A stretch of DNA of 64,000 nucleotides from Candidatus Bathyarchaeia archaeon (GCA_038870975.1 JAVZJD010000001.1:352001-416000), one strand, 5' to 3'; counted from the stretch's first letter, positions 1-64,000 are shown. Made by a program: numbers and translations. The notes: generated by a model not told the origin, from the sequence alone.

Positions 1-652
1 AGAGCAAGCCGAAAATCAACTACACTATTCTTATGGACTTGTTAAGTTTCCCGGATTTAAAATGAGTAGTAGAAGAGGTAGATACATAACGCTTGACCAT
101 CTTTTAGATGAGGCAGAAGCTCGAGCCTATATGGAGGTTAGTAAAATATCGCCACACCTATCTGAAGATGAAAGACGAAGGATAGCTAAAAACGTCGGTG
201 TAAGCGCTGTGAAATACAGCCTTATAAGCGTAGAGCCTTTTAAAGATGTAGTTTTCGATTGGGATCGGGTTTTGGACTTTAAGAGGAATAGTGCACCTTT
301 CATACTCTATGCTTATGCTAGAGCCCATGGTATAACCTCAAAAGCTGGTAAAGAATCTCTTAAAGAATTTGACCCGACATTACTAACGCAACCTCTTGAA
401 GAAGAGCTTGGTTTAAACATAGCAATGTTTCCACAAGTCTTCATAGAGGCCTCTGAAGAACTTTCTCCTCATACGTTAGCCATGTACTGTAGCAGTTTAG
501 CGACTACTTTTAACTCTTTCTACGACAGCCATCCCGTTATCAAAGCTGAAAAAGGTATTAGAGAAGCGAGATTGGCTTTAGTTGAAGCGTTCAAAATAAC
601 AATGAGGAATGCTTTAAAATTGATAGGTATAGAGCCTGTGGAGAGGATGTAA
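1..652 (+). CDS. argS: Arginyl-tRNA synthetase, C-terminal part (gene starts upstream of the window)
   Basis: Frame is open from base 2 (EQAENQLHYSYGLVKFPGF-KMSSRRG). KMSKS-type motif, YAYAR, FNSFY and a C-terminal DALR-like anticodon domain ending VERM. Confidence 0.95.
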   Translation, partial: EQAENQLHYSYGLVKFPGFKMSSRRGRYITLDHLLDEAEARAYMEVSKISPHLSEDERRRIAKNVGVSAVKYSLISVEPFKDVVFDWDRVLDFKRNSAPFILYAYARAHGITSKAGKESLKEFDPTLLTQPLEEELGLNIAMFPQVFIEASEELSPHTLAMYCSSLATTFNSFYDSHPVIKAEKGIREARLALVEAFKITMRNALKLIGIEPVERM

Positions 653-702
653 AATCAAAAAATATGCTTCTACTTCAAAAGCCTCTTATGCTTTTAAGAC
701 TT

Positions 703-1569
703 TTAAGATGCTCTTTTAAGATGCTCTTCAAAGAATTTTAAAACTCTTTTAAGCATGGGCTCAAGAGGGATTCCATGTCCCGATTCATACCAATAAACTT
801 CTTTTGGTTCTCCGGCTTTTTCAGTTAATAGCCTTTGTGTTTCAGCTGGAACTATATCGTCGTATTTTCCACAGTGGAATTGGATAGGTTTCGGAGCAAA
901 CAGATGTATGAAATTTAAAGGGTCTACTGGCGCTAAGATTTCATTAAGTTTATCGTAGCTTAATCCACGTCTTTTCAACTCCTCTCTTATTGGATATGTT
1001 GAATAGTGCTTACTCTCTTTAATCATGAGAGGTAAATTTCCTCCTCCGACAACTATAACCGCTGCTTTAATCCTAGGTTCGACGCTTATGAAAAGCGACC
1101 CTATTATACCACCCATGCTTCCACCAGCATAACCTATTTTCTCACATTGTATCTCTGGTCTTTGCTCGAGAAAGTCTATTCCTCTTCTTAAATCGAGAAC
1201 TGTTTGTACAACATTAGATTTGAGCTCCTCAATGTTGGGGGAGTACAACACTTTACCTGGTTCTCTACGCTCACCATGTAGAGGTGCATCTATCGATAGG
1301 AAAGCATATCCTTCTTTTGAAAATACCTCTGCTAATGGCAGTATGTCTTCTTTTCTTCCATCATATCCATGTAGGAAAACTATACATGGATGTATCTGTA
1401 CATCAATTTTAGGTAGTGTAAGTATGGCGGGTACTCTTACGTCTCCTACACTACTATAGTAGACTTTATATGCTAGATAATCTGTCTTTTCAAATAACTT
1501 TGAAATTTCTAAGTTTAAAGGCTTTGATTTATCGTATTCATAAATTTTAAGATATTCCTCTAGAGACAT
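703..1569 (-). CDS. Alpha/beta hydrolase (esterase / acetylxylan-esterase-like)
   Basis: HG oxyanion motif (FLHGY), GxSxG nucleophile elbow (GGSMGG), Asp (DDIVP) and His (SGHG) of the triad. Confidence 0.85.
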   Translation of the reverse strand: MSLEEYLKIYEYDKSKPLNLEISKLFEKTDYLAYKVYYSSVGDVRVPAILTLPKIDVQIHPCIVFLHGYDGRKEDILPLAEVFSKEGYAFLSIDAPLHGERREPGKVLYSPNIEELKSNVVQTVLDLRRGIDFLEQRPEIQCEKIGYAGGSMGGIIGSLFISVEPRIKAAVIVVGGGNLPLMIKESKHYSTYPIREELKRRGLSYDKLNEILAPVDPLNFIHLFAPKPIQFHCGKYDDIVPAETQRLLTEKAGEPKEVYWYESGHGIPLEPMLKRVLKFFEEHLKRAS

Positions 1570-1728
1570 ACACCGTTTAAAAATACGGAAGAAACACTTT
1601 TAAGCATAGCTTTTTCTGTTTAAAAGACGAATTTTTAATCGGGCAGAGTCCCAGTAGTTAATTTCCAGTGATGTAATTACTCCGATGAAGTTAAACTAAA
1701 ATTAAACTTCAGTCTTTTATTAATCGTC

Positions 1729-2721
1729 ATGTATATGAACTTCGGTCAAGAAGAGGTCTATAGGAAACAAATAGAAATCCTTCGGATTTTAAGTGAACAG
1801 AATGAGCCTATAGGTTCTTCACTGCTGAGGAGGGAACTCGCCAAGAGGGGGTTTCCATTAAGTGAAAGAGCCATAAGATACCACTTAAAACTTTTAGAGG
1901 AGAGGGGGCTTGTAGAAGGGCATGAGAAGGCTGGTCGGACGATTACTGAGTTGGGACTGGAAGAGCTCAGTAGAGCTTTAGCATATGAGAGAGTAGGTTT
2001 TATTCTAACATGGTATCTCTCTCTAGCCTATAGAGTTACGTATTCTCCGGAAAGTGGAAAAGGTGAAGTTGTAGCCAATGTATTTATGGTCGATAGAAAT
2101 TTTAAAGAAGAAGCGATTAAAGCTGTTAGAAATCTCTACTACGCTGGGCTTCTGCCAGCTCCCTATGTTAAAATTTTGGACGAAGAAGAGTACCGAGAAA
2201 TATCAGCTCCAGAGGGTAAAATAGCCCTAATGACCGTCTGCAATTTAACAATAGATGGTATTCTCATACACTCTGGAGTACCTTTAATTTTAAAATACGG
2301 TGGACTTGTCCAATTCATAAAATGGAAGCCTATAAGATTTACAGAATTAATAGCTTACGATTCTACAACAGTACCGCCACTTGAAGTATTTGTCTACAGG
2401 AAAATGACTTCAATAGCAAGCATCTTGAAGACAGGCTCCGGAATGATACCCGCAAACATAAGAGAGATACCTGCAGTCTCAATGGATCAGACATTTAAGA
2501 TAATTGAAGAGCTTAAAAAGAGTGGTTGGGGAGGTATTCTAGCTTTTGGCAAACCTAATGAACCGATTCTAGGAGTACCTGTATCAATGGATAGATGTGG
2601 GATTTCTATGGTAGGTGGTCTCATTCCAGCAGCGCTGTTAACTGAGATGGGAATCCCGGTTGAGACATATGCTCCTCATTGTCTAGTACCGATAGAAGAC
2701 ATGGAGAAAGTAAAGGAATAA
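1729..2721 (+). CDS. nrpR: NrpR-family transcriptional regulator (wHTH plus a single NRD/DUF128 domain)
   Basis: N-terminal EILRIL..PIGS..LSERAIRYHL..LEERG..GRTIT wHTH; NRD motifs TVCNLTIDGIL, F.ELI.Y..TT.PPLEVF and GGLIP. Confidence 0.8.
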   Translation: MYMNFGQEEVYRKQIEILRILSEQNEPIGSSLLRRELAKRGFPLSERAIRYHLKLLEERGLVEGHEKAGRTITELGLEELSRALAYERVGFILTWYLSLAYRVTYSPESGKGEVVANVFMVDRNFKEEAIKAVRNLYYAGLLPAPYVKILDEEEYREISAPEGKIALMTVCNLTIDGILIHSGVPLILKYGGLVQFIKWKPIRFTELIAYDSTTVPPLEVFVYRKMTSIASILKTGSGMIPANIREIPAVSMDQTFKIIEELKKSGWGGILAFGKPNEPILGVPVSMDRCGISMVGGLIPAALLTEMGIPVETYAPHCLVPIEDMEKVKE

Positions 2722-2806
2722 TCTACGTCAATATTGCAATTAACATTTTTCGTATTAAAGTTGTCGCACGTCTATACTTTAGATTATTCAATTTACCAAT
2801 CACATT

Positions 2807-3382
2807 TTATCTATCTCTAGGTTTAGCTATGATCTCCCTGATAATCATATCGAATATTCTTGTTGAATTTGCCGGTCTAATAACTATAGCTGTGTCAGCT
2901 CCCTTACCAGTCCCAGCTATACTTATCACATCTTTATCTACTGGTATTAAACCAGCGTCAGTAGCCATAGCCGTAATTTCAACGGCAACTTTCATCCCTT
3001 CGCAGAAAAGCCTTAAAGTTTGCGCCATTATTTCCACCGGATATACCGTGTTAAATTTATTCCTTATAGCTCTTTCAACGTTCATGAAAACGTGTGTTCC
3101 CGTGAATACTTTACCTCCATTCGCCACTATCAGCCTACGGTTTTCTTCCGTCATCTCTTGTTTCCCCGGCTCTCTAAAACCAGTATGATGAGTCACAACG
3201 ACTAAGTTGAACCCTTTAAAAACCTTTGAAGCTTTAACGCCAGTTTCACCTCTAGTCGACGCAACAACAATATCTCTTATTCCTAGTTCTTCAGCTCTCT
3301 TCTTCGCTAGGGCTAAAACAGCCTCAGTATTCTCTTCACCAGGCTTACTGAAATAAACTACGGTTTTCTCAATCGTGCTCAT
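2807..3382 (-). CDS. Conserved archaeal pyruvate-kinase C-terminal-like alpha/beta domain protein
   Basis: YF.KPG.ENT, IVVASTRGETG, VVVTHH.GF, GMKVAVEI..MA.DAG, GTG.GADTA. Confidence 0.8.
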   Translation of the reverse strand: MSTIEKTVVYFSKPGEENTEAVLALAKKRAEELGIRDIVVASTRGETGVKASKVFKGFNLVVVTHHTGFREPGKQEMTEENRRLIVANGGKVFTGTHVFMNVERAIRNKFNTVYPVEIMAQTLRLFCEGMKVAVEITAMATDAGLIPVDKDVISIAGTGKGADTAIVIRPANSTRIFDMIIREIIAKPRDR

Positions 3383-3815
3383 AGAGTTACACCGGTTTAC
3401 AATTACAGAGTGTTTTTACTAAAGTCTTTCCCTCAATCTATATTGGAAATCGTCTCTTTAAGGAAGTAGTTAAGAAGGTTGGTGCACCAAGCTTAACAGA
3501 GAACGTCATGGTTGGTAAAAATTATCCAAGTCTATGATACGCAAAATATGCTTTGGTCTGAAAGTATGTTGACCGAGAATAGGCATTTGCTTAAGAGTCT
3601 GTTAAGCAGTATATGGCGAGTTTAGGTTTGAAAGTCATTAGGCTTAATGACTTCATTTCCTACATGCATTAGACTAATTGGGAAAACGTGTGAAATACCA
3701 GTTAAATATAGCACAGAAAAATTTGCAACCATTCGTCCACTATTGAATAGTTAAATATGGGGATTAGTTGCAAATAAATAGTAAGTTAATCTGATTTAAT
3801 GAAGAGGGTTAAAGG

Positions 3816-5057
3816 TTGAATGTAAGTATTAAAGAGCTTTGGAGTTTAGAAGTAGGAGTTGGACCGGCTGAACACGGTGTGTATAAATTTGGATATCTAT
3901 GGCTTTCTCCAACTTTTAAAAACCAATTTTGGAAAGTCGACCCTGAAACCGGTTCAATTTTGAAAACGTATGATATGCCTGGTAACGTCTGGGGCGCACC
4001 GTGGGTTGATGAAAACCGCCTATACGGTGCTTCAACTAAAGGCTTTGTAAAATGCTTCACACATGACGGTGAAGTAGTATGGAATGTAAACCCCAACTTA
4101 GACGATTTCCTAGCGGAAGCTATCACTGAAGCTTGGAGCCGTTATATAGCTGTTCAATTTCCAATGGGGCTAGCGATCATTAGGAAGAGCGACGGAGCAA
4201 TCAAATGGTGTATAGAGTGGACTCCTGAGACTGGAGAAGGTGAATATGGTCAAGAACCGACGTTCAACCCCGAAACCGGTCTACTGTGGGTCTGTAAACC
4301 GACAGTTGACAATAACTTAGAAGCTTACGATCTAAATGGACGTTTAATACGTAGACTTACCCTTCCAAGTCCTCCGACAACTTATGCTTGTCCTCAAATT
4401 TGGAAAAACCTCATGGCTATCGTATGCCGTAAAGACGTAGTGGTTGTAGATCATATGACTGGTAGAATCGTGTGGTCTAAAAGGTTTGAACACGTTAAAT
4501 ACGGAGATTGGCCGCCTGAGTATCCTCTGGCCGGTGGACCGCGTACCATAACACCTGATGGACGGTTAATAGTGTGGTTGGCGGATGGCGATATATACTG
4601 TTTCAGCCTTGAAACTGGAGTAGAACTATGGCATATAAGCCTAGTAAACCTCGGATACGCGTCGAGAGACTGCAGTGACCCTTGGGGTTATGCTGGAGGA
4701 GCCGCGTCAGACGGCGTCTTCATAATCTTGGGAAGAAACAATCTACCTATGTCATCTGATGGCCTTTTCGAAATTATGAAGAATAGGCTTTTCATCATAG
4801 ACTACTTTACCGGCTCTATTGCGGCGGTTTCAGAGCCTAAGTATCAAATGTCCTGTTGCTGTAAGCCTATAGTTGCTGAAGGACGGGTAATCATAGGTTC
4901 ATGGTATAAGGACTCAGAGGGACGAAAATACCCTGCTAGATACTACTGTTGGAGGTTAAAGACATTGGAAAAACGCATCTTAAGGAATATGGATTACGAG
5001 TGGCTCGGTTCATACTATCATGGAGGATACTCCGTAGGAACGATTTTAGGAATCTAA
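3816..5057 (+). CDS. PQQ-like beta-propeller repeat protein
   Basis: Repeated blade motifs: DPETGSILK, DGEVVW, SDGAIKW, TGRIVWS, ETGVELW. Confidence 0.7.
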   Translation: MNVSIKELWSLEVGVGPAEHGVYKFGYLWLSPTFKNQFWKVDPETGSILKTYDMPGNVWGAPWVDENRLYGASTKGFVKCFTHDGEVVWNVNPNLDDFLAEAITEAWSRYIAVQFPMGLAIIRKSDGAIKWCIEWTPETGEGEYGQEPTFNPETGLLWVCKPTVDNNLEAYDLNGRLIRRLTLPSPPTTYACPQIWKNLMAIVCRKDVVVVDHMTGRIVWSKRFEHVKYGDWPPEYPLAGGPRTITPDGRLIVWLADGDIYCFSLETGVELWHISLVNLGYASRDCSDPWGYAGGAASDGVFIILGRNNLPMSSDGLFEIMKNRLFIIDYFTGSIAAVSEPKYQMSCCCKPIVAEGRVIIGSWYKDSEGRKYPARYYCWRLKTLEKRILRNMDYEWLGSYYHGGYSVGTILGI

Positions 5058-5081
5058 CACGGTATTTTAAACTGTTTAACT

Positions 5082-6113
5082 TTATCCACTTCCATATAAA
5101 TACTCTCTTACTGTTTCAATTATGCCGTTAGTTACATCCCGTTCATTCACGGTGGTGTAGAATAATCTATTCTCCTCAGCGTACTTCCTAGTCTCTTTCA
5201 ACGCTGTAACAACGTCTGCCCACGTCACATTCATATCCTCAGGGCGTATACGCACTCCAACTTCTTCTATACTTTTCCGTATTCCTTCCGGGTCGTTATC
5301 TTGAAGGAGCGACATGAATATTATTCCTAGACACACAGGCTCACCATGAATAAACGCCTTTCTAGTTAAATACTCCAAAGTATAGAAAAAGAAGTGTTCA
5401 CATCCTTCAATATGGCGGGGGTTCCATCCTGAGTTGTGATAGCTTGCTCCAGTCCAACGATGGGCCTCCATTAAAGTTTTAATCCCTACATCAGAAACCT
5501 TATGGATTTCATGAGTTTTTTCTCTAACGCTCTGAAGCACTTTTCTAGCTTCAGCTGCCAACTCCTCATCCCAAGGCCACAGCTCTTCTTTCCCCCGCTC
5601 CGTAGCAAGCTTCCAATCATATAAAGCTGTGTGAATACAGAATACATCGCCTACACCTGCATGGTTTAAGTGAGGTGGTGCTCTTCTAATCAGATCGTAG
5701 TCTACGTAAACTACTTCTGGAACAGCCCATCCGATGTAACGGACAACTCCCTTTATCCGTATAGCACATCGATGAGTGAAAGCGGCATTGGTAGATGTAA
5801 TCGTAGGTACTTGGAAAAGCGGCATGTTCCTACGCCAAGCTATGAACTTAGCTACATCCATAGCTCTTCCTCCACCCACGCCTATGACACTCATGGCTTT
5901 TGGAAGGTTCCTTACAAGTTCTTCTAATCGGTCGAGCTCTAAAGACTCAACGAAGTGAACGTAAGCTAAATCTTTACTCCCCAATTCATCTTCTAAAAGA
6001 TGCCATAATTCTCTCATTGTAACAACTATATATGGAGTTGGAGCTGTCTCAGCTAGACCTGTTATCAGTTTTCTTCCATAAACTGTATGGAATGAATAAT
6101 CGCCGGAGAGCAA
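5082..6113 (-). CDS. Glycerol-1-phosphate dehydrogenase / glycerol dehydrogenase-like metal-dependent polyol dehydrogenase (DHQ/Fe-ADH superfamily)
   Basis: GGGRAMDVAK, VPTITS, AGVGD, G.EH and HGE.V metal-ligand motifs. Confidence 0.8.
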   Translation of the reverse strand: MLSGDYSFHTVYGRKLITGLAETAPTPYIVVTMRELWHLLEDELGSKDLAYVHFVESLELDRLEELVRNLPKAMSVIGVGGGRAMDVAKFIAWRRNMPLFQVPTITSTNAAFTHRCAIRIKGVVRYIGWAVPEVVYVDYDLIRRAPPHLNHAGVGDVFCIHTALYDWKLATERGKEELWPWDEELAAEARKVLQSVREKTHEIHKVSDVGIKTLMEAHRWTGASYHNSGWNPRHIEGCEHFFFYTLEYLTRKAFIHGEPVCLGIIFMSLLQDNDPEGIRKSIEEVGVRIRPEDMNVTWADVVTALKETRKYAEENRLFYTTVNERDVTNGIIETVREYLYGSG

Positions 6114-6328
6114 CTCAATCGGAAAATTTACTTGAAAACTATATAAAACTTAACTAAATATGCTGAAACTCGAGTAGTTGTTCCAAAAAAGTAAGTTTAG
6201 GCTTTAACTTTCTACTTATCACATGGCAAGCCTGTCGTTCCGACTGCCAGTATCCATAAAAATTCCTTAGAATTTTAGTGAAAGTAAAATCTTTATCGCA
6301 ATTTTGAAATAGTTTAAACTGGTTATTT

Positions 6329-7861
6329 ATGTTGCGGAGAATAAGCATGAAAAACCCTATCGTAAAATTACGTGAAAAAGCCTCGTCAACACACCGAAGA
6401 CTATATGCACTGATTTTCAGCCCATTTATGATAGGTCTGTTTAGCCTACTATGGTTTATCTTTAGAACTGGAACGAAGCCTTCGAGAATCGTCTATCCAT
6501 GTCAAAGAATAGCTGCCGCAAACAGCTATCTTTGGCTGTCAGTATACATATTCCCCATCTTTCGTGCTATAAACCAAAAAATCCGTAGAAAATTCAATTG
6601 GAGGAGACTTCTTCCAGTAGTACTTGCAATACTGATCATCGGAGGGTCTATAGCCTTATGGAACTTATATGAAGCTGTAAGAAAAAGAGAGCTGAGAGAA
6701 TTGGGTTTGAAGATTGTTGGAAAGACAGCTAGGTTTGAACCAGCTTCAGATATTTTCGTCGTAAATGGTACTAGAGGTTACGACGATGGAATTTTCAAAC
6801 TGATAAATCTAATGGCTGAACACGGTTTACTGTTTTACAAGTCTCCAGATTATGGTGAGAATAAGGGGCCAAACGGTCTCATTAGTAGAGATGACGTTGT
6901 AATAATAAAGGTGAATAGTCAGTGGGATGAGAGAGGGGGGACAAACACTGATCTAGTTAAAGCTCTTATTCAAGCTATATTGAACCATCCGGATGGATTT
7001 ATCGGTGAAATAGTCGTAGCTGACAATGGGCAGGCACAGTATGGTTCAGCTGGTTCTGGTGGAAGTCTTAATTGGAGTAGGAATAACGCTGAAGATATTT
7101 CACAGTCGATTCAAAGAGTTGTGGACTCCTTTGCCGCCATGGGATATAAAGTTTCCACCTACCTCTGGGATACAATTACTACTAAGAGGGTAGGAGAGTA
7201 CTTTGAAGGTGATATGGAAGACGGCTATGTTGTTAATACCACTGTTAACCCGAGGACTGGAATAATGGTTTCCTACCCTAAGTTTAGAACGATTTTCGGA
7301 ACGTATATAAGTTTTAAATATGGTGTTTGGGATGATGAGGCTAAAACCTACTACAGTGATAAGCTCAAAGTTATTAATTTCCCGGTTTTAAAATCCCACA
7401 GCATATATGGTGTTACGGCGTGTGTGAAGCATTATATGGGTGTTGGCTCAGATAAGCTAACGGCTGCTCTCGGTAGTAGAATGCATAATACTGTAGGTAC
7501 AGGTGGAATGGGGACGGAAATGGTTGAGACGCGGTTTCCAGTATTAAATATAATCGACGCCATATGGGTTAACGCGATACCGGGCAATGGTCCAAGCACG
7601 TCTTACGAGGAAGCAACGAGAGTCAATATAATAGCTGCTAGTACAGATCCGGTTGCTCTAGACTACTGGGCCGCAAAGTATATACTGCTTGAAGTTGCAC
7701 GGTTTAAAGGCTATAGTGGAGTAAACTCTATGGACCCAGATAACGTTGAAATAGGGTCCTTCGGCTACTGGCTTAGGCTTTCAATGGATGAGATTAGAAG
7801 AGCTGGTTATCAGGCAACTGTAGATGAAAACTATATGAATGTTTATGTGGTCCACATATGA
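6329..7861 (+). CDS. Membrane-anchored DUF362-domain protein
   Basis: N-terminal hydrophobic segments with KPSRIVYPCQR; DUF362 motifs VIIKVN, INFPVLKSH..GVTACVKHYMG, ASTDPVALD. The start may be the second Met. Confidence 0.75.
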   Translation: MLRRISMKNPIVKLREKASSTHRRLYALIFSPFMIGLFSLLWFIFRTGTKPSRIVYPCQRIAAANSYLWLSVYIFPIFRAINQKIRRKFNWRRLLPVVLAILIIGGSIALWNLYEAVRKRELRELGLKIVGKTARFEPASDIFVVNGTRGYDDGIFKLINLMAEHGLLFYKSPDYGENKGPNGLISRDDVVIIKVNSQWDERGGTNTDLVKALIQAILNHPDGFIGEIVVADNGQAQYGSAGSGGSLNWSRNNAEDISQSIQRVVDSFAAMGYKVSTYLWDTITTKRVGEYFEGDMEDGYVVNTTVNPRTGIMVSYPKFRTIFGTYISFKYGVWDDEAKTYYSDKLKVINFPVLKSHSIYGVTACVKHYMGVGSDKLTAALGSRMHNTVGTGGMGTEMVETRFPVLNIIDAIWVNAIPGNGPSTSYEEATRVNIIAASTDPVALDYWAAKYILLEVARFKGYSGVNSMDPDNVEIGSFGYWLRLSMDEIRRAGYQATVDENYMNVYVVHI

Positions 7862-7938
7862 ACTAAGTTTATAACGGAATGGAACCTTCAATACCACGGT
7901 TGCTAGCTTTTCTAAGGTCTCTCAAACTCTGGCTAAGC

Positions 7939-8856
7939 CTAGTATTGTCCTAAAGATCCATCTCTTCTAGCCGCATCATATCCTACTTTAAATACGTACA
8001 GTGCTATTGGGGTTGCTATGATTATAAAGATAACTAAACTCATGATGTTGGAGATTATTACTGGTGACGTTAAATCTTTTCCAGATTGGAGACACAATCG
8101 TATACCGTCGAGTGAATAAGTTAGGGGGAATGCTCTTCCAACCCACTCTAAATACCATGGTAGAAGTTTCAGGGGGTAGAAGACGCCTGATACTAGTTGG
8201 CTCAGCCATGAAAATGCCCAGGTTACTGGGCTACCTTGCTTAACTTTCATTATCACTCCAGTACTCAATATTCCAATATCCATGTGACCTGCGATTAAAA
8301 GTATGGTTAGTATTATTGCTGTTATTATTGATAGTGGGGTTACGTAGAATCTTGCTCCAAGCATGAAACCTATAAGTAGCGACATTAAGAGAAGAATAGA
8401 TGAAACTATAAATGAGAAACACACTTCACCTAAGAGGAATATTCTGAAGTCCGTGGCTGTTGAGAGGATGGTCTCCATCGTCCCATTCCACTGCTCTTCC
8501 CTTATACTCTCGTTTATACTTTGAACTGCAAAGTGAACATACTGTTGAAATGCTATACCTATTAATGCAAAAGTGAAGTAGCCGCCGACTGCGTAGCCAG
8601 CCTCTTGAACCTGCTGAGATGTTGTAATCAGTGAAAAAAGGTAGTATGTAACTACGAATAGAACAATACCCGATACGTCGAGTAGAAGCCAGAACTTATA
8701 AGTCCACCAAACCTTAAAATCCCTGATGACAAAGGATAGAATTATCCAGTGAATCGGTGTCCTCCTTCTAGGAACTTCCTCGGAAATTACCCCAATAAGT
8801 TTTTCAACCTCCACGTTTACACCCACCAACTTAGTATGTTGCGACAGTTCCCTCAT
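7939..8856 (-). CDS. ABC-2 type exporter permease
   Basis: Multiple TM helices, E.WNGTME.IL, SGVFYPL, FPLTYSLDGIR. The true start is probably a few codons downstream. Confidence 0.85.
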   Translation of the reverse strand: MRELSQHTKLVGVNVEVEKLIGVISEEVPRRRTPIHWIILSFVIRDFKVWWTYKFWLLLDVSGIVLFVVTYYLFSLITTSQQVQEAGYAVGGYFTFALIGIAFQQYVHFAVQSINESIREEQWNGTMETILSTATDFRIFLLGEVCFSFIVSSILLLMSLLIGFMLGARFYVTPLSIITAIILTILLIAGHMDIGILSTGVIMKVKQGSPVTWAFSWLSQLVSGVFYPLKLLPWYLEWVGRAFPLTYSLDGIRLCLQSGKDLTSPVIISNIMSLVIFIIIATPIALYVFKVGYDAARRDGSLGQY

Positions 8857-9712
8857 ACCTTATGCGGTTAACACCCCATTTAAATACCCTCAAACCCAAT
8901 GGAATAAACACCACAGTATAAACAATTAAAACAGCAACATTTAGAAGGACGCTTGGCGAAAACAATGTAGCTCCATTAAGTAGGATTCTACGTGCAGCAT
9001 CTAGGGCATACGTATATGGCATAAGCCAGGCCATAGCATAGAGTATTGGAAAGTTTTCAAGGTACTTCAGTGGAAATAGTACGCCACCTAAGAACTCCGT
9101 TACACTTGCAAATAGGAACGTGAGTGGGTCACCCTTCTTATATACAAGTATTAGACCAGCTGCCATTATGCCTATGCCTGCATAACTTAAAACCATCAGT
9201 AGAATTATTGCTATAAACGATAGAACTGTCTTAAGGTTAATTATCAATGGTACTCTTAAAACACCTATACCGACAACCATCACGCCAAGCATGAAATATC
9301 CGCTTACTAGAAAGCCTCTGATCGACTGTCCGATTATGTAAGACCTCATGTTTATCAACGAAGTAATTATGGGTTCAAGAGTTCCTTCGCGTATTTCATG
9401 CTGAAGTGAGTGACTTAATCTACTTATACACATCCATAAGTAGTTTGCTGTAGCAACGCCGACTAAGGCGAAAGATAACCAGTTAACTTCTCCATATCCA
9501 GCTAAAACGATACGTGTAGCATCAACCTGCAACCCCATAAAAGAATACATAGCAATAGAAGCTACTGTGCTAATCGTCTCCATTATAACCCAAGTCCTAT
9601 AGGATAGGAATATTTTGAAGTTTGCCCAGAAAACAGCCCAGATATGTACGGCCTCTGAGGATAGACGTGGCTTTTCCTCCTTGAAAAGTTTGATTAAGTC
9701 TTCAATCTTCAC
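8831..9712 (-). CDS. ABC-2 type exporter permease (paralog)
   Basis: EIREGTLE, GGVLFPL, PYTYALDAAR; overlaps the ATPase stop codon. Confidence 0.85.
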   Translation of the reverse strand: MKIEDLIKLFKEEKPRLSSEAVHIWAVFWANFKIFLSYRTWVIMETISTVASIAMYSFMGLQVDATRIVLAGYGEVNWLSFALVGVATANYLWMCISRLSHSLQHEIREGTLEPIITSLINMRSYIIGQSIRGFLVSGYFMLGVMVVGIGVLRVPLIINLKTVLSFIAIILLMVLSYAGIGIMAAGLILVYKKGDPLTFLFASVTEFLGGVLFPLKYLENFPILYAMAWLMPYTYALDAARRILLNGATLFSPSVLLNVAVLIVYTVVFIPLGLRVFKWGVNRIRYEGTVATY

Positions 9713-10701
9713 GTTTCCTCCCCCTTGGTAAGTTTAACAAATATGTCTTCAAGTGTTGGTTCAGACCTACGTATTGCTGAGAATTTAACGCCCAGTGAGT
9801 AGAGCTTACTAGCTATCAATGGTATGGCCTCATACTCATCGTCGACCTGTAAACGCACTATCACGTTGGACGATTCGTTTTTAGCATCCATAACCTTCTT
9901 AACAATTGACAAATTGGATAGGCTTTTAATGATATTCGATAAATCATCAATTTCTCTAATTTCCACTTCAACAGCGTGAACGTCTCTAAGCATCTCCCTT
10001 AAAACCGAGGGGGGAGCATCAGCTATCACTCTACCATCCTTCATTATGGCTATTCTCTCACACAACTGTTCAACTTCGAACATATTGTGGCTTGTGAATA
10101 CGATTGTTTTCCCTAACTCGCTATTTAAAGCCTTTAGAAGCCTCCTGGTTTCAACAGCGCTGATCGTATCAAGTCCTATCGTCGGCTCATCCATAAATAG
10201 GATCGGTGGATTATGTAGCAGAGCCCTAGCCAACATAACCTTAACCTTCATGCCTGTTGAATAGTCTTTAACAAGCTTCTTACTATCTTTCGTCAGCTCG
10301 AAGAATTCAAGGAGGGCTTTAATCCTCTTCTCAGCCACATCCTTGGGAACGTTCTGTAGATACGCGTAAAACCTCAGATTGTCTTCAGCGTTAAGCCTCC
10401 AGTAAAGCGACCTTCCCCCAGTTTCGCCGTGAAACCAACCGAAGCTACTTCTAACCTTATGGGGTTCTTTAATTATATCATATCCATTTACTTTGGCCGT
10501 CCCCTCGGTTGGAAGTATTATAGTGCACAACATTTTTATAAGCGTCGTCTTCCCTGCACCATTAGGTCCAAGAAGACCGAAAAACTCTCCACGTTTGACT
10601 TTGATGTTCACATGGTCAACTGCCTTGACGTACTGTTTAACGCCCCCCTCCTTATTTTCAAATACTTTTGTTAAATCGAATGTTTCAACAGCGTACTCCA
10701 T
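9709..10701 (-). CDS. ABC transporter ATP-binding protein (DrrA-like exporter)
   Basis: Walker A GPNGAGKTT, signature YSTGM, Walker B ILFMDEP, H-loop SHN, C-terminal PTLEDIF. Confidence 0.92.
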   Translation of the reverse strand: MEYAVETFDLTKVFENKEGGVKQYVKAVDHVNIKVKRGEFFGLLGPNGAGKTTLIKMLCTIILPTEGTAKVNGYDIIKEPHKVRSSFGWFHGETGGRSLYWRLNAEDNLRFYAYLQNVPKDVAEKRIKALLEFFELTKDSKKLVKDYSTGMKVKVMLARALLHNPPILFMDEPTIGLDTISAVETRRLLKALNSELGKTIVFTSHNMFEVEQLCERIAIMKDGRVIADAPPSVLREMLRDVHAVEVEIREIDDLSNIIKSLSNLSIVKKVMDAKNESSNVIVRLQVDDEYEAIPLIASKLYSLGVKFSAIRRSEPTLEDIFVKLTKGEET

Positions 10702-11023
10702 TATTCATCCCGTTTGAGCACTTTATGCATATGAATAGACGCCAACTACCAATTGTCAACCCCTTTCTAAGAAATAGCTAGTTAATAATTTTTTCGTATG
10801 AATGTTGTAGAGAAAAATGCCACTCTAGCATCCGAATAAAAATTCGTATAAAGCAACCATGCATAATGCTCAGGTTAGCCACTAAAAGAATTCTACTATT
10901 CTCCATTTCAATGAAAGCTTATGGAAAGACCGAGGAACAGGGTCGAAAAAGAGCATAAGTAGTAATTCCTCTATTCCATAGACTAACCACCTTCCCAGGT
11001 CTGCGGTAGAAGCCGTTTTGAAA

Positions 11024-11041
11024 TAGACAGAAAACTGTCTA
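11024..11041. terminator. Hairpin TAGACAG-AAAA-CTGTCTA just past the stop of the isomerase gene
   Basis: Perfect 7-bp inverted repeat about 11 nt downstream of the minus-strand stop codon; function inferred. Confidence 0.3.
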
Positions 11042-11052
11042 AACTTAAAAGT

Positions 11053-11877
11053 TTAATGCATCATGCTTAGCCATTCACGTAATTTCTGCACATATTGTGG
11101 TAATACTATTTCTGGTTCTAGTAGTTTTGGATCCCACCTTTTTTCCCACTCTACTATGGCATATCCCCTATACCCTCCTTTCACTAGAATCTCAAGCATC
11201 TTTCTTATCGGGACGTCGCCTTCACCGAGCAATACATACTTTATTCTACCATCTTCTACGATAGAATCTTTAACGTGAATACTAACAGTATACTGGGCTA
11301 TGTTTTTATAGGTTTCCTCTGGCTTTTCCCCCTTAAAACGGTATGGATGGTGTAGATCCCATAGTATGCGTATACGCCTATGGTTAACCTCCTTCATGAG
11401 GCGGGCGCAGAGCGACGTATCAATCCAGTCGTCGTGCGTCTCTAGAGCCAAAGTTATACCATAATCCTCAGCCTCATCTCCAACCTCCCGTAGATTCTGT
11501 ACAATTATCGGCATTATAGTTTCAACATTATAGCCACTGGGTATTCTACCCCCATATATGCGGACAACTGGAGCACTCAAATTAGCAGCGAGTACTATAT
11601 TACGCTTAGCTTCATCAAACTGTTCTCTTCTTTCACCTGAGTCTATAACAACAAAACGAGCGGATGTAGAGATTCCGGAAACAGAGATGCCATAATCTGC
11701 AAGAAGTTTCTTTGTTTTACCAAGCTCTGTCGTAAATTCCGGACGTCTAGTTATATCTAAATCCTCAAGTAGGCCGCGGAACTCGACGCCGTCATAACCC
11801 ATTTCAGCGGCACTTCTAACTATCTTATGTAGATCCCAGTTGGGACAGCCTAAAGTACTAAATGATAACTTTATCAC
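11053..11877 (-). CDS. Sugar phosphate isomerase/epimerase (xylose-isomerase-like TIM barrel)
   Basis: KLSFSTLGCP, GVEFR, LETHD, WDLHH, IHVKD and VEWE metal motifs. Start re-placed at GTG 11877, which follows a GGAGGAGGT ribosome-binding site. Confidence 0.85.
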   Translation of the reverse strand: MIKLSFSTLGCPNWDLHKIVRSAAEMGYDGVEFRGLLEDLDITRRPEFTTELGKTKKLLADYGISVSGISTSARFVVIDSGERREQFDEAKRNIVLAANLSAPVVRIYGGRIPSGYNVETIMPIIVQNLREVGDEAEDYGITLALETHDDWIDTSLCARLMKEVNHRRIRILWDLHHPYRFKGEKPEETYKNIAQYTVSIHVKDSIVEDGRIKYVLLGEGDVPIRKMLEILVKGGYRGYAIVEWEKRWDPKLLEPEIVLPQYVQKLREWLSMMH

Positions 11878-12292
11878 GATACCTCCTCCGCCACTAATCA
11901 TTCTAAACCTATGGAGAATATTAAATATTCTCTCATTTTCCCCATTACATGAGATACCTGCTTTAAATAATAAACGATCAATAGAGCGGATAATCGTAAA
12001 TGACACTCATCAAAAGCATCATTTGGTTAAAAAAAACCATGCCGAAGCCCTGCACGTTTATTAAGCCTACGTCTCTAGCTACTGTAATAGCTCTAACAAC
12101 ATCTGTCTGACCAAAACTGTAGGTGTAAATCGATTAGTTGCGTGATTGAAATCAGAGACATTGAAATAGAAGAGAACTTTGAAGATATCCCCCTTCATTA
12201 ACTCATAATATCCACTTTTAAATTTTGGCTCTATCTTTTAAATTCTAGGAATATAATTAAGGAAAGGATAAGATCTAGACCTGAAAATGTAA

Positions 12293-12367
12293 CGCCCTGG
12301 GCGGGATTTGAACCCGCGTCCAGCGGGCGACAGCCGCTGATGCTAGGCCGGGCTACACCACCAGGGC
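12293..12367 (-). tRNA. tRNA-Asp(GUC), intron-less, CCA not encoded
   Basis: Reverse complement folds as a cloverleaf: GCCCTGG acceptor stem, AGCGG-CTGTCGC-CCGCT anticodon arm, GCGGG-TTCAAAT-CCCGC T arm, discriminator G. Confidence 0.97.
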
Positions 12368-12517
12368 TTCTCTTACCACTACTTTAGAATTTCACTCTGA
12401 TTTTTAAGCTTTCCTCTTCTGTAAGAATTCATATTGTTATTGTACAGTAATTGGTTTTGCTCCGAGATGTTCATGGGCAGGTTTAAATGTTGGGGGGTTA
12501 AATTTAACAGGTTTTAA

Positions 12518-13576
12518 GTGATACTTCTTTTTATGAGCCTTGAAGATTTGGCGTTTAAATTTAAGCGGTATGGTGCTACTGTTGATCTCTACTCGGCCAA
12601 TGGCTCTATTCTGATCTCAGAATACGGTGGAAGGATCATAGGTGTTTCTGTTAATGGCTCTCCAAACCTCCTATGGGTTAATCCAAACCTTGAAAAAGTT
12701 CTTGAGGATGGGGGTTTTAACGTAGGTGGACTTAGAGTTTGGGTTTCTCCTGAGAGAAACTTCTTCTATAAGAATCCTGAGGTGTTTGGGGAATGGTTCT
12801 GCCCTAGTGAGCTAGACCCTGGAAACTTTAGAATAGTAGATTTTACAAAGTCCTCAGCTACTCTTGAGTCTAAGTTTAAGCTTAGAGACATATTGAATAA
12901 TGAATTACTCAACATAACCATCGTAAGAGATATAGTGGTCGAGGATGCGGATGACTGTGGCCTAGCAATTCATGTCAGAGAATCTTTAATTGCTTCAGGT
13001 TTTCGTAAGAGCAGGATAAGTTTATGGGCTTTAGCTCAAGTCTATCCAGGGCGTGGAGGTATTGGAACAGTTGCAGTACCTGTTAGGCGGAAAGCCGAAC
13101 CCATACACTACTTCGGACCTATACCTAAGAATAGGCTGAAGGTGACAGATAATCACATAGCTTTCCTGATAGATGGAGGCCATGTTTGTAAGCTCGGGGT
13201 TAAACCTGAGGACTTTAGATTTAGAGGCTGGGCTTCCATAGGATATTTTGCTGAAGCGCCCTGGAGCGATGGAAAAGCCTTCATCATAACGATGGAAACG
13301 TGTTGCGCGCCTAGATTTCAAGCGGAATGTTTAGATGTAGCTAAAGCAGATCCAGAAGGAGCTAAAGCAGCCGTTCAATCTTACAATTCCGGTCCAAATG
13401 CCGAATGGCTTAAATTTGGTGAAATAGAGCTTCAATTTCCAGCATCAACTTTAACTAATGGAATACAGTTTTCAACGGCCTCCTATACGGTTAAAGCATA
13501 TGTAGGAGGCTTAGAGGAAACCTTAGAAAAATTCAGAGAAGTTCTGAAGATATCAAATATTTATCCACTTCAATAA
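12518..13576 (+). CDS. Hypothetical protein, probable mutarotase-like beta-supersandwich (DUF6786/DUF4380-like)
   Basis: YGGRIIG...NLLWVNP, GGLRVWVSPE.NFF and C-terminal F.EIELQ pattern, recognised by eye. Confidence 0.5.
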   Translation: MILLFMSLEDLAFKFKRYGATVDLYSANGSILISEYGGRIIGVSVNGSPNLLWVNPNLEKVLEDGGFNVGGLRVWVSPERNFFYKNPEVFGEWFCPSELDPGNFRIVDFTKSSATLESKFKLRDILNNELLNITIVRDIVVEDADDCGLAIHVRESLIASGFRKSRISLWALAQVYPGRGGIGTVAVPVRRKAEPIHYFGPIPKNRLKVTDNHIAFLIDGGHVCKLGVKPEDFRFRGWASIGYFAEAPWSDGKAFIITMETCCAPRFQAECLDVAKADPEGAKAAVQSYNSGPNAEWLKFGEIELQFPASTLTNGIQFSTASYTVKAYVGGLEETLEKFREVLKISNIYPLQ

Positions 13577-13818
13577 TATTCACACCTATTTTTACCATCA
13601 GATTGCTCTTGGTATTCCAGCTTAAATATCCATGAGTATTGCATGTGAATATCTAAAAACGCCCCCATACATACTGTTAACAGTTTCCAATTAAACACTA
13701 GAGCGCTTAACTTCAAAGCCGTATTCCATCCAGTAAACGGTGGAAGTAGTTCTAAGCTAATGGTTATAGAGCTAAAGTTTTAAAATCTCAGACGCTTAAT
13801 TACACTTAAGAGAAGACA

Positions 13819-14811
13819 TTGGAAACCTTACTTCTCACAGATGAAGAGGTGGGAAAGCTTCTTTCAATGGATGAAGTCATGAAAGCCGTTGAGCAGGCAT
13901 TTGTTGAGAAAAGCCTTGGGAGAACACAGATGCCGACTAAAGTCTACTTATTCTACCATAAGTATAATGGTGACTTAAGAGTTATGCCATCTTACCTTGA
14001 AGACTACGACATTTCATCCGTTAAAATTGTCAATTCACATCCAGAGAATAGGGTGAAATATAATCTACCAACTGTAATGGCAGTTGTAGTTCTTATAGAC
14101 CCTAGAAATGGGTTTCCCCTAGCCATAATGGGCGGTAAAACCATAACAGATATTAGAACTGGCGCAGCCGGAGGCATTGCTGCAAAATACCTTGCGAGGA
14201 GGGATTCAAGAATCGTAGGATTTGTAGGAGCCGGAGCACAGGCTAGGACTCAGCTGTTTGCTCTTCTTAAAGTCTATGGGGGATTTGATGAGGTCAGAGT
14301 TTGGGGGCTTCATGGAACTGCTGAAGAATTCGCCATTGAAATGCAGTCTAAGTACGGTGATAGATGTACAATAGTTCCTGTTAAAACTGTGAAAGAGGCA
14401 GTTGAAGGTGCTGACATTGTTGTAACAGCAACACCCTCAAGACAACCTTTAGTAATGGAAGACATGGTTTCTCCAGGTATGCACTTCAACTGTATAGGAG
14501 CAGATGCCCCTGGAAAGGAGGAACTCGATCCAGCCATTCTTAAGAAGGCTAAAATCGTTGTCGACGATTTAATGCAAGCCTCCCATGGTGGAGAGATAAA
14601 CGTCCCCCTAAGCCGTGGATTAATAAGAATAGAGGATGTTTGGGCTGAAATAGGCGAAGTAATTGCCGGGTTGAAGAAGGGACGGGAAAATCCGAGTGAG
14701 ATAACAATTTTCTCTTCAACAGGGTTAGCTGTTCAGGACGCTGTTACCGCAAAAATCGCATACGATAAGGCTTTAGAGAAAGGCGTTGGTAGATTCATTA
14801 AGATAGTATAA
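13819..14811 (+). CDS. ala: Archaeal alanine dehydrogenase (ornithine cyclodeaminase/mu-crystallin family)
   Basis: GDLRVMPSYL, VKIVNSHP.N, RTGAAGG, GAGAQA, IGADAPGKEELD, STGLAVQD. Confidence 0.88.
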   Translation: METLLLTDEEVGKLLSMDEVMKAVEQAFVEKSLGRTQMPTKVYLFYHKYNGDLRVMPSYLEDYDISSVKIVNSHPENRVKYNLPTVMAVVVLIDPRNGFPLAIMGGKTITDIRTGAAGGIAAKYLARRDSRIVGFVGAGAQARTQLFALLKVYGGFDEVRVWGLHGTAEEFAIEMQSKYGDRCTIVPVKTVKEAVEGADIVVTATPSRQPLVMEDMVSPGMHFNCIGADAPGKEELDPAILKKAKIVVDDLMQASHGGEINVPLSRGLIRIEDVWAEIGEVIAGLKKGRENPSEITIFSSTGLAVQDAVTAKIAYDKALEKGVGRFIKIV

Positions 14812-14857
14812 GTTTCGTTTCTCATGGAGGGATAAAAGCCATAGTCCAATGAGAAAA

Positions 14858-16201
14858 TTAAAGTATGGAGCAGATGCTTTCACATACGATTCTAGCGGTA
14901 TCATAGCCTAGAGAATTTACCTCTCCATAGGGAGGTTCTGGAGAATTGTTCAACCACGGTGGATTCTCGTCCCACTCGCACATCGGTACTATATAGCCTA
15001 TTTCATCATCAGCTAAACCTATAATGAACTTATATTTCCCACGCATATTATGACGTATTATAGGTTCAAAGGGTGCTTCTGGGAAATCCGCACCTGGGAG
15101 TCTGGTAATCCCTCCGTTTACAAGCTCGGGGTATATTTCACCAGGGATTAGAGCTACTTGAACAGGCCCTATGTTTAAAGCGCCAACTTCACTTAAAACG
15201 TCTTCGCCTAAAACGATCTTCACTTTTCCAAACTCAGAAGTATTCAGATATTCTGTTCTATCGTCAACCTCCCCCCTAGTATACACAGGTCGCTTTAAAA
15301 CACCAGTCCCCGCTAATATCCTGAAAAACCTGTTTCTAAGGGGTATGAATATCTTCTTAAATTTCACCTGAATTGGAGCGTCTTTAACCTCCTCCCCCTT
15401 CTCAAAAGCCTCTAAAGCTATATCTGCTACTCTTAAACCTAAAACCTCCATCTCCCTAAAGGTCTTATGTTCAACTTTTACATGCGTCTCTGGATCTATT
15501 AGAGGCTTCTCAATATCCAATGGAGATAGGAGACCTCCTATAGCTCCGTTAACATATACAGCTCCTCCACCCACCTCTCCCTCAATTTTATCGCATATAA
15601 TGCCCGGGAAGTCTGCTGTTATCAGCCTATTAGCTCCTCCTAGGGTTTCGGGGTGATTACTCCATTGTATAAGTGTGAAAACGCCTTCGCCAGTTGAATC
15701 GACGGCCCTTAAGATATTCAACGTCGGGTCTTTAACTATTGGCGGCCTTCCATCTCCTTGCATACTCATAAGTTCTTCACGTGCATCTGCGGAGACGGAT
15801 AAACGTACAGGCTTCATGCTTCCTAAAGCTCTACTTATGCATAGGCGGATTTTATTGATAAGTAGATTCATATAATCCGGGTTTAACCCGCTTGTAAAGA
15901 TACCAGGACCCCATAATCCAAGTGTATCTGGTCCATTGTGGTTATGCGTTGAAGCTATTATGAGCGCCGTATTCTCAAATTCTCTCCTAAGCTTTAAAAC
16001 GTAAGGCTCATAAAATAGCCCTATAAGGTCTAAGGATACTAGGACTACCGTGGTTTTACCGTCGCTTAAGGATAGACATCTAGCCCAAAGCCTGTCGTGG
16101 ATGCCCTCTGCTATTCTATTTCTACCGAAGCCTGCTAAGAAAACCTTCTTATCTAAGCTTGGTGTGATATCTTCCTTCGAGAAGCCCGCTAGGAAACCCA
16201 A
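14858..16201 (-). CDS. Neutral/alkaline ceramidase-like Zn amidohydrolase
   Basis: GIHDRLWAR, STHNHNGPD, NHPE, NGAIG, PGEIYPE, DEIGYI. Confidence 0.7.
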   Translation of the reverse strand: MGFLAGFSKEDITPSLDKKVFLAGFGRNRIAEGIHDRLWARCLSLSDGKTTVVLVSLDLIGLFYEPYVLKLRREFENTALIIASTHNHNGPDTLGLWGPGIFTSGLNPDYMNLLINKIRLCISRALGSMKPVRLSVSADAREELMSMQGDGRPPIVKDPTLNILRAVDSTGEGVFTLIQWSNHPETLGGANRLITADFPGIICDKIEGEVGGGAVYVNGAIGGLLSPLDIEKPLIDPETHVKVEHKTFREMEVLGLRVADIALEAFEKGEEVKDAPIQVKFKKIFIPLRNRFFRILAGTGVLKRPVYTRGEVDDRTEYLNTSEFGKVKIVLGEDVLSEVGALNIGPVQVALIPGEIYPELVNGGITRLPGADFPEAPFEPIIRHNMRGKYKFIIGLADDEIGYIVPMCEWDENPPWLNNSPEPPYGEVNSLGYDTARIVCESICSIL

Positions 16202-16268
16202 AGCCGATCAACATAACCGTATCCAGTTATCCGTATATAAAACTAGCCACTTTAAGAGGGTAATTTTA

Positions 16269-16290
16269 AATATTAGGTCTACCTAACATT
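16269..16290. promoter_or_regulatory. DtxR/MntR-type operator AATATTAGGT-CT-ACCTAACATT overlapping the feo promoter
   Basis: 9/10 inverted repeat with a TTAGG-N4-CCTAA core, abutting the TATA-like TTTTAAAT (16264-16271) upstream of feoA/feoB; a DtxR gene is adjacent. Confidence 0.7.
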
Positions 16291-16325
16291 TTTAGAAAAG
16301 TTGATTGCGTAAAGGGTAGTGCGCT

Positions 16326-16931
16326 ATGGAGTTCAGAGAAGTAATCGTAGAACTTATGGAGTTTATCGTTGAAAACAACGGTAGATTAAACTTAGATGAA
16401 GCTTCTAGCAAACTTAACAGACCGAAGGAAGAATTAGTTAAAGCCCTAGACGAAGCCCTAAGCAAAGGTTTAATCCGTAGAATCGATGAGCAATTTAAAC
16501 TCACCGTTTCAGGTGAAAGTCTTCTAGAGTCGCATAGAGAAGAACACCTCCATAGAATGGTACATAGCTACGTAGAGGAGACGACCCTAGATAGGGTTCG
16601 TAACTGGAGCCACCACTGGCGTTTAAGACACGGATTTAGCGTAGAAGACTTGAACACTATGAGAAGCGATCTTAAAGCGATTCCAGCCAGAATAGAAGAA
16701 ATAGCTCCACTAAGTACTCTATCTGAGGGTGAACGTGGCAAAATTGTCTATATTTACGGAGGGAGGGGTCTCGTAAGACGACTAGCCGATATGGGTTTGA
16801 CTCCAGGAATTGAAGTTGTAGTCTTAAGAAGGGCCTTCCTAAACGGTCCTGTCGAAATAACTGTTAGAGGTACGAATCTAGCCTTAGGTTATGGTGTAGC
16901 TAAGAGGGTATTCATTAAGAGGGTTTCATAA
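16326..16931 (+). CDS. feoA: FeoA-domain protein fused to an N-terminal wHTH and a His-rich linker
   Basis: C-terminal RRLADMGLTPG...GPVEITVRG..LALG FeoA motif; N-terminal wHTH ending KLTVSG; directly upstream of feoB. Confidence 0.8.
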   Translation: MEFREVIVELMEFIVENNGRLNLDEASSKLNRPKEELVKALDEALSKGLIRRIDEQFKLTVSGESLLESHREEHLHRMVHSYVEETTLDRVRNWSHHWRLRHGFSVEDLNTMRSDLKAIPARIEEIAPLSTLSEGERGKIVYIYGGRGLVRRLADMGLTPGIEVVVLRRAFLNGPVEITVRGTNLALGYGVAKRVFIKRVS

Positions 16932-16932
16932 T

Positions 16933-18879
16933 ATGTCTGAGTCTAAAACCGCCATAAGAATAGCTTTAGCCGCTAATGCTAATACGGGTAAATCCACCTT
17001 CTTTAATCAAGTGACTGGGGCTTCTCAACACGTTGGAAATTGGCCTGGTAAAACAGTTGAAAAAGTAGAAGGGTTTGTTAAATTCGGCCCATATGATGTA
17101 TACATTCTAGACCTACCAGGCACGTATTCGCTCTCCGCGTATAGTGAGGAGGAAATGGTGGCTAGGGAATACATAGCTATCCATAAGCCAGACGTAGTAT
17201 TGAATATAATCGATGCATCTGCTATTGAAAGAAACCTCTACTTAACGGTACAGCTTTTAGAGCTTGAAACCCCCTTAGTCGTAGCTTTAAACATGGTCGA
17301 TATTGCAGCTAAGAAAGGTTTTAAAATAAACATTGAACGTTTTTCTGAAATTTTGGGAGTCCCAGTCATACCTATGGTTGCAGTATCCGGTCGAGGCGTT
17401 GGTGAAGCATTGAGTGTGGCGGTTGAAGTAGCACTTGGTAGAATCAAAATCTCACCAATTAAGGTTGTATATGGTTTGGAGGTAGAGAAGGCGTTAGCTA
17501 AACTTACTAATGAGCTGCAGGAGAAACTTCCCAGTCTATGTAAGATGTATCCTGCTAGATGGCTGGCTATCAAAATCCTAGAGGAAGATGAGGATATTTT
17601 AAGAAAAGTTGCCAGCGAGCCAAGGGGATCCGAAGTAATAAAAACATCCGAGAAGGTCATTGGAGAACTTGAAGCAATCCATGGAGAGCCGATTCAAGTA
17701 ATAATAGCTTCAGAACGGTACGCGTTTATAAATCGTATAGTTAAAGAGGTTTTAACAGTTGAGAAAGAGCCTTTGATAACGTTTGGAGAACGTTTAGACC
17801 TATTAACAACTCACATGGTTTGGGGCTACTTTCTTTTGGCGGTGATAATGTCCTCTGTCTTCGCTTCAGTTTTCATAGTTGGTGGACTCCTAAGCACCCT
17901 CCTAGAGCATTATTTTTCTATTCTAGTAATTCCTTTACTACCTGAAGGCTCGGGTTTTATCCGTGGTCTTGAAGACGGTCTGATAGCAGGAGTAATTTTA
18001 GTAATCCCCTACGTAATACCGTTCTATTTTATATTGTTCTTTCTGGAGAATTCCGGCTATCTTCCAAGAGCAGCTTTCCTTCTGGATGCTCTTATGCACA
18101 AAATCGGTCTTCACGGTAAAGCATTCATCCCTCTTCTTCTCGGATATGGTTGTAATGTTCCAGCATGCTTAGGATGTAGGATAATGGAGACTGGTAGGGA
18201 GAAGCTTATACTGGGTTTAATGATTACAATGATCCCCTGTGCAGCTAGAACGATAGTTATTTTAACTCTAGTTGGAGAATACCTAGGTGTACACGTAGCT
18301 CTTGCAATATACGCGTTGGATTTAATAGTGGTGTTCATCATAGGGAAGATGGCAAGTGCGGTCTTACCGGGCAGTCCTATTGGTTTAATAATGGAGATGC
18401 CTCCCTATAGAATACCTAGTTTAAAAGTAATAGCTGTTGAAACTTATGTTAGAGTTAAAGACTTCATAGTCATGGCTTTTCCACTTCTCATAGTTGGAAG
18501 CGGCGTCGTAGGTTTGCTGAACGACTTAAATTTGCTGAAGGAGTTATCAAATATCCTCAGCCCAGGTTTAAACCTACTTGGACTACCCAGCGTAACAGGT
18601 ATACCTTTAATCTTCGGGATTCTACGTAAGGAGCTTACGATAGCAATGCTTGCCGAAGCAGCGGGAACTACAGACTTCAACGCAGTTTTAACACATAGGC
18701 AGATGGTGGTATTCAGCGTATTTACAATACTCTACATACCCTGTATAGCTACGATAGTAGCAATGTTTAAAGAGTATGGCTTCACCAAAACAATTCTGAT
18801 AACGTTGACTAATATAGCCGTCGCCATAACTGTATCAGCCTTAGCAAACATAATCCTAACATCTATAGGTGTAGTCTAG
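16933..18879 (+). CDS. feoB: Ferrous iron transporter FeoB
   Basis: G1 ANANTGKS, VGNWPGKTVE, DLPGTYSL, NMVD; membrane domain GYGCNVPA, IPCAAR, YIPCIAT. Confidence 0.96.
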   Translation: MSESKTAIRIALAANANTGKSTFFNQVTGASQHVGNWPGKTVEKVEGFVKFGPYDVYILDLPGTYSLSAYSEEEMVAREYIAIHKPDVVLNIIDASAIERNLYLTVQLLELETPLVVALNMVDIAAKKGFKINIERFSEILGVPVIPMVAVSGRGVGEALSVAVEVALGRIKISPIKVVYGLEVEKALAKLTNELQEKLPSLCKMYPARWLAIKILEEDEDILRKVASEPRGSEVIKTSEKVIGELEAIHGEPIQVIIASERYAFINRIVKEVLTVEKEPLITFGERLDLLTTHMVWGYFLLAVIMSSVFASVFIVGGLLSTLLEHYFSILVIPLLPEGSGFIRGLEDGLIAGVILVIPYVIPFYFILFFLENSGYLPRAAFLLDALMHKIGLHGKAFIPLLLGYGCNVPACLGCRIMETGREKLILGLMITMIPCAARTIVILTLVGEYLGVHVALAIYALDLIVVFIIGKMASAVLPGSPIGLIMEMPPYRIPSLKVIAVETYVRVKDFIVMAFPLLIVGSGVVGLLNDLNLLKELSNILSPGLNLLGLPSVTGIPLIFGILRKELTIAMLAEAAGTTDFNAVLTHRQMVVFSVFTILYIPCIATIVAMFKEYGFTKTILITLTNIAVAITVSALANIILTSIGVV

Positions 18880-18906
18880 ATAACAATCTTAAGCCTTCAA
18901 ATGGTA

Positions 18907-19332
18907 TTATTTTTCACAGCAGAAGCTTCTAAAGGATTCAAGTAACTTAGGGCTTTCAGGATGTACCTGGATAAACTCTATGAACTTTGAAAGTCTGTTC
19001 ATAGTTTCATGGTGGATGTGATGCTCTATTTTACAAGCATCTTCTTCTGCTATTTCCTCGCTTACACCTAGCAGTTGGAGAAAACCCTTGAGAATATTGT
19101 GCTTTTTCATTACTTTCACTGCTTCAACCTCACCTTCAGCAGTAAGCTGAATATTCCTCTTGTAAGGCTTATATGTAACAAGACCTCTATCTGCAAGCCT
19201 TTGAACCATCTCCGTAGCTGTAGGAGCTTTAACCTTTAAAGCTGAAGATATGTCAGAAATCCTAACTCTCTGCTTCCTCTTAGTAAGTAGATATATTGCT
19301 TCAAGGTAGTTTTCCATAGCCTCAGTAGACAC
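18907..19332 (-). CDS. DtxR/MntR family metal-dependent repressor (no FeoA domain)
   Basis: ENYLEAIY, wHTH, KH..L..FL and EEDACKIEHH metal-site motif. Confidence 0.92.
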   Translation of the reverse strand: MSTEAMENYLEAIYLLTKRKQRVRISDISSALKVKAPTATEMVQRLADRGLVTYKPYKRNIQLTAEGEVEAVKVMKKHNILKGFLQLLGVSEEIAEEDACKIEHHIHHETMNRLSKFIEFIQVHPESPKLLESFRSFCCEK

Positions 19333-19424
19333 CTAAATCAATCCTCAATAAATTTAACTATCAACTTAGATAAAAGAATTTCAACTCTAGAAACTATTAA
19401 ATGGAAAAGTTATCCGCGTTCCTC

Positions 19425-20366
19425 TTACTCAAACTCTATTGTTGCAGGCGGCTTATCCGTTATGTCGTACAGAACTCTAGCAACCTCTGGGATTTCATCT
19501 ATTATCCTATTTCTAACTTTTTCAAGTCTACTCCAGTCTAATTTAACGTATTTTGCGGTCATAGCATCTTCAGATTCAACCACCCGTAAGGCTATCATAT
19601 ACCCGTATTTCCTAGACCCATTCTTCGAAAGACCTGTGGCTTTTCCCTCGAGGAGAACTGGAAATGCTTGGAAGCACTCTACATCTGCAAGTTCTTCATC
19701 AACTATTAGTGTAGCCCTCTTAACTATATCCAGCTTTTCCCTAGTAACCTCGCCTATAATTCTTATCGATAAACCTGGACCTGGAAAAGGCCTCCTATAC
19801 ACTACTTCATCGGGTAACCCTAAAAATTTAGCGAGTTCTCTGACCTGTTTTTTGTAAAGCTCTTTAAGAGGTTCGAGGACTTTGAAACCGTAGCGTTCAA
19901 GCGGGTTTATACCTATCTGCTCTAAAACGTTGTGCTGAGTTTTCACTCCGCCTTTTGTTTCAACGATGTCTGCAGCTATCGTACCCTGCAATATTACTTC
20001 GGCTTTAAGGTTTCTGGCGACCCTTGAGAAAACTCCATAGAAGGTTTCTCTGAAAGCCCTCCTCTTCTCTTCAGCTTCTCTAATGCCCTTTAAAGCTTCT
20101 ACGAATTCATTCTGAACATCGTAAACTTCAACCTTAAGACCCAGCTTTGAGAAAACCTCTACAACTCTCTTAGATTCACCTATCCTCATAAACCCGTCTT
20201 CAAGAAAAACCGCCTTCAAACGGTCACCTATAGCTTTAAAACCTAAAACGGCTGTTACAGAGCTGTCAACTCCTCCTGAGAGAGCTATAATTGCTCTCCC
20301 CGGAATCTCCCTTCTAAGCCATGCAATCTTTTCCTTTACGAACTCCTCAGGGTTGAACCTCTCCAT
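19425..20366 (-). CDS. guaAB: GMP synthase subunit B (ATP pyrophosphatase subunit)
   Basis: PP-loop SGGVDSS, QGTIA.D, KTQHNV, PFPGPGL, C-terminal KPPATIEFE. Confidence 0.95.
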   Translation of the reverse strand: MERFNPEEFVKEKIAWLRREIPGRAIIALSGGVDSSVTAVLGFKAIGDRLKAVFLEDGFMRIGESKRVVEVFSKLGLKVEVYDVQNEFVEALKGIREAEEKRRAFRETFYGVFSRVARNLKAEVILQGTIAADIVETKGGVKTQHNVLEQIGINPLERYGFKVLEPLKELYKKQVRELAKFLGLPDEVVYRRPFPGPGLSIRIIGEVTREKLDIVKRATLIVDEELADVECFQAFPVLLEGKATGLSKNGSRKYGYMIALRVVESEDAMTAKYVKLDWSRLEKVRNRIIDEIPEVARVLYDITDKPPATIEFE

Positions 20367-20443
20367 GATTTTTCACCGTATTTGTGAATGATGAAGTATT
20401 TAATCAAAGTTTTTAACAAGTTTATTGTAATACCATTCTTGAG

Positions 20444-20797
20444 CTATCTGACCTTAGGTATTAGGCATAGGAGCTTGAGGGTTTTATCTCCATCATTTAC
20501 AATGCTGTGCTCAACATTAGGCGGTATTAGAATAGCATAACCCTCCTTAATCCTATGTTTTCTCCCACTGCAGACTATAAGACCCTCTCCCTCCACTATG
20601 AATATTTCATGCTCCCAATTATGGCTATGCATCGGTGTATTCCCATTGGGTTCTACTTCAAACATCCTCATTGCAAAGTTTGGGGCTCCATGTTCCCATG
20701 ATATCAACCATCTAATCCATGCGCCTCTACTGCTCTGGTCCATAACAGGCTCCTTCTTAACGTCGAGGTAATGTACTATCCTTAATTCGCCACTCAC
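20444..20797 (-). CDS. Cupin domain protein
   Basis: GAPNFAMR, TPMHSHNWEHE and IPPNVEH cupin metal motifs. Confidence 0.88.
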   Translation of the reverse strand: MSGELRIVHYLDVKKEPVMDQSSRGAWIRWLISWEHGAPNFAMRMFEVEPNGNTPMHSHNWEHEIFIVEGEGLIVCSGRKHRIKEGYAILIPPNVEHSIVNDGDKTLKLLCLIPKVR

Positions 20798-20896
20798 AGT
20801 TTCAAAGTTGTAAGAGAATTCTTATAAAATTAAGCTAACGAATTTTAATAAGTCCATACTATTTAAACTTAAATTCTACAGTAGTCTGAATAGGTA

Positions 20897-22156
20897 TTGG
20901 TTTTCATGAGTAAACTTGCGATTCTCGGTGGTACACCCATTAGAAGCAAACCCCTACCGACAGTGAACGATAAATCCGGTAGAAACATAGGCGTAGAAGA
21001 ATTGGAACTCCTCGAGTTGGTTGTTGAATCTGGAAGACTATTCAGGTACTCTGGAGAAATGGTCAGTAGTTTTGAAGAAGAGTTTGCCAAATTTCTAGGC
21101 GTTAAATACGCTATTGCATCTACTTCTGGGACGGCGGCATTACATATAGCCACTGGAGCCGCTGGCTTAGGGCCTGGCATGGAGGTTTTAACAAGCCCCA
21201 TAACAGACGCAGGAACTATAATAGCGATACTTGGTCAAAACGCCATACCTGTTTTCGCAGATATAGACCCGGATACGTATAACATATCGCCTGAAGACGT
21301 TAAAAAGAGACTTTCAGACAAAACTAGAGCTATAATAGCCGTCCATTTATTCGGTCTACCAGCAGATATGGATCCAATTATGGAGCTTGCAGAGGAGAAA
21401 GACTTAATCATAATAGAGGATTGCGCTCAAGCTTACCTAGCTGAATACAAGGGTAGGCTTGTAGGAACAATCGGAGATTTAGGATGCTTCAGCCTCCAGC
21501 AGTCTAAACATATGTTTACCGGGGATGGCGGTATAACCGTTACAAACGATGAAGAGCTTGCTAAGAGGGCTAAACTTTTCATGGATAAGGGCTGGGATAG
21601 AAGCTTGGGTCTTCCAAGAGCCTACATCATGCTCGGCTTCAACTATAGAATGACTGAGCTTCAAGGAGCTGTTGCACGTGCACAGCTTAAGAAAGTCAAA
21701 TGGGTTGTTGAAAGACGTAGAGCAGTAGCAGAATCTCTAACTAAGAGGCTTAGTGAAATCGAAGGTGTTTACCCTCCCAAAGTTCCAAAAGGATGCAGGC
21801 ACAGCTACTGGCTTTATCCTTTGAAGATAGAGCTTTCTAAGTTCAATGCCTCCCTAAGCGATATAGCTAAAGCCATAACGGCTGAGGGAATACCGACTGG
21901 AACGGGTTACATAGGTAAACCTATATACATGGCTCCACTATTCACAGAGAAGAGGGGATACGGCGGATCCAAATGCCCCTGGTTATGCCCACTCTACGGC
22001 AGGAACATAGACTACGGTGAAGGATTATGCCCCAAAGCCGAAGAAGCCCTGAATACACTTTTAACACTACCGTGTAATGAATACTTCACGGAAGAAGATG
22101 TAGAAGATATAGCTAAAGCCGTGGAGAAGGTATTATCCTATTACAGGGTATGTTAA
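20897..22156 (+). CDS. DegT/DnrJ/EryC1/StrS family PLP-dependent sugar aminotransferase
   Basis: SGTAALH, VHLFG, IEDCAQA, FSLQQSK (PLP Lys), GDGG, NYRMTELQ. Confidence 0.93.
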   Translation: MVFMSKLAILGGTPIRSKPLPTVNDKSGRNIGVEELELLELVVESGRLFRYSGEMVSSFEEEFAKFLGVKYAIASTSGTAALHIATGAAGLGPGMEVLTSPITDAGTIIAILGQNAIPVFADIDPDTYNISPEDVKKRLSDKTRAIIAVHLFGLPADMDPIMELAEEKDLIIIEDCAQAYLAEYKGRLVGTIGDLGCFSLQQSKHMFTGDGGITVTNDEELAKRAKLFMDKGWDRSLGLPRAYIMLGFNYRMTELQGAVARAQLKKVKWVVERRRAVAESLTKRLSEIEGVYPPKVPKGCRHSYWLYPLKIELSKFNASLSDIAKAITAEGIPTGTGYIGKPIYMAPLFTEKRGYGGSKCPWLCPLYGRNIDYGEGLCPKAEEALNTLLTLPCNEYFTEEDVEDIAKAVEKVLSYYRVC

Positions 22157-22251
22157 TGCTTTCACTAATTAAGCTATTAGCAGAAGAGAGAAATTGAAAA
22201 ACGAAGAATTAAGCCGAAAGCCTTAAATTAAAAGTGACCTAAAACCTACTC

Positions 22252-24267
22252 TTGATGTCGAAAGAAGTTATTGAAGAGAAAATAAGTTTGCCTCTATGGA
22301 TTATTGTCGGTCTAATAACGCTTATATTTGGTTTCCTAGGACCATTATGGGTTTCAACACTGGTTAACGCTACTTGGTATGCACCTGGACGTGTAGCATG
22401 TAAGCTTGTAGCACCAGTTCTCCCATTAATTCTCATACTAATAACAGCATCGATAGGTAGATTTCTCAGAAAGAGAATAAACCCATCAACCTATGTCATA
22501 CTTTACGCGACGGGTATGGGTCTCATTATCTACACTTCAAGCGACTCTTTCCCCATTGGAAGTCCATTCCCCAATCTTTGTTATGATAGGCTTGATCCAA
22601 TAGCATCTCAATACATACCATTGTTTCTCGCTCCTCCTGAAAATGTCGCTTCCATACTAGCAACGGGTGGTCCAATAGATTGGAACGCTTGGTCTTTAAC
22701 AATATTATGGTGGTGGCTTTTCTCAGTAGGCTATGCTTTAACGACTGTTAGTGCTGGAACAATATTTAAGAATCAATGGATTGATGTAGAACGTGTACCA
22801 TTTCCACATACCATAATAGTATCTACACTCATGGATAAATTTAAAACGCAGGAGACATCTCTAATTAGGAAATTTGGCTTACCCTTTTTTATAGGGCTTG
22901 CCTTGGGAGTGATCTTCCAACTGCCGTTATTCTTAGCATATCTATACCCATGGTTCCCAGATATATACGGATTTAGGATAAATACTTGTACTCATGGCGC
23001 CCAATGGATTACACCAGACTCTCCATTGGCTTCGATAGTAGGCTTTGCTCAGTTTAATAAAGATCCACTCCTAGCGGCCATATTCTACATGGCACCCTTA
23101 GATATACTTTTTAGTGGTTGGCTCTTCTACCTAGTTTTCGTAATTCTAATGCAGGTAGCGTATACAATGGGCTACTATACTGGCATAGAAGGGTTAAGTG
23201 GTTGTGGTAGAGTGTGGTGTGGAACTATAAGCTATAGAGTTGGTGAACCCTTTAAGTGGGATGTCTTCGGCTCAGCAGGGCTGACAACTGGAATGTTTAT
23301 AATGTATATGATCCTCAATAGGAGATATGTTATAAACACACTTAAAGCATCATTAGGAATTCTTCCTGAAGCCGTGAAAGCTGATTTGGAAAAGGATCTA
23401 CCGCTCTCTTATAGAAACCTATACTTAATTTTTTTAGTTGGAGTGGCTCTACTTACAATACTTCTCTCTCTTCTGGAGATACCGTTTGAGGCCATAGTAA
23501 CACTTCTAGTATGCAGTTGTATAACAACTTTCATAGCCTCAAGGAACTACAGCCTGGTAGGTTTCGTGGTTCCAGCGGGGTCTTACTTTTACTATGGCCC
23601 CATAAAAGCTGTTCTAGGTGAAATCCCAGAAATTCTAACAAAAGGATGGGTTTCAGGAGCTGTAATGACTTATGGCATGGTCAATGAGCCTATTACTGGA
23701 GGAGGATACGCCTTTCCATTTGTGGCGTCGCTGGCTAGCTATCGTTTGGCAAGCTACCAAGGTGTATCTTCAAAAACTATATTTAAAATTTTATTGCCGA
23801 TTTCAGTAATAGCCCCTCTGCTTGCCCTATTAGGAGCTGTCTGGGGCTTTCATACTTTTGGGATAACTAAGTTGCCGACAGCTAGTGGAAGCTGGTGGAG
23901 TGCTTACAATTGGCTCGGAAATCCATCGGCTCTAGCTAGAAGACCAGCATACCCACCCTGGTGGCCTCACATGTTAGCTGGAGCTGTAGTCGCTATTATC
24001 CTGAGTTATCTTCACGCCAGATTTTTATGGTTCCCATTAGACCCCATAGGTTTCCTACTGGCCGTAGATGGGCATGCATTAGTAGAGGGTATATGGACAA
24101 TGTTACTAGTAGCATGGGTTTTAAAAACTATAACTTTAAGAATTGGAGGAAGTAAACTTTATGAAGAAAGAGGAATACCAGTCGCCATAGGCTTTGCTAC
24201 TGGAATGCTTATCGTCGCCTTCGTAGGAGGCATTATACTCGCTATAAGATTCTTCGTACCATTCTAA
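22252..24267 (+). CDS. Large multi-pass membrane protein (DUF6785/DUF6784, OPT-like putative transporter), paralog 1
   Basis: Many TM helices; WIDVERVPFP, WFPDIYG, CGRVWC, LHARFLWFPLDPIG, RIGG.KLYE. Confidence 0.7.
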   Translation: MMSKEVIEEKISLPLWIIVGLITLIFGFLGPLWVSTLVNATWYAPGRVACKLVAPVLPLILILITASIGRFLRKRINPSTYVILYATGMGLIIYTSSDSFPIGSPFPNLCYDRLDPIASQYIPLFLAPPENVASILATGGPIDWNAWSLTILWWWLFSVGYALTTVSAGTIFKNQWIDVERVPFPHTIIVSTLMDKFKTQETSLIRKFGLPFFIGLALGVIFQLPLFLAYLYPWFPDIYGFRINTCTHGAQWITPDSPLASIVGFAQFNKDPLLAAIFYMAPLDILFSGWLFYLVFVILMQVAYTMGYYTGIEGLSGCGRVWCGTISYRVGEPFKWDVFGSAGLTTGMFIMYMILNRRYVINTLKASLGILPEAVKADLEKDLPLSYRNLYLIFLVGVALLTILLSLLEIPFEAIVTLLVCSCITTFIASRNYSLVGFVVPAGSYFYYGPIKAVLGEIPEILTKGWVSGAVMTYGMVNEPITGGGYAFPFVASLASYRLASYQGVSSKTIFKILLPISVIAPLLALLGAVWGFHTFGITKLPTASGSWWSAYNWLGNPSALARRPAYPPWWPHMLAGAVVAIILSYLHARFLWFPLDPIGFLLAVDGHALVEGIWTMLLVAWVLKTITLRIGGSKLYEERGIPVAIGFATGMLIVAFVGGIILAIRFFVPF

Positions 24268-24275
24268 ACCCCCCA

Positions 24276-24282
24276 TTTTTTT
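24276..24282 (+). terminator. Oligo-T archaeal terminator after transporter paralog 1
   Basis: T7 run shortly after the stop; equivalent runs follow the other two copies (33898-33904, 36964-36968). Confidence 0.45.
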
Positions 24283-24346
24283 CCATTAAGCCGATTACGA
24301 CACTATTAAATATGTGACCATGTATGCATAACGTTGGTGGTTTAAC

Positions 24347-25657
24347 ATGGCTAGCCTCGCTATTTTAGGCGGTAAGCCTACTGTAACCCTTAGCACTAAG
24401 GAAAAGTGGAAGAGACCCATCGAAGAGGAGAAGAAGCTCATCTGGGAGCTTCTTGAAAAGGGAGACATATCTGGCTCAGGTGGAGGTTTACCTTTAGAAT
24501 TCGAAGAGGAGTTTAAGAAGTTTGTGGAATGTGAGTATTGCCTAACCGTTGACCATGGCTCAACTGCTTTAGCAAGTGCATACTATGCTGTTGGTGTGGG
24601 GCCTGGTGATGAAGTTATAACGCCTGCGGCAGGATATATTGGAAGTTATGCTGGAGCACTACACATGGGTGCTAGACCAGTCTTCTGTGAAATAGATCCT
24701 AAAACACTTCTCATGGATCCTGAAGATGTTGAACGTAGGATAACACACCGTACTAGAGCTATAAACCCCATTCATATGAGTGGTAAGGTATGCGATATGG
24801 ATGCTTTAATAGATATTGGCCGAAAGCATGGTATCGCTATAGTCGAAGATGCGGCTCATGCCGCTGGATGCGAGTGGGATGGTAGGAAGATAGGAAATGT
24901 TGGAGATGTAACATGCTTCAGTCTTCAAGGTGTAAATCCAACTGGGAAACCAGTAGCTGGCGGAGAAGGAGGCATCGTATGCACGAATAGCAGGGAGCTT
25001 TACGAGAGGATGCTCATCTACTGCCACCTACATAGGTATAGAATAGTTGAAGAGCTTACAAACCCAGCCTATAGAGGATTGGATGCTGAAGTACTTGGTT
25101 TAAAGTATAGAGCCCACCCGTTAGCTTTAGCCATAGCCTTAGTTTCACTTAAAACTCTTCCATACCGTGTTGAGAAAGCCATAGAGAATAGAGAGAGGCT
25201 TTTCAAAGGCTTGAAAGATGTCCCAGGCGTTGAGCCTGTTCACTCTTATCCTAAGGCTAAGTGGCACGGCCTCTACGGAGGCTGGCAGATAATATACAAG
25301 CCTGAGGAACTCGGAGGACTACCCCCTGAGAAGTTTAAAGCAGCTCTTAGAGCCGAAGGAGTTCCCGTAAGCGGTCACGGGTGGGCATCTGGACATTTAG
25401 GAGAACACTTAAGAATAATATTCACTAGAGGCTTCGACTTGTGGGGGCATGGACGTGGACCGTTGGATACTCAATACGGCTTCATGGGTCTACCACCGTT
25501 TAAACCGTATAAGAAGGGAGACTTCCCAATAACTGAGAGTTTAGCTGAACGTGTCATAACGTTACCTGCCCACATAGAGCCCGAGGAAGGGCTTATAGAT
25601 CAATTTATCGAAGCATTTAGAAAAGTGACCGAGAATTACAAACAGCTACTTATGTAA
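24347..25657 (+). CDS. DegT/DnrJ/EryC1/StrS family aminotransferase (second, divergent)
   Basis: HGSTAL, VGPGDEVI, VEDAAHA, FSLQGVNPTGKP..GEGG. Confidence 0.9.
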   Translation: MASLAILGGKPTVTLSTKEKWKRPIEEEKKLIWELLEKGDISGSGGGLPLEFEEEFKKFVECEYCLTVDHGSTALASAYYAVGVGPGDEVITPAAGYIGSYAGALHMGARPVFCEIDPKTLLMDPEDVERRITHRTRAINPIHMSGKVCDMDALIDIGRKHGIAIVEDAAHAAGCEWDGRKIGNVGDVTCFSLQGVNPTGKPVAGGEGGIVCTNSRELYERMLIYCHLHRYRIVEELTNPAYRGLDAEVLGLKYRAHPLALAIALVSLKTLPYRVEKAIENRERLFKGLKDVPGVEPVHSYPKAKWHGLYGGWQIIYKPEELGGLPPEKFKAALRAEGVPVSGHGWASGHLGEHLRIIFTRGFDLWGHGRGPLDTQYGFMGLPPFKPYKKGDFPITESLAERVITLPAHIEPEEGLIDQFIEAFRKVTENYKQLLM

Positions 25658-25780
25658 CTTGCCCTTAAGTATTCCTACTAAGTTTGCCTTTAAATTTTCC
25701 CCTATATCATTACTAGTGGTTAAATGTTATCTTCCCCTCAGATTTATTCACAAAAAGATATCCTTACTATTCTGGAGAGG

Positions 25781-26209
25781 CTATGACTGAGTTATATTTC
25801 TCAGGAGTTTTACGCAAAGGTCTAAGGTAGATTTAGCGTATTCTAAAGCCTCTTCAGCATCCATACGGCTATAAAGCTGATCTGGAGGCATCCCCGTCTC
25901 TTCATCTCCGTACATACTGGGTTCTCTCTCCCTTCTAAGCTTTCTAGAGATTGATGCAAGCCTATCTACTTCAGCTTTAAACCATTCTGGGAAGAGTTCT
26001 CTATGTTTCTTGAGAATCGGTCCCACGTCATGCCATTTAGGTGGCTCTATGGCTACTAGCCGTAATACGCCTTTGAGAGCAAGTTCAACTGCTTCTTGAC
26101 TTTGACGTATTGTATATGCGTAATTCCCCGTTTCCATAGCCTCCTCGGCGTGTCTAACCCTTTCTTCAGCCTGCTTAAGATATGATTTAGCCATATCAAC
26201 GTTATTCAA
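25781..26209 (-). CDS. HEPN domain protein (MNT-HEPN pair)
   Basis: A.SYL.QA, SQEAVELALKG, PKWHDV, SMYGDE; overlaps the MNT gene. Confidence 0.88.
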   Translation of the reverse strand: MNNVDMAKSYLKQAEERVRHAEEAMETGNYAYTIRQSQEAVELALKGVLRLVAIEPPKWHDVGPILKKHRELFPEWFKAEVDRLASISRKLRREREPSMYGDEETGMPPDQLYSRMDAEEALEYAKSTLDLCVKLLRNITQS

Positions 26210-26708
26210 TATTTACAACCTCTCCAAATCTTATATCTGGTTTAATCAACCAATACCATTTATCTTTAATCCATATTCTCTTAGAGCCCAGCTCTTTAAG
26301 CCTCTTCCTAAGTCGTGCAATGATACTGCTGAAAAATCCGTCTTTATCGTAAAGTATTACAGAGTCTTCAACCATGTCTAGATATATCGGCCTAATTTTC
26401 GAAGCTTCTTCAACAGATAGGATTATAGGTGAAAAATCTACGTAAAACCCCTTACTCCAAAGCTCATCAATAATCGGTTTAAGCTCATCTTCAACTTCAA
26501 TGAACAGTTGCTGACGCTTCATACGGCTTTTAGGCAGAGATTCAGCGATTATAAGCATGTCTACGTCACTGTCTTTACGGGTAGATCCTCTAGCAACACT
26601 ACCATAAACGACGACTGAGACCAGTTTATCGCTTAGCTTAACATGTAAGAGCTCAACCAATCTTTTAAGTAGAAAGCTGTAGGGTTCTTTGATTTTTTCC
26701 AGGCCCAC
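26202..26708 (-). CDS. Minimal nucleotidyltransferase (MNT) of the MNT-HEPN module
   Basis: YGSVARG...DSDVD Pol-beta-type motif. Confidence 0.9.
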   Translation of the reverse strand: MGLEKIKEPYSFLLKRLVELLHVKLSDKLVSVVVYGSVARGSTRKDSDVDMLIIAESLPKSRMKRQQLFIEVEDELKPIIDELWSKGFYVDFSPIILSVEEASKIRPIYLDMVEDSVILYDKDGFFSSIIARLRKRLKELGSKRIWIKDKWYWLIKPDIRFGEVVNIE

Positions 26709-26845
26709 TTTGCTCTAAAGAATTCTACGACCTTGTATAATTAATGATTTTCCCTCCTCATAATCAAATATAAGTGGGTTTTCGAATAGTATGTATAAAT
26801 TTTGAGCGTTAACATGTACATTTTCATCTTAAGGACTGGCAAGGC

Positions 26846-28039
26846 TTATGATGATGCGAGTTCATCTAACGCTTTAAGAGCGTCTATTATCGCATTTTTC
26901 TCGACGACGCCAGAAGCCGCTACGGTGTGTCCATCGGCAAATCCTCCGAATTTCGAGCAGGCTTCTGGAAGTATTCTGGATAGTGGAGACTTCTCACCAG
27001 CCGCTATTCTATCGGCTAGTGGCTTCGGAGCCCTTGTAGAGATCTTAATGTATGTCTTCTCCAGCTTACCGTATCCCGGTATATCTGGTAGAACATCCAT
27101 GTAGCCGACAATGTACTTATCCTTATCTATGAAACCTTGATACTGAAGATAACTGCAGAAGCTTCCTATGACTTTAGTTCCCATGCCTCTATACACACCT
27201 CTATCTGAAAACCACTGTATAGCCTTCATTTTAGCTGGCTTCTCTCTTCTAAGAATGCTTAGCAACGTAGCGTTAGCTTTCTTCCTCTCTTCTTCGAGTT
27301 TAGAAGCCTCCTCATAGTCTTCGTCTTTAAAACCATTCATACATGCTTTTAATGCTCTCATAGGTCCTCCCCTGTAGTATCCTACGGAGGCTAAAACAGA
27401 TAGTATCGTCGAGTATCGCCTGTACGAAAGAGGCTTACCGAGGCTCATAATCTTAAAATCCTCTTTCTCCAATTGAATAAAACCGCCATTCAACGCATCT
27501 CTTAAAGCCAATTGATTTAAACCTGTAAGTGGACCTGGAATTTCAGCAGCCCCTATTAAAGCTAAAGTTGAAAGGTCTAAATTGTTAGAGTCTAGCGTTT
27601 TAGCGAATAAGTATGCGACAGTTGAAGCTGAAGCATCTTTCTCGCCAGATAAACCGTAGAGTTCAGGGTTTACATTTAAAACGTCACTGCGTGAGGATTG
27701 TAAAGTGTCATGGTGGTCAAGTATTACTGTTAAACTCCCCCTAGGTGCTTCCCTCTCAATTAATTTGACGTGAGCCGAGCCGATGTCAGTGAATAAGTAT
27801 AACCCCTCTCCCCGAGTATACACACCTTTTAAAACCTCAGGGTAGAGCTTATCAAGACAAATCGTTTTAAAACTCAAACCCGCTCTATTTAATGCTTTAG
27901 CCGTTATCGTAGCGGAACATACACCGTCAGCTTCGTCATGGTGGATTATGAATGCCTCACTAAAACCAGCTTCCCTTATCCTGACAACAGCCTCCTCCAA
28001 TAGTTTGAGAAAAGCATCTACTGTTAAACTCCCACCCAA
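26846..28039 (-). CDS. DHH-family phosphoesterase (RecJ/GAN-like)
   Basis: HHDEADG, FTDIGS, ILDHH, VNPELYG and C-terminal DHHA1 DGH.VAASG. Confidence 0.88.
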   Translation of the reverse strand: MGGSLTVDAFLKLLEEAVVRIREAGFSEAFIIHHDEADGVCSATITAKALNRAGLSFKTICLDKLYPEVLKGVYTRGEGLYLFTDIGSAHVKLIEREAPRGSLTVILDHHDTLQSSRSDVLNVNPELYGLSGEKDASASTVAYLFAKTLDSNNLDLSTLALIGAAEIPGPLTGLNQLALRDALNGGFIQLEKEDFKIMSLGKPLSYRRYSTILSVLASVGYYRGGPMRALKACMNGFKDEDYEEASKLEEERKKANATLLSILRREKPAKMKAIQWFSDRGVYRGMGTKVIGSFCSYLQYQGFIDKDKYIVGYMDVLPDIPGYGKLEKTYIKISTRAPKPLADRIAAGEKSPLSRILPEACSKFGGFADGHTVAASGVVEKNAIIDALKALDELASS

Positions 28040-28138
28040 ATGAAACTTGTCACCTGTGAAAGAAAAGCATTTACCTTTTCACCTTAAATATAGGTAAGGT
28101 TATAATGTTATCTACTAGAGTAGTAGAGGGGTGCTGTA

Positions 28139-29683
28139 ATGCTTCTTAAGGTCAAGAGACTGTACATAGAGGCTGGTGGTAAGCCTATAGTCCTACTCAA
28201 TAAAGAGGATGCCGACGATATAGGTGTTAGAGCGCTTGGACGCGTTAAAATTGTAACCACCGAGGGGCGTGAGCTTACATCTGTAGTAAACGTAACCTAT
28301 AGGGCTGTTGAAAAAGGCGTCATAGGCGTATATGATGAAGTAGCCTCTAGGCTTAAACTTGAAGATGGCTCTCTAGTAGATGTCAGACTTTCTGAACCAC
28401 CTAAAAGCACATATTTCATAAGGGAGAAGCTTAAGGGTAAGAAGCTAACATATCCTGAGATCTATGAGATAGTTAGAGATGTTGTAGATGGCCGCTTAAC
28501 AGAAGTTGAAATATCGGCCTTCGTAACAGCTTTACACACCTTTGGTTTAGATTTAGATGAGGCTACAAGTTTAAGCAAAGCTATGGTTGAAGTAGGTGAG
28601 ACCTTAAACTTGGACGACGCTTTTGTAGTAGATAAACATAGCATAGGTGGCGTTCCAGGAGATAAAACGAGCTTATTAGCCGTTCCAACAATAGCCGCTT
28701 CAGGACTGGTCATACCTAAGACCAGTTCAAGGGCGATAACGAGTGCTGCAGGTACAGCTGATAGGGCTGAAGTACTTATGCCTGTTAACTTAGGCCTAGA
28801 GGAGATAAAGTCTGTTGTTAGAAAAACCGGGGGTTGTCTCGTCTGGGGTGGAGCTTTACACCTTTCTCCTGCAGATGATATATTCGTACAAGTGGAGTAT
28901 CCTTTAGCCATAGACCCTTTGCTACTACCCAGTATCATGAGTAAGAAAAAAGCCGTTAACGCTAAGATACTCGTAATAGACATCCCAACTGGAAGAGGGA
29001 CTAAGGTTAAAACCATAGGTGAGGCTAATGCTTTAGCTAAAGACTTTATAGAGCTTGGTCGTAGATTAGGTATACAGACCAGTTGCGCTATAACCTACGG
29101 TGAGCAACCAATTGGATATGCTATTGGACCAGCTTTAGAGGCTAAAGAGGCGTTGGAAACTTTAATGGGTTCTAATAAGGCCTTAGACCTTCTAAATAAA
29201 GCTGCAAACGTAGCTGGAGCATTATTTCAAATGGCTGGTGTAGGCGACTTTAATACCGCCCTTCAACTGATAACGTCTGGTAGATCTGAGAAAAAACTTA
29301 GGGAGATTATTGCAGCTCAAGGTGGAGACCCAGATATTAAACCAGAAGATATACCCATTGGAGATAAAACATGCGAAGTTAAAGCTGAAAACGACGGTAT
29401 GGTTTTGTGGATAGATAATGGTAGACTAATAGAAATCGCCAGAGCTGCTGGTGCACCTAAAGACAAAGGTGCTGGAATACTTCTCAATAAAAAGATCGGT
29501 GATCATGTTGAAAAAGGAGATACCCTTTTCACAATCTACGCAGAATCTTCGGTTAAACTTCAAACGGCCATAGAGCTTGTAGAAGAAAGAAGCTTCATAG
29601 GCGTTGGCAAAAGTATGGATATGCTCATACAATTTATACATGAAGCGCCAGTGTATGGAAGAAGGTTTGAGCTGGAAAGATAG
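28139..29683 (+). CDS. deoA: AMP phosphorylase
   Basis: N-terminal extension typical of AMPpase; DKHSIGGVPGDK, PKTSSRAITSAAGTAD, SIMSKK, AGAPKDKGAG. Confidence 0.93.
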   Translation: MLLKVKRLYIEAGGKPIVLLNKEDADDIGVRALGRVKIVTTEGRELTSVVNVTYRAVEKGVIGVYDEVASRLKLEDGSLVDVRLSEPPKSTYFIREKLKGKKLTYPEIYEIVRDVVDGRLTEVEISAFVTALHTFGLDLDEATSLSKAMVEVGETLNLDDAFVVDKHSIGGVPGDKTSLLAVPTIAASGLVIPKTSSRAITSAAGTADRAEVLMPVNLGLEEIKSVVRKTGGCLVWGGALHLSPADDIFVQVEYPLAIDPLLLPSIMSKKKAVNAKILVIDIPTGRGTKVKTIGEANALAKDFIELGRRLGIQTSCAITYGEQPIGYAIGPALEAKEALETLMGSNKALDLLNKAANVAGALFQMAGVGDFNTALQLITSGRSEKKLREIIAAQGGDPDIKPEDIPIGDKTCEVKAENDGMVLWIDNGRLIEIARAAGAPKDKGAGILLNKKIGDHVEKGDTLFTIYAESSVKLQTAIELVEERSFIGVGKSMDMLIQFIHEAPVYGRRFELER

Positions 29684-29742
29684 TCTTAAAACATTCCATT
29701 TTTATATTCGATTGTATAATCGGTTAAAGGATAAAAGTCTGA

Positions 29743-31056
29743 GTGGTAATAAGTTTAATGGTGGCTCTGGGTTTGGCTAAAGTCTACTTGGAAGTCTATG
29801 GATGTAGTGCTAATGTGGCTGATGCTGAGGTGATGCTTGGGCTACTTAGAAGTAGAGGCTATGAGATAGTTGATAGTCCAGAAAAAGCGGACGTCAACAT
29901 CGTAGCTACTTGCACCGTTAAAACACCCACCGAGCATAGGATGATTCACGTGATATCTAGCCTATCTAAACTTGAGAAGCCACTTGTAGTAGCGGGATGC
30001 ATGCCTCTAACAAGTAGAGAAGCTATAGAGCGTATAAACCCCAAGGCCTCTCTACTAGGTGCTAGAGCCGTTACACGAATAGTCGATGCTGTTGAAACAG
30101 CCCTACATGGAGGTAGATTCATTAAACTTATCGAGCCGGGGGATACTCCACTATGTAAACCCAGAGTTAGACTTAAACAGTTCATAGGTATAGTTCCAAT
30201 AGCTCAAGGATGCCTTGGAAATTGTAGCTTTTGTCAAGTTAAAATTGCAAGAGGCTCTCTTAGAAGCTATCCACCGGATTTAATCGTCGAAGAAGTCCGT
30301 AGAGCTTTAGAACACGGTTGTAAAGAAATATGGTTGACTTCTCAAGACAATGGATGCTACGGTATCGACCTAGGCTTGACGTTAGCAGACCTGCTTGAGA
30401 AAATCCTGAAGATAGAGAAGGACTTTAAAGTTAGAATCGGTATGATGAACCCAGTGCATCTACAAACCTTCATAGATAGAATTTTAGACCTGTACTCAGA
30501 CCATAGGGTTTTCAAATTCGCCCATATTCCAGTCCAGTCTGGAAGCGACAAAGTTTTGAATGATATGCGTAGAGGCTACACGGTTGTAGATGCTGAGTAT
30601 GTTATGAACAAGTTTAGGTCCAAGTATCCTGAGCTTTCACTTATGACAGACGTAATAGTTGGATATCCAACAGAATCTGAGGAAGATTTTGAGGCTACGC
30701 TTAACTTCATAAAGCGTGTAGAGCCTGATCATGTTAACGTTTCAAAATTCGGAGCTAGACCTAAGACTGAAGCCTACAAGCTTAGGCCTCTACCGCCCAT
30801 AGTTGTTAAGAAGCGCGTTCAAAGATTGAACGAGCTATGTCTCGACATATCCTATAAGCGCAATTTAAACTGGTTAAACTGGATCGGCGAAGTAATAGTT
30901 GAAGAACGAGGCTTAAAACCTGGAAGTTGGATAACTAGAAATTACGCTTATAAACCCATCGTTGTTTTATACGATGGAAATATTCTTGGCGAGAAGCTTA
31001 AAATTAGAATAGTTAAAGCTTATCGTAACTTTCTACAGGCAGATGTGCTGAATTAA
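29743..31056 (+). CDS. mtaB: tRNA t6A methylthiotransferase (MtaB/e-MtaB type radical SAM)
   Basis: UPF0004 Cys motifs (YGCSAN, TCTVK, AGCM), CxxxCxxC (CLGNCSFC), PVQSGSD, C-terminal TRAM domain. Confidence 0.88.
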   Translation: MVISLMVALGLAKVYLEVYGCSANVADAEVMLGLLRSRGYEIVDSPEKADVNIVATCTVKTPTEHRMIHVISSLSKLEKPLVVAGCMPLTSREAIERINPKASLLGARAVTRIVDAVETALHGGRFIKLIEPGDTPLCKPRVRLKQFIGIVPIAQGCLGNCSFCQVKIARGSLRSYPPDLIVEEVRRALEHGCKEIWLTSQDNGCYGIDLGLTLADLLEKILKIEKDFKVRIGMMNPVHLQTFIDRILDLYSDHRVFKFAHIPVQSGSDKVLNDMRRGYTVVDAEYVMNKFRSKYPELSLMTDVIVGYPTESEEDFEATLNFIKRVEPDHVNVSKFGARPKTEAYKLRPLPPIVVKKRVQRLNELCLDISYKRNLNWLNWIGEVIVEERGLKPGSWITRNYAYKPIVVLYDGNILGEKLKIRIVKAYRNFLQADVLN

Positions 31057-31213
31057 CTCGTCAGATTTCAACACCCACTGCGTGCAGTGACAGACGCCCA
31101 TAGAATATGCCATCAAAAGATTGGAAAGCCTTCAAAGAAAACCTACAGGAGACATTACTAACGCACTAAAAACATGGTGGGGCCGGCCGGATTTGAACCG
31201 GCGACCGACGGGT

Positions 31214-31278
31214 TTCACCAGCGCTCCAGAATTCTCATCATCCTCTTCCTGAGTCCTACCCCGGTCGCCATCCAGCTT
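31214..31278 (-). ncRNA. 65-nt canonical (37/38) intron containing a box C/D-like guide RNA
   Basis: Relaxed BHB at 37/38; ATGATGA box followed by TTCTGGAGC (antisense to the anticodon loop) and a degenerate D box CTGG. Confidence 0.75.
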
Positions 31279-31287
31279 CTGGAGCCC

Positions 31288-31318
31288 TTAACGAGCCCAA
31301 TCCTTGTGGATTAGGCTT
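31288..31318 (-). other. 31-nt non-canonical tRNA intron at position 28/29
   Basis: BHB geometry: central helix GACG/CGTT, bulges AC^A and AA^G, intron hairpin AGCCTAATCC-ACAA-GGATTGGGCT. Confidence 0.85.
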
Positions 31319-31519
31319 GTCGTCCTGCCTGGCTAGACTACGGCCCCACCAGAATAGACTACGTATTTCTCGCCATTATAAATCTTACTTCCTCCTCTTT
31401 AAATATCTTAGAGTTTTCTATTTCCATAACGTATTCAAACCCTACTTCTATGGACGCCCATAGTTGCTTTTTTATTAGGTCTTGAAAAAGATGTGAAGAA
31501 CATCTGTTTATTCCAAAAG

Positions 31520-31780
31520 ATAATGGTGGATTTAGCGAAGAATGAAGGCTAGATAATTGACTACTGTCCTAATTGTAGAAAGCACGTAGGCTCTGATTTT
31601 GATAAATATAGAGGTAAAGAAGGGGGCCTCTATTATGCGAGAAGTTCAGAATGGTATTTACATTATTTGAACTGGCAGGAGCTGACAGCAGATGCCGTTC
31701 CCACTGGAGACGAGGACCTCCTATATCAAGCGTTGCTAGCATGTCTCTACATCCAGAATATGGATGCAGAATTCATGTAG
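31520..31780 (+). pseudogene. C-terminal remnant of a family 4 glycoside hydrolase
   Basis: 31652-31780 translates to WYLHYLNWQELTADAVPTGDEDLLYQALLAC, matching the GH4 C-terminal QELTVEAALTGD..LYQAL pattern. Upstream IMVDLAKNEG* is interrupted by a stop. Confidence 0.65.
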
Positions 31781-31906
31781 CGGTTTAAGACGTAGTGGCA
31801 AACCAGCTGAAGACATGATCTATTCTATACATTTTTAAATTCTTCAACTGTAGGATAGTAGATTTTTAACAGTTAAACATAAATAATTTTGAGTCTGTAT
31901 TAGTGT

Positions 31907-33886
31907 ATGGTGGAAATGTCAAAGGAAGTTGTTAAAGAGAAGTTTCCATGGTTGCTCGTAATATTAATACCGCTGTTATTGAGCTTAATAGGGCCTATAT
32001 GGCAATTGCTTATAGGTAGTTTCCCCTACTGGATTACCAGTGCATTAGGCGAGTCTGTCTGCCATATAGGGTTAACTACAGCGCCATTCCTAATGCTTCT
32101 GTTAACCGCCCCACTTTATAAATTTAAATCTCTAAGGGACAGGTTAGGTGTTAAAACCTTGGCATACCTATACATAAGCTCTTTAGCAACATCGTACTTC
32201 ATACACTATCCATGGGCGCTGTGTACACACTATATGTATGCTCTAAGAATTACATTACGCGAGCTGGCAGACATGGTTATACCGACTTTTATGGCCCCTC
32301 CGTATGAAGTGGCCATTCTCCTATCAGAGGGTGGACCAATAGACTGGGGTGCTTGGGCAACTCCAATTACCTGGTATTGGCTTCTAAACGTAACCGTAAG
32401 CTTTTTCATGCTGTCACTGGCTACTCTATTTAGAAGACTCTGGATAGATATAGAAAAGGTGCCATTTCCACACGGTTTGATTGCATATGAATTGGCCGAA
32501 AACATCTCTAGGGAAAAGGGTTGGAGTAGGTTTTTCTTAATAGGAGTACTACTAGGACTTATTTTCCAAATTCCAGTAACTCTCACTGGAATATTCCCAT
32601 GGTTTCCAGACGTATACGGCGTCAACTACAGATCTTGCCCCATGCTAACGCGATGGTTTGGAGGGGATGAGCCTTTAGGTACCATACCGGGTATGATGAG
32701 TATGACGTACAGTCCTACTGCGGTGGCCGTAGCTTACATGGCTCCTCTGCACATACAGTTTAGCACATGGTTTTTCGCTTTAGTATACATAATAGCCGTT
32801 CAAATATCTTACTACATGGGCTATTACACCGGAATAACAGGCATAGGTACATGTGGTAGATATTGGTGTAGCCCATCTCCATCTACAGACCCACCTCTTA
32901 AATTTATGGCTGTAGCAGTAGGTGCTTTAATAGCATTTGGCATTATGCATTTAATACTTAATAGAAGATATATAATTGAAACCTTTAAAGAAGCATCTAA
33001 AAGCTCTAGCGAGTTTAAAGAAGAAGTTATGACCTACAGAACGTGTTACATAATGCTGGCTATTTCTCTCGTAGCTTCCACGCTGTTCTGGATGTGGTCT
33101 ACCATGACGCTTTTAGATGCATTAATCATGGCTTTAACTGCTTTTTGCATATGGTATCCCATGAGCAGGCTTTTTGGATTAGCCGGAGCATACTGGAGAA
33201 GTGTAGACAAGGGCTTCGTTTTCTTCAGATTACTCTATCCGACTTGTCATGACCCGCCAACGACTAGAGAATTCCTAGTGTTTAGGATGTCCACTTTCTT
33301 GTCGGATACACCATCTTACCCGTGGGGTGGAGCCGCCGTCTCATCATTTACATCCTATAAATTTGCCAGTCTTGCTGGTCTAAGCGCAAAAGATGCATTT
33401 AAAACACTAGCCACAGCTTTTCTGATAGCGCCTCTCGTATCGAATATCGCCCTCATATGGCTCCTACATGCAGTAGGCGGTAGACGTATAGGAATATGGT
33501 CAAGTTGGTACTTGGGAGGAACCTGGGCGCTAACTGGTGTACCTACAAGCTGGGTTACACTACCAGCTCGCGAGCCTTGGGTTGAATATAGCATAATTGG
33601 AGCTATAATAGCTATTGCGCTCAGCTTACTTCACGCCAGGTTCGTATGGTTCCCACTTGAACCCATAGGTTACATATTAGGTACTACATGCGCTTCGGCT
33701 CTCTTCGGATTATGGTCTGCTTTTCTTGTTGCATGGGTGCTTAAAATGCTGACTTTGAGAATTGGAGGCGCTAAACTCTATGAGGAGAGCGGTATTCCAA
33801 TAGCCTCTGGAGCAGTAACAGGATGTATGATAGGGATGATATTAGGCGGAATAATATGGATAATAAGGTTCTTCATACCGTTTTAA
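31907..33886 (+). CDS. Large multi-pass membrane protein (DUF6785/DUF6784, OPT-like putative transporter), paralog 2
   Basis: Same motifs as 22252-24267: WIDIEKVPFP, WFPDVYG, CGRYWC, LHARFVWFPLEPIG, ending IRFFIPF. Confidence 0.7.
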   Translation: MVEMSKEVVKEKFPWLLVILIPLLLSLIGPIWQLLIGSFPYWITSALGESVCHIGLTTAPFLMLLLTAPLYKFKSLRDRLGVKTLAYLYISSLATSYFIHYPWALCTHYMYALRITLRELADMVIPTFMAPPYEVAILLSEGGPIDWGAWATPITWYWLLNVTVSFFMLSLATLFRRLWIDIEKVPFPHGLIAYELAENISREKGWSRFFLIGVLLGLIFQIPVTLTGIFPWFPDVYGVNYRSCPMLTRWFGGDEPLGTIPGMMSMTYSPTAVAVAYMAPLHIQFSTWFFALVYIIAVQISYYMGYYTGITGIGTCGRYWCSPSPSTDPPLKFMAVAVGALIAFGIMHLILNRRYIIETFKEASKSSSEFKEEVMTYRTCYIMLAISLVASTLFWMWSTMTLLDALIMALTAFCIWYPMSRLFGLAGAYWRSVDKGFVFFRLLYPTCHDPPTTREFLVFRMSTFLSDTPSYPWGGAAVSSFTSYKFASLAGLSAKDAFKTLATAFLIAPLVSNIALIWLLHAVGGRRIGIWSSWYLGGTWALTGVPTSWVTLPAREPWVEYSIIGAIIAIALSLLHARFVWFPLEPIGYILGTTCASALFGLWSAFLVAWVLKMLTLRIGGAKLYEESGIPIASGAVTGCMIGMILGGIIWIIRFFIPF

Positions 33887-33971
33887 ACAATCCATTATTT
33901 TTTTAGACGTTTTCTATGCAAGTCTGTGGGAAAACCTTTTAACGTTCTTACATCGATTTTTCAAATCAAAC

Positions 33972-34548
33972 TTGACCACTTAAAGTTTTAACAGTGAAAA
34001 TGATGAGGGCGCTGGGGGAATACGAAAGGACTCTAAACATTCCATGCAATACGTCTTCGAGCATATGGAAGGCTACTACGGATACCGGGAGAACTACGTT
34101 GACTTGCTTATGGATGAGGAGTTACGCTCTTTAAGAACTGTATGCTTGAAGATACTGAAAAATGCTTCATAGAAGCTACGAACTATTCTAAAAACCTCTG
34201 CGTAGGCGTAACTGCATCCAGAATATAGGCAAGATTTAATACGACTTTACTATACTCGCTTGACATACGAAAATTTGTAGAATTTTCCATATAGCACAAA
34301 GAATATGGTCTGAAGCCCTTAAACAGGTTGAGAGAGCTGAGCTTATGCTTAGAGAATTATTAGGAAAATTGATTGATGAAACTAAGTTTGAATCGAATAA
34401 GCTGTCTAAGGAATTCGAAGATGTAAAATGGTTTCTTAGCACGCATACATGGAGCCGATGTTTCATTTGCAAACTTACACTATGTGCTAAGAGTTGGAAT
34501 ATATCGATTAATGAATTGTGAAAGGTGGGTTGAAGAGATAAATAAATT
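33972..34548 (+). pseudogene. Internally deleted, frameshifted copy of the DUF5107/TPR gene
   Basis: 33983-34005 matches 37046-37068 (gene start); 34012-34548 aligns with about 39568-40150 (e.g. aatgcttcatagaagcta, ctgtctaaggaattcg, gtttcatttgcaaacttaca). Confidence 0.88.
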
Positions 34549-34923
34549 TGTGGCATCTTTATATTATAAGTTTTTACTTGCTTTCTTGAAAAATCTCGCA
34601 GGAATACAGTTCTATATCGTATTGATTAAATGTCTCTGCATAGTTTAAGATATCAATCCAACTCTTTAATTCAGTTGTATGTAAGCGAACTTGTATAATC
34701 GCTCGACTAGAAACATTCAAGTTTTTCTCCATCAAACTTACATAGCTTTTTATGGATTTTCAAGTAAACTTCTCCACCTACTTTGAGGTGTCTTCTCTTC
34801 AAACTCTTAAAATTGTTTTTCAATGTTTTGACGTTAATAATTTAAGATGGATAATGTTTACTGTACCTACGTGCCCTTGAGGAATTCGAATTCTATAAAG
34901 TAGAGAGAATATGTGGTAGAAAC

Positions 34924-35379
34924 CTAAGAGCCATCAGAAGGTTTACAAGTAGAAGTTGTTTTAGTATTCAGCCAAATCCTCCTTATTCCAGGTATTTTAT
35001 CAAATTCTCCGTCTTCTGAAACTATCTGTTTAATTCCAGCTTTGGTCATGGAGGATACGTGAAGTGCATCTGAAGGTTTTAATCCATGATTGACCATAGT
35101 CTTCTTCATGGCATTATAGTCTGTGTAATCTATTGGGATAACGTCTAGGAGAGGCATCAACCTATCGATCAGCTCAAACACTTCAACCAGTGCAATCTTA
35201 TATTTTCTGGTTAAAATCCATAAGACCTCATCTATAACAACCATGTTGATGAATAAACGGTCTCTACGTTTAACGGCTTCCTTCAAAAAGTTCGTTACGT
35301 AGTTGAAGATTTCATCGCTCTCAGAGTATCTCAAGTATATCAGATAAGATGAGTCAAGGAAAATTTTCAAGGGCTTCAT
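34924..35379 (-). CDS. vapC: PIN-domain toxin (VapC)
   Basis: IFLDSS, VIDEV, LKPSDALH, SEDGEFD acidic PIN tetrad. Confidence 0.9.
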   Translation of the reverse strand: MKPLKIFLDSSYLIYLRYSESDEIFNYVTNFLKEAVKRRDRLFINMVVIDEVLWILTRKYKIALVEVFELIDRLMPLLDVIPIDYTDYNAMKKTMVNHGLKPSDALHVSSMTKAGIKQIVSEDGEFDKIPGIRRIWLNTKTTSTCKPSDGS

Positions 35380-35608
35380 CCTCTAAGCTGATCTTAGAGA
35401 CGAGTTTTGCTATCGGTTTTCTATATTCTCTTAACCAGTTTAGAAGCTCTTCAATATCCAACCCCTTCTGTAAGGAGATCTCGTTTTCCTTGACGTCTGC
35501 AATTACGTAGCTATAGGGCTTAATCCCAAGCTTATCCCTAAAAATCTTGGGAAGCACTATCTGCCCTTTAGGTCCAACTTTCAATTTAAGTTTAACCATA
35601 AGTATCAT
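35354..35608 (-). CDS. vapB: AbrB/MazE/SpoVT-type antitoxin (VapB)
   Basis: KVGPKGQIVLPK..R.KLGI; overlaps the PIN gene start. Confidence 0.88.
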   Translation of the reverse strand: MILMVKLKLKVGPKGQIVLPKIFRDKLGIKPYSYVIADVKENEISLQKGLDIEELLNWLREYRKPIAKLVSKISLEDEALENFP

Positions 35609-35735
35609 AAAGTATTACTATAAGTTTAACCATATAAATCTTCTTATGTTAAATACGCATGGATTTGATAACGTTGCTCACAATATTTGGGAAGGTTTTC
35701 AATCTATTAAAAAACTATCATTTAAACCGGTTTAA

Positions 35736-36701
35736 ATGGGCTCTCAATAAAAGATAACACTTCTTGGAGAGGAATCTCCTTCGTCCTATCCATGATTTAC
35801 GTGATGCTTGAGAATAAAGAGGTTCTTGAGGGTAGCGAAATATGTCTTATGGATATAGATCCTATGCGTCTCCTACTGCTAATAAGACTAGGTGAAAAAC
35901 TCTCTAGAAGAGCGAATGTTAAAATGAGGTTTACTTGGATTACAGACCCTAGGGAGGCTCTTGAAGGAGCTATGTTTGTTATGCCTGGTTATAGAATAGG
36001 TGGTGTGAAACATATGATGTTTGACTTCGAAATACCGATGAAGTATGGTATATGCGGCGGTGAAACTGCTGGTCCTGAGGCACGTTTATGGCTCAATGTA
36101 CTATTCCATCTACTCTCAACTAATGTAAGATGATAGAGGATTTATGTCCAGATGCTTGGGTTATAAGCTACGTTAATCCTACGAATTTTGTAGTAGATGC
36201 TGTTCGAAGAGTAACGAAGGTGAAGTTTATCGCTATTTGCGATACTTCATCGGGTTGCTATGAGAACTCTCCCACTGTGGTTAAATATACCTCCGTTCGA
36301 GAGGAGATACTGTGTTAATGAAGACATAAGACCGCAGGAGATAGGCGTTAATCATAATACTTGGCTTGTAGACCCTCTGGTTAATGGGGAAGACGCTATC
36401 CTCTACTTAGGATTATACTTAGAAAATATAAGGAAGATGAAGAGAAGTGTGTTCCAACGTTTTTCCGGGACCAGATGAGTTTACTATGCATCTCTTCGAG
36501 GTATACGGCTATGTAAACATCTGTGCATACTACTGTCACATGTACTGGGAGCACAATAAGGTTATGGAAATTGGGAAGAGAATACCTGAGGCGTCTATAT
36601 TAGGGTGGTCTAAGTCGGCTTGGGACTTCGTCAACGAAATGCTTGCCAGTGCTGACTACGACCCTAACAGCTCAGAATATTGCTTCCACTTACATCGCTC
36701 T
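35736..36701 (+). pseudogene. Family 4 glycoside hydrolase pseudogene (stop plus several frameshifts, 3' truncated)
   Basis: Fragments in shifting frames: KITLLG, LMDID, GGETAGP, CPDAWVISYVNP, AICD, GVNHNTW. Accounts for ORFs 35792, 36130, 36260 and 36447. Confidence 0.85.
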
Positions 36702-36950
36702 AGGTTCGTATGGTTTCCACTTGAACCCATAGGTTACACACTTGGTACTACAGGTGCTTCAGCCTTGTTCGGGTTATGGTCTGCGTTCCTCGTTACGTGG
36801 GTGCTTGAAATGTTAACTCTTAGAATTGGAGGAACTAAACTCTACGAAGGTTGTGGAGTTCCAATAACCTCTGGAGCCATAACAGGATGCATGATAGGAA
36901 TGATACTAGGCGGAATAATGTGGATAATAAGGTTCTTCATACCATTCTAA
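36702..36950 (+). pseudogene. 249-nt 3' remnant of a third DUF6785-like transporter gene, fused in frame to the GH4 remnant
   Basis: Colinear, high-identity copy of 33638-33886 (RFVWFPLEPIGY...IRFFIPF). Confidence 0.9.
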
Positions 36951-37028
36951 ATAAACCCCACCATTTTTCAGATGATTTTCAATGCAAATTCGTACAAAAT
37001 TTTAAAACTCTTACGTTAAATCCTTAAA

Positions 37029-40000
37029 TTGATGTTGCCCATTCGAAGTTTTAACTCTGAAAATGATGGAGCCGTGAAGGTTTGGGAAGGATATGTCGTC
37101 AAGCCCACTTACAGGATATTGAGAGAGGATAATCTTCCGTATTTTATGAGTAAATACTACCCTTATACTAGGTTAGACTTCTTCGATTATTCAGAACCCA
37201 CTCCAGTCAAGTATAAGGAACTCGTCGTGGAGAATGAATACCTTAAAATATCCGTTAGACCGGAGTTTGGCGCCCGCCTGTTCTCAGCGTTTGATAAAAT
37301 ATCTGAGAATCAAGTATTCCACTATGTTGACACAATCAAACCCTTCTTAATAGCTCAAAGGGGAGCATGGATTGCAGGGGGATTAGAGTTTAACTTATGC
37401 CAACATCCGAGCCATACGGCGGACAATTTTTCACCCGTCGATTACACGTATGTTAAGAATGAAGATGGAAGCGCCTCGATATTGATAGGTAACCTCATAC
37501 TGTATACTAACGTAAGATATTTAGTTGAGATTGCTTTAAGACCTAAGACTGCCAGGATAGATGTTCGCGTGAAAATCTTCAATACAGACCTCATTCCTCA
37601 GAGGTACTACTTCTGGTCTAATGCCGCCGTATCTGCAAGTGAAAACCTCCGTTTCTTCTACCCTGGTTCTCTCTCAAACATAGGTAAATTTCCAGTGAAT
37701 GAAGAAGGTATCGACTTAAGCTGGTATGTAAATTACGATAGACCATTGAGCATATTCATTCTAGATTCCGAAGAAGACTTTTTTGCCGCGTACGACTATA
37801 AGTCTTCCAAAGGACTTGTTCACTATGCAGATCACAACATCATTCCTGGGAAGAAGATATTCAGCTGGGGGCTATCTGAGGACGGCTTATTCTGGAAAGA
37901 CCTCCTATCAGATAAAGGCATACCTTACGTAGAAATTCAAAGTGGGCGTTTTCTAACTCAGGGGATAGTTGAGCTTATAGACCCGTTGAATTTTGAGTCT
38001 TGGGAAGAATACTGGTATCCAGTTCGAGATATGGATGGTATAACATATGCTAACGAAAAGGTAGCCATTTACATAAACGAGGAAAATAAAGCTGAGCGTA
38101 AACTTCAGATCAATGTATGTTCAGCCATATCGTGTAAAGCTAGGCTCATACTATACGCAGAGGGTGAAAAATTCCACGAGGAACTGATAGAGCTTTTACC
38201 TGAGAAGACACTTAAGAGAGAGGTTAGAGCACCGCTTGGAAAACTATTGCTTAAAATAATCGATGTAAATGGAGGGGAAATAATTTCATGGGATTTTCGA
38301 AGTTATAGAACAAAACCGCATGAAGCCCCCTCATGGATTGGAGAGGTCCCAAATTGGAACTGGGGTGATACTGCTGAAGAGCTTTGGTTGAAGGGAGTTG
38401 ATTCTCTAAAGAGGGAGACTTTTCTTAAAGCTGAAAGATACTTCACAGCTTCTTTGGAGAAGGATGGGGCCTTCTCTAAAAGTCTATGCGCTCTAGGACT
38501 CCTATATTATAGATCAGGTCTGTACGATAAAGCCGTATCCTTCTTTCAGAGGGCATTGATGAGAAATCCATATGATGAAGAAGCACGTTACTACCTTGGT
38601 TTAACAATGCTCGTTTTAAACAATCTCGAGGAAGCTGAGAGAGAACTCTGGAAGGTTTCCTCAAAAATAGGCTACAGACCGTTAGCACTATACCTCCTAG
38701 GTATTATAAGGATGAGGTTGAACGCGTATCGTGATGCTGAAGATATGTTGCAAAGAGCAATAAAAGAGTACAGTTACAATTTGAAAGCCTTATGCACTCT
38801 CTCCATGGCTCTTAGAAAGCAGGGGAAGCGTGAGGAGGCATGGAGGATTTTAGAGGAAGCACATCGTATAATGCCTCTCGATTACCTAGTGCTTGCGGAG
38901 AGGTATCTTCTATCTTCAGATGAGGAGTTTAAAAGAGTGGTCTTTACAAGCTTCCAGAAGGTTTTGGAGGCGTCAAAAGATTACATATTTGCAGGTCTAT
39001 TTGATGATTCATTGGCGATATTAAAAGCCGCATTGGAGCATGGTATACGTAATCCGCTAATCTACTATTACATTGGGTACTCCTACAAGAAGATGGGTAG
39101 ATTTAACGATGCAATAGACTACTACAAATATGGAGGTAGGGAAAGCATCGATTATGTTTTTCCGCATAGGTTAGAGGATTTAGAGGTTCTTAAAGACGTC
39201 GTTAGCAGTCTCCCATTAGATCCAACACCGCATTATTTACTCGGCAACGTCTTATTCTATCTGGGACGGTTTAAGGAGGGTCTTGAGGAATGGGAGAAGG
39301 CTTATATGCTTGGGTTGAGAAACGCTGTGCTTTGCCGCAATATTGCACATGCTCACGCTCTCTTAACATTTGACTACGATAGAGCTATTAACATGTACTT
39401 AGAGGCCATAAGACTTGAACCTGAAAATCATAAACTCTACGTGGAACTGGATGATATTTACTCAAAGACTGGCGACCATACTGAACGTGTTAAATTGCTG
39501 GAGAATATACCTCGGAAAGCTAAGCATAGTGCATTACTCGCTAGGCTTGCTTCAGCATACGTTGATACTGGGGAGTATGAGAAGGCTCTAAATATTCTAT
39601 GTAACACGTTTTTCGAGCCTATGGAGGGTTACTACGGGTTTTGGGAAATTTACGTTGATGCTCTTATGGCTAAAGGATTTACACTTTTCAAGAGCTGTAT
39701 GTTTGAAGATGCTGCAAAATGCTTCATAGAAGCTATGAGTTATCCTAAAAACCTCGGTGTAGGTGCACCGCATCCAAAATATAGGCGAGATCTAATGCAA
39801 CTTTACTATGCTGGTTTATCATATGAAAAGCTCGGAGAACTTTCTACTGCGCAGAGGATATGGTCTGCTGCTCTCCAACGGATTTCTGAGAATCCTGAGA
39901 ATCACGTATTTAAAGCTTTGATTTTACGAAAACTGGGAAGAGTTGAAGAATCCAGGCTTATGCTTAGAAAAGTCGTTGAGGAAGCCAAGTTAGAATTGAA

Positions 40001-40226
40001 TAGACTGTCTAAGGAATTCGGGGATGAAGATAGTTACTTAGCATCTATACATGGAACTGACGTTTCATTTGCAAACTTACATTATGTATTGGGGCTTGGG
40101 TACATCGCCCAGGGAATGATAGAGGCTGGAATTGAAGAAGTAGATAAATCGTTAAAATTGACCAAAGTTGTTAGACACGCGCGATGGATTAAAGATGGAA
40201 CAATTCCAATACCGTCGCTCCTCTAG
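37029..40226 (+). CDS. DUF5107-domain plus tetratricopeptide-repeat protein
   Basis: N-terminal YPY..., ENEYLK..V.PE.GAR, GAWIAGG.EFN, YYFWSNAA, PGKKIFSWG, YVEIQSG; long TPR-like C-terminal half with YPKNLG.G. Confidence 0.8.
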   Translation: MMLPIRSFNSENDGAVKVWEGYVVKPTYRILREDNLPYFMSKYYPYTRLDFFDYSEPTPVKYKELVVENEYLKISVRPEFGARLFSAFDKISENQVFHYVDTIKPFLIAQRGAWIAGGLEFNLCQHPSHTADNFSPVDYTYVKNEDGSASILIGNLILYTNVRYLVEIALRPKTARIDVRVKIFNTDLIPQRYYFWSNAAVSASENLRFFYPGSLSNIGKFPVNEEGIDLSWYVNYDRPLSIFILDSEEDFFAAYDYKSSKGLVHYADHNIIPGKKIFSWGLSEDGLFWKDLLSDKGIPYVEIQSGRFLTQGIVELIDPLNFESWEEYWYPVRDMDGITYANEKVAIYINEENKAERKLQINVCSAISCKARLILYAEGEKFHEELIELLPEKTLKREVRAPLGKLLLKIIDVNGGEIISWDFRSYRTKPHEAPSWIGEVPNWNWGDTAEELWLKGVDSLKRETFLKAERYFTASLEKDGAFSKSLCALGLLYYRSGLYDKAVSFFQRALMRNPYDEEARYYLGLTMLVLNNLEEAERELWKVSSKIGYRPLALYLLGIIRMRLNAYRDAEDMLQRAIKEYSYNLKALCTLSMALRKQGKREEAWRILEEAHRIMPLDYLVLAERYLLSSDEEFKRVVFTSFQKVLEASKDYIFAGLFDDSLAILKAALEHGIRNPLIYYYIGYSYKKMGRFNDAIDYYKYGGRESIDYVFPHRLEDLEVLKDVVSSLPLDPTPHYLLGNVLFYLGRFKEGLEEWEKAYMLGLRNAVLCRNIAHAHALLTFDYDRAINMYLEAIRLEPENHKLYVELDDIYSKTGDHTERVKLLENIPRKAKHSALLARLASAYVDTGEYEKALNILCNTFFEPMEGYYGFWEIYVDALMAKGFTLFKSCMFEDAAKCFIEAMSYPKNLGVGAPHPKYRRDLMQLYYAGLSYEKLGELSTAQRIWSAALQRISENPENHVFKALILRKLGRVEESRLMLRKVVEEAKLELNRLSKEFGDEDSYLASIHGTDVSFANLHYVLGLGYIAQGMIEAGIEEVDKSLKLTKVVRHARWIKDGTIPIPSLL

Positions 40227-40280
40227 GATTGTGGATTTCAAGTATTCGTTTAACAATTTTATAATCTCCTAAATATCATT

Positions 40281-40577
40281 TTAACCGCGTTTAAACTGTA
40301 GGTTTATCGGTTTTCCCTCTGATAGAATCTTCTCAGGTATTTTGTTTTTCCACTTTTCAAGAAACTCTAAGTCTTCTCTTAAATTTCTAAGCTCGTCTGG
40401 AAGCATTTCGGGAATTTCATCACGTATTGGATAAAATCTATTGCATTTAGAACACCAAATAAGGCCTTCAACTACTTCACCATCTTCTTTCTCTTCAAAT
40501 ATGAAGAGATCAAGAGGATAATGCTTATCGATGGGACATGCTAATATATCCATCAATCTCCTCTTCAACCATTTCAC
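40281..40577 (-). CDS. trm112: Trm112-family methyltransferase activator
   Basis: LMDILACPIDK, C..CNRFYPI.DEIPEMLPD. Confidence 0.9.
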   Translation of the reverse strand: MKWLKRRLMDILACPIDKHYPLDLFIFEEKEDGEVVEGLIWCSKCNRFYPIRDEIPEMLPDELRNLREDLEFLEKWKNKIPEKILSEGKPINLQFKRG

Positions 40578-41518
40578 CCCAAATAAACTTTTTCACCTTT
40601 ATAACTAGATTTAAGTATTGCTTCACATATTTTAAGTGCTTCTACTCCATCATTGGCCGTTAGAATTGGGGCTTCCTCACCCAGAATAGTGTTGATGAAG
40701 TGTCTAAGCTCTCTCATTAAGGGTTCTTCCCATTTAACAGTCGGCTGGAGAACCTTTTCAGAATCCTCTATTGAAACTTCTTGAGTTATATAGTCTAATG
40801 ACACAACAGCTTCACTTCCAGTAATTATCAAAGACCTAATCCTACGGGGTGTGAGCCAATTAGCTTCTATAAATCCTGTAACTCCACTTTTAAAGTGGAG
40901 AATGGCTTCAACATAGTCTTCAAACCTATGCCCAAGACTGCCGACTTTAGCATAAACACTTTCAACATCGCCAACGAGGAAACGCATCACATCTAAATCA
41001 TGTATAGCAGAATCTTTAACAACGCCAACATCTCCTACACGTTCAGGCCACCTTGAAACTCTCCTTGCAGTTATGAGTATAATTCGACCAAGTTCTCCAC
41101 CGTCTATTAATGTTTTGACTTTCCTCACGGCTGGGTTGAAACGCTCTATATGACCTGGCATGAGTCTAAGTCCTAGACTGCACGCCAAATCTCGAAGTTT
41201 CTCAGCATCCTCTAAAGTACTGCATAAAGGCTTTTCTGTTAAACTGTGGATCCCACGGTTTAGAACTTCAGATGTAATATCGAAGTGTGTAGTCGTCGGT
41301 GTACATATACTTACAGCATCTGGCTTTTCAACGAGGAGCATTTCCCGGAAATCGGTATATGCTCTGCAACCGTACCTTTTAGCTATACTTTTAGACTTTT
41401 CACGGTCTATGTCACATACTGCGACGAGTTCAACATCCTCTATTTCACTATAGACCCTGGCGTGGTTTCTACCCCAGAAGCCTACACCTATAACTGCTAC
41501 TTTAATCAGTGGAATCAA
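40574..41518 (-). CDS. Gfo/Idh/MocA oxidoreductase (nucleotide-sugar 3-dehydrogenase-like)
   Basis: GVGFWG.NHAR, TEKP, GHIERFNPA, D.AIHDLD. Confidence 0.9.
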   Translation of the reverse strand: MIPLIKVAVIGVGFWGRNHARVYSEIEDVELVAVCDIDREKSKSIAKRYGCRAYTDFREMLLVEKPDAVSICTPTTTHFDITSEVLNRGIHSLTEKPLCSTLEDAEKLRDLACSLGLRLMPGHIERFNPAVRKVKTLIDGGELGRIILITARRVSRWPERVGDVGVVKDSAIHDLDVMRFLVGDVESVYAKVGSLGHRFEDYVEAILHFKSGVTGFIEANWLTPRRIRSLIITGSEAVVSLDYITQEVSIEDSEKVLQPTVKWEEPLMRELRHFINTILGEEAPILTANDGVEALKICEAILKSSYKGEKVYLG

Positions 41519-42887
41519 CCCCTATACCTACATATATAAGATTGGCTTTTTCAGCCTCTTCACGGTCGAATATTCTACCAAAGTCTACTATGGCTATAGG
41601 TTTACCGTTAAGCCTCCTAAGGTTGTTTAAGCTTATATTCTTAAATTCATCGTGTGGCGTAGCTACGATTACGCAATCAATGTCTCTGACAATCCTTTTA
41701 AGACTTGAAGATGTTTTAAATCCCATTCTTTTAATTTCTTCGATCGTAAAATAAGGATCATACACTATCACTTCAGCTCCTTTTTTTAGAAGTTCATTTG
41801 CTAATTTAACACTGTAGGAGTTTCTGGCATTTTTAACGTTTGGTTTAAAACTCAATCCAAGTATAAGTATTCTAGAACGTCTAAGAGGCTTTCCAAGTCT
41901 TCTTAAAGCTTTCATCACAAGCCCATAATCGTGTTTTAGGAGGGACTCGTTTACTCTTAACGCCATTCTAACCATACGTAAATTGAAATTAACGTTTTCA
42001 GCTGAATTCTGCAAGAGTTGAGCATCCTTAGGTAAATGCCCTCCTACACCTATGCTAGGTTTGAGAAGATGACAGAAGGGTTGAGTTGTAGCAGCATTCA
42101 AAACATCAATATAGTCTACACCCATCTTTTCACACAGCATTGCAAGCTCATGGCTAACAATTAATGTGATAAAACGGTAAAAGTTTTCAAAAAGTTTCGC
42201 AGCCTCAGCTGTTTTAATATCTCTAACTTTAAAAATCCCTCCTTTAACAACGGTCTTCAAAACAGCCTCGCTGGCTTCAAGGCTTCTAGGTCCAACTGCC
42301 CCGACTACTCTTGGGTAGCTTACAAGGTCTCTCAATAGCGACCCTTCGGATCCTCTGAGGGGGCTGTATGCGAAGCCGAAATCCTGTTCCGCCTTTAAAT
42401 TGGATAGTGTCTCGATTCTCTCTTTAACTACTTCTTCGGTTATACCAGGACCAGTTGTACTACTTTGAATTATAAGACTGCCTCTTCTTACGCATGTTCC
42501 TAAGTCCTCTGCAACTTTACGGAGGGGGGTATAATCTGGAATACCAGCTTGGTTGACAGATACTGATATAACTACCATAATTACATCGGAATCTCTAACA
42601 GCAGATTTAAAATCCGTGGTTGGGTGGAATTTTTCCATTCTGAGTACTTTTTGAAGAAGTTCTTGGAGTCCCGGTTCAGGGTTTGAAATTATACCACGTT
42701 TAAGTTTGTCGATGAGTTCTACGCTTGTATCTACTCCATAAACTTCAGCCCCACTATCGGCATAAAGACACGCCAGCGGCAAACCCATAACTCCACAGCC
42801 TATTACACTCAGTTTAAGTAATCCTTTAGTAAGCATCCCTGGGATTTCATCAGGGTTTAAATCCATTATATTAGTCATTGGAGACAA
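41502..42887 (-). CDS. UDP-sugar/GDP-mannose dehydrogenase family protein with an atypical active site
   Basis: GCGVMGLP, STTGPG.T, AEAAKLFEN, GLSFKPN, YDPY, ATPH. GGHLPKD lacks the catalytic Cys. Confidence 0.88.
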   Translation of the reverse strand: MSPMTNIMDLNPDEIPGMLTKGLLKLSVIGCGVMGLPLACLYADSGAEVYGVDTSVELIDKLKRGIISNPEPGLQELLQKVLRMEKFHPTTDFKSAVRDSDVIMVVISVSVNQAGIPDYTPLRKVAEDLGTCVRRGSLIIQSSTTGPGITEEVVKERIETLSNLKAEQDFGFAYSPLRGSEGSLLRDLVSYPRVVGAVGPRSLEASEAVLKTVVKGGIFKVRDIKTAEAAKLFENFYRFITLIVSHELAMLCEKMGVDYIDVLNAATTQPFCHLLKPSIGVGGHLPKDAQLLQNSAENVNFNLRMVRMALRVNESLLKHDYGLVMKALRRLGKPLRRSRILILGLSFKPNVKNARNSYSVKLANELLKKGAEVIVYDPYFTIEEIKRMGFKTSSSLKRIVRDIDCVIVATPHDEFKNISLNNLRRLNGKPIAIVDFGRIFDREEAEKANLIYVGIGVDSTD

Positions 42888-42990
42888 ACCTCTATATACG
42901 CTTCAGTATTTAAAATTCTGGCTGAGAGAATTTAAATTATACCTTCTTAAAATTATCAACCCTTTGATAAAACTTTAATTCATTCTACTA

Positions 42991-44079
42991 ATGTTTAAGT
43001 GTCTGATGAGAATTTTACTCGATATTTTAACGCCGAAGCAATGTAGGTTTTTCTCAGTTTTAGGACGAAAACTAGAAGGTAAAGGTTTCGAAGTCTACAA
43101 AACAGCTAGAATATTCAGAGAAGTTGTTGAGCTTTTAGAACTATTAGGTGAAGAAGCCCATCTAACGGGCAGATACGGCGGGGCGACGCTTGAAGGGAAA
43201 CTTGAGGCTAGTTTAGAGCGGATGATAGAACTTAAAAAGGTTTTCCAAAAGATCAAACCTGATTTAGTCATATCATTTTCTTCTCCAGAGGCCTCTAGAG
43301 TAGCCTTTGGATTAAACATCCCTCACGTGGCTGTAAGCGATAGCCCCCATTCAACCGCCGTTTCAAAACTTTCCATTCCATTGTCTAGAATATTATTCAC
43401 ACCTTGGATTATACCCAAATCTGCTTGGACAATATATGGCATAGAACGCTCTAAAATCTTTAAATACAGGGCTTTAGACCCGGCTGCATGGCTTAAAGAT
43501 TTTAGACCAAACTTAGATATTGTTGCGTCACTAGGGCTATCTAAGGAAAAACCAATAGTAGTATTCAGGCTTGAAGAAAGCCAGGCATCGTATATACTCG
43601 GCATGGGTGGACTTGTCGAACAAACAGCCTTAAAAGCCATCCAGATGTTTGATATCCAAGCAGTTATAATGCCTAGATATGAGGAGCAAATGCGGAAAAT
43701 CTTAGAAAAATTCGGTGGGAAATCTTTAGTACTGGAAAAAACTATTGATGCCGTAAATCTATTGTATCACGCTGCGGTTTTCGTAGGGGGTGGTGGAACT
43801 ATGAACTCTGAAGCTGCCTTGCTAGGTGTTCCAACGATTTCGTGCTATCCGGGTGAAGATACATATGTTGAAAAATACCTTATGAGTAGGGGTCTCCTAC
43901 GTAAAGTTCATGACTCAGAGGAGGCTTTAAAATTCATACAAACTTTTCTAGAGTCTCGTGTAAGAGCCAATTTTAAAAGAAAAGCGAAAGAGATTTTAGC
44001 CTCCATGATAAATCCGGCAGAATTTATAGCGGAGAAAATCACCGAAATATTTTCCCGAGGAACTTCTTTTCAAGTTTAG
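42991..44079 (+). CDS. DUF354 family protein (GT-B-like fold)
   Basis: DILTPKQ..FF, G.YGG, SPEA.RVAFGL, FRLEE.QASY, GGGTMN.EAALLG.P. Confidence 0.82.
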   Translation: MFKCLMRILLDILTPKQCRFFSVLGRKLEGKGFEVYKTARIFREVVELLELLGEEAHLTGRYGGATLEGKLEASLERMIELKKVFQKIKPDLVISFSSPEASRVAFGLNIPHVAVSDSPHSTAVSKLSIPLSRILFTPWIIPKSAWTIYGIERSKIFKYRALDPAAWLKDFRPNLDIVASLGLSKEKPIVVFRLEESQASYILGMGGLVEQTALKAIQMFDIQAVIMPRYEEQMRKILEKFGGKSLVLEKTIDAVNLLYHAAVFVGGGGTMNSEAALLGVPTISCYPGEDTYVEKYLMSRGLLRKVHDSEEALKFIQTFLESRVRANFKRKAKEILASMINPAEFIAEKITEIFSRGTSFQV

Positions 44080-44686
44080 CTTTTAAGCCACTCGGTTTTC
44101 CATAAACTTCTGTCAACCCCCTCCTGATGGATTCTAAGATGTCTTCTATGCAAGTTGAAGGAGTTTCAACGATCGTGTATGCATATCCTATCGTTCTAAG
44201 TATATGGGAATCGCTTCCAGCAGTCATAGGTATGTTGAACTTAAGAGATATTTTCATGTTAACTCTAGAGGACAATGGGTAGAAAATGGTGCCTGAATTT
44301 AGGACTTCTATAGCGTCTAAACCTAATCGTCTAGCTTTGAGTATAAGCGAAGGTATTAACGTTCTGGGGAAAGGATGCGCTAAAACCGCAACCGCCTCAA
44401 ATCTCTTCGCCTCTTCTAAAACTACGCATATTGGTTTTAGTCCGGGTTTAAGCCTCCACTGGTCTAACCCTAAAACTAACACATGACCTATTGATGTCTG
44501 CGTCTCTAAACCTGGTATGACAAGGATGTTATTAATAAGACCCTTAACTTTTGAAGGCTTTTCATGTTCAGTTAGGGCTAGACCATTTAAGCCTTTAACC
44601 CTAGCCTCGACTAAAGCTTCATCGAGTCTAATTAAGGAATCTCCAGAAACGTTAGTATGCACGTGAAGATCAAGTTTTAACTTCAT
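44039..44686 (-). CDS. PHP-domain phosphoesterase
   Basis: DLHVHT, TEH, GHVL, AHPF, AGSDSH. Confidence 0.9.
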   Translation of the reverse strand: MKLKLDLHVHTNVSGDSLIRLDEALVEARVKGLNGLALTEHEKPSKVKGLINNILVIPGLETQTSIGHVLVLGLDQWRLKPGLKPICVVLEEAKRFEAVAVLAHPFPRTLIPSLILKARRLGLDAIEVLNSGTIFYPLSSRVNMKISLKFNIPMTAGSDSHILRTIGYAYTIVETPSTCIEDILESIRRGLTEVYGKPSGLKAKLEKKFLGKIFR

Positions 44687-46361
44687 GTTTAATCCTCAAC
44701 TTTTCAAGTTTCTCTATTTCAGGTATAATATCTTCATCTTTGATCTTCTTGAATAAAGGCCTAGGTTTGGAAACGATATGTCCAGTTTTAAGTCCCTCTT
44801 TAAGAGAATTCCATCGTATAGAGTTTAAGTCGTCGGATAGGTTAAGCATACGCCTTATTTCAATTGCCGTAAAAGGCAGGTAGGGTATTAAGAGTATTGA
44901 AATTGTATAGACTATTTGAGAAGCCACATAAAGCGTTGATGATGCGGCTTCAATATTACTCCAAGGCTTCTTAGTATTTAAATAACTGTTTCCGATTGAT
45001 GAAAGCCTCATAATCTCTCTAAGGCCTTTCTTAAACTCAAAACGCTCAATTTCCATCATAACTCTATCGGCAGTCTTATCTATTTCACTAAGTATCTTCT
45101 TATCGTACTCATCTAATTTACCTGGCTCCGGGATAACTCCATTTGAAAGTTTATGAATGAGAGTTAAAACCCTATTTACGAAATTCGCAAGATTTGCAAT
45201 AAGTTCATTGTTTATTTTGGCTTGAAAATCTCTCCATTTAAAATCTGTGTCTCTATGTTCTGGGGCTATTACTACGGCATAATATCTTACCATGTCTGGG
45301 TGGAATTTTTCAAGCATTTCATGAAGCCATATCACCCATCCTCTACTTGTGGAAAGTTTTTCACCTTCAAGGTTGACAAATTCACTTACTACAACGTTTT
45401 CAGGTAGGACGAAATCTCCATAGGCGATTAAAAGGGCAGGAAAGAGAATTGTGTGAAAGAATAGGTTGTCTTTACCTATGAAACAGTAGATTTCAGTATC
45501 TCTCTTCTTCCAGTAGCTGATCCACATCTCAGGCTTATCATGTTCAATAGCCCAATGTTTTGTTGCAGATATATAGCCTATGAGGTTTTCAGCCCAATTG
45601 TATATTACTTGACCTTTAGCCTTTGGAAATGGTGCGGGTGGACCCCATTCGTAGTCTCTAGTTATATCTTTATCCTTTAAACCCTCTTTCATAAGCCAAG
45701 ATAAAGTCTTATTTAACGTAGCTTTTCTCCAATTTGAGCCTTTAAGCTTCACATACTGTAAAACCTTATCCGTAAGTGCCGATAGTTTGAGAAAATAGTG
45801 AAGACTTTCTCTTAAAACTGGTTTGGCACCGCAGATGACACATTTAGGTTCTATAAGCTCACAAGCATCATACCATCTCCCACATTTTTCACAGACATCA
45901 CCATACTGATCTGTGGCTCCACAATATGCACATATACCCTTGACAAATCTATCCGGTAGGAAAATATTACATTCTGGGCAGAAAAGTTGTCTAATTGTTT
46001 TTTCATATATGAAACCTTTCGCATAAAGAGTTTTATAGAATTCTTCGACTGTTTCAAAGTGTATAGGTAAAGATGTTCTAGAATATATGTCGAAGCTTAT
46101 TCCAAGTTTTTCGAAAACAGTTTTCTGAATGACGTAGTTTCTGTCACATAGTTCTTTAGGTGAAACTTTAAGTCGCATTGCTTCAAGGATAACTGATGTC
46201 GCGTTTTCATCAGTACCACATATGTATATTGCGTCATCTCCTTTAAGCCTTCTATACCTAACATATATATCTGCGGGTAAATACGCTCCAGCTAAATGTC
46301 CAAAGTGTCTCGGGGCGTAAACGTACGGTAAAGCCGCTGTTACTAGAACTCTTTTAGCCAT
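44670..46361 (-). CDS. metG: Methionyl-tRNA synthetase (short form without the C-terminal tRNA-binding appendage)
   Basis: ALPY, HFGH (HIGH), GTDE, two zinc knuckles, GKDNLFFH, KLSTS (KMSKS). Confidence 0.96.
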   Translation of the reverse strand: MAKRVLVTAALPYVYAPRHFGHLAGAYLPADIYVRYRRLKGDDAIYICGTDENATSVILEAMRLKVSPKELCDRNYVIQKTVFEKLGISFDIYSRTSLPIHFETVEEFYKTLYAKGFIYEKTIRQLFCPECNIFLPDRFVKGICAYCGATDQYGDVCEKCGRWYDACELIEPKCVICGAKPVLRESLHYFLKLSALTDKVLQYVKLKGSNWRKATLNKTLSWLMKEGLKDKDITRDYEWGPPAPFPKAKGQVIYNWAENLIGYISATKHWAIEHDKPEMWISYWKKRDTEIYCFIGKDNLFFHTILFPALLIAYGDFVLPENVVVSEFVNLEGEKLSTSRGWVIWLHEMLEKFHPDMVRYYAVVIAPEHRDTDFKWRDFQAKINNELIANLANFVNRVLTLIHKLSNGVIPEPGKLDEYDKKILSEIDKTADRVMMEIERFEFKKGLREIMRLSSIGNSYLNTKKPWSNIEAASSTLYVASQIVYTISILLIPYLPFTAIEIRRMLNLSDDLNSIRWNSLKEGLKTGHIVSKPRPLFKKIKDEDIIPEIEKLEKLRIKHEVKT

Positions 46362-46491
46362 GTTTGTTAATCTAAAAGATGGTGGCCTCCTTAAAAGAGT
46401 TACTTTTAAGTGCTCTCATTTTGTGTAGAATATTCCTTAGAAAAGCTGTTCGCTTGTTATTCGTGGAATTTTCCACATAAAGATTAAAGTA

Positions 46492-46935
46492 GTGGTTAAG
46501 CGCTTATCTTTCCTTGGTATTATGGCTTCAGTAGACTACGAAGATATGCTTAAAAGGGCTTTATCATCTTTGCCTAAGAAGCCTCTACAATCCGAAAGAT
46601 TGAAAATTCCATCAGCCGACGTTATTGTAGTGGGAAATAGGACTATAGTTCGGAATTTTAGAGAAATTGCATCAGTCATAAATAGGGACCCTGAGCATCT
46701 GTTAAAATTCCTCTGTAAGGAGGCTGGTTCAGCTGGAACTTTAAAAGACGATATGGCTGAAATACACGGAAAATTCGACAGAGCTACACTAAACAAACTC
46801 ATAGAAAGATACGTGCAAAATTTTGTATTATGTAAGGTATGTATGAGACCTGACACGCATCTCAAAAAATACGGGCGTTTTCTTTATATAGAGTGTGACG
46901 CGTGTGGAGCCTCATCTCCAGTAATAGCGAGGTGA
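46492..46935 (+). CDS. eif2b: Translation initiation factor aIF-2 beta subunit
   Basis: YEDMLKRA, GNRTIVRNF, NRDPEHL, C..C.RPDT...C.ACGA zinc ribbon. The start is probably the later ATG (MASVDY). Confidence 0.93.
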   Translation: MVKRLSFLGIMASVDYEDMLKRALSSLPKKPLQSERLKIPSADVIVVGNRTIVRNFREIASVINRDPEHLLKFLCKEAGSAGTLKDDMAEIHGKFDRATLNKLIERYVQNFVLCKVCMRPDTHLKKYGRFLYIECDACGASSPVIAR

Positions 46936-47240
46936 ATTATATGTGCAACGTCTATGTTAAAGTTCATAGATTTCAAGGCTATGTTCTTGTAGCTGTATGC
47001 GACGAAGAACTCCTCGGGAAAGTTCTAAACGAGAATGACATATGCTTCAACGTTAGCGAAAAATTTTTTAAAGGGTTTAAAATGGCCGTAGAGGAAGCCA
47101 TTGACCTTATACGAAATGCGGATACTGCTAATCTAATAGGTGCTGTAATTGTAAGCAGAGCTATGAAAGAAAGACTTGTACATCCAGAGGCCATTACGAA
47201 TATAGCGGGTGTTCCTCATGCTCAAATAGTTAAGCTTTAA
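46902..47240 (+). CDS. DUF424 family protein
   Basis: LVAVCDEELLGK, FFKG, NLIG..V..A, GVPHAQ; commonly adjacent to aIF-2beta. Confidence 0.85.
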   Translation: MWSLISSNSEVNYMCNVYVKVHRFQGYVLVAVCDEELLGKVLNENDICFNVSEKFFKGFKMAVEEAIDLIRNADTANLIGAVIVSRAMKERLVHPEAITNIAGVPHAQIVKL

Positions 47241-47254
47241 TCTAGGGGGCTTTT

Positions 47255-48091
47255 ATGAAGAGTTGTTCGAGCGTAATTCTGAAGCCATTTTTCCCGGAGC
47301 CAGCGCTTCTGATTCAACATGGAGATTACAAAGTTTTAACTGTAGCTGATCTTCACATAGGTTGGGAAAGTTCCCTATTTGAACATGGAATATATATCCC
47401 GTCTCAGACTAAAAGGCTCTTAAAAAAACTAATAGAATTGTTGACGACGACCGAACCCCGAATACTTATACTCTTGGGCGATGTTAAACATTCTATTGCA
47501 AAGTTTGAGAAGACTGAGTGGGTGGATGTTCCTGAGTTTTTCAAGACCATTAAAAATTTAGTTGAAAGAGTTGTTGTCGTTCCTGGTAATCATGATGGAG
47601 ATTTGGAAACATTAATACCAGATGGTATTGAAATAGGAGAGTCTGGTGGATTAGCTCTCTGGGATGAGGTGGGGCTTTTCCATGGTCATTCTTGGCCTAA
47701 ACTTGAGCTTTTCAAATGTCATACCCTCGTTATGGGCCATATACATCCAGCTGTAGCCTTTAAGGATAGATTTAACAGTAGATTCTTAAAAAGAGTCTGG
47801 ATTAAAGCTGATATAGAGCCTAAACTTTTGAAACATCACTTAAAAAGAATTAAAACTGGTGATTTTGAAATCCGTTTTAAGAGGTTAATAATAATGCCTA
47901 GTTTTAACGATTTCATGAAGGGGAGGGCTGTAAACGAAGACGATTTTGAGGAGACGGCTATTGGAGCTATAAGCCCCATATTAAGAACTGGTTGTATAGA
48001 CGTGGAAAAATCGGAGGTCTATCTTTTAGACGGTGTATACCTAGGCTCATTTAAGGAAATTAAAGATATCACCCGTATACCATTACTTTAA
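47255..48091 (+). CDS. Calcineurin-like metallophosphoesterase
   Basis: ADLHIG, LGDVKH, PGNHD, FHGH, MGHIHP, MPSFN. Confidence 0.9.
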   Translation: MKSCSSVILKPFFPEPALLIQHGDYKVLTVADLHIGWESSLFEHGIYIPSQTKRLLKKLIELLTTTEPRILILLGDVKHSIAKFEKTEWVDVPEFFKTIKNLVERVVVVPGNHDGDLETLIPDGIEIGESGGLALWDEVGLFHGHSWPKLELFKCHTLVMGHIHPAVAFKDRFNSRFLKRVWIKADIEPKLLKHHLKRIKTGDFEIRFKRLIIMPSFNDFMKGRAVNEDDFEETAIGAISPILRTGCIDVEKSEVYLLDGVYLGSFKEIKDITRIPLL

Positions 48092-48103
48092 AAAATGAAG
48101 AGT

Positions 48104-48961
48104 TTATGGTAAATATTGAGACAAGGTTTTTTTACCTATTAAGAGACCTTTGCGGAATCCCTCAGCACCTTCAAAGAACGGGTCCTCGTGCTCTATGCTC
48201 AATACATAGTCATATCCTATCTCCATTAGAGTCGATATGAATCGACGCCAGTCTATATCCCCTAAACCCGGAATTCGAAACCTCCACCATCCACTACCTG
48301 TATATCCTACGTAGGCAAGTCTACTTTTAATCACCTCAGTGTCTTTACAATGGGTGTGATATACTCTTCCACCGAACTTCTTTAATACTGATATATAGTC
48401 TATAAATTGGAAGACGAGGTGTGAAGGGTCGAACTCAAGTCCAAAATACTTGGATTGAACTATTTTAAACATTTCATCCCATATGTCTGGTCTATAAGCG
48501 ATGTTCGCCATACAATTCTCTATAGCAATCTTAACGTCATGCTTTTCAGCGTATTCTACAAGACTTGGAAAAACCTCGGCGAATGCTTTAATGTTCGTAT
48601 CTATTCCCCCTGGAATCATACCAACCCAAGTAGCCACTACAGGTATCTCAAGTTTGTTAGCTATTTCTATCATCTTCTTTAAATGCTCATTTCGAGCCTT
48701 TCTAGCTTGAATGTTTAAATCTATATGATTGACACACCACGTTAAACAAGATACTATAACGCTTGCCTCTTTCAATGTCTTCTTAACTTCGGCAACATAG
48801 TTAGAGTCGTCAATCTTAGCAGGGTCTATAAGAGGACTCCCCGGCTGTGATGAAACCTCGATTGCTCCAAAACCGTTTTCTTCAGCCCATTTAAGGGTTT
48901 GAACTAGATTTCCAAGTTGTCCACCCGTCAGGAAACCTACCCTCATAAGTATCACCAACAA
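48104..48961 (-). CDS. Sugar phosphate isomerase/epimerase (TIM barrel)
   Basis: AIENC, FDPSHL, HTHCKD, FRIPGLGDIDW, SIEHED. Confidence 0.88.
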   Translation of the reverse strand: MLVILMRVGFLTGGQLGNLVQTLKWAEENGFGAIEVSSQPGSPLIDPAKIDDSNYVAEVKKTLKEASVIVSCLTWCVNHIDLNIQARKARNEHLKKMIEIANKLEIPVVATWVGMIPGGIDTNIKAFAEVFPSLVEYAEKHDVKIAIENCMANIAYRPDIWDEMFKIVQSKYFGLEFDPSHLVFQFIDYISVLKKFGGRVYHTHCKDTEVIKSRLAYVGYTGSGWWRFRIPGLGDIDWRRFISTLMEIGYDYVLSIEHEDPFFEGAEGFRKGLLIGKKTLSQYLP

Positions 48962-49028
48962 CGTTTGTTAACTCTCTTCTCTTATTTCAGTCTTTTCAGT
49001 TAAACGTTCAGAAGGAAATATGCAATAT

Positions 49029-50486
49029 TCACTTTGTGCGAATGGTTGCCGGTTTAATAGTCCACGTTTGAAGTTTAGCCAACTCTACTAGATTCCAAGC
49101 TTTAAACCCTTCGGGGAAGATTATCCAGTTCCAACAGTCTTTAGCGCCTTCAATACTCACGTATTTATTTGGCTCAAAGTTCCCCTTAACCAGCTTAACA
49201 TCCTCTATTTTCTCTCCACCATGAAGTTTTATGTATAGTTCTGCTTCAGAAGCTAAAAAGTCGACGGGGCTCACTCTTACACCTTCAATTTCGATAAAGT
49301 CTGGGATCCTATTGTTTAACTCTATAAAAATCTTAGTATCATAGGAAGCTTTTAGAAATTCTTCCAGCTTAAAATCCTTTAGTAATTCCGTCTCGAAGGA
49401 CCTATAGGGTCCAAGGGGGTAAGCATTTCTTATTTTACCTGGTAATACTCTACTTACTTTATACTCCGCAAGGCTTGCGGTTATTAACCAAAAAACTTCA
49501 GATGCTGAAACATATATATCGCCCAATTTTTTAAACGAAATACTCGTAAGACTAGATGCTAAATAAGCTATTTCATTTTCACTAAAGTCTCTGTTTAATG
49601 CGCTGTCTCTAAATAGAGACTGTAGGTCATTAGCTGTGACTACTTCCACAAATGGCTTTGATTTTACATGCTTCACGAACTTATCAAAATCCACATAGCC
49701 TGCTTCAACCCAATTTTTAGGCTTTAATTCGGCTGGTTTAAGCATATCCATAGGTGTATTCAATCCTCTTGAAAAGTTCACGGCATCCCAGAATTCTTTA
49801 GTTACTAAAGTACATGGATGATTAAATATGCTTATAATGCCCCAACCTTGACCATTTAATATCCTCTGGTAGATTTTATCAAACTCGTAGATGGCTTTCT
49901 CTATGAAACCTGGAGTGCCGAGCTCAAAGTTCAAACCTATTATGCCTCCATTAGAGCCAGTTAGATTAAGAATATTCAATATACCACAGTACCAGAATGG
50001 TCTTCCATCGAGGTCTATGAAATCTGTAACGTCTAGGTATGTTGAAATCCCAAGGAGTTTTAAAGCTAGATAGACATGAGGAGCCCATGCTCCACCGGGC
50101 TGACCATAACATGAAGGTGTCACATTAAAAATGCGTCTAATATCTTCTACGCCTTTCCCCTCCCGTTTTATGAATTCTAAAGCGCCCTCTTCAAAATCCA
50201 TATATTTAAGGTACTCAGCGACCGTTGGGTGGACTGAATGGTAGTCCGTATGGTAACCTATTTCATGGCATTTAAGAGCCTCTATAACATCAAATCTTTT
50301 TCTTTTCTCAAGAACTCTGAGTTTTTCACCTACAAGTTTGAAAACCCCTCTTACATTATTTGCTTTAAGTATCTCTGCAAGCCTTTTAAGGGCATTATCA
50401 CTCTCAGGTGTAACAAAATCCTCACAGTCAAACCAGAAAATGACAAACACTCTATTTGAATATTCTCCTTCCATCAAGATTAACAT
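49029..50486 (-). CDS. Polysaccharide deacetylase-like (NodB/GH57-type barrel) protein
   Basis: FDCED, HEIGYHT..HS.HP, QPGG.W, FNHP. Confidence 0.65.
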   Translation of the reverse strand: MLILMEGEYSNRVFVIFWFDCEDFVTPESDNALKRLAEILKANNVRGVFKLVGEKLRVLEKRKRFDVIEALKCHEIGYHTDYHSVHPTVAEYLKYMDFEEGALEFIKREGKGVEDIRRIFNVTPSCYGQPGGAWAPHVYLALKLLGISTYLDVTDFIDLDGRPFWYCGILNILNLTGSNGGIIGLNFELGTPGFIEKAIYEFDKIYQRILNGQGWGIISIFNHPCTLVTKEFWDAVNFSRGLNTPMDMLKPAELKPKNWVEAGYVDFDKFVKHVKSKPFVEVVTANDLQSLFRDSALNRDFSENEIAYLASSLTSISFKKLGDIYVSASEVFWLITASLAEYKVSRVLPGKIRNAYPLGPYRSFETELLKDFKLEEFLKASYDTKIFIELNNRIPDFIEIEGVRVSPVDFLASEAELYIKLHGGEKIEDVKLVKGNFEPNKYVSIEGAKDCWNWIIFPEGFKAWNLVELAKLQTWTIKPATIRTK

Positions 50487-50535
50487 ATTGATTTATAAGC
50501 AAATTATTAAATATTCTCATTTTACCTAGAAGTGG

Positions 50536-51186
50536 GTGGCCATAATGAATACTACTCTATCCGTCGAAGAGATTAAGGCAAAGATACGAAAAAGCCTGAG
50601 TAGAACAATTTGGTACATACTTATTTGTGCTTTACTACTATTGGCTTCGAATCTACTGTTTAAAACGGTAATAGGAAAACTTTCTCCAATACTTCTAGAG
50701 TATGAAGTATATGTCACCGTTATAATAGTACTCGGTTTAGGATATCTCATAGTAAATTCCATGTCGAACTTCATCTATTGGACTATAAGAAGAAGACTTG
50801 ACCACGCCACAGCAACACTATTCAGAACAATCACGCGAATAGTGGGCATAGCAACGTTACTAGCAGTATTAACGTCAGTTTTCAATATAAATCCAGCGGC
50901 TGCACTAACCATAGGGTCATTCGCAGGTATGGTAGTTGGTTTTGCAACACAAACAGTCTTAGGACAGGCAGTAGCGGGAATGTTCCTCGTCCTATTGAGG
51001 CCTTTTAAACCAGGAGATATAATAACAGTTGCTGGACAGACAGGCGTTGTCAAAGATATAGGAATCATGCATACGATACTAATATCTGAAGATGGTTCAA
51101 AGGAGATATTAATACCTAGTAACAGCGTGGTTACAGCAATAATAGTAAAGGTTAGAAAGTCTAAAACCGAGGATGATTTTGGCTAA
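50536..51186 (+). CDS. Small-conductance mechanosensitive channel (MscS family)
   Basis: GFATQ..LG..VAG, RPFKPGD.I, G.V.DIG..HT, IPSN. Confidence 0.88.
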   Translation: MAIMNTTLSVEEIKAKIRKSLSRTIWYILICALLLLASNLLFKTVIGKLSPILLEYEVYVTVIIVLGLGYLIVNSMSNFIYWTIRRRLDHATATLFRTITRIVGIATLLAVLTSVFNINPAAALTIGSFAGMVVGFATQTVLGQAVAGMFLVLLRPFKPGDIITVAGQTGVVKDIGIMHTILISEDGSKEILIPSNSVVTAIIVKVRKSKTEDDFG

Positions 51187-51221
51187 TAGTATCATAGTGT
51201 TAAGGAAGACGCATCTAACGG

Positions 51222-53006
51222 TTAAAAATCCATAGCATTGTAAATCTTCTCTGGAAGACCTGGAGCTTGTTGATCTAAGTAGTACTTACTCTTAATAATC
51301 ATAGCTTTTAAAAGTTCTCTCATTTCATCCATGCTACGGTAGGTAAATGGGTCTAATTCGTTAAGCCTTTCTTGGGAGATACCCTCAACGTAAACTGGCA
51401 CGAGAACTTTTCCACCCCAAATGGGATGATGTTTATACTCAACTCCACCTCTAACTGCTTGAAGTAGGAACAACTCTGTCTCCTCAATTGTCGGGGATGT
51501 ACCTCCGATGGGTTTTGGAATACCGTCAGAATCTCTTATGAGTTTCGTTTGAGGCATTAGATACTCTTTATCTCCGAGCTTCTCCTTAACCCACTCATAT
51601 TCTGCACCTATCTTACCAGTTGTATTAATCAGATAAACTTCCACTGGCTGTCCTTTACACTTCAATTTCTCTAAAATCTCATAAAACCTAACTATATGCA
51701 TCGTATTGGATACACCCATGGTAAAGGGTAAGCAGTATCTACTCTCATATATCTCCTTGCCAATAACTGATATAGATTGTGCGGGGTGACCTACCGTTCT
51801 TCCATCAGCTAGGACTTTGGCAGCAAAAGCCGTATCTTCTATTCGACACCATGCATAATCAGTCAAATTTCCTGGACTTATAAAAACTGCTACGTTTAAA
51901 GGACCACTAGAATCTATATCGCCATTAAAATACCCAGTATCTTCTAAGTAAAATACACTCCTTGCGTTTTTATTAGGTAAGCCACAGTATTGGAATAGTT
52001 CTCCCTTAAAACTTGGGTTTCCATTAAAGTCGAATTCCGTATTCTCATGTAAAGCCCTTGGAGAGTTTGCAGCCCTCCATACTGTAAATTGAGTTTCATC
52101 AATATCTTCAGTCTTCGTCCAAGAACCCCTTTCAGAACCATAGACACGGTCTTCGAAAATAGCAACAATATCGTCGTTTCTTATCACTTGGTCGAAGACG
52201 TATTCAGTTGGATCTACTCCAAACTTCTTTATGAATATTTGCCTATTATGTTCGCCAAAGACGTACATGCTATGTGTAGATTTTCCAGTTCCGCTCAACC
52301 CCCAAATACACATTACAACTCTTTTTAGTGCTCCATCCACTTTTCTGACGGTAAACTCTTTCAGTGAAGCATGCTCACCACATCCACCTTTTTTATAAAC
52401 ATGATAGATCCAATGCGAAAGTACTCCTTTTTTCACCTCTCCCTGGTATGAACTACACGTAATGATAGTGTAGTTATGAAGGGGAAAACGGAGCACTCTG
52501 AGCATTTGATCGCTACCTGGTACATTTGGATTTCCAAGATAGTGTGGAATTGTTATAACCATAACGTCAGGCTCCTCATTAGAAGGGGCTGGGAAGTTTA
52601 ACTGAGACCATCTATATGCTATGTCTGGAAACTGAGGGTCACAGTAGAGCCTTGCATGCATTCTGGCTGGTGATTTTTCTGAACCGATGTAGCAATCTAC
52701 CTGAATTAAGGGTCCCTGTGCTAGAACATGTTCAAGGACTCTCATCATGAGAAACTTATGTTCATTTTTCAATTCTCCGTCGTTCATTATTACTACGCTT
52801 CCCGCGGCAGACCTGTGCCAAATGTTTGAAGCCCAACCCCATGAACCATTTTTAAACTGTACACCGTATAGTTTAGCCCTCTCAAAGAGATCGGGTGGAT
52901 TATTTAAAACGGCTTTAATACCAGCCTTCTCCTTAAGTTCTAGAATTTTCTTAAATGTCTGCTTAAAACCTTCAATTGTAATATCTTCCATTCTGATGAG
53001 CATCAC
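51222..53006 (-). CDS. Divergent phosphoenolpyruvate carboxykinase (ATP-type-like)
   Basis: YQGEVKK, EHAS, P-loop GLSGTGKST, NDD, SERG..TKT, HEN, NARS, LINT. Confidence 0.75.
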   Translation of the reverse strand: MMLIRMEDITIEGFKQTFKKILELKEKAGIKAVLNNPPDLFERAKLYGVQFKNGSWGWASNIWHRSAAGSVVIMNDGELKNEHKFLMMRVLEHVLAQGPLIQVDCYIGSEKSPARMHARLYCDPQFPDIAYRWSQLNFPAPSNEEPDVMVITIPHYLGNPNVPGSDQMLRVLRFPLHNYTIITCSSYQGEVKKGVLSHWIYHVYKKGGCGEHASLKEFTVRKVDGALKRVVMCIWGLSGTGKSTHSMYVFGEHNRQIFIKKFGVDPTEYVFDQVIRNDDIVAIFEDRVYGSERGSWTKTEDIDETQFTVWRAANSPRALHENTEFDFNGNPSFKGELFQYCGLPNKNARSVFYLEDTGYFNGDIDSSGPLNVAVFISPGNLTDYAWCRIEDTAFAAKVLADGRTVGHPAQSISVIGKEIYESRYCLPFTMGVSNTMHIVRFYEILEKLKCKGQPVEVYLINTTGKIGAEYEWVKEKLGDKEYLMPQTKLIRDSDGIPKPIGGTSPTIEETELFLLQAVRGGVEYKHHPIWGGKVLVPVYVEGISQERLNELDPFTYRSMDEMRELLKAMIIKSKYYLDQQAPGLPEKIYNAMDF

Positions 53007-53258
53007 AATCCCCTCGTAGCATATTCTTGGAAAACTGTGAAAGTTGAGCTTCGAGCGAACATAGATGGATAGAGAGCACTAAACTTATCCATGGGAATCA
53101 ATACGTATTCTATGGAATTAGCCAGCAGGATAACCCTGAGTTTGATTCAAACACTAAAAGCAATATTTAAACTTTTTGATATTACTGAGAATAATATTAT
53201 TCCATGCGTATAAAAAATAAAAAAGTTTCAGCATAGATATATATAATGCTGAGTATTT

Positions 53259-54170
53259 TTAAATGAAATCCTTGAGATATTTTAAAGATTCTTTAAGGTT
53301 TTCAAGCACTCTATCGTCTTCTTCTTCAAAAGGCGGTATATATTCGAGCATAAGGTAGGTTTCCAATGCTCCTGAACTCTCAATAGCTTCAATAACTTTC
53401 TTAGGATCTACGATACCAATTTTATTGTACTTTTCCGTGAAGGGCCAATGTCTATCTCCTTTTCCATCAGTCTGTTGCATGTGGATAACAGGTGAGAAGG
53501 CGCCTAATTCTCTCAGCCAACTATATGGATCTGCATTTTTTTCAGACACATGGACTGTACATTGATGACCGAGGTCTATTGTAAGTCTAACTAGTGCCCC
53601 TCCTTCATCTTTTACCGCTTCGAGTATATGTTTCGCATCTTCTATCGTCGCGGGAGGTTCTCTTAAAACAGGCATAGGCTCCCAAAGCAACATTTTAAGA
53701 CCCATGGATTTAGCGTAGACTGAAAGATACTTCACAGAATCTATTAGAATTGACTCTATGAATTTTCTACGTTTGGGGTTCTTAAAATCGTTATAACTCT
53801 GAGCTGCAATATGTCCGCCAGTTGCATCTACACCCATAAGCGATGTAACCTCTATAGCTTTCCTATACCAGTCTAATGCATCGACGCGCATACCAGCATC
53901 TGGATGTGTTAGAAGGTTCATCGAGTATGCCGCTAAACCGGTAAAAGTTGAATGTATTTTAACACCATATTTAGAAGCTGCATCCTTAATTCTACAGATC
54001 ATGTTCGATAAAGCGTGTTCAGAAGTCCTAGGGTCTAGTAGATCAAATGAAAACTGAACGTATTCGACGTTCATCTGTCTGCATATTTCAATCCATTCTT
54101 CTGGAAGAGGCCACCTTTTTACAGCCCAACAATTGTTCCAACCTAAATATACATTTACCATTTCAATCAC
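53259..54170 (-). CDS. EryC-like (D-erythrulose-1-phosphate 3-epimerase family) TIM-barrel epimerase
   Basis: Motifs colinear with Brucella EryC as recalled: HPD..R....W, WEPM..RE...TI, D.GH, DPY.W, SP.IH..Q, H.PFT..N..G. Confidence 0.7.
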   Translation of the reverse strand: MIEMVNVYLGWNNCWAVKRWPLPEEWIEICRQMNVEYVQFSFDLLDPRTSEHALSNMICRIKDAASKYGVKIHSTFTGLAAYSMNLLTHPDAGMRVDALDWYRKAIEVTSLMGVDATGGHIAAQSYNDFKNPKRRKFIESILIDSVKYLSVYAKSMGLKMLLWEPMPVLREPPATIEDAKHILEAVKDEGGALVRLTIDLGHQCTVHVSEKNADPYSWLRELGAFSPVIHMQQTDGKGDRHWPFTEKYNKIGIVDPKKVIEAIESSGALETYLMLEYIPPFEEEDDRVLENLKESLKYLKDFI

Positions 54171-54176
54171 CCAATA

Positions 54177-55706
54177 TTAAGAGCTAAAGCCTTTAAAAAC
54201 ATCTGTCAACCTGCTAAGTGCTTCAAGATAAGCCCTATAAAGTCTACCATAGACTTCCCTATTTTTCGGGTTCGGTTTAACTACTTCCGATGACTTAACC
54301 CATTCACGAACCACGTCATAGTCTTTAAATAAGTTTACCCCTACACCAGCTAAAACAACATCGCCTAAGGGTGCTCCCGGGTTTTCAGCAATATAATCCA
54401 TGGTTAGACCTGATACGTCAGCTAAAATAGTCCTCCAAAGTTCTGACCTAGCTCCACCGTCAACTAGTATAGCCCTTCTAATAGGCATACCCGCTTCAAT
54501 TGCCACATCAACACTATATTTAAGACCGTAGGCGACACCCTCTAGAAAAGCTCGGAATATATGAGCTTTAGTGTGATAAAGCGTTAGACCTAGTAGACAC
54601 CCCCTAATATACTCATTCCAGTATGGCGCCCTATCGCCGATCATCATATGTGGCATGAATATTAGCCCGTCTGACCCTGGTGGTACTTTTATTGCCTCCA
54701 TATCTAAAAGCGTGTAAGCTGAGAGTTTAAGCTTAGAAGCCGCTTCAACTTCGGTCTGTCCAAGCTGGTCTCTAAACCACCTTATACAGTAGCCAGCTGT
54801 AGACACGCCTGCGAAACTGTATAAAAGCTCCCTATCTCTAGCGACATATGGATAATTTATGAGTTTTATCGAAATCCTTGGTTTATGGCTTATGAAGCCA
54901 CAACACATACTTGTGCCTAACATGAGAGCAAGGTCTCCATCATCTAAAGCCCCTACAGCTAGTGCGCTCACAGGCGCATCTATTCCTCCCGCACATATGG
55001 GCGTTCCCGTCTTCAAACCTGTGCGTTCTGAGGCCTCTCTATGAACTTCACCAACTACTTGCTTAGATTCTACAAGCTTCTCTGGGAAGAATCTTCTCTC
55101 TATTCCGAGTTCTTCCATAAGCTGTTCAGCAAAACTCCTCTTATTTATATCTAATATTCCACCGTAGTTTCCAGCGCTTGAAAAATCTAAAGCTACCGAA
55201 CCTGTCAACTTGTATATGCAGTATCCGTTTGGAGTGAGTATTTGATAGATTTTCGACCAGATGTTTGGCTCATTAAACTTTATCCATAACATTTTAGTAT
55301 AACCGTAGTATGGGTCTATCGTATTACCTGTGACTTTAAATACTCTATCTTCTCCTATATTTGCCCTAATCCATTTACACTCTTCTGTAGCCCTTCTATC
55401 AGCCCATATTATACAAGGTCTAAGGGGCTTCATTTCTTTATCGCATGGAATACCGCTCCCACCATATAAACCGCTTATACTCACAGCCGCAACCTCTTTC
55501 GGGTCTACTTTGGAGGCTTCTAAGACCTCTTTTATGGTGTCACATAAAGCATTAAACCATACATCAGGCCACTGCTCTGCCCAACCTGGTTTAGGTGTTA
55601 AAACCCCATACTCTCTAAAGGATGATGCGAGTATTCTTCCTTCACAATCGGTTAGAATAGTCTTAGTGCCTAGGGTTCCTATGTCTGAACCTATTAGTAG
55701 ACTCAA
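54177..55706 (-). CDS. FGGY-family carbohydrate kinase
   Basis: GSDIGT.GTK, GWAEQ, IIWADRR, GGID, LGTS, GDRAPYW, DGGARS.LW. Confidence 0.92.
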   Translation of the reverse strand: MSLLIGSDIGTLGTKTILTDCEGRILASSFREYGVLTPKPGWAEQWPDVWFNALCDTIKEVLEASKVDPKEVAAVSISGLYGGSGIPCDKEMKPLRPCIIWADRRATEECKWIRANIGEDRVFKVTGNTIDPYYGYTKMLWIKFNEPNIWSKIYQILTPNGYCIYKLTGSVALDFSSAGNYGGILDINKRSFAEQLMEELGIERRFFPEKLVESKQVVGEVHREASERTGLKTGTPICAGGIDAPVSALAVGALDDGDLALMLGTSMCCGFISHKPRISIKLINYPYVARDRELLYSFAGVSTAGYCIRWFRDQLGQTEVEAASKLKLSAYTLLDMEAIKVPPGSDGLIFMPHMMIGDRAPYWNEYIRGCLLGLTLYHTKAHIFRAFLEGVAYGLKYSVDVAIEAGMPIRRAILVDGGARSELWRTILADVSGLTMDYIAENPGAPLGDVVLAGVGVNLFKDYDVVREWVKSSEVVKPNPKNREVYGRLYRAYLEALSRLTDVFKGFSS

Positions 55707-56036
55707 TCGAACACCTGATTAATATTCTATCAAATAACTTCTAAAATTTTTCTCATATTACGAAAACTTTTCTTACATCTTTTAAACATCATAAGCAATC
55801 TCCTCTAGCTCTAGATTTCATTTACACAGCTAAAATTCTAAAGCATCAGTTCAGTTTAGAAACTTAAAATTCAATTAATAAACTTTTCAAATTGAAGGTC
55901 TTCTAAGAAGAAGACCGATATGCTTTTCTAAGTCTGCTCACACTATTCTTACCATCTTCTTAAGTGATTGATAACCGCCGATAATCTAAGCACTATCAGT
56001 TAAGTTTAACTGTGAATCTCGCAAATATTGTATTAG

Positions 56037-56624
56037 ATGGAGTCAGATGAATCTGAGGAAGTTAAACAATTAGCCGAACTAAAAGTTAAACTGCAGAAGA
56101 AGCTTGAAACAATCAAAGAAGAGGCTAAAATTTTAGAGTCTCTAATATCTATCGTGGATTCACTTCTAGTATCTAAAAGCTTTAGGAGGATTGAGGTACC
56201 TCAACCGCAACAGGTTCAACCCGCCCAAGTAGAAGCGAGCCCAACTCCAAAAGCACCTGAAGAATTGGCTCAAGAAACAATTCTCTTGGAAGCATCAGAC
56301 GGGACTCTCCTAGCCAAAATGTACGTCGCAGATAGAGATGCCCAAGTGGTTGTTGAACCTGGTTTAAACCTATACGTGTCGACTCCACCATTCCAATCTT
56401 TCCTAGTAAGCAGAGTACTCGACTCTATGAAAACTAAGGACTTAGAACTTGTTAGAGAAGGGAAGTTAAACCCTGATAGAGTTTTCGACTATGAGTTGAA
56501 AATAGAGGGAGATGCTATTAAAGAAATTAAGATAAAAAACTATGGAGATAGACGCAGGCTTAGAGAGCTTAGAACATCCATTCGTTGGACGCTTGAAAAA
56601 ATGTACGAAAAACTGAAAGCTTGA
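56037..56624 (+). CDS. Hypothetical protein with an N-terminal coiled coil and a Pro/Gln-rich linker
   Basis: Heptad-rich N-terminus, PQPQQVQPAQ linker, globular C-terminus (PPF.SFL, WTLEKMYE). Confidence 0.75.
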   Translation: MESDESEEVKQLAELKVKLQKKLETIKEEAKILESLISIVDSLLVSKSFRRIEVPQPQQVQPAQVEASPTPKAPEELAQETILLEASDGTLLAKMYVADRDAQVVVEPGLNLYVSTPPFQSFLVSRVLDSMKTKDLELVREGKLNPDRVFDYELKIEGDAIKEIKIKNYGDRRRLRELRTSIRWTLEKMYEKLKA

Positions 56625-56666
56625 TGGAAGTTTTCAGATTTGAACCGCCTTGGATAGTTCGCATGA

Positions 56667-57341
56667 TTAATGGGAGGCTCCCTCAAACCTTACATATATG
56701 TTCCGCCTAGTCATAGATTCTATGTTTATCATGAGTACCCCTAGTGCCTCTAGGAGAATAGCGTTCGATAGAGGCCCACAATCTACTGGTTCACCACCCA
56801 TTTCGTTTATAAGATTTGCAACCTTCTTCTTAGCTTCCATAGAATCCCCACAAAGTAGTATACTGGGCTTTAGCGTATAATCCATGCTGTTAATAACGTG
56901 TTGAGATATATTTTTGAACGAAGCTACTAGACTAACGTTCTCAGGTATAATCTTTCGAAGCCTTTCAGTAGCCGACCCTTCCTTTAAACGTATGAGGCTA
57001 AAAAATCCATCTTCAGACCGCTTAATTGGGATCGTAACATCTATGAGGATAGAATTTGGTTTAAAGAAATCTCTAATATCTTCTGCAATCTCCACTTGCG
57101 CTTTAAAAGGCACGGTTAGAATGACTATTTCAGCTTTAGATACAGCGTCGTAATTTACAGCCCCCTCTACGTGCACCCCCCTAAGCATATTCTCTATGTT
57201 TTTAGCAACTTCCTCCGCTTTCCACCGAAATCTTGAACCTATAACAACGTTTTTCCCTATTTTCGCCAACCTTACAGCTATGGAATATCCTATGCCAGCT
57301 GTTCCTCCAATAATTGCGATACGTTCCTCCATCTTAATCAC
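56667..57341 (-). CDS. npdG: NADPH-dependent F420 reductase (F420H2:NADP+ oxidoreductase)
   Basis: IAIIGGT.GIG, IGSR...KA, LTVPF, GSA.E, F.NIS, D.GPL.NA..LE. Confidence 0.85.
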   Translation of the reverse strand: MIKMEERIAIIGGTAGIGYSIAVRLAKIGKNVVIGSRFRWKAEEVAKNIENMLRGVHVEGAVNYDAVSKAEIVILTVPFKAQVEIAEDIRDFFKPNSILIDVTIPIKRSEDGFFSLIRLKEGSATERLRKIIPENVSLVASFKNISQHVINSMDYTLKPSILLCGDSMEAKKKVANLINEMGGEPVDCGPLSNAILLEALGVLMINIESMTRRNIYVRFEGASH

Positions 57342-57492
57342 CAGATACGTTACAGAGACACGTTCTAAATATGGAAAGCTTTAACCAACTACTTAACATT
57401 TTATCCCTCTCTCCTTAAACAGAAGAACGCTTGATCTCCTCAGAATCCATGGATTGTATCAATTGAAAATTTTTAATGCTTCATAGAAAAGT

Positions 57493-59247
57493 TCAGAAAT
57501 CAATATTACTATTATGTATTTTAGCTATTTGCTTAGGATCCACCTTCCACTTCCTATTGTAAGTCATATATCCGTTTAATTCACCTTCTATATCATAGAG
57601 TTGAGTGTAGCAAAAGCCTGCTAAAAATTCGCATTCATAAATGGCTCTTATGTTCTCCCTATACCTTGTTAGAAATTCATACTCATCTGTAACGGGAGGA
57701 CCGTAAACCATAATCTCACGGTCTACGATAGGTCTAAATCCTTTAATTCCCCATCCTCCCCATTCGCTTAAAACTATGGGTTGATTATCATATTTAAAGT
57801 CTTCAACGGCTATTCTAAACTCTCTAGGTTCTCCCGTTTTCAAAGATTGAACCCGCTTCAAAAGAATCTCTTTAAAGTACTTTCGCCCCCTCCAACCGCT
57901 GTAGTCATGAATATCGACTATATCTGTAGGTCCCACATGAATATAACCACTATTATCCACGAGAAGCCTTGTTGGATCTAAACTTTTAATCCTCATGCAG
58001 ACTTCTTCTACAAACCTACGGTGTTCAATGCTACTTTTTACAGTCTCCCTCTCATTAAATGGGACCCATGCTATTATCGACGGATGGTTGAAGTCTCTGA
58101 GTATCACAGATTCTACCTCTCCCCAGAAGCTATCAAGGTTTTTATATTCAAGGCTCATACCCCAATCTGGCATTTCCTCCCAAACTAGAACCCCGAGTTT
58201 ATCACACCAGTAGAAGTATCTAGGGTCTTCAGGCTTTTGATGCTTCCTAACACCGTTCAATCCAAGTTTTTTAACGGCTTCGACGTCTCTTTTTAAGGCT
58301 TCAATATTGGGAGCTGCATATAATCCATCCGGGAAAAAGCCCTGATCCAATGCAAATTTGAGATAGATTGGTTTATTGTTCAACGCTATTTTTCCATTTA
58401 TAACATTTATCTTCCTTAAGCCAAAGTATCCTCTAACACTATCTAAAACTACGTCGTTCTTCTCGATCATGAGTTCAATTGTGTATAAGTCGGGTTCCTC
58501 GATAGACCATAGACATACCTCTTGAAGTTCTAGTGAAATACGCAGGGGATTTTCTTTCACTTCTTGAGTTAGATTGATGAGTTCAGACTCGGCTAGAAGA
58601 ACCCTCAATTTAAGCTTTAAATTATTAAGCTGTCCGTTTACGTATACATACAGTTGAAATCCATTATGTTCAACATCTGGAAAAATCTGAAACCTATCTA
58701 TCCAAGCGCTTCCACACGATTCTATCCAAACTGGTTGCCATATCCCAGTAACTCTCATATACGTGCATCCAGAAGGTTTAAGTCTTGGGTCCTGCTTGCC
58801 CCTAGCCTGGTCTCCATGGAAATCTTCCACTCTTAAGACAAGAACGTTTTCGTAGTCGACATAGTCTGTTATATCAAAGCTAAAAGGTGAAAATCCTCCC
58901 TTATGTTCACCTAAGTATTTCCCATTAAGCCACACAGTGGTTTTATAATCTACAGCTCCAAATTTGAGTAAAACTTTAGCCTGTCTGAAATTTTCGCTGA
59001 GTTTAAACGTTTTACAATACCATACAACATTGTGTATTGATTCATCCCCTATCCCACTTAATTTGCTTTGAAACGGATATGGAACTCTTATCTTTACAGG
59101 TTCAGGCAATCCATTTAAAAACCATTTTTCATTCAATCCTACGTCGTTATCGTCAAAGCTAAAATCCCATAGTCCCTCAAGGCTCATCCAAAGGCTTCTA
59201 ATGAAATCTGGTCTAGGTGTATTCACATCATAAACCATAGTTATCAC
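57493..59247 (-). CDS. Glycoside hydrolase family 2 (beta-galactosidase/glucuronidase-like)
   Basis: FGAVDY, H.GGF.PF, TGIWQPVW, LDQG..PDG, RKHQK, NHPSI..W..FNE (acid/base), SEWGG (nucleophile), YTQL.D.E.E.NG. Confidence 0.92.
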   Translation of the reverse strand: MITMVYDVNTPRPDFIRSLWMSLEGLWDFSFDDNDVGLNEKWFLNGLPEPVKIRVPYPFQSKLSGIGDESIHNVVWYCKTFKLSENFRQAKVLLKFGAVDYKTTVWLNGKYLGEHKGGFSPFSFDITDYVDYENVLVLRVEDFHGDQARGKQDPRLKPSGCTYMRVTGIWQPVWIESCGSAWIDRFQIFPDVEHNGFQLYVYVNGQLNNLKLKLRVLLAESELINLTQEVKENPLRISLELQEVCLWSIEEPDLYTIELMIEKNDVVLDSVRGYFGLRKINVINGKIALNNKPIYLKFALDQGFFPDGLYAAPNIEALKRDVEAVKKLGLNGVRKHQKPEDPRYFYWCDKLGVLVWEEMPDWGMSLEYKNLDSFWGEVESVILRDFNHPSIIAWVPFNERETVKSSIEHRRFVEEVCMRIKSLDPTRLLVDNSGYIHVGPTDIVDIHDYSGWRGRKYFKEILLKRVQSLKTGEPREFRIAVEDFKYDNQPIVLSEWGGWGIKGFRPIVDREIMVYGPPVTDEYEFLTRYRENIRAIYECEFLAGFCYTQLYDIEGELNGYMTYNRKWKVDPKQIAKIHNSNIDF

Positions 59248-59307
59248 AGTAAAAGTGGCTTCTTCAAACTTAAAGTTTTAAAGCCTCTCTTGTACTACTA
59301 AAGTAGA

Positions 59308-61998
59308 ATGCTTATGGAAGTTTCATGGCATGCTTTAACGATCGAAGAAGTTTATGCAAAATTAAACTCGAGTACCCGTGGCCTGAGCTCAGAAGAAGCA
59401 TCGGCTCGCCTTGCTAAATATGGATTCAACGAACTCATCGAAGTTAAGCCAGTGTCCGCTTTAAAGATACTCGTAAATCAGTTTAAATCGATCTTCGTTT
59501 TAATGTTAATTGCGGCAGCTTTAATATCCATTATAATATCTGTACAGCATGGGCTTGAAGAGCTAGCCGACTCCGCTGTCATAATAGCGATAGTTGTAAT
59601 AAATGCTGTAATAGGTTTCATTCAAGAATATAAATCTGAGAAAACTTTGGAAGCCATGCGAAAGCTTACGGCTCCTAAAGCTAAGGTTTTAAGAGATGGA
59701 GAAATTAAGACGTTGGAAGCTAGACTCCTAGTACCAGGAGACATAGTTTTCCTAGAAGAAGGAGATAGAATTCCAGCAGATTGTCGGCTCATAGAAGCAC
59801 ATGAACTTAGAACCGATGAAGCTATTTTAACGGGAGAATCTACACCAGTTGAGAAAACGATTACTCATCTAGCTTTTGATACACCGATACACGATAGAAA
59901 AAACATGGCGTTTATGGCGACGCATGTAGTATCCGGTAGAGGAAAGGCTATAGTTGTCGCTACTGGTATGCGTACAGAATTCGGTAGAATAGCTGAACAG
60001 GTTCAAATGATAGAGGCTGAAGAGCCCCCTCTTAAAATTAAACTCGACAAATTCGCTAAGAAAATGGCTTACCTTATAATGGCATTGTGTATAGCTATTT
60101 TCGGACTTGAAGCATTTAGAGGAGACCCTTTACTCGAAAGCTTTATGGTAGCTGTTGCGTTAGCGGTTTCAGCTGTTCCTGAGGGATTGCCCGCTATAAC
60201 CACTGTAACGTTAGCCTTAGGTGCGAGAAATATGGCTAAGAAAAATGCCATCGTAAGAAGGTTGGCATCGGTTGAGACGCTCGGCTCAGCTACGTTTATA
60301 TGCTCTGATAAAACTGGCACACTGACTAAGGGAGAGATGACTGTTAGACAAATATACATCGGGTCGAAGCATATAGAGGTTACTGGGGTTGGCTATGAGC
60401 CTAAGGGTACATTCTTGCTGAATGGAGAACAATATGAGCTAGATGACGGTCTTAAGCTAATTTTGACCGCTGGAGCCTTATGTTCAAACGCCGAACTTAA
60501 GCAGGTAGAGAATAGATGGACTATATATGGGGATCCAACTGAAGCTGCACTTTTAACTGTAGCCGCTAAAGCCGGGCTATGGAAGACTGACCTTGAATCT
60601 AAAATGCCTAGGGTTAGAGAAATCCCCTTCAGTTCGGAGCGTAAACGTATGACAACCGTTCACAAGAATTACGATGGAAGATACATAGTGTTTATGAAAG
60701 GGGCGCCTGAAGTTGTTCTACAATTATGTTCTCAAAGATTTTCAGATGGTTTGGTTTTACCTCTAACAGATGAAGTTAAGAGTAAAATTTTAAAGGTTAA
60801 TGATGAAATGGCTTCATCTGGTCTTCGAGTACTCGCTTTAGCTTACAAATACATTGCAGATCCATACACTACTCAGAATATTGAGCATAATATGATATTT
60901 ATGGGGCTTGTCGGCATGATCGACCCGCCTAGGGAAGAAGCTATAAATGCGTATAAGCTCTGCGAAAAAGCTGGCATAAAAGTTGCCATGATTACTGGAG
61001 ACCATAAGCTTACCGCGATATCTGTTGCTAAGGAAATAGGTATGTGGAAGGCAAACAGTATAGCTTTGAGTGGTAGTGATCTCGACAGGATGAGCGATGA
61101 TGAACTTGAGAGAATCGTTGAAAATGTAACAGTTTACGCTAGAGTTTCTCCCGCACATAAATCTAGAATTGTTAAAGCTTTGAAGAAGAAAGGACACATC
61201 GTAGCTATGACAGGTGATGGCGTTAATGATGCACCAGCTTTAAAGCTATCAGACATAGGTATTGCAATGGGTATAACTGGTACAGATGTAACTAAGGAAG
61301 CGTCTGACATAATTCTCGCAGACGATAATTTCGCAACAATAGTAGAAGCAATTCGAAGCGGTAGAATAATATACGACAATATAAGGAAGTTCATCCGCTT
61401 CTTACTTGCATGTAATTTCGACGAATTATTCGTCATAACGGTAGCCACATTACTTAATCTACCGATACCTCTGACCCCGGCCATGCTACTATGGATAAAT
61501 CTACTTACAGATGGACCTCCTGCTGTGGCTTTAGGTATTGACCCGCCAGATGAAGATGTCATGGTTAGGAAACCTAGAGACCCGAAAACCGGCATCTTCC
61601 ACGGTATGCTCCTATTCGTTATAGCTTCGTTCGTTCTTCAAGCAATTGGAACACTGGGCTCTTTTCTGATTTCCTTTCTCATTTGGGGAGAACATTTGAA
61701 TGAAGCTAGAACCCTAGCTTTCATACAAGCGACGTTTTTTGAGCTTATAGTTATATGGAACTGCCGTTCAGAACGCAACTGTTTCTTAAAAGTTAAACCG
61801 TGGTCCAATAAATACTTACTGATATCCGTCCTAGCTTGCATGGTTATAAATGCAATTCTGCCATACATAGAGATTGCCGATATTTTATTCGACCTAGAAC
61901 CTTTAACTCTTCAAGACTGGGCTCTCACGTTAGGATTTTCATCTCTGGGATTTCTCGTACTTCCAGAAGTTTTTATGAGACAAGTCGATAAGAGTTAA
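59308..61998 (+). CDS. P-type cation-transporting ATPase (type IIA, Ca2+-like)
   Basis: LTGES, PEGL, DKTGTLT, KGAPE, DPPR, TGD, GDGVNDAPAL, WINL.TDG. Confidence 0.95.
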   Translation: MLMEVSWHALTIEEVYAKLNSSTRGLSSEEASARLAKYGFNELIEVKPVSALKILVNQFKSIFVLMLIAAALISIIISVQHGLEELADSAVIIAIVVINAVIGFIQEYKSEKTLEAMRKLTAPKAKVLRDGEIKTLEARLLVPGDIVFLEEGDRIPADCRLIEAHELRTDEAILTGESTPVEKTITHLAFDTPIHDRKNMAFMATHVVSGRGKAIVVATGMRTEFGRIAEQVQMIEAEEPPLKIKLDKFAKKMAYLIMALCIAIFGLEAFRGDPLLESFMVAVALAVSAVPEGLPAITTVTLALGARNMAKKNAIVRRLASVETLGSATFICSDKTGTLTKGEMTVRQIYIGSKHIEVTGVGYEPKGTFLLNGEQYELDDGLKLILTAGALCSNAELKQVENRWTIYGDPTEAALLTVAAKAGLWKTDLESKMPRVREIPFSSERKRMTTVHKNYDGRYIVFMKGAPEVVLQLCSQRFSDGLVLPLTDEVKSKILKVNDEMASSGLRVLALAYKYIADPYTTQNIEHNMIFMGLVGMIDPPREEAINAYKLCEKAGIKVAMITGDHKLTAISVAKEIGMWKANSIALSGSDLDRMSDDELERIVENVTVYARVSPAHKSRIVKALKKKGHIVAMTGDGVNDAPALKLSDIGIAMGITGTDVTKEASDIILADDNFATIVEAIRSGRIIYDNIRKFIRFLLACNFDELFVITVATLLNLPIPLTPAMLLWINLLTDGPPAVALGIDPPDEDVMVRKPRDPKTGIFHGMLLFVIASFVLQAIGTLGSFLISFLIWGEHLNEARTLAFIQATFFELIVIWNCRSERNCFLKVKPWSNKYLLISVLACMVINAILPYIEIADILFDLEPLTLQDWALTLGFSSLGFLVLPEVFMRQVDKS

Positions 61999-62065
61999 TC
62001 TAGCTTTTAACACATTTACGCATCTTATTTCTGAAGAAAATCTAATTTTAGATAGGTTTAAAACC

Positions 62066-63046
62066 TTGATCAATTATCACTTTTACTGTGAGATTTTGGA
62101 TTGGTCTTATGAACCAGAAGAGAGAATTAAACGTGTTCGTTCAATCGGCATTTGGAAAATCATAGCAGTTTTAACGGTTATACTCTTAGCATCTGCCCTC
62201 CTAATAGCGATATGTATAACCAGTTTAAGCCCTGGTGAAGTTGCCGTTACATACGATCCACTCTTTAAAAGCTACAGTGGTCCTTATATTGGCCCTACTA
62301 TCTTCCTAAGGGCACCATGGCAGGGTTTAATCAAAGACTTTTATACGATTGACTATATCGATATGACTACTGAAAGAATAGCGGACTATCCTCCTATTAC
62401 AGCTTTAACTAAGGATGGGGTTGAAATAACGATAGAAGAATCGTTCACATACTCCATAGATCCAAACCTCTTTCTAGACTTAGTTAAGAGTTATCCCAGG
62501 GTTGATTATGAAGAACAGGTTTTAGTTCCAATAATGCGTCAAATAGTTAGAGATGTTACCTCTACGTATACTATTGAAGAGGTGATCTCCAATAGGGAAG
62601 AGCTTGCCGTGAAAATAGAGGAGACGTATAGACGCAGAATAGAAGATGATCCTACGCTTAAAGCTATAAGACTTCACGATGTCATGCTTAGAGGTATAAA
62701 GCTTCCAGACCGTATTAAAGAAGCCATAGAAGCCAAAATAGCTGCGTATCAGCAGAAAATAGCTGCAGAGTATGAGCGTGAGAGGATTTTAACCCTTGCA
62801 AATGCTACAGCTATGGAAAGGATAATAATGGCTGAGGGGGAAGCCAGAGCAATTATACTTAGGGCTGAAGCCGTTAAAACGGCTCTTGTGAGGATATATA
62901 ATGCCACCGGAGATATTGAGGTTTTGAGAATATACGCCCTCTTAGAGCAGCTTCAGAGAGTTGAAAGACCGATTCTAATAATCGGCGGTGGAGCTATACC
63001 ACTTATAACAGTCCCTCAGAGTGATGACAATAGGACTGGAAGTTGA
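62066..63046 (+). CDS. SPFH/prohibitin family membrane protein
   Basis: N-terminal TM helix, TKDG..I, VRDV...Y, NREEL, I.LP..I..AIE.K, AEGEA.A. The start may be downstream. Confidence 0.88.
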   Translation: MINYHFYCEILDWSYEPEERIKRVRSIGIWKIIAVLTVILLASALLIAICITSLSPGEVAVTYDPLFKSYSGPYIGPTIFLRAPWQGLIKDFYTIDYIDMTTERIADYPPITALTKDGVEITIEESFTYSIDPNLFLDLVKSYPRVDYEEQVLVPIMRQIVRDVTSTYTIEEVISNREELAVKIEETYRRRIEDDPTLKAIRLHDVMLRGIKLPDRIKEAIEAKIAAYQQKIAAEYERERILTLANATAMERIIMAEGEARAIILRAEAVKTALVRIYNATGDIEVLRIYALLEQLQRVERPILIIGGGAIPLITVPQSDDNRTGS

Positions 63047-63501
63047 AGAAGATGTTTCTATTACACTTTTTACAAGCTTATAGTATTCCATGCCCCCAGT
63101 AGATGGAGAAAACCTGCTATTTTTCCTCCACCAATTCAATTTTTAGACTATACATCTATATTTCAACTTCAACTTATCATCTAGAAAACCGTTACGTATG
63201 TCAGTAGTAGGTTGATATCTACAAGGCGAATGATGCTTCCCACGATATTGAAGACATTTAGAAAATTATGAAGGGTTCATAGTGGTGTACCTGTCTAAAG
63301 CTTCATTTAGTTGTTATGTTGCTGTGGGAAAACGTAGCCATACTTTTAGTACCTTACCTTTTGTCGGATGTTGGAGTTCAATAACAACCACCGAGTGTAA
63401 ATATTATAAAACGCTCTTTTCCAACACCTTCTAGCAGTATAATGCGTTTCAGGAAACGAAAGTAAAAATATTAAGTATCACTAGAAGATACTGAGTATCT
63501 A

Positions 63502-64000
63502 ATGCTTGTTGTCACAGAAAAAGGCTCAGTGGCGGTTGCAATAAGTAAAGCTATCTCACCGCCCCCTAGGGCTTTTGCGTTAAAAGGGCATATCCTTGAT
63601 TTAGATTTTCCAGAGGAGTATAATAATTGGAGAGCAGTAAATCCTAAGGAACTGTTTAAAGCTCCAGTTAAATGGGTTGTTCGCGATTTTAAAACGTATA
63701 AGAGCCTTAAGGAGCATTTGAAAAGCTTAAACGGTCCGTTGATCCTCGCCACAGATAATGACCATGAGGGGGAGCTCATAGCCTATGAAGTCCTTCAAAT
63801 AGCTAAGAGTATTCGTAGTCAGGTTAAATACATGCGTATGAGGTTCAATTCAACGGCATTTAATGAGCTTAGAGAAGCTTGGACGAAGCTTGAACCCGAC
63901 TTAAACTGGGGTTGGGTTTGGAAAGCATACTTCCGCTCAAAATTCGATCTTATAACCGGTGCAACCTATACTAGGCTTCTTACGCTATCAGCACGTAAGA
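63502..64000 (+). CDS. topA: Type IA DNA topoisomerase, N-terminal TOPRIM part (runs off the window; absent from the ORF track)
   Basis: MLVVTEK.SVA..I, LKGHILDLDF, LATDNDHEGELI, R..FDLITG...TR; open to the window end. Confidence 0.9.
   Translation, partial: MLVVTEKGSVAVAISKAISPPPRAFALKGHILDLDFPEEYNNWRAVNPKELFKAPVKWVVRDFKTYKSLKEHLKSLNGPLILATDNDHEGELIAYEVLQIAKSIRSQVKYMRMRFNSTAFNELREAWTKLEPDLNWGWVWKAYFRSKFDLITGATYTRLLTLSARK

Follow-up and report, generated by a model that had tools for sequence, protein, structure and literature searches.

In the genome of an archaeon of the Bathyarchaeia type (hereafter G000), a variable locus beside a putative tRNA-Trp gene carries two overlapping, partly deleted copies of a three-gene unit encoding a GH4 glycosidase, a DUF6785/DUF6784 transporter with a predicted OPT fold (T) and a protein combining a DUF5107 domain with TPRs (P). 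Copy A occupies positions 31658-34547 and copy B positions 35736-40226 of the window, by which we mean the whole analysed stretch of 64,000 nucleotides (table 1). As argued below, it is quite probable that copy B represents the resident unit, affected by a microhomology deletion, and copy A a far more divergent second copy, either an old paralogue or an import. Two partial copies of such a unit, with one transporter and one TPR gene intact and the GH4 genes dead in both, had been recognized in a preceding reading of the sequence alone, and this picture is borne out by self-blastn, Pfam searches and tblastn with orthologues from relatives. The self-alignment yields two matches, one between positions 33625-34005 and 36689-37068 (78.1% identity over 384 nt, E 8e-84) and the other between positions 34015-34485 and 39570-40087 (70.5% identity, E 7e-66).

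Table 1. Features of the variable locus (positions refer to the window).
Feature	Position	Strand	Basis or remark
tRNA gene with intron, putative tRNA-Trp	31175..31347	-	left anchor of variable region; Rfam partial match
Resident spacer U1, adjoining putative tRNA-Trp	31348..31657	.	common to relative G004
J1, spacer U1 to GH4(A) C-terminal part	31655..31672	+	microhomology 15/16
GH4 remnant, copy A, last 57 codons (aa 390-446 of 447) and stop	31658..31789	+	tblastn
T(A), intact DUF6785/DUF6784 transporter, predicted OPT/Yellow-Stripe fold, 659 aa	31907..33886	+	Pfam, predicted fold
P'(A), DUF5107/TPR remnant	33972..34547	+	self-blastn, orthologue alignment
J3, deletion joint inside P'(A)	34005-34015	+	self-blastn
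AT-rich spacer Z	34548..34923	.	without counterpart in relatives' loci
PIN-domain gene (VapC-like)	34924..35379	-	between copies A and B; Pfam PIN, E 1e-15
84-aa ORF, putative antitoxin	35354..35608	-	upstream of PIN gene; ORF list
GH4 pseudogene, copy B, aa 1-325 of 447	35736..36701	+	PF02056 matches, tblastn
J2, GH4 codon ~325 fused in frame to transporter codon ~572	36687..36703	+	microhomology 15/16
Transporter tail, copy B, aa 572-659, resident type	36702..36950	+	aa and nt identity
P(B), intact DUF5107+TPR gene, 1065 aa, resident orthologue	37029..40226	+	Pfam, orthology

Misassembly is an unlikely explanation of this structure, since an independent contig has the same layout. The 111-kb JGI metagenome contig Ga0209394_1000042, representing another strain and another assembly, aligns to positions 24314-43883 in a single HSP with 99.63% identity (72 differences over 19.6 kb) and displays the three junctions as well as the same lesions in GH4. 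The genome assembly is indeed of the metagenome type (completeness 92.9%, contamination 2.3%), and the two copies differ by ~20-30%, as sequences of co-occurring species would. A chimeric or collapsed contig derived from a mixed population with two divergent strains nevertheless appears extremely improbable in view of the independent contig spanning the whole structure with the same GH4(B) lesions, and a microhomology of 16 nt, as described below, would not be long enough to lead an assembler astray.

The putative tRNA-Trp gene at the left border was identified by a partial Rfam match to the tmRNA clan, which includes the acceptor and T arms and the CCA end (E 2e-8, below the gathering threshold), and it is 88-92% conserved in relatives; a tRNA search with ARAGORN found nothing. 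The adjoining spacer U1 gives a readable nucleotide alignment with C56 of the relative G004 up to position ~31672, beyond which G004 runs into unrelated DNA. Between the two copies, spacer Z (GC 0.316 in the 34500-34999 bin) includes an element of ~45 nt with three further copies in the genome. G004 and another relative, G002, keep only the first codons of the PIN gene, their homology beginning at ~35261-35367. The 84-aa ORF is conserved in the same two genomes (tblastx) and is, from its position beside the PIN gene, a putative VapB antitoxin. Neither spacer Z nor the PIN gene showed homology to the ~1-kb spacer of G004, which contains an unrelated ORF of 166 aa.

Comparison with the relatives indicates that copy B is the resident unit, orthologous to the single unit of the closest of them. 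Its identity to G004 is 90.2% for the N part of GH4(B), 89.7% for the transporter tail and 88.6% for P, and MiaB is 89.3% identical. The GH4 tree unites copy B with G004 (support 95/92), and the tree of the flanking genes unites the two genomes (81/85), with branches of 0.114 for the G000 lineage versus 0.060 for G004. The transporter tail is likewise of the resident type, being 81-84% identical at the amino acid level to the transporters of G001 and G004 and closer at the nucleotide level to G004 than to copy A (89.7% versus 83.2%). Unit composition differs among the relatives: G004 and G002 have GH4-T-P, the same-genus relatives G001, G003, L036/L037 and L042 have GH4-T, and L038/L039 have T only. 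The transporter is the constant element of the locus, with GH4 and DUF5107/TPR genes variably present around it, which speaks against treating its neighbours as fixed partners or as clues to what it transports. Co-occurrence of the three families, proposed earlier as a check, does hold for G002 and G004 and does not recur beyond this one lineage, the triplet being confined to G000, G002 and G004.

GH4 enzymes are NAD+/Mn2+-dependent glycosidases, and the relatives' orthologues, including the intact 447-aa protein of G001, possess both Pfam domains of the family (PF02056 and PF11975), whereas both copies are dead here. The G001 protein aligns to positions 35771-36704 in copy B (aa 13-325, E 2e-105; tblastn). 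Of the two GH4 profiles suggested earlier for checking the remnants, the N-terminal one (PF02056) matches within 35780-36264 in two different frames (E 6.8e-17 for positions 11-111 and 7.7e-14 for positions 112-175), with TGA and TAA inside the matching stretch, and the C-terminal one (PF11975) has no match in the window at E<=1. The frameshifted state of GH4(B) noted previously is thus real. Besides lacking aa 326-447, it bears eight disabling lesions, namely two stop codons, at codon 5 (TAA) and near 36121 (TAC>TAA), together with six 1-nt deletions, one of which falls in the Gly-rich stretch at the N-terminus (LLGGGSP in the relatives) that we take to be the NAD-binding motif; no uninterrupted frame with this motif intact is left. 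Its 44 lineage-specific substitutions are spread 14/17/13 over the codon positions.

In copy A, a GH4 stump does exist, as the sequence-only reading had it, but it measures 132 nt (31658-31789) instead of the 260 nt proposed (31520-31780); the stretch 31520-31657 is spacer DNA with a homologous counterpart next to tRNA-Trp in G004. The stump shares 54-56% identity with the GH4 proteins of G001, G003 and G004 (tblastn, E 5e-12 to 2e-11; for G001, 56% and E 6e-12), and given the missing PF11975 match, its C-terminal GH4 identity rests on this similarity to intact orthologues, which carry that domain. At the nucleotide level it is 62-68% identical to the relatives, which are 83-94% identical among themselves. 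Elsewhere in the genome there are nine intact GH4 genes. In-genome GH4 paralogues used as probes reached only E 0.05-0.3 for the stump, and the relatives' orthologues were needed for its detection.

T(A) is a plain member of the family defined by DUF6785 (PF20581) and DUF6784 (PF20580), for which we required both models above their curated cut-offs and a length of ~650-690 aa. It scores 114.9 and 57.2 bits (cut-offs 25 and 26.4; E 5e-33 and 2e-15) and has all 29 invariant columns of a 47-sequence alignment, in agreement with the earlier call of an intact transporter. Its AF2 model (pLDDT 92.6) matches barley YS1 over the full length in Foldseek (7wsr_A, E 6.9e-8, probability 1.00, TM 0.64/0.70, 675 columns); this is the only significant match in the PDB, the next ones having TM <0.2. 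T(A) is therefore predicted to be a transporter of the OPT/Yellow-Stripe fold. It differs from HvYS1 (PDB 7wsr/7wst; OPT/YSL superfamily, PF03169) in sharing just 14% identity, in giving no PF03169 match even at E<=10 and in belonging to a family with 21 genes in a 1.85-Mb archaeal genome; a sequence search with T against the PDB returned nothing. Its homologues in Bathyarchaeia and Thermoproteota MAGs are labelled 'DUF6785 family protein', and our search of the literature on DUF6785 and DUF6784 found no functional study. A conserved TATA-like element, TTAAA(C/T)ATAAATAA, lies ~30 nt upstream of the gene, and the exact T(A) protein occurs on nine contigs of public assemblies.

The genome has no DUF5107 gene other than P(B), which encodes a cytoplasmic protein with DUF5107 (PF17128) at aa 42-332 (E 2e-56, 191.5 bits) and many TPR models at aa ~470-860, which upholds the earlier annotation of an intact gene. 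The protein is 85-88% identical to its counterparts in G002 and G004. By its DUF5107 domain and the match of aa 43-332 to PDB 5cd6 (BDI_1685 of Parabacteroides distasonis; E 5e-23), it resembles the DUF5107/TPR proteins of the type of Escherichia coli YphG, presumably a member of this family; a control search for DUF5107 had matches in E. coli and Bacteroides thetaiotaomicron. The AF2 model shows a confident TPR solenoid and a poorly modelled N-domain, and the fold search retrieved generic TPR scaffolds only, with no functional lead. In the literature on DUF5107 and yphG, we found no functional study of any member. The large internal deletion previously seen in the copy A gene is confirmed: P'(A) comprises the first ~12 codons (33972-34005) followed, across several frames, by aa ~845-1037 (34015-34547); codons 13-844 (the part corresponding to 37069-39569) and the last ~25 codons are missing, with homology stopping ~75 nt short of the stop-codon position.

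Two of the three deletion joints lie in direct repeats matching at 15 of 16 nt and are readable to the base when G004 is used as the ancestral proxy, the junction stretches of the window having since diverged. At J1, where the window passes from spacer homology to GH4 homology, the G004 spacer reads CTACACAGTTTAAACT and its GH4 gene CTACACACTTTAAACT. At J2, the G004 GH4 gene reads CTTACATCACGCTAGA and its transporter gene CTTACTTCACGCTAGA, both encoding L-x-H-A-R, and the alignments on either side are both in frame 3. The copy B fusion of GH4 to the 3' end of the transporter, attributed to a deletion in the sequence-only reading, is accordingly an in-frame one, and its ORF (36447-36950) carries the DUF6784 tail above the curated cut-off. 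No clear microhomology was found at J3. In a sister strain, another DUF6785 paralogue was lost at a short direct repeat, which, together with the joints described here, suggests microhomology-mediated deletion as a contributor to the turnover of this 21-copy family of OPT-fold transporters.

T(A) shows 82-83% identity to the transporter of each of the four genus members, compared with 85-90% between any of these, and a tree placing it as sister to G004 is rejected (p-AU 0.005). Its dS to G004, G002 and G001 is 0.98, 1.09 and 1.24, respectively, against 0.47 between G004 and G002 and 0.42 between P(B) and G004; the divergence of the copy thus exceeds that of the nearest species (0.98 versus 0.42). 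Three-point estimates of the synonymous branch are ~0.80 for T(A) and ~0.26 for P(B), and this roughly threefold difference points to an old paralogue or an imported copy rather than a recent duplicate. Both genes are under purifying selection (dN/dS 0.04-0.055 for T(A) and 0.12-0.15 for P(B), as between orthologues), and because dN/dS remains at ~0.05, relaxed selection does not explain the long T(A) branch. The remnants tell a similar story: those of copy B carry 4.6% substitutions each and that of copy A 16.8%, i.e. 90 copy-specific substitutions in 535 nt (31/28/31 over the codon positions), plus 10 indels. The segments shared by the copies (981 columns) did not resolve the topology, A and B as sisters not being rejected (p-AU 0.22 for the concatenate, 0.22 for the TPR C-terminal part and 0.32 for the tail). 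The argument that copy A is old therefore draws on branch lengths and on T(A), which has only an 88-codon counterpart in B. A mosaic gene or gene conversion was discarded as the cause of the T(A) divergence, which is uniform along the gene, the nearest in-genome paralogue being only 72% identical. Searches for foreign base composition of T(A) (unremarkable), for an A-like donor transporter in databases (cluster members being identical to T(A) or B-like) and for a GH4 remnant in the G004 spacer that would betray a shared ancestral copy A were all negative.

Of the two origins that the sequence-only reading had considered, duplication or acquisition on two occasions given the visible divergence, the latter thus fits better than a simple recent duplication. 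A recent in situ tandem duplication of a vapBC-GH4-T-P segment once the lineage had separated from G004, with three subsequent deletions and a fast-evolving copy A, is compatible with the shared segments, where A and B as sisters are not rejected, and with P'(A) belonging to the same P subtype as those of B, G004 and G002; moreover, the right end of copy A abutting spacer Z resembles a duplication junction, and long branches are general in the G000 lineage. We nonetheless regard it as unlikely, considering that T(A) and P(B) of the same genome differ so much in their synonymous branches, that the flanks and GH4(B) group with G004 and T(A) does not, and that the copy A remnants are ~3.7 times more diverged than those of copy B. 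A tandem duplication as old as the genus crown or older, with separate losses of copy A in G004, in G002 and in the G001/G003 clade, constitutes the vertical variant of our preferred explanation, and we hold it to be possible, if somewhat doubtful. By dS, T(A) is at least as deep as the G001-G004 divergence, and the donor lineage that the alternative variant, import, calls for was not found in database searches; tandem repeats collapse easily by homologous recombination. On the other hand, at least three independent complete losses would be needed, and the G004 spacer continues undeleted past the J1 site into unrelated DNA without any GH4 remnant, implying that J1 postdates the split or, under import, is itself an integration joint formed by illegitimate recombination.

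Under the preferred explanation, copy A would be an old paralogue or an import from an unsampled relative with the same trio, joined to the tRNA-side spacer at the J1 microhomology, and the genome would have had two transporters until copy B was hit by a single deletion of ~2.2 kb. This deletion, between the 16-nt stretches in GH4 and near the transporter 3' end, would have removed the 3' end of GH4, the spacer and transporter codons 1-571; the stranded part of GH4(B) would then have drifted, as its stops, 1-nt deletions and evenly spread substitutions suggest. The outcome, one T, one P and no GH4 at the locus, would then reflect that genes which were redundant or dispensable were lost. Complementary gene loss after duplication and microhomology-mediated deletion are known evolutionary processes, and the locus conforms to them in that each cluster copy lost different members. 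It departs from them in not being a fresh pair, one copy being about three times older by synonymous distance, and this unequal age makes the case look more like one in which an old or foreign copy displaced the resident transporter. The event itself, the pruning by deletion of redundant genes from a duplicated or re-acquired cluster, is ordinary; its value lies in providing a well-resolved example in an uncultured archaeon.

The retention of exactly one transporter and one TPR gene had been read as a sign of selection on a partnership of the two, a claim that fares poorly in the comparison. Among 17 further DUF5107 loci of the phylum, none has GH4 in its flanks, 15 have no such transporter there and the adjacency recurs in 2, the fetched flanks being up to 10 kb and some loci being cut by a contig end. 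Seven related loci have T without P (G001, G003, L036/L037, L042, L038/L039), as do 20 of the 21 T paralogues in this genome, and the P homologues of G001 and G007 lie beside unrelated genes (proteasome, Fae-Hps, ROK). That selection kept T and P as a physical or functional pair, with P assisting the OPT-fold transporter from the cytoplasm and the glycosidase being dispensable, is therefore unlikely; the purifying selection on both T(A) and P(B) agrees with it, but independent selection on each gene would also leave one copy of each needed gene. The general proposition that OPT-fold (DUF6785/OPT) transporters have dedicated partners in the cytoplasm in the form of DUF5107/TPR proteins, the two being kept together here at the expense of the glycosidase, strikes us as improbable. 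If true, it would turn the locus into a natural gene-loss experiment, with the pair retained partly via an older or foreign transporter copy, and the pairing would recur in three unrelated archaeal lineages, i.e. this genus, G371 and G051. In G371, the DUF5107/TPR gene adjoins a co-oriented DUF6784-type gene and in G051 an OPT gene (PF03169); with ~4-5 such transporter genes in each genome, chance adjacency amounts to ~1% per locus by a rough, post hoc estimate, and a looser functional link between T and P may thus exist.

The two copies of a GH4-transporter-TPR unit postulated by a sequence-only reading of this region indeed align significantly with each other. Self-comparison of window positions 31001-40500 returned two collinear matches, one between 33625-34005 and 36689-37068 (78.1% over 384 nt, E 8e-84) and the other between 34015-34485 and 39570-40087 (70.5%, E 7e-66). 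Profile searches for the GH4 (glycoside hydrolase family 4) remnants bore out the reading in part: the N-domain model matched at 35780-36264, in two frames and with stops inside, whereas the C-domain model had no match anywhere in the window. The nine intact GH4 paralogs encoded elsewhere in the same genome (1.85 Mb, two contigs) gave merely marginal matches when used as probes (31661-31768). The remnants were mapped with intact orthologs from relatives as probes; the GH4 protein of the same-genus genome G001, for instance, is intact, comprising 447 aa with both GH4 Pfam domains. Because these probes place remnants of GH4, of the DUF6785/DUF6784 transporter (T) and of the DUF5107/TPR protein (P), the anatomy proposed earlier is right save for one correction: the GH4 stump of copy A is really 132 nt long, the sequence preceding it being spacer.

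Features of the two-copy locus and its surroundings (window positions; residue ranges refer to the intact orthologs used as probes)
Feature	Position	Extent	Remarks
DUF6785 paralog	22252-24267		absent from the L035 strain
Spacer	31520-31657		common to G004, not GH4
Junction J1	about 31655-31672		spacer to GH4
GH4 stump, copy A	31658-31789	aa 390-446	56% identity, E 6e-12
T(A)	31907-33886	659 aa	DUF6785+DUF6784 (Pfam)
Junction J3	34005-34015		internal deletion in P'(A)
P'(A), TPR remnant	34015-34546	aa ~845-1037	spread over three frames
AT-rich spacer, then PIN gene with upstream small ORF			3' of copy A
Repeated element	34723-34769	~45 nt	in the spacer between copies
PIN-domain gene and upstream ORF	34924-35608 (-)	ORF 84 aa	between copies
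Palindrome	35719-35738	20 nt	perfect
GH4 pseudogene, copy B	35771-36704	aa 13-325	E 2e-105
ORF	36447-36950		167-aa fusion; 3' end is a DUF6784 tail (Pfam)
T tail, copy B	36684-36923	aa 572-651
Junction J2	about 36687-36703		GH4 to T
P(B)	37029-40226	1065 aa	DUF5107 plus TPR repeats (Pfam)
GFO/IDH/MocA oxidoreductase gene	40574-41518		downstream of the unit

The two-copy layout does not appear to be an assembly artefact. Ga0209394_1000042 (L035), a metagenome contig from an independent assembly, aligns in one piece to 24314-43883 at 99.63% identity (72 differences); its GH4 pseudogene has the identical set of lesions, and J1, J2 and J3 are identical as well. Nine contigs are on record with a protein identical to T(A).

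When 40 related genomes were searched at the DNA level and the loci then aligned, same-genus genomes proved to carry a single unit at the matching place. This is GH4-T-P in G004 and G002, while G001, G003 and the metagenome loci L036/L037 and L042 have GH4-T followed directly by the GFO/IDH/MocA oxidoreductase gene, and L038/L039 have a tRNA and T only. Across these loci the transporter is the gene that stays constant. Decay at the same place is also seen in two relatives: the G002 GH4 gene (L027, contig C51, 7173-8516) is damaged by an in-frame TGG>TAG change, and the G003 transporter gene (L031, contig C8, reverse complement of 7833-9802) is frameshifted near codon 70, with ~270 nt extra between the GH4 and transporter genes. 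The genomes of the genus have one DUF5107/TPR gene each, at differing loci. That of G001 (C2 24040-27200) encodes a protein 54% identical to P(B) and adjoins proteasome and Fae-Hps genes; that of G003 (C25 13787-14485), whose open frame is short at 277 aa, may be broken.

Copy B tracks the local species tree. Its identity to G004 (GH4 part 90.2%, transporter tail 89.7%, P 88.6%) stands beside 89.3% for the flanking MiaB-like gene, and the window's genome and G004 are grouped in the trees of both the flank (81/85) and the GH4 part (95/92). T(A) departs from that tree: its identity to each of the four genus members is 82-83%, against 85-90% among those members, and it sits on a long branch (0.20); its placement as sister of G004 was rejected (p-AU 0.005). 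The divergence is even along the whole gene, and dN/dS (0.04-0.055) equals ortholog-ortholog values. The dS of T(A) is 0.98 to G004, 1.09 to G002 and 1.24 to G001, against reference values of 0.47 (G004-G002) and 0.42 (P(B)-G004); three-point estimates put the synonymous branch at about 0.80 for T(A) and about 0.26 for P(B), the G004 branches being equal for both genes. Decay of the remnants agrees with this pattern: copy-specific substitutions amount to 16.8% in P'(A), where they divide 31/28/31 among the codon positions and 10 indels are also present, and to 4.6% in each of the copy-B remnants (14/17/13 in the GH4 part). From the identities, dS and branch lengths of T(A), together with the remnant decay, we conclude that the split between copy A and the B lineage is probably several times older than that between the window's genome and G004, with the caveat for the age of copy A that the window's lineage has long branches in general.

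The suggestion that the unit was duplicated, or acquired twice, thus stands as regards two divergent copies, and the choice of origin stays two-way: copy A would be either an old tandem duplication lost elsewhere or an import from an unsampled relative. Trees of the segments common to A and B leave the topology unsettled, G004 keeps the undeleted spacer with no trace of copy A in it, and no A-like sequence was found elsewhere in the databases searched. P'(A) is of the same P subtype as those of copy B, G004 and G002, and the source of copy A would therefore have carried the same trio.

A single ~2.2 kb deletion at J2 would account for copy B. The corresponding stretches of G004, CTTACATCACGCTAGA in the GH4 gene and CTTACTTCACGCTAGA in the transporter gene, are identical at 15/16 positions and both encode L-x-H-A-R; in the window, GH4 gives way to the transporter inside this microhomology, with the frame kept. 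At J1, the tRNA-Trp-side spacer of G004 reads CTACACAGTTTAAACT and its GH4 C-terminal region CTACACACTTTAAACT (15/16), and the window switches from one to the other at the same stretch. J3, where P codons 13-844 are gone, showed no clear microhomology. Homology at the right end of copy A stops at 34547, ~75 nt short of where the stop codon of P would lie. The locus is a real example, resolved in detail, of a cluster that was duplicated or acquired again and then pruned by deletions.

The proposed selection on a transporter-TPR partnership fares less evenly. Both surviving genes, T(A) and P(B), are under purifying selection, but T is kept without P at seven related loci, and the P homologs of G001 and G007 have unrelated genes as neighbours. 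DUF5107 occurs in 19 of 401 sampled genomes of the phylum, and of 17 further DUF5107 loci retrieved together with their flanks, only two, in the distant archaea G371 and G051, have a superfamily transporter next to the DUF5107 gene (a co-oriented DUF6784-type gene and a convergent PF03169 gene, respectively). Because these genomes have merely 4-5 OPT-superfamily-type genes each, this adjacency may be more than chance, the estimate being post hoc. GH4 is absent from the flanks of all 17 loci; among the relatives compared, G004 and G002 have the three families together. Comparative support for the pair, as judged from gene neighbourhoods, is thin. In both distant loci (L051, G371 C6, 3300-16416; L056, G051 C2, 867-15086) the pair also stands beside a giant MacB/FtsX-type permease (1548-1610 aa), fused to an M28 peptidase domain in G371; G051 has two DUF5107/TPR genes in tandem.

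The AlphaFold model of T (47-sequence alignment, pLDDT 92.6) has as its sole fold match the OPT-family transporter Yellow Stripe 1 of barley (E 7e-8, TM 0.64/0.70). T is thus predicted to have an OPT-type transporter fold, although its sequence does not match PF03169. P matches the unannotated structure 5cd6; its fold search found nothing beyond TPR scaffolds, and its N-terminus, judged by eye, has no hydrophobic stretch hinting at a signal peptide. The locus is no new kind of system; its interest lies in the micro-evolution of an expanded transporter family, with 21 full-length DUF6785/DUF6784 copies in the genome. The L035 strain (99.6% identical) lacks exactly one such paralog, and the 2,075-nt indel (22239-24314 versus L035:2400-2420) is bounded by a short direct repeat, TTAAAT..GTGACC, so another DUF6785 copy was apparently gained or lost at microhomology.

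The DNA between the copies and at the start of copy B holds further elements. The ~45-nt element has three more genomic copies at 83-86% identity (C1:148371-148413, C1:477974-478010, C2:270249-270296). The PIN-domain gene and 84-aa ORF resemble a toxin-antitoxin pair; G004 and G002 keep the small ORF, with the PIN gene reduced to its first codons, and similar DNA is found elsewhere in the genomes G001, G006 and G007. The palindrome (core TTTAAACCGGTTTAAA) and the start codon of the GH4 pseudogene overlap. In slightly altered form it is also kept upstream of GH4 in G001, G003 and G004; it may act as an operator or belong to a promoter.
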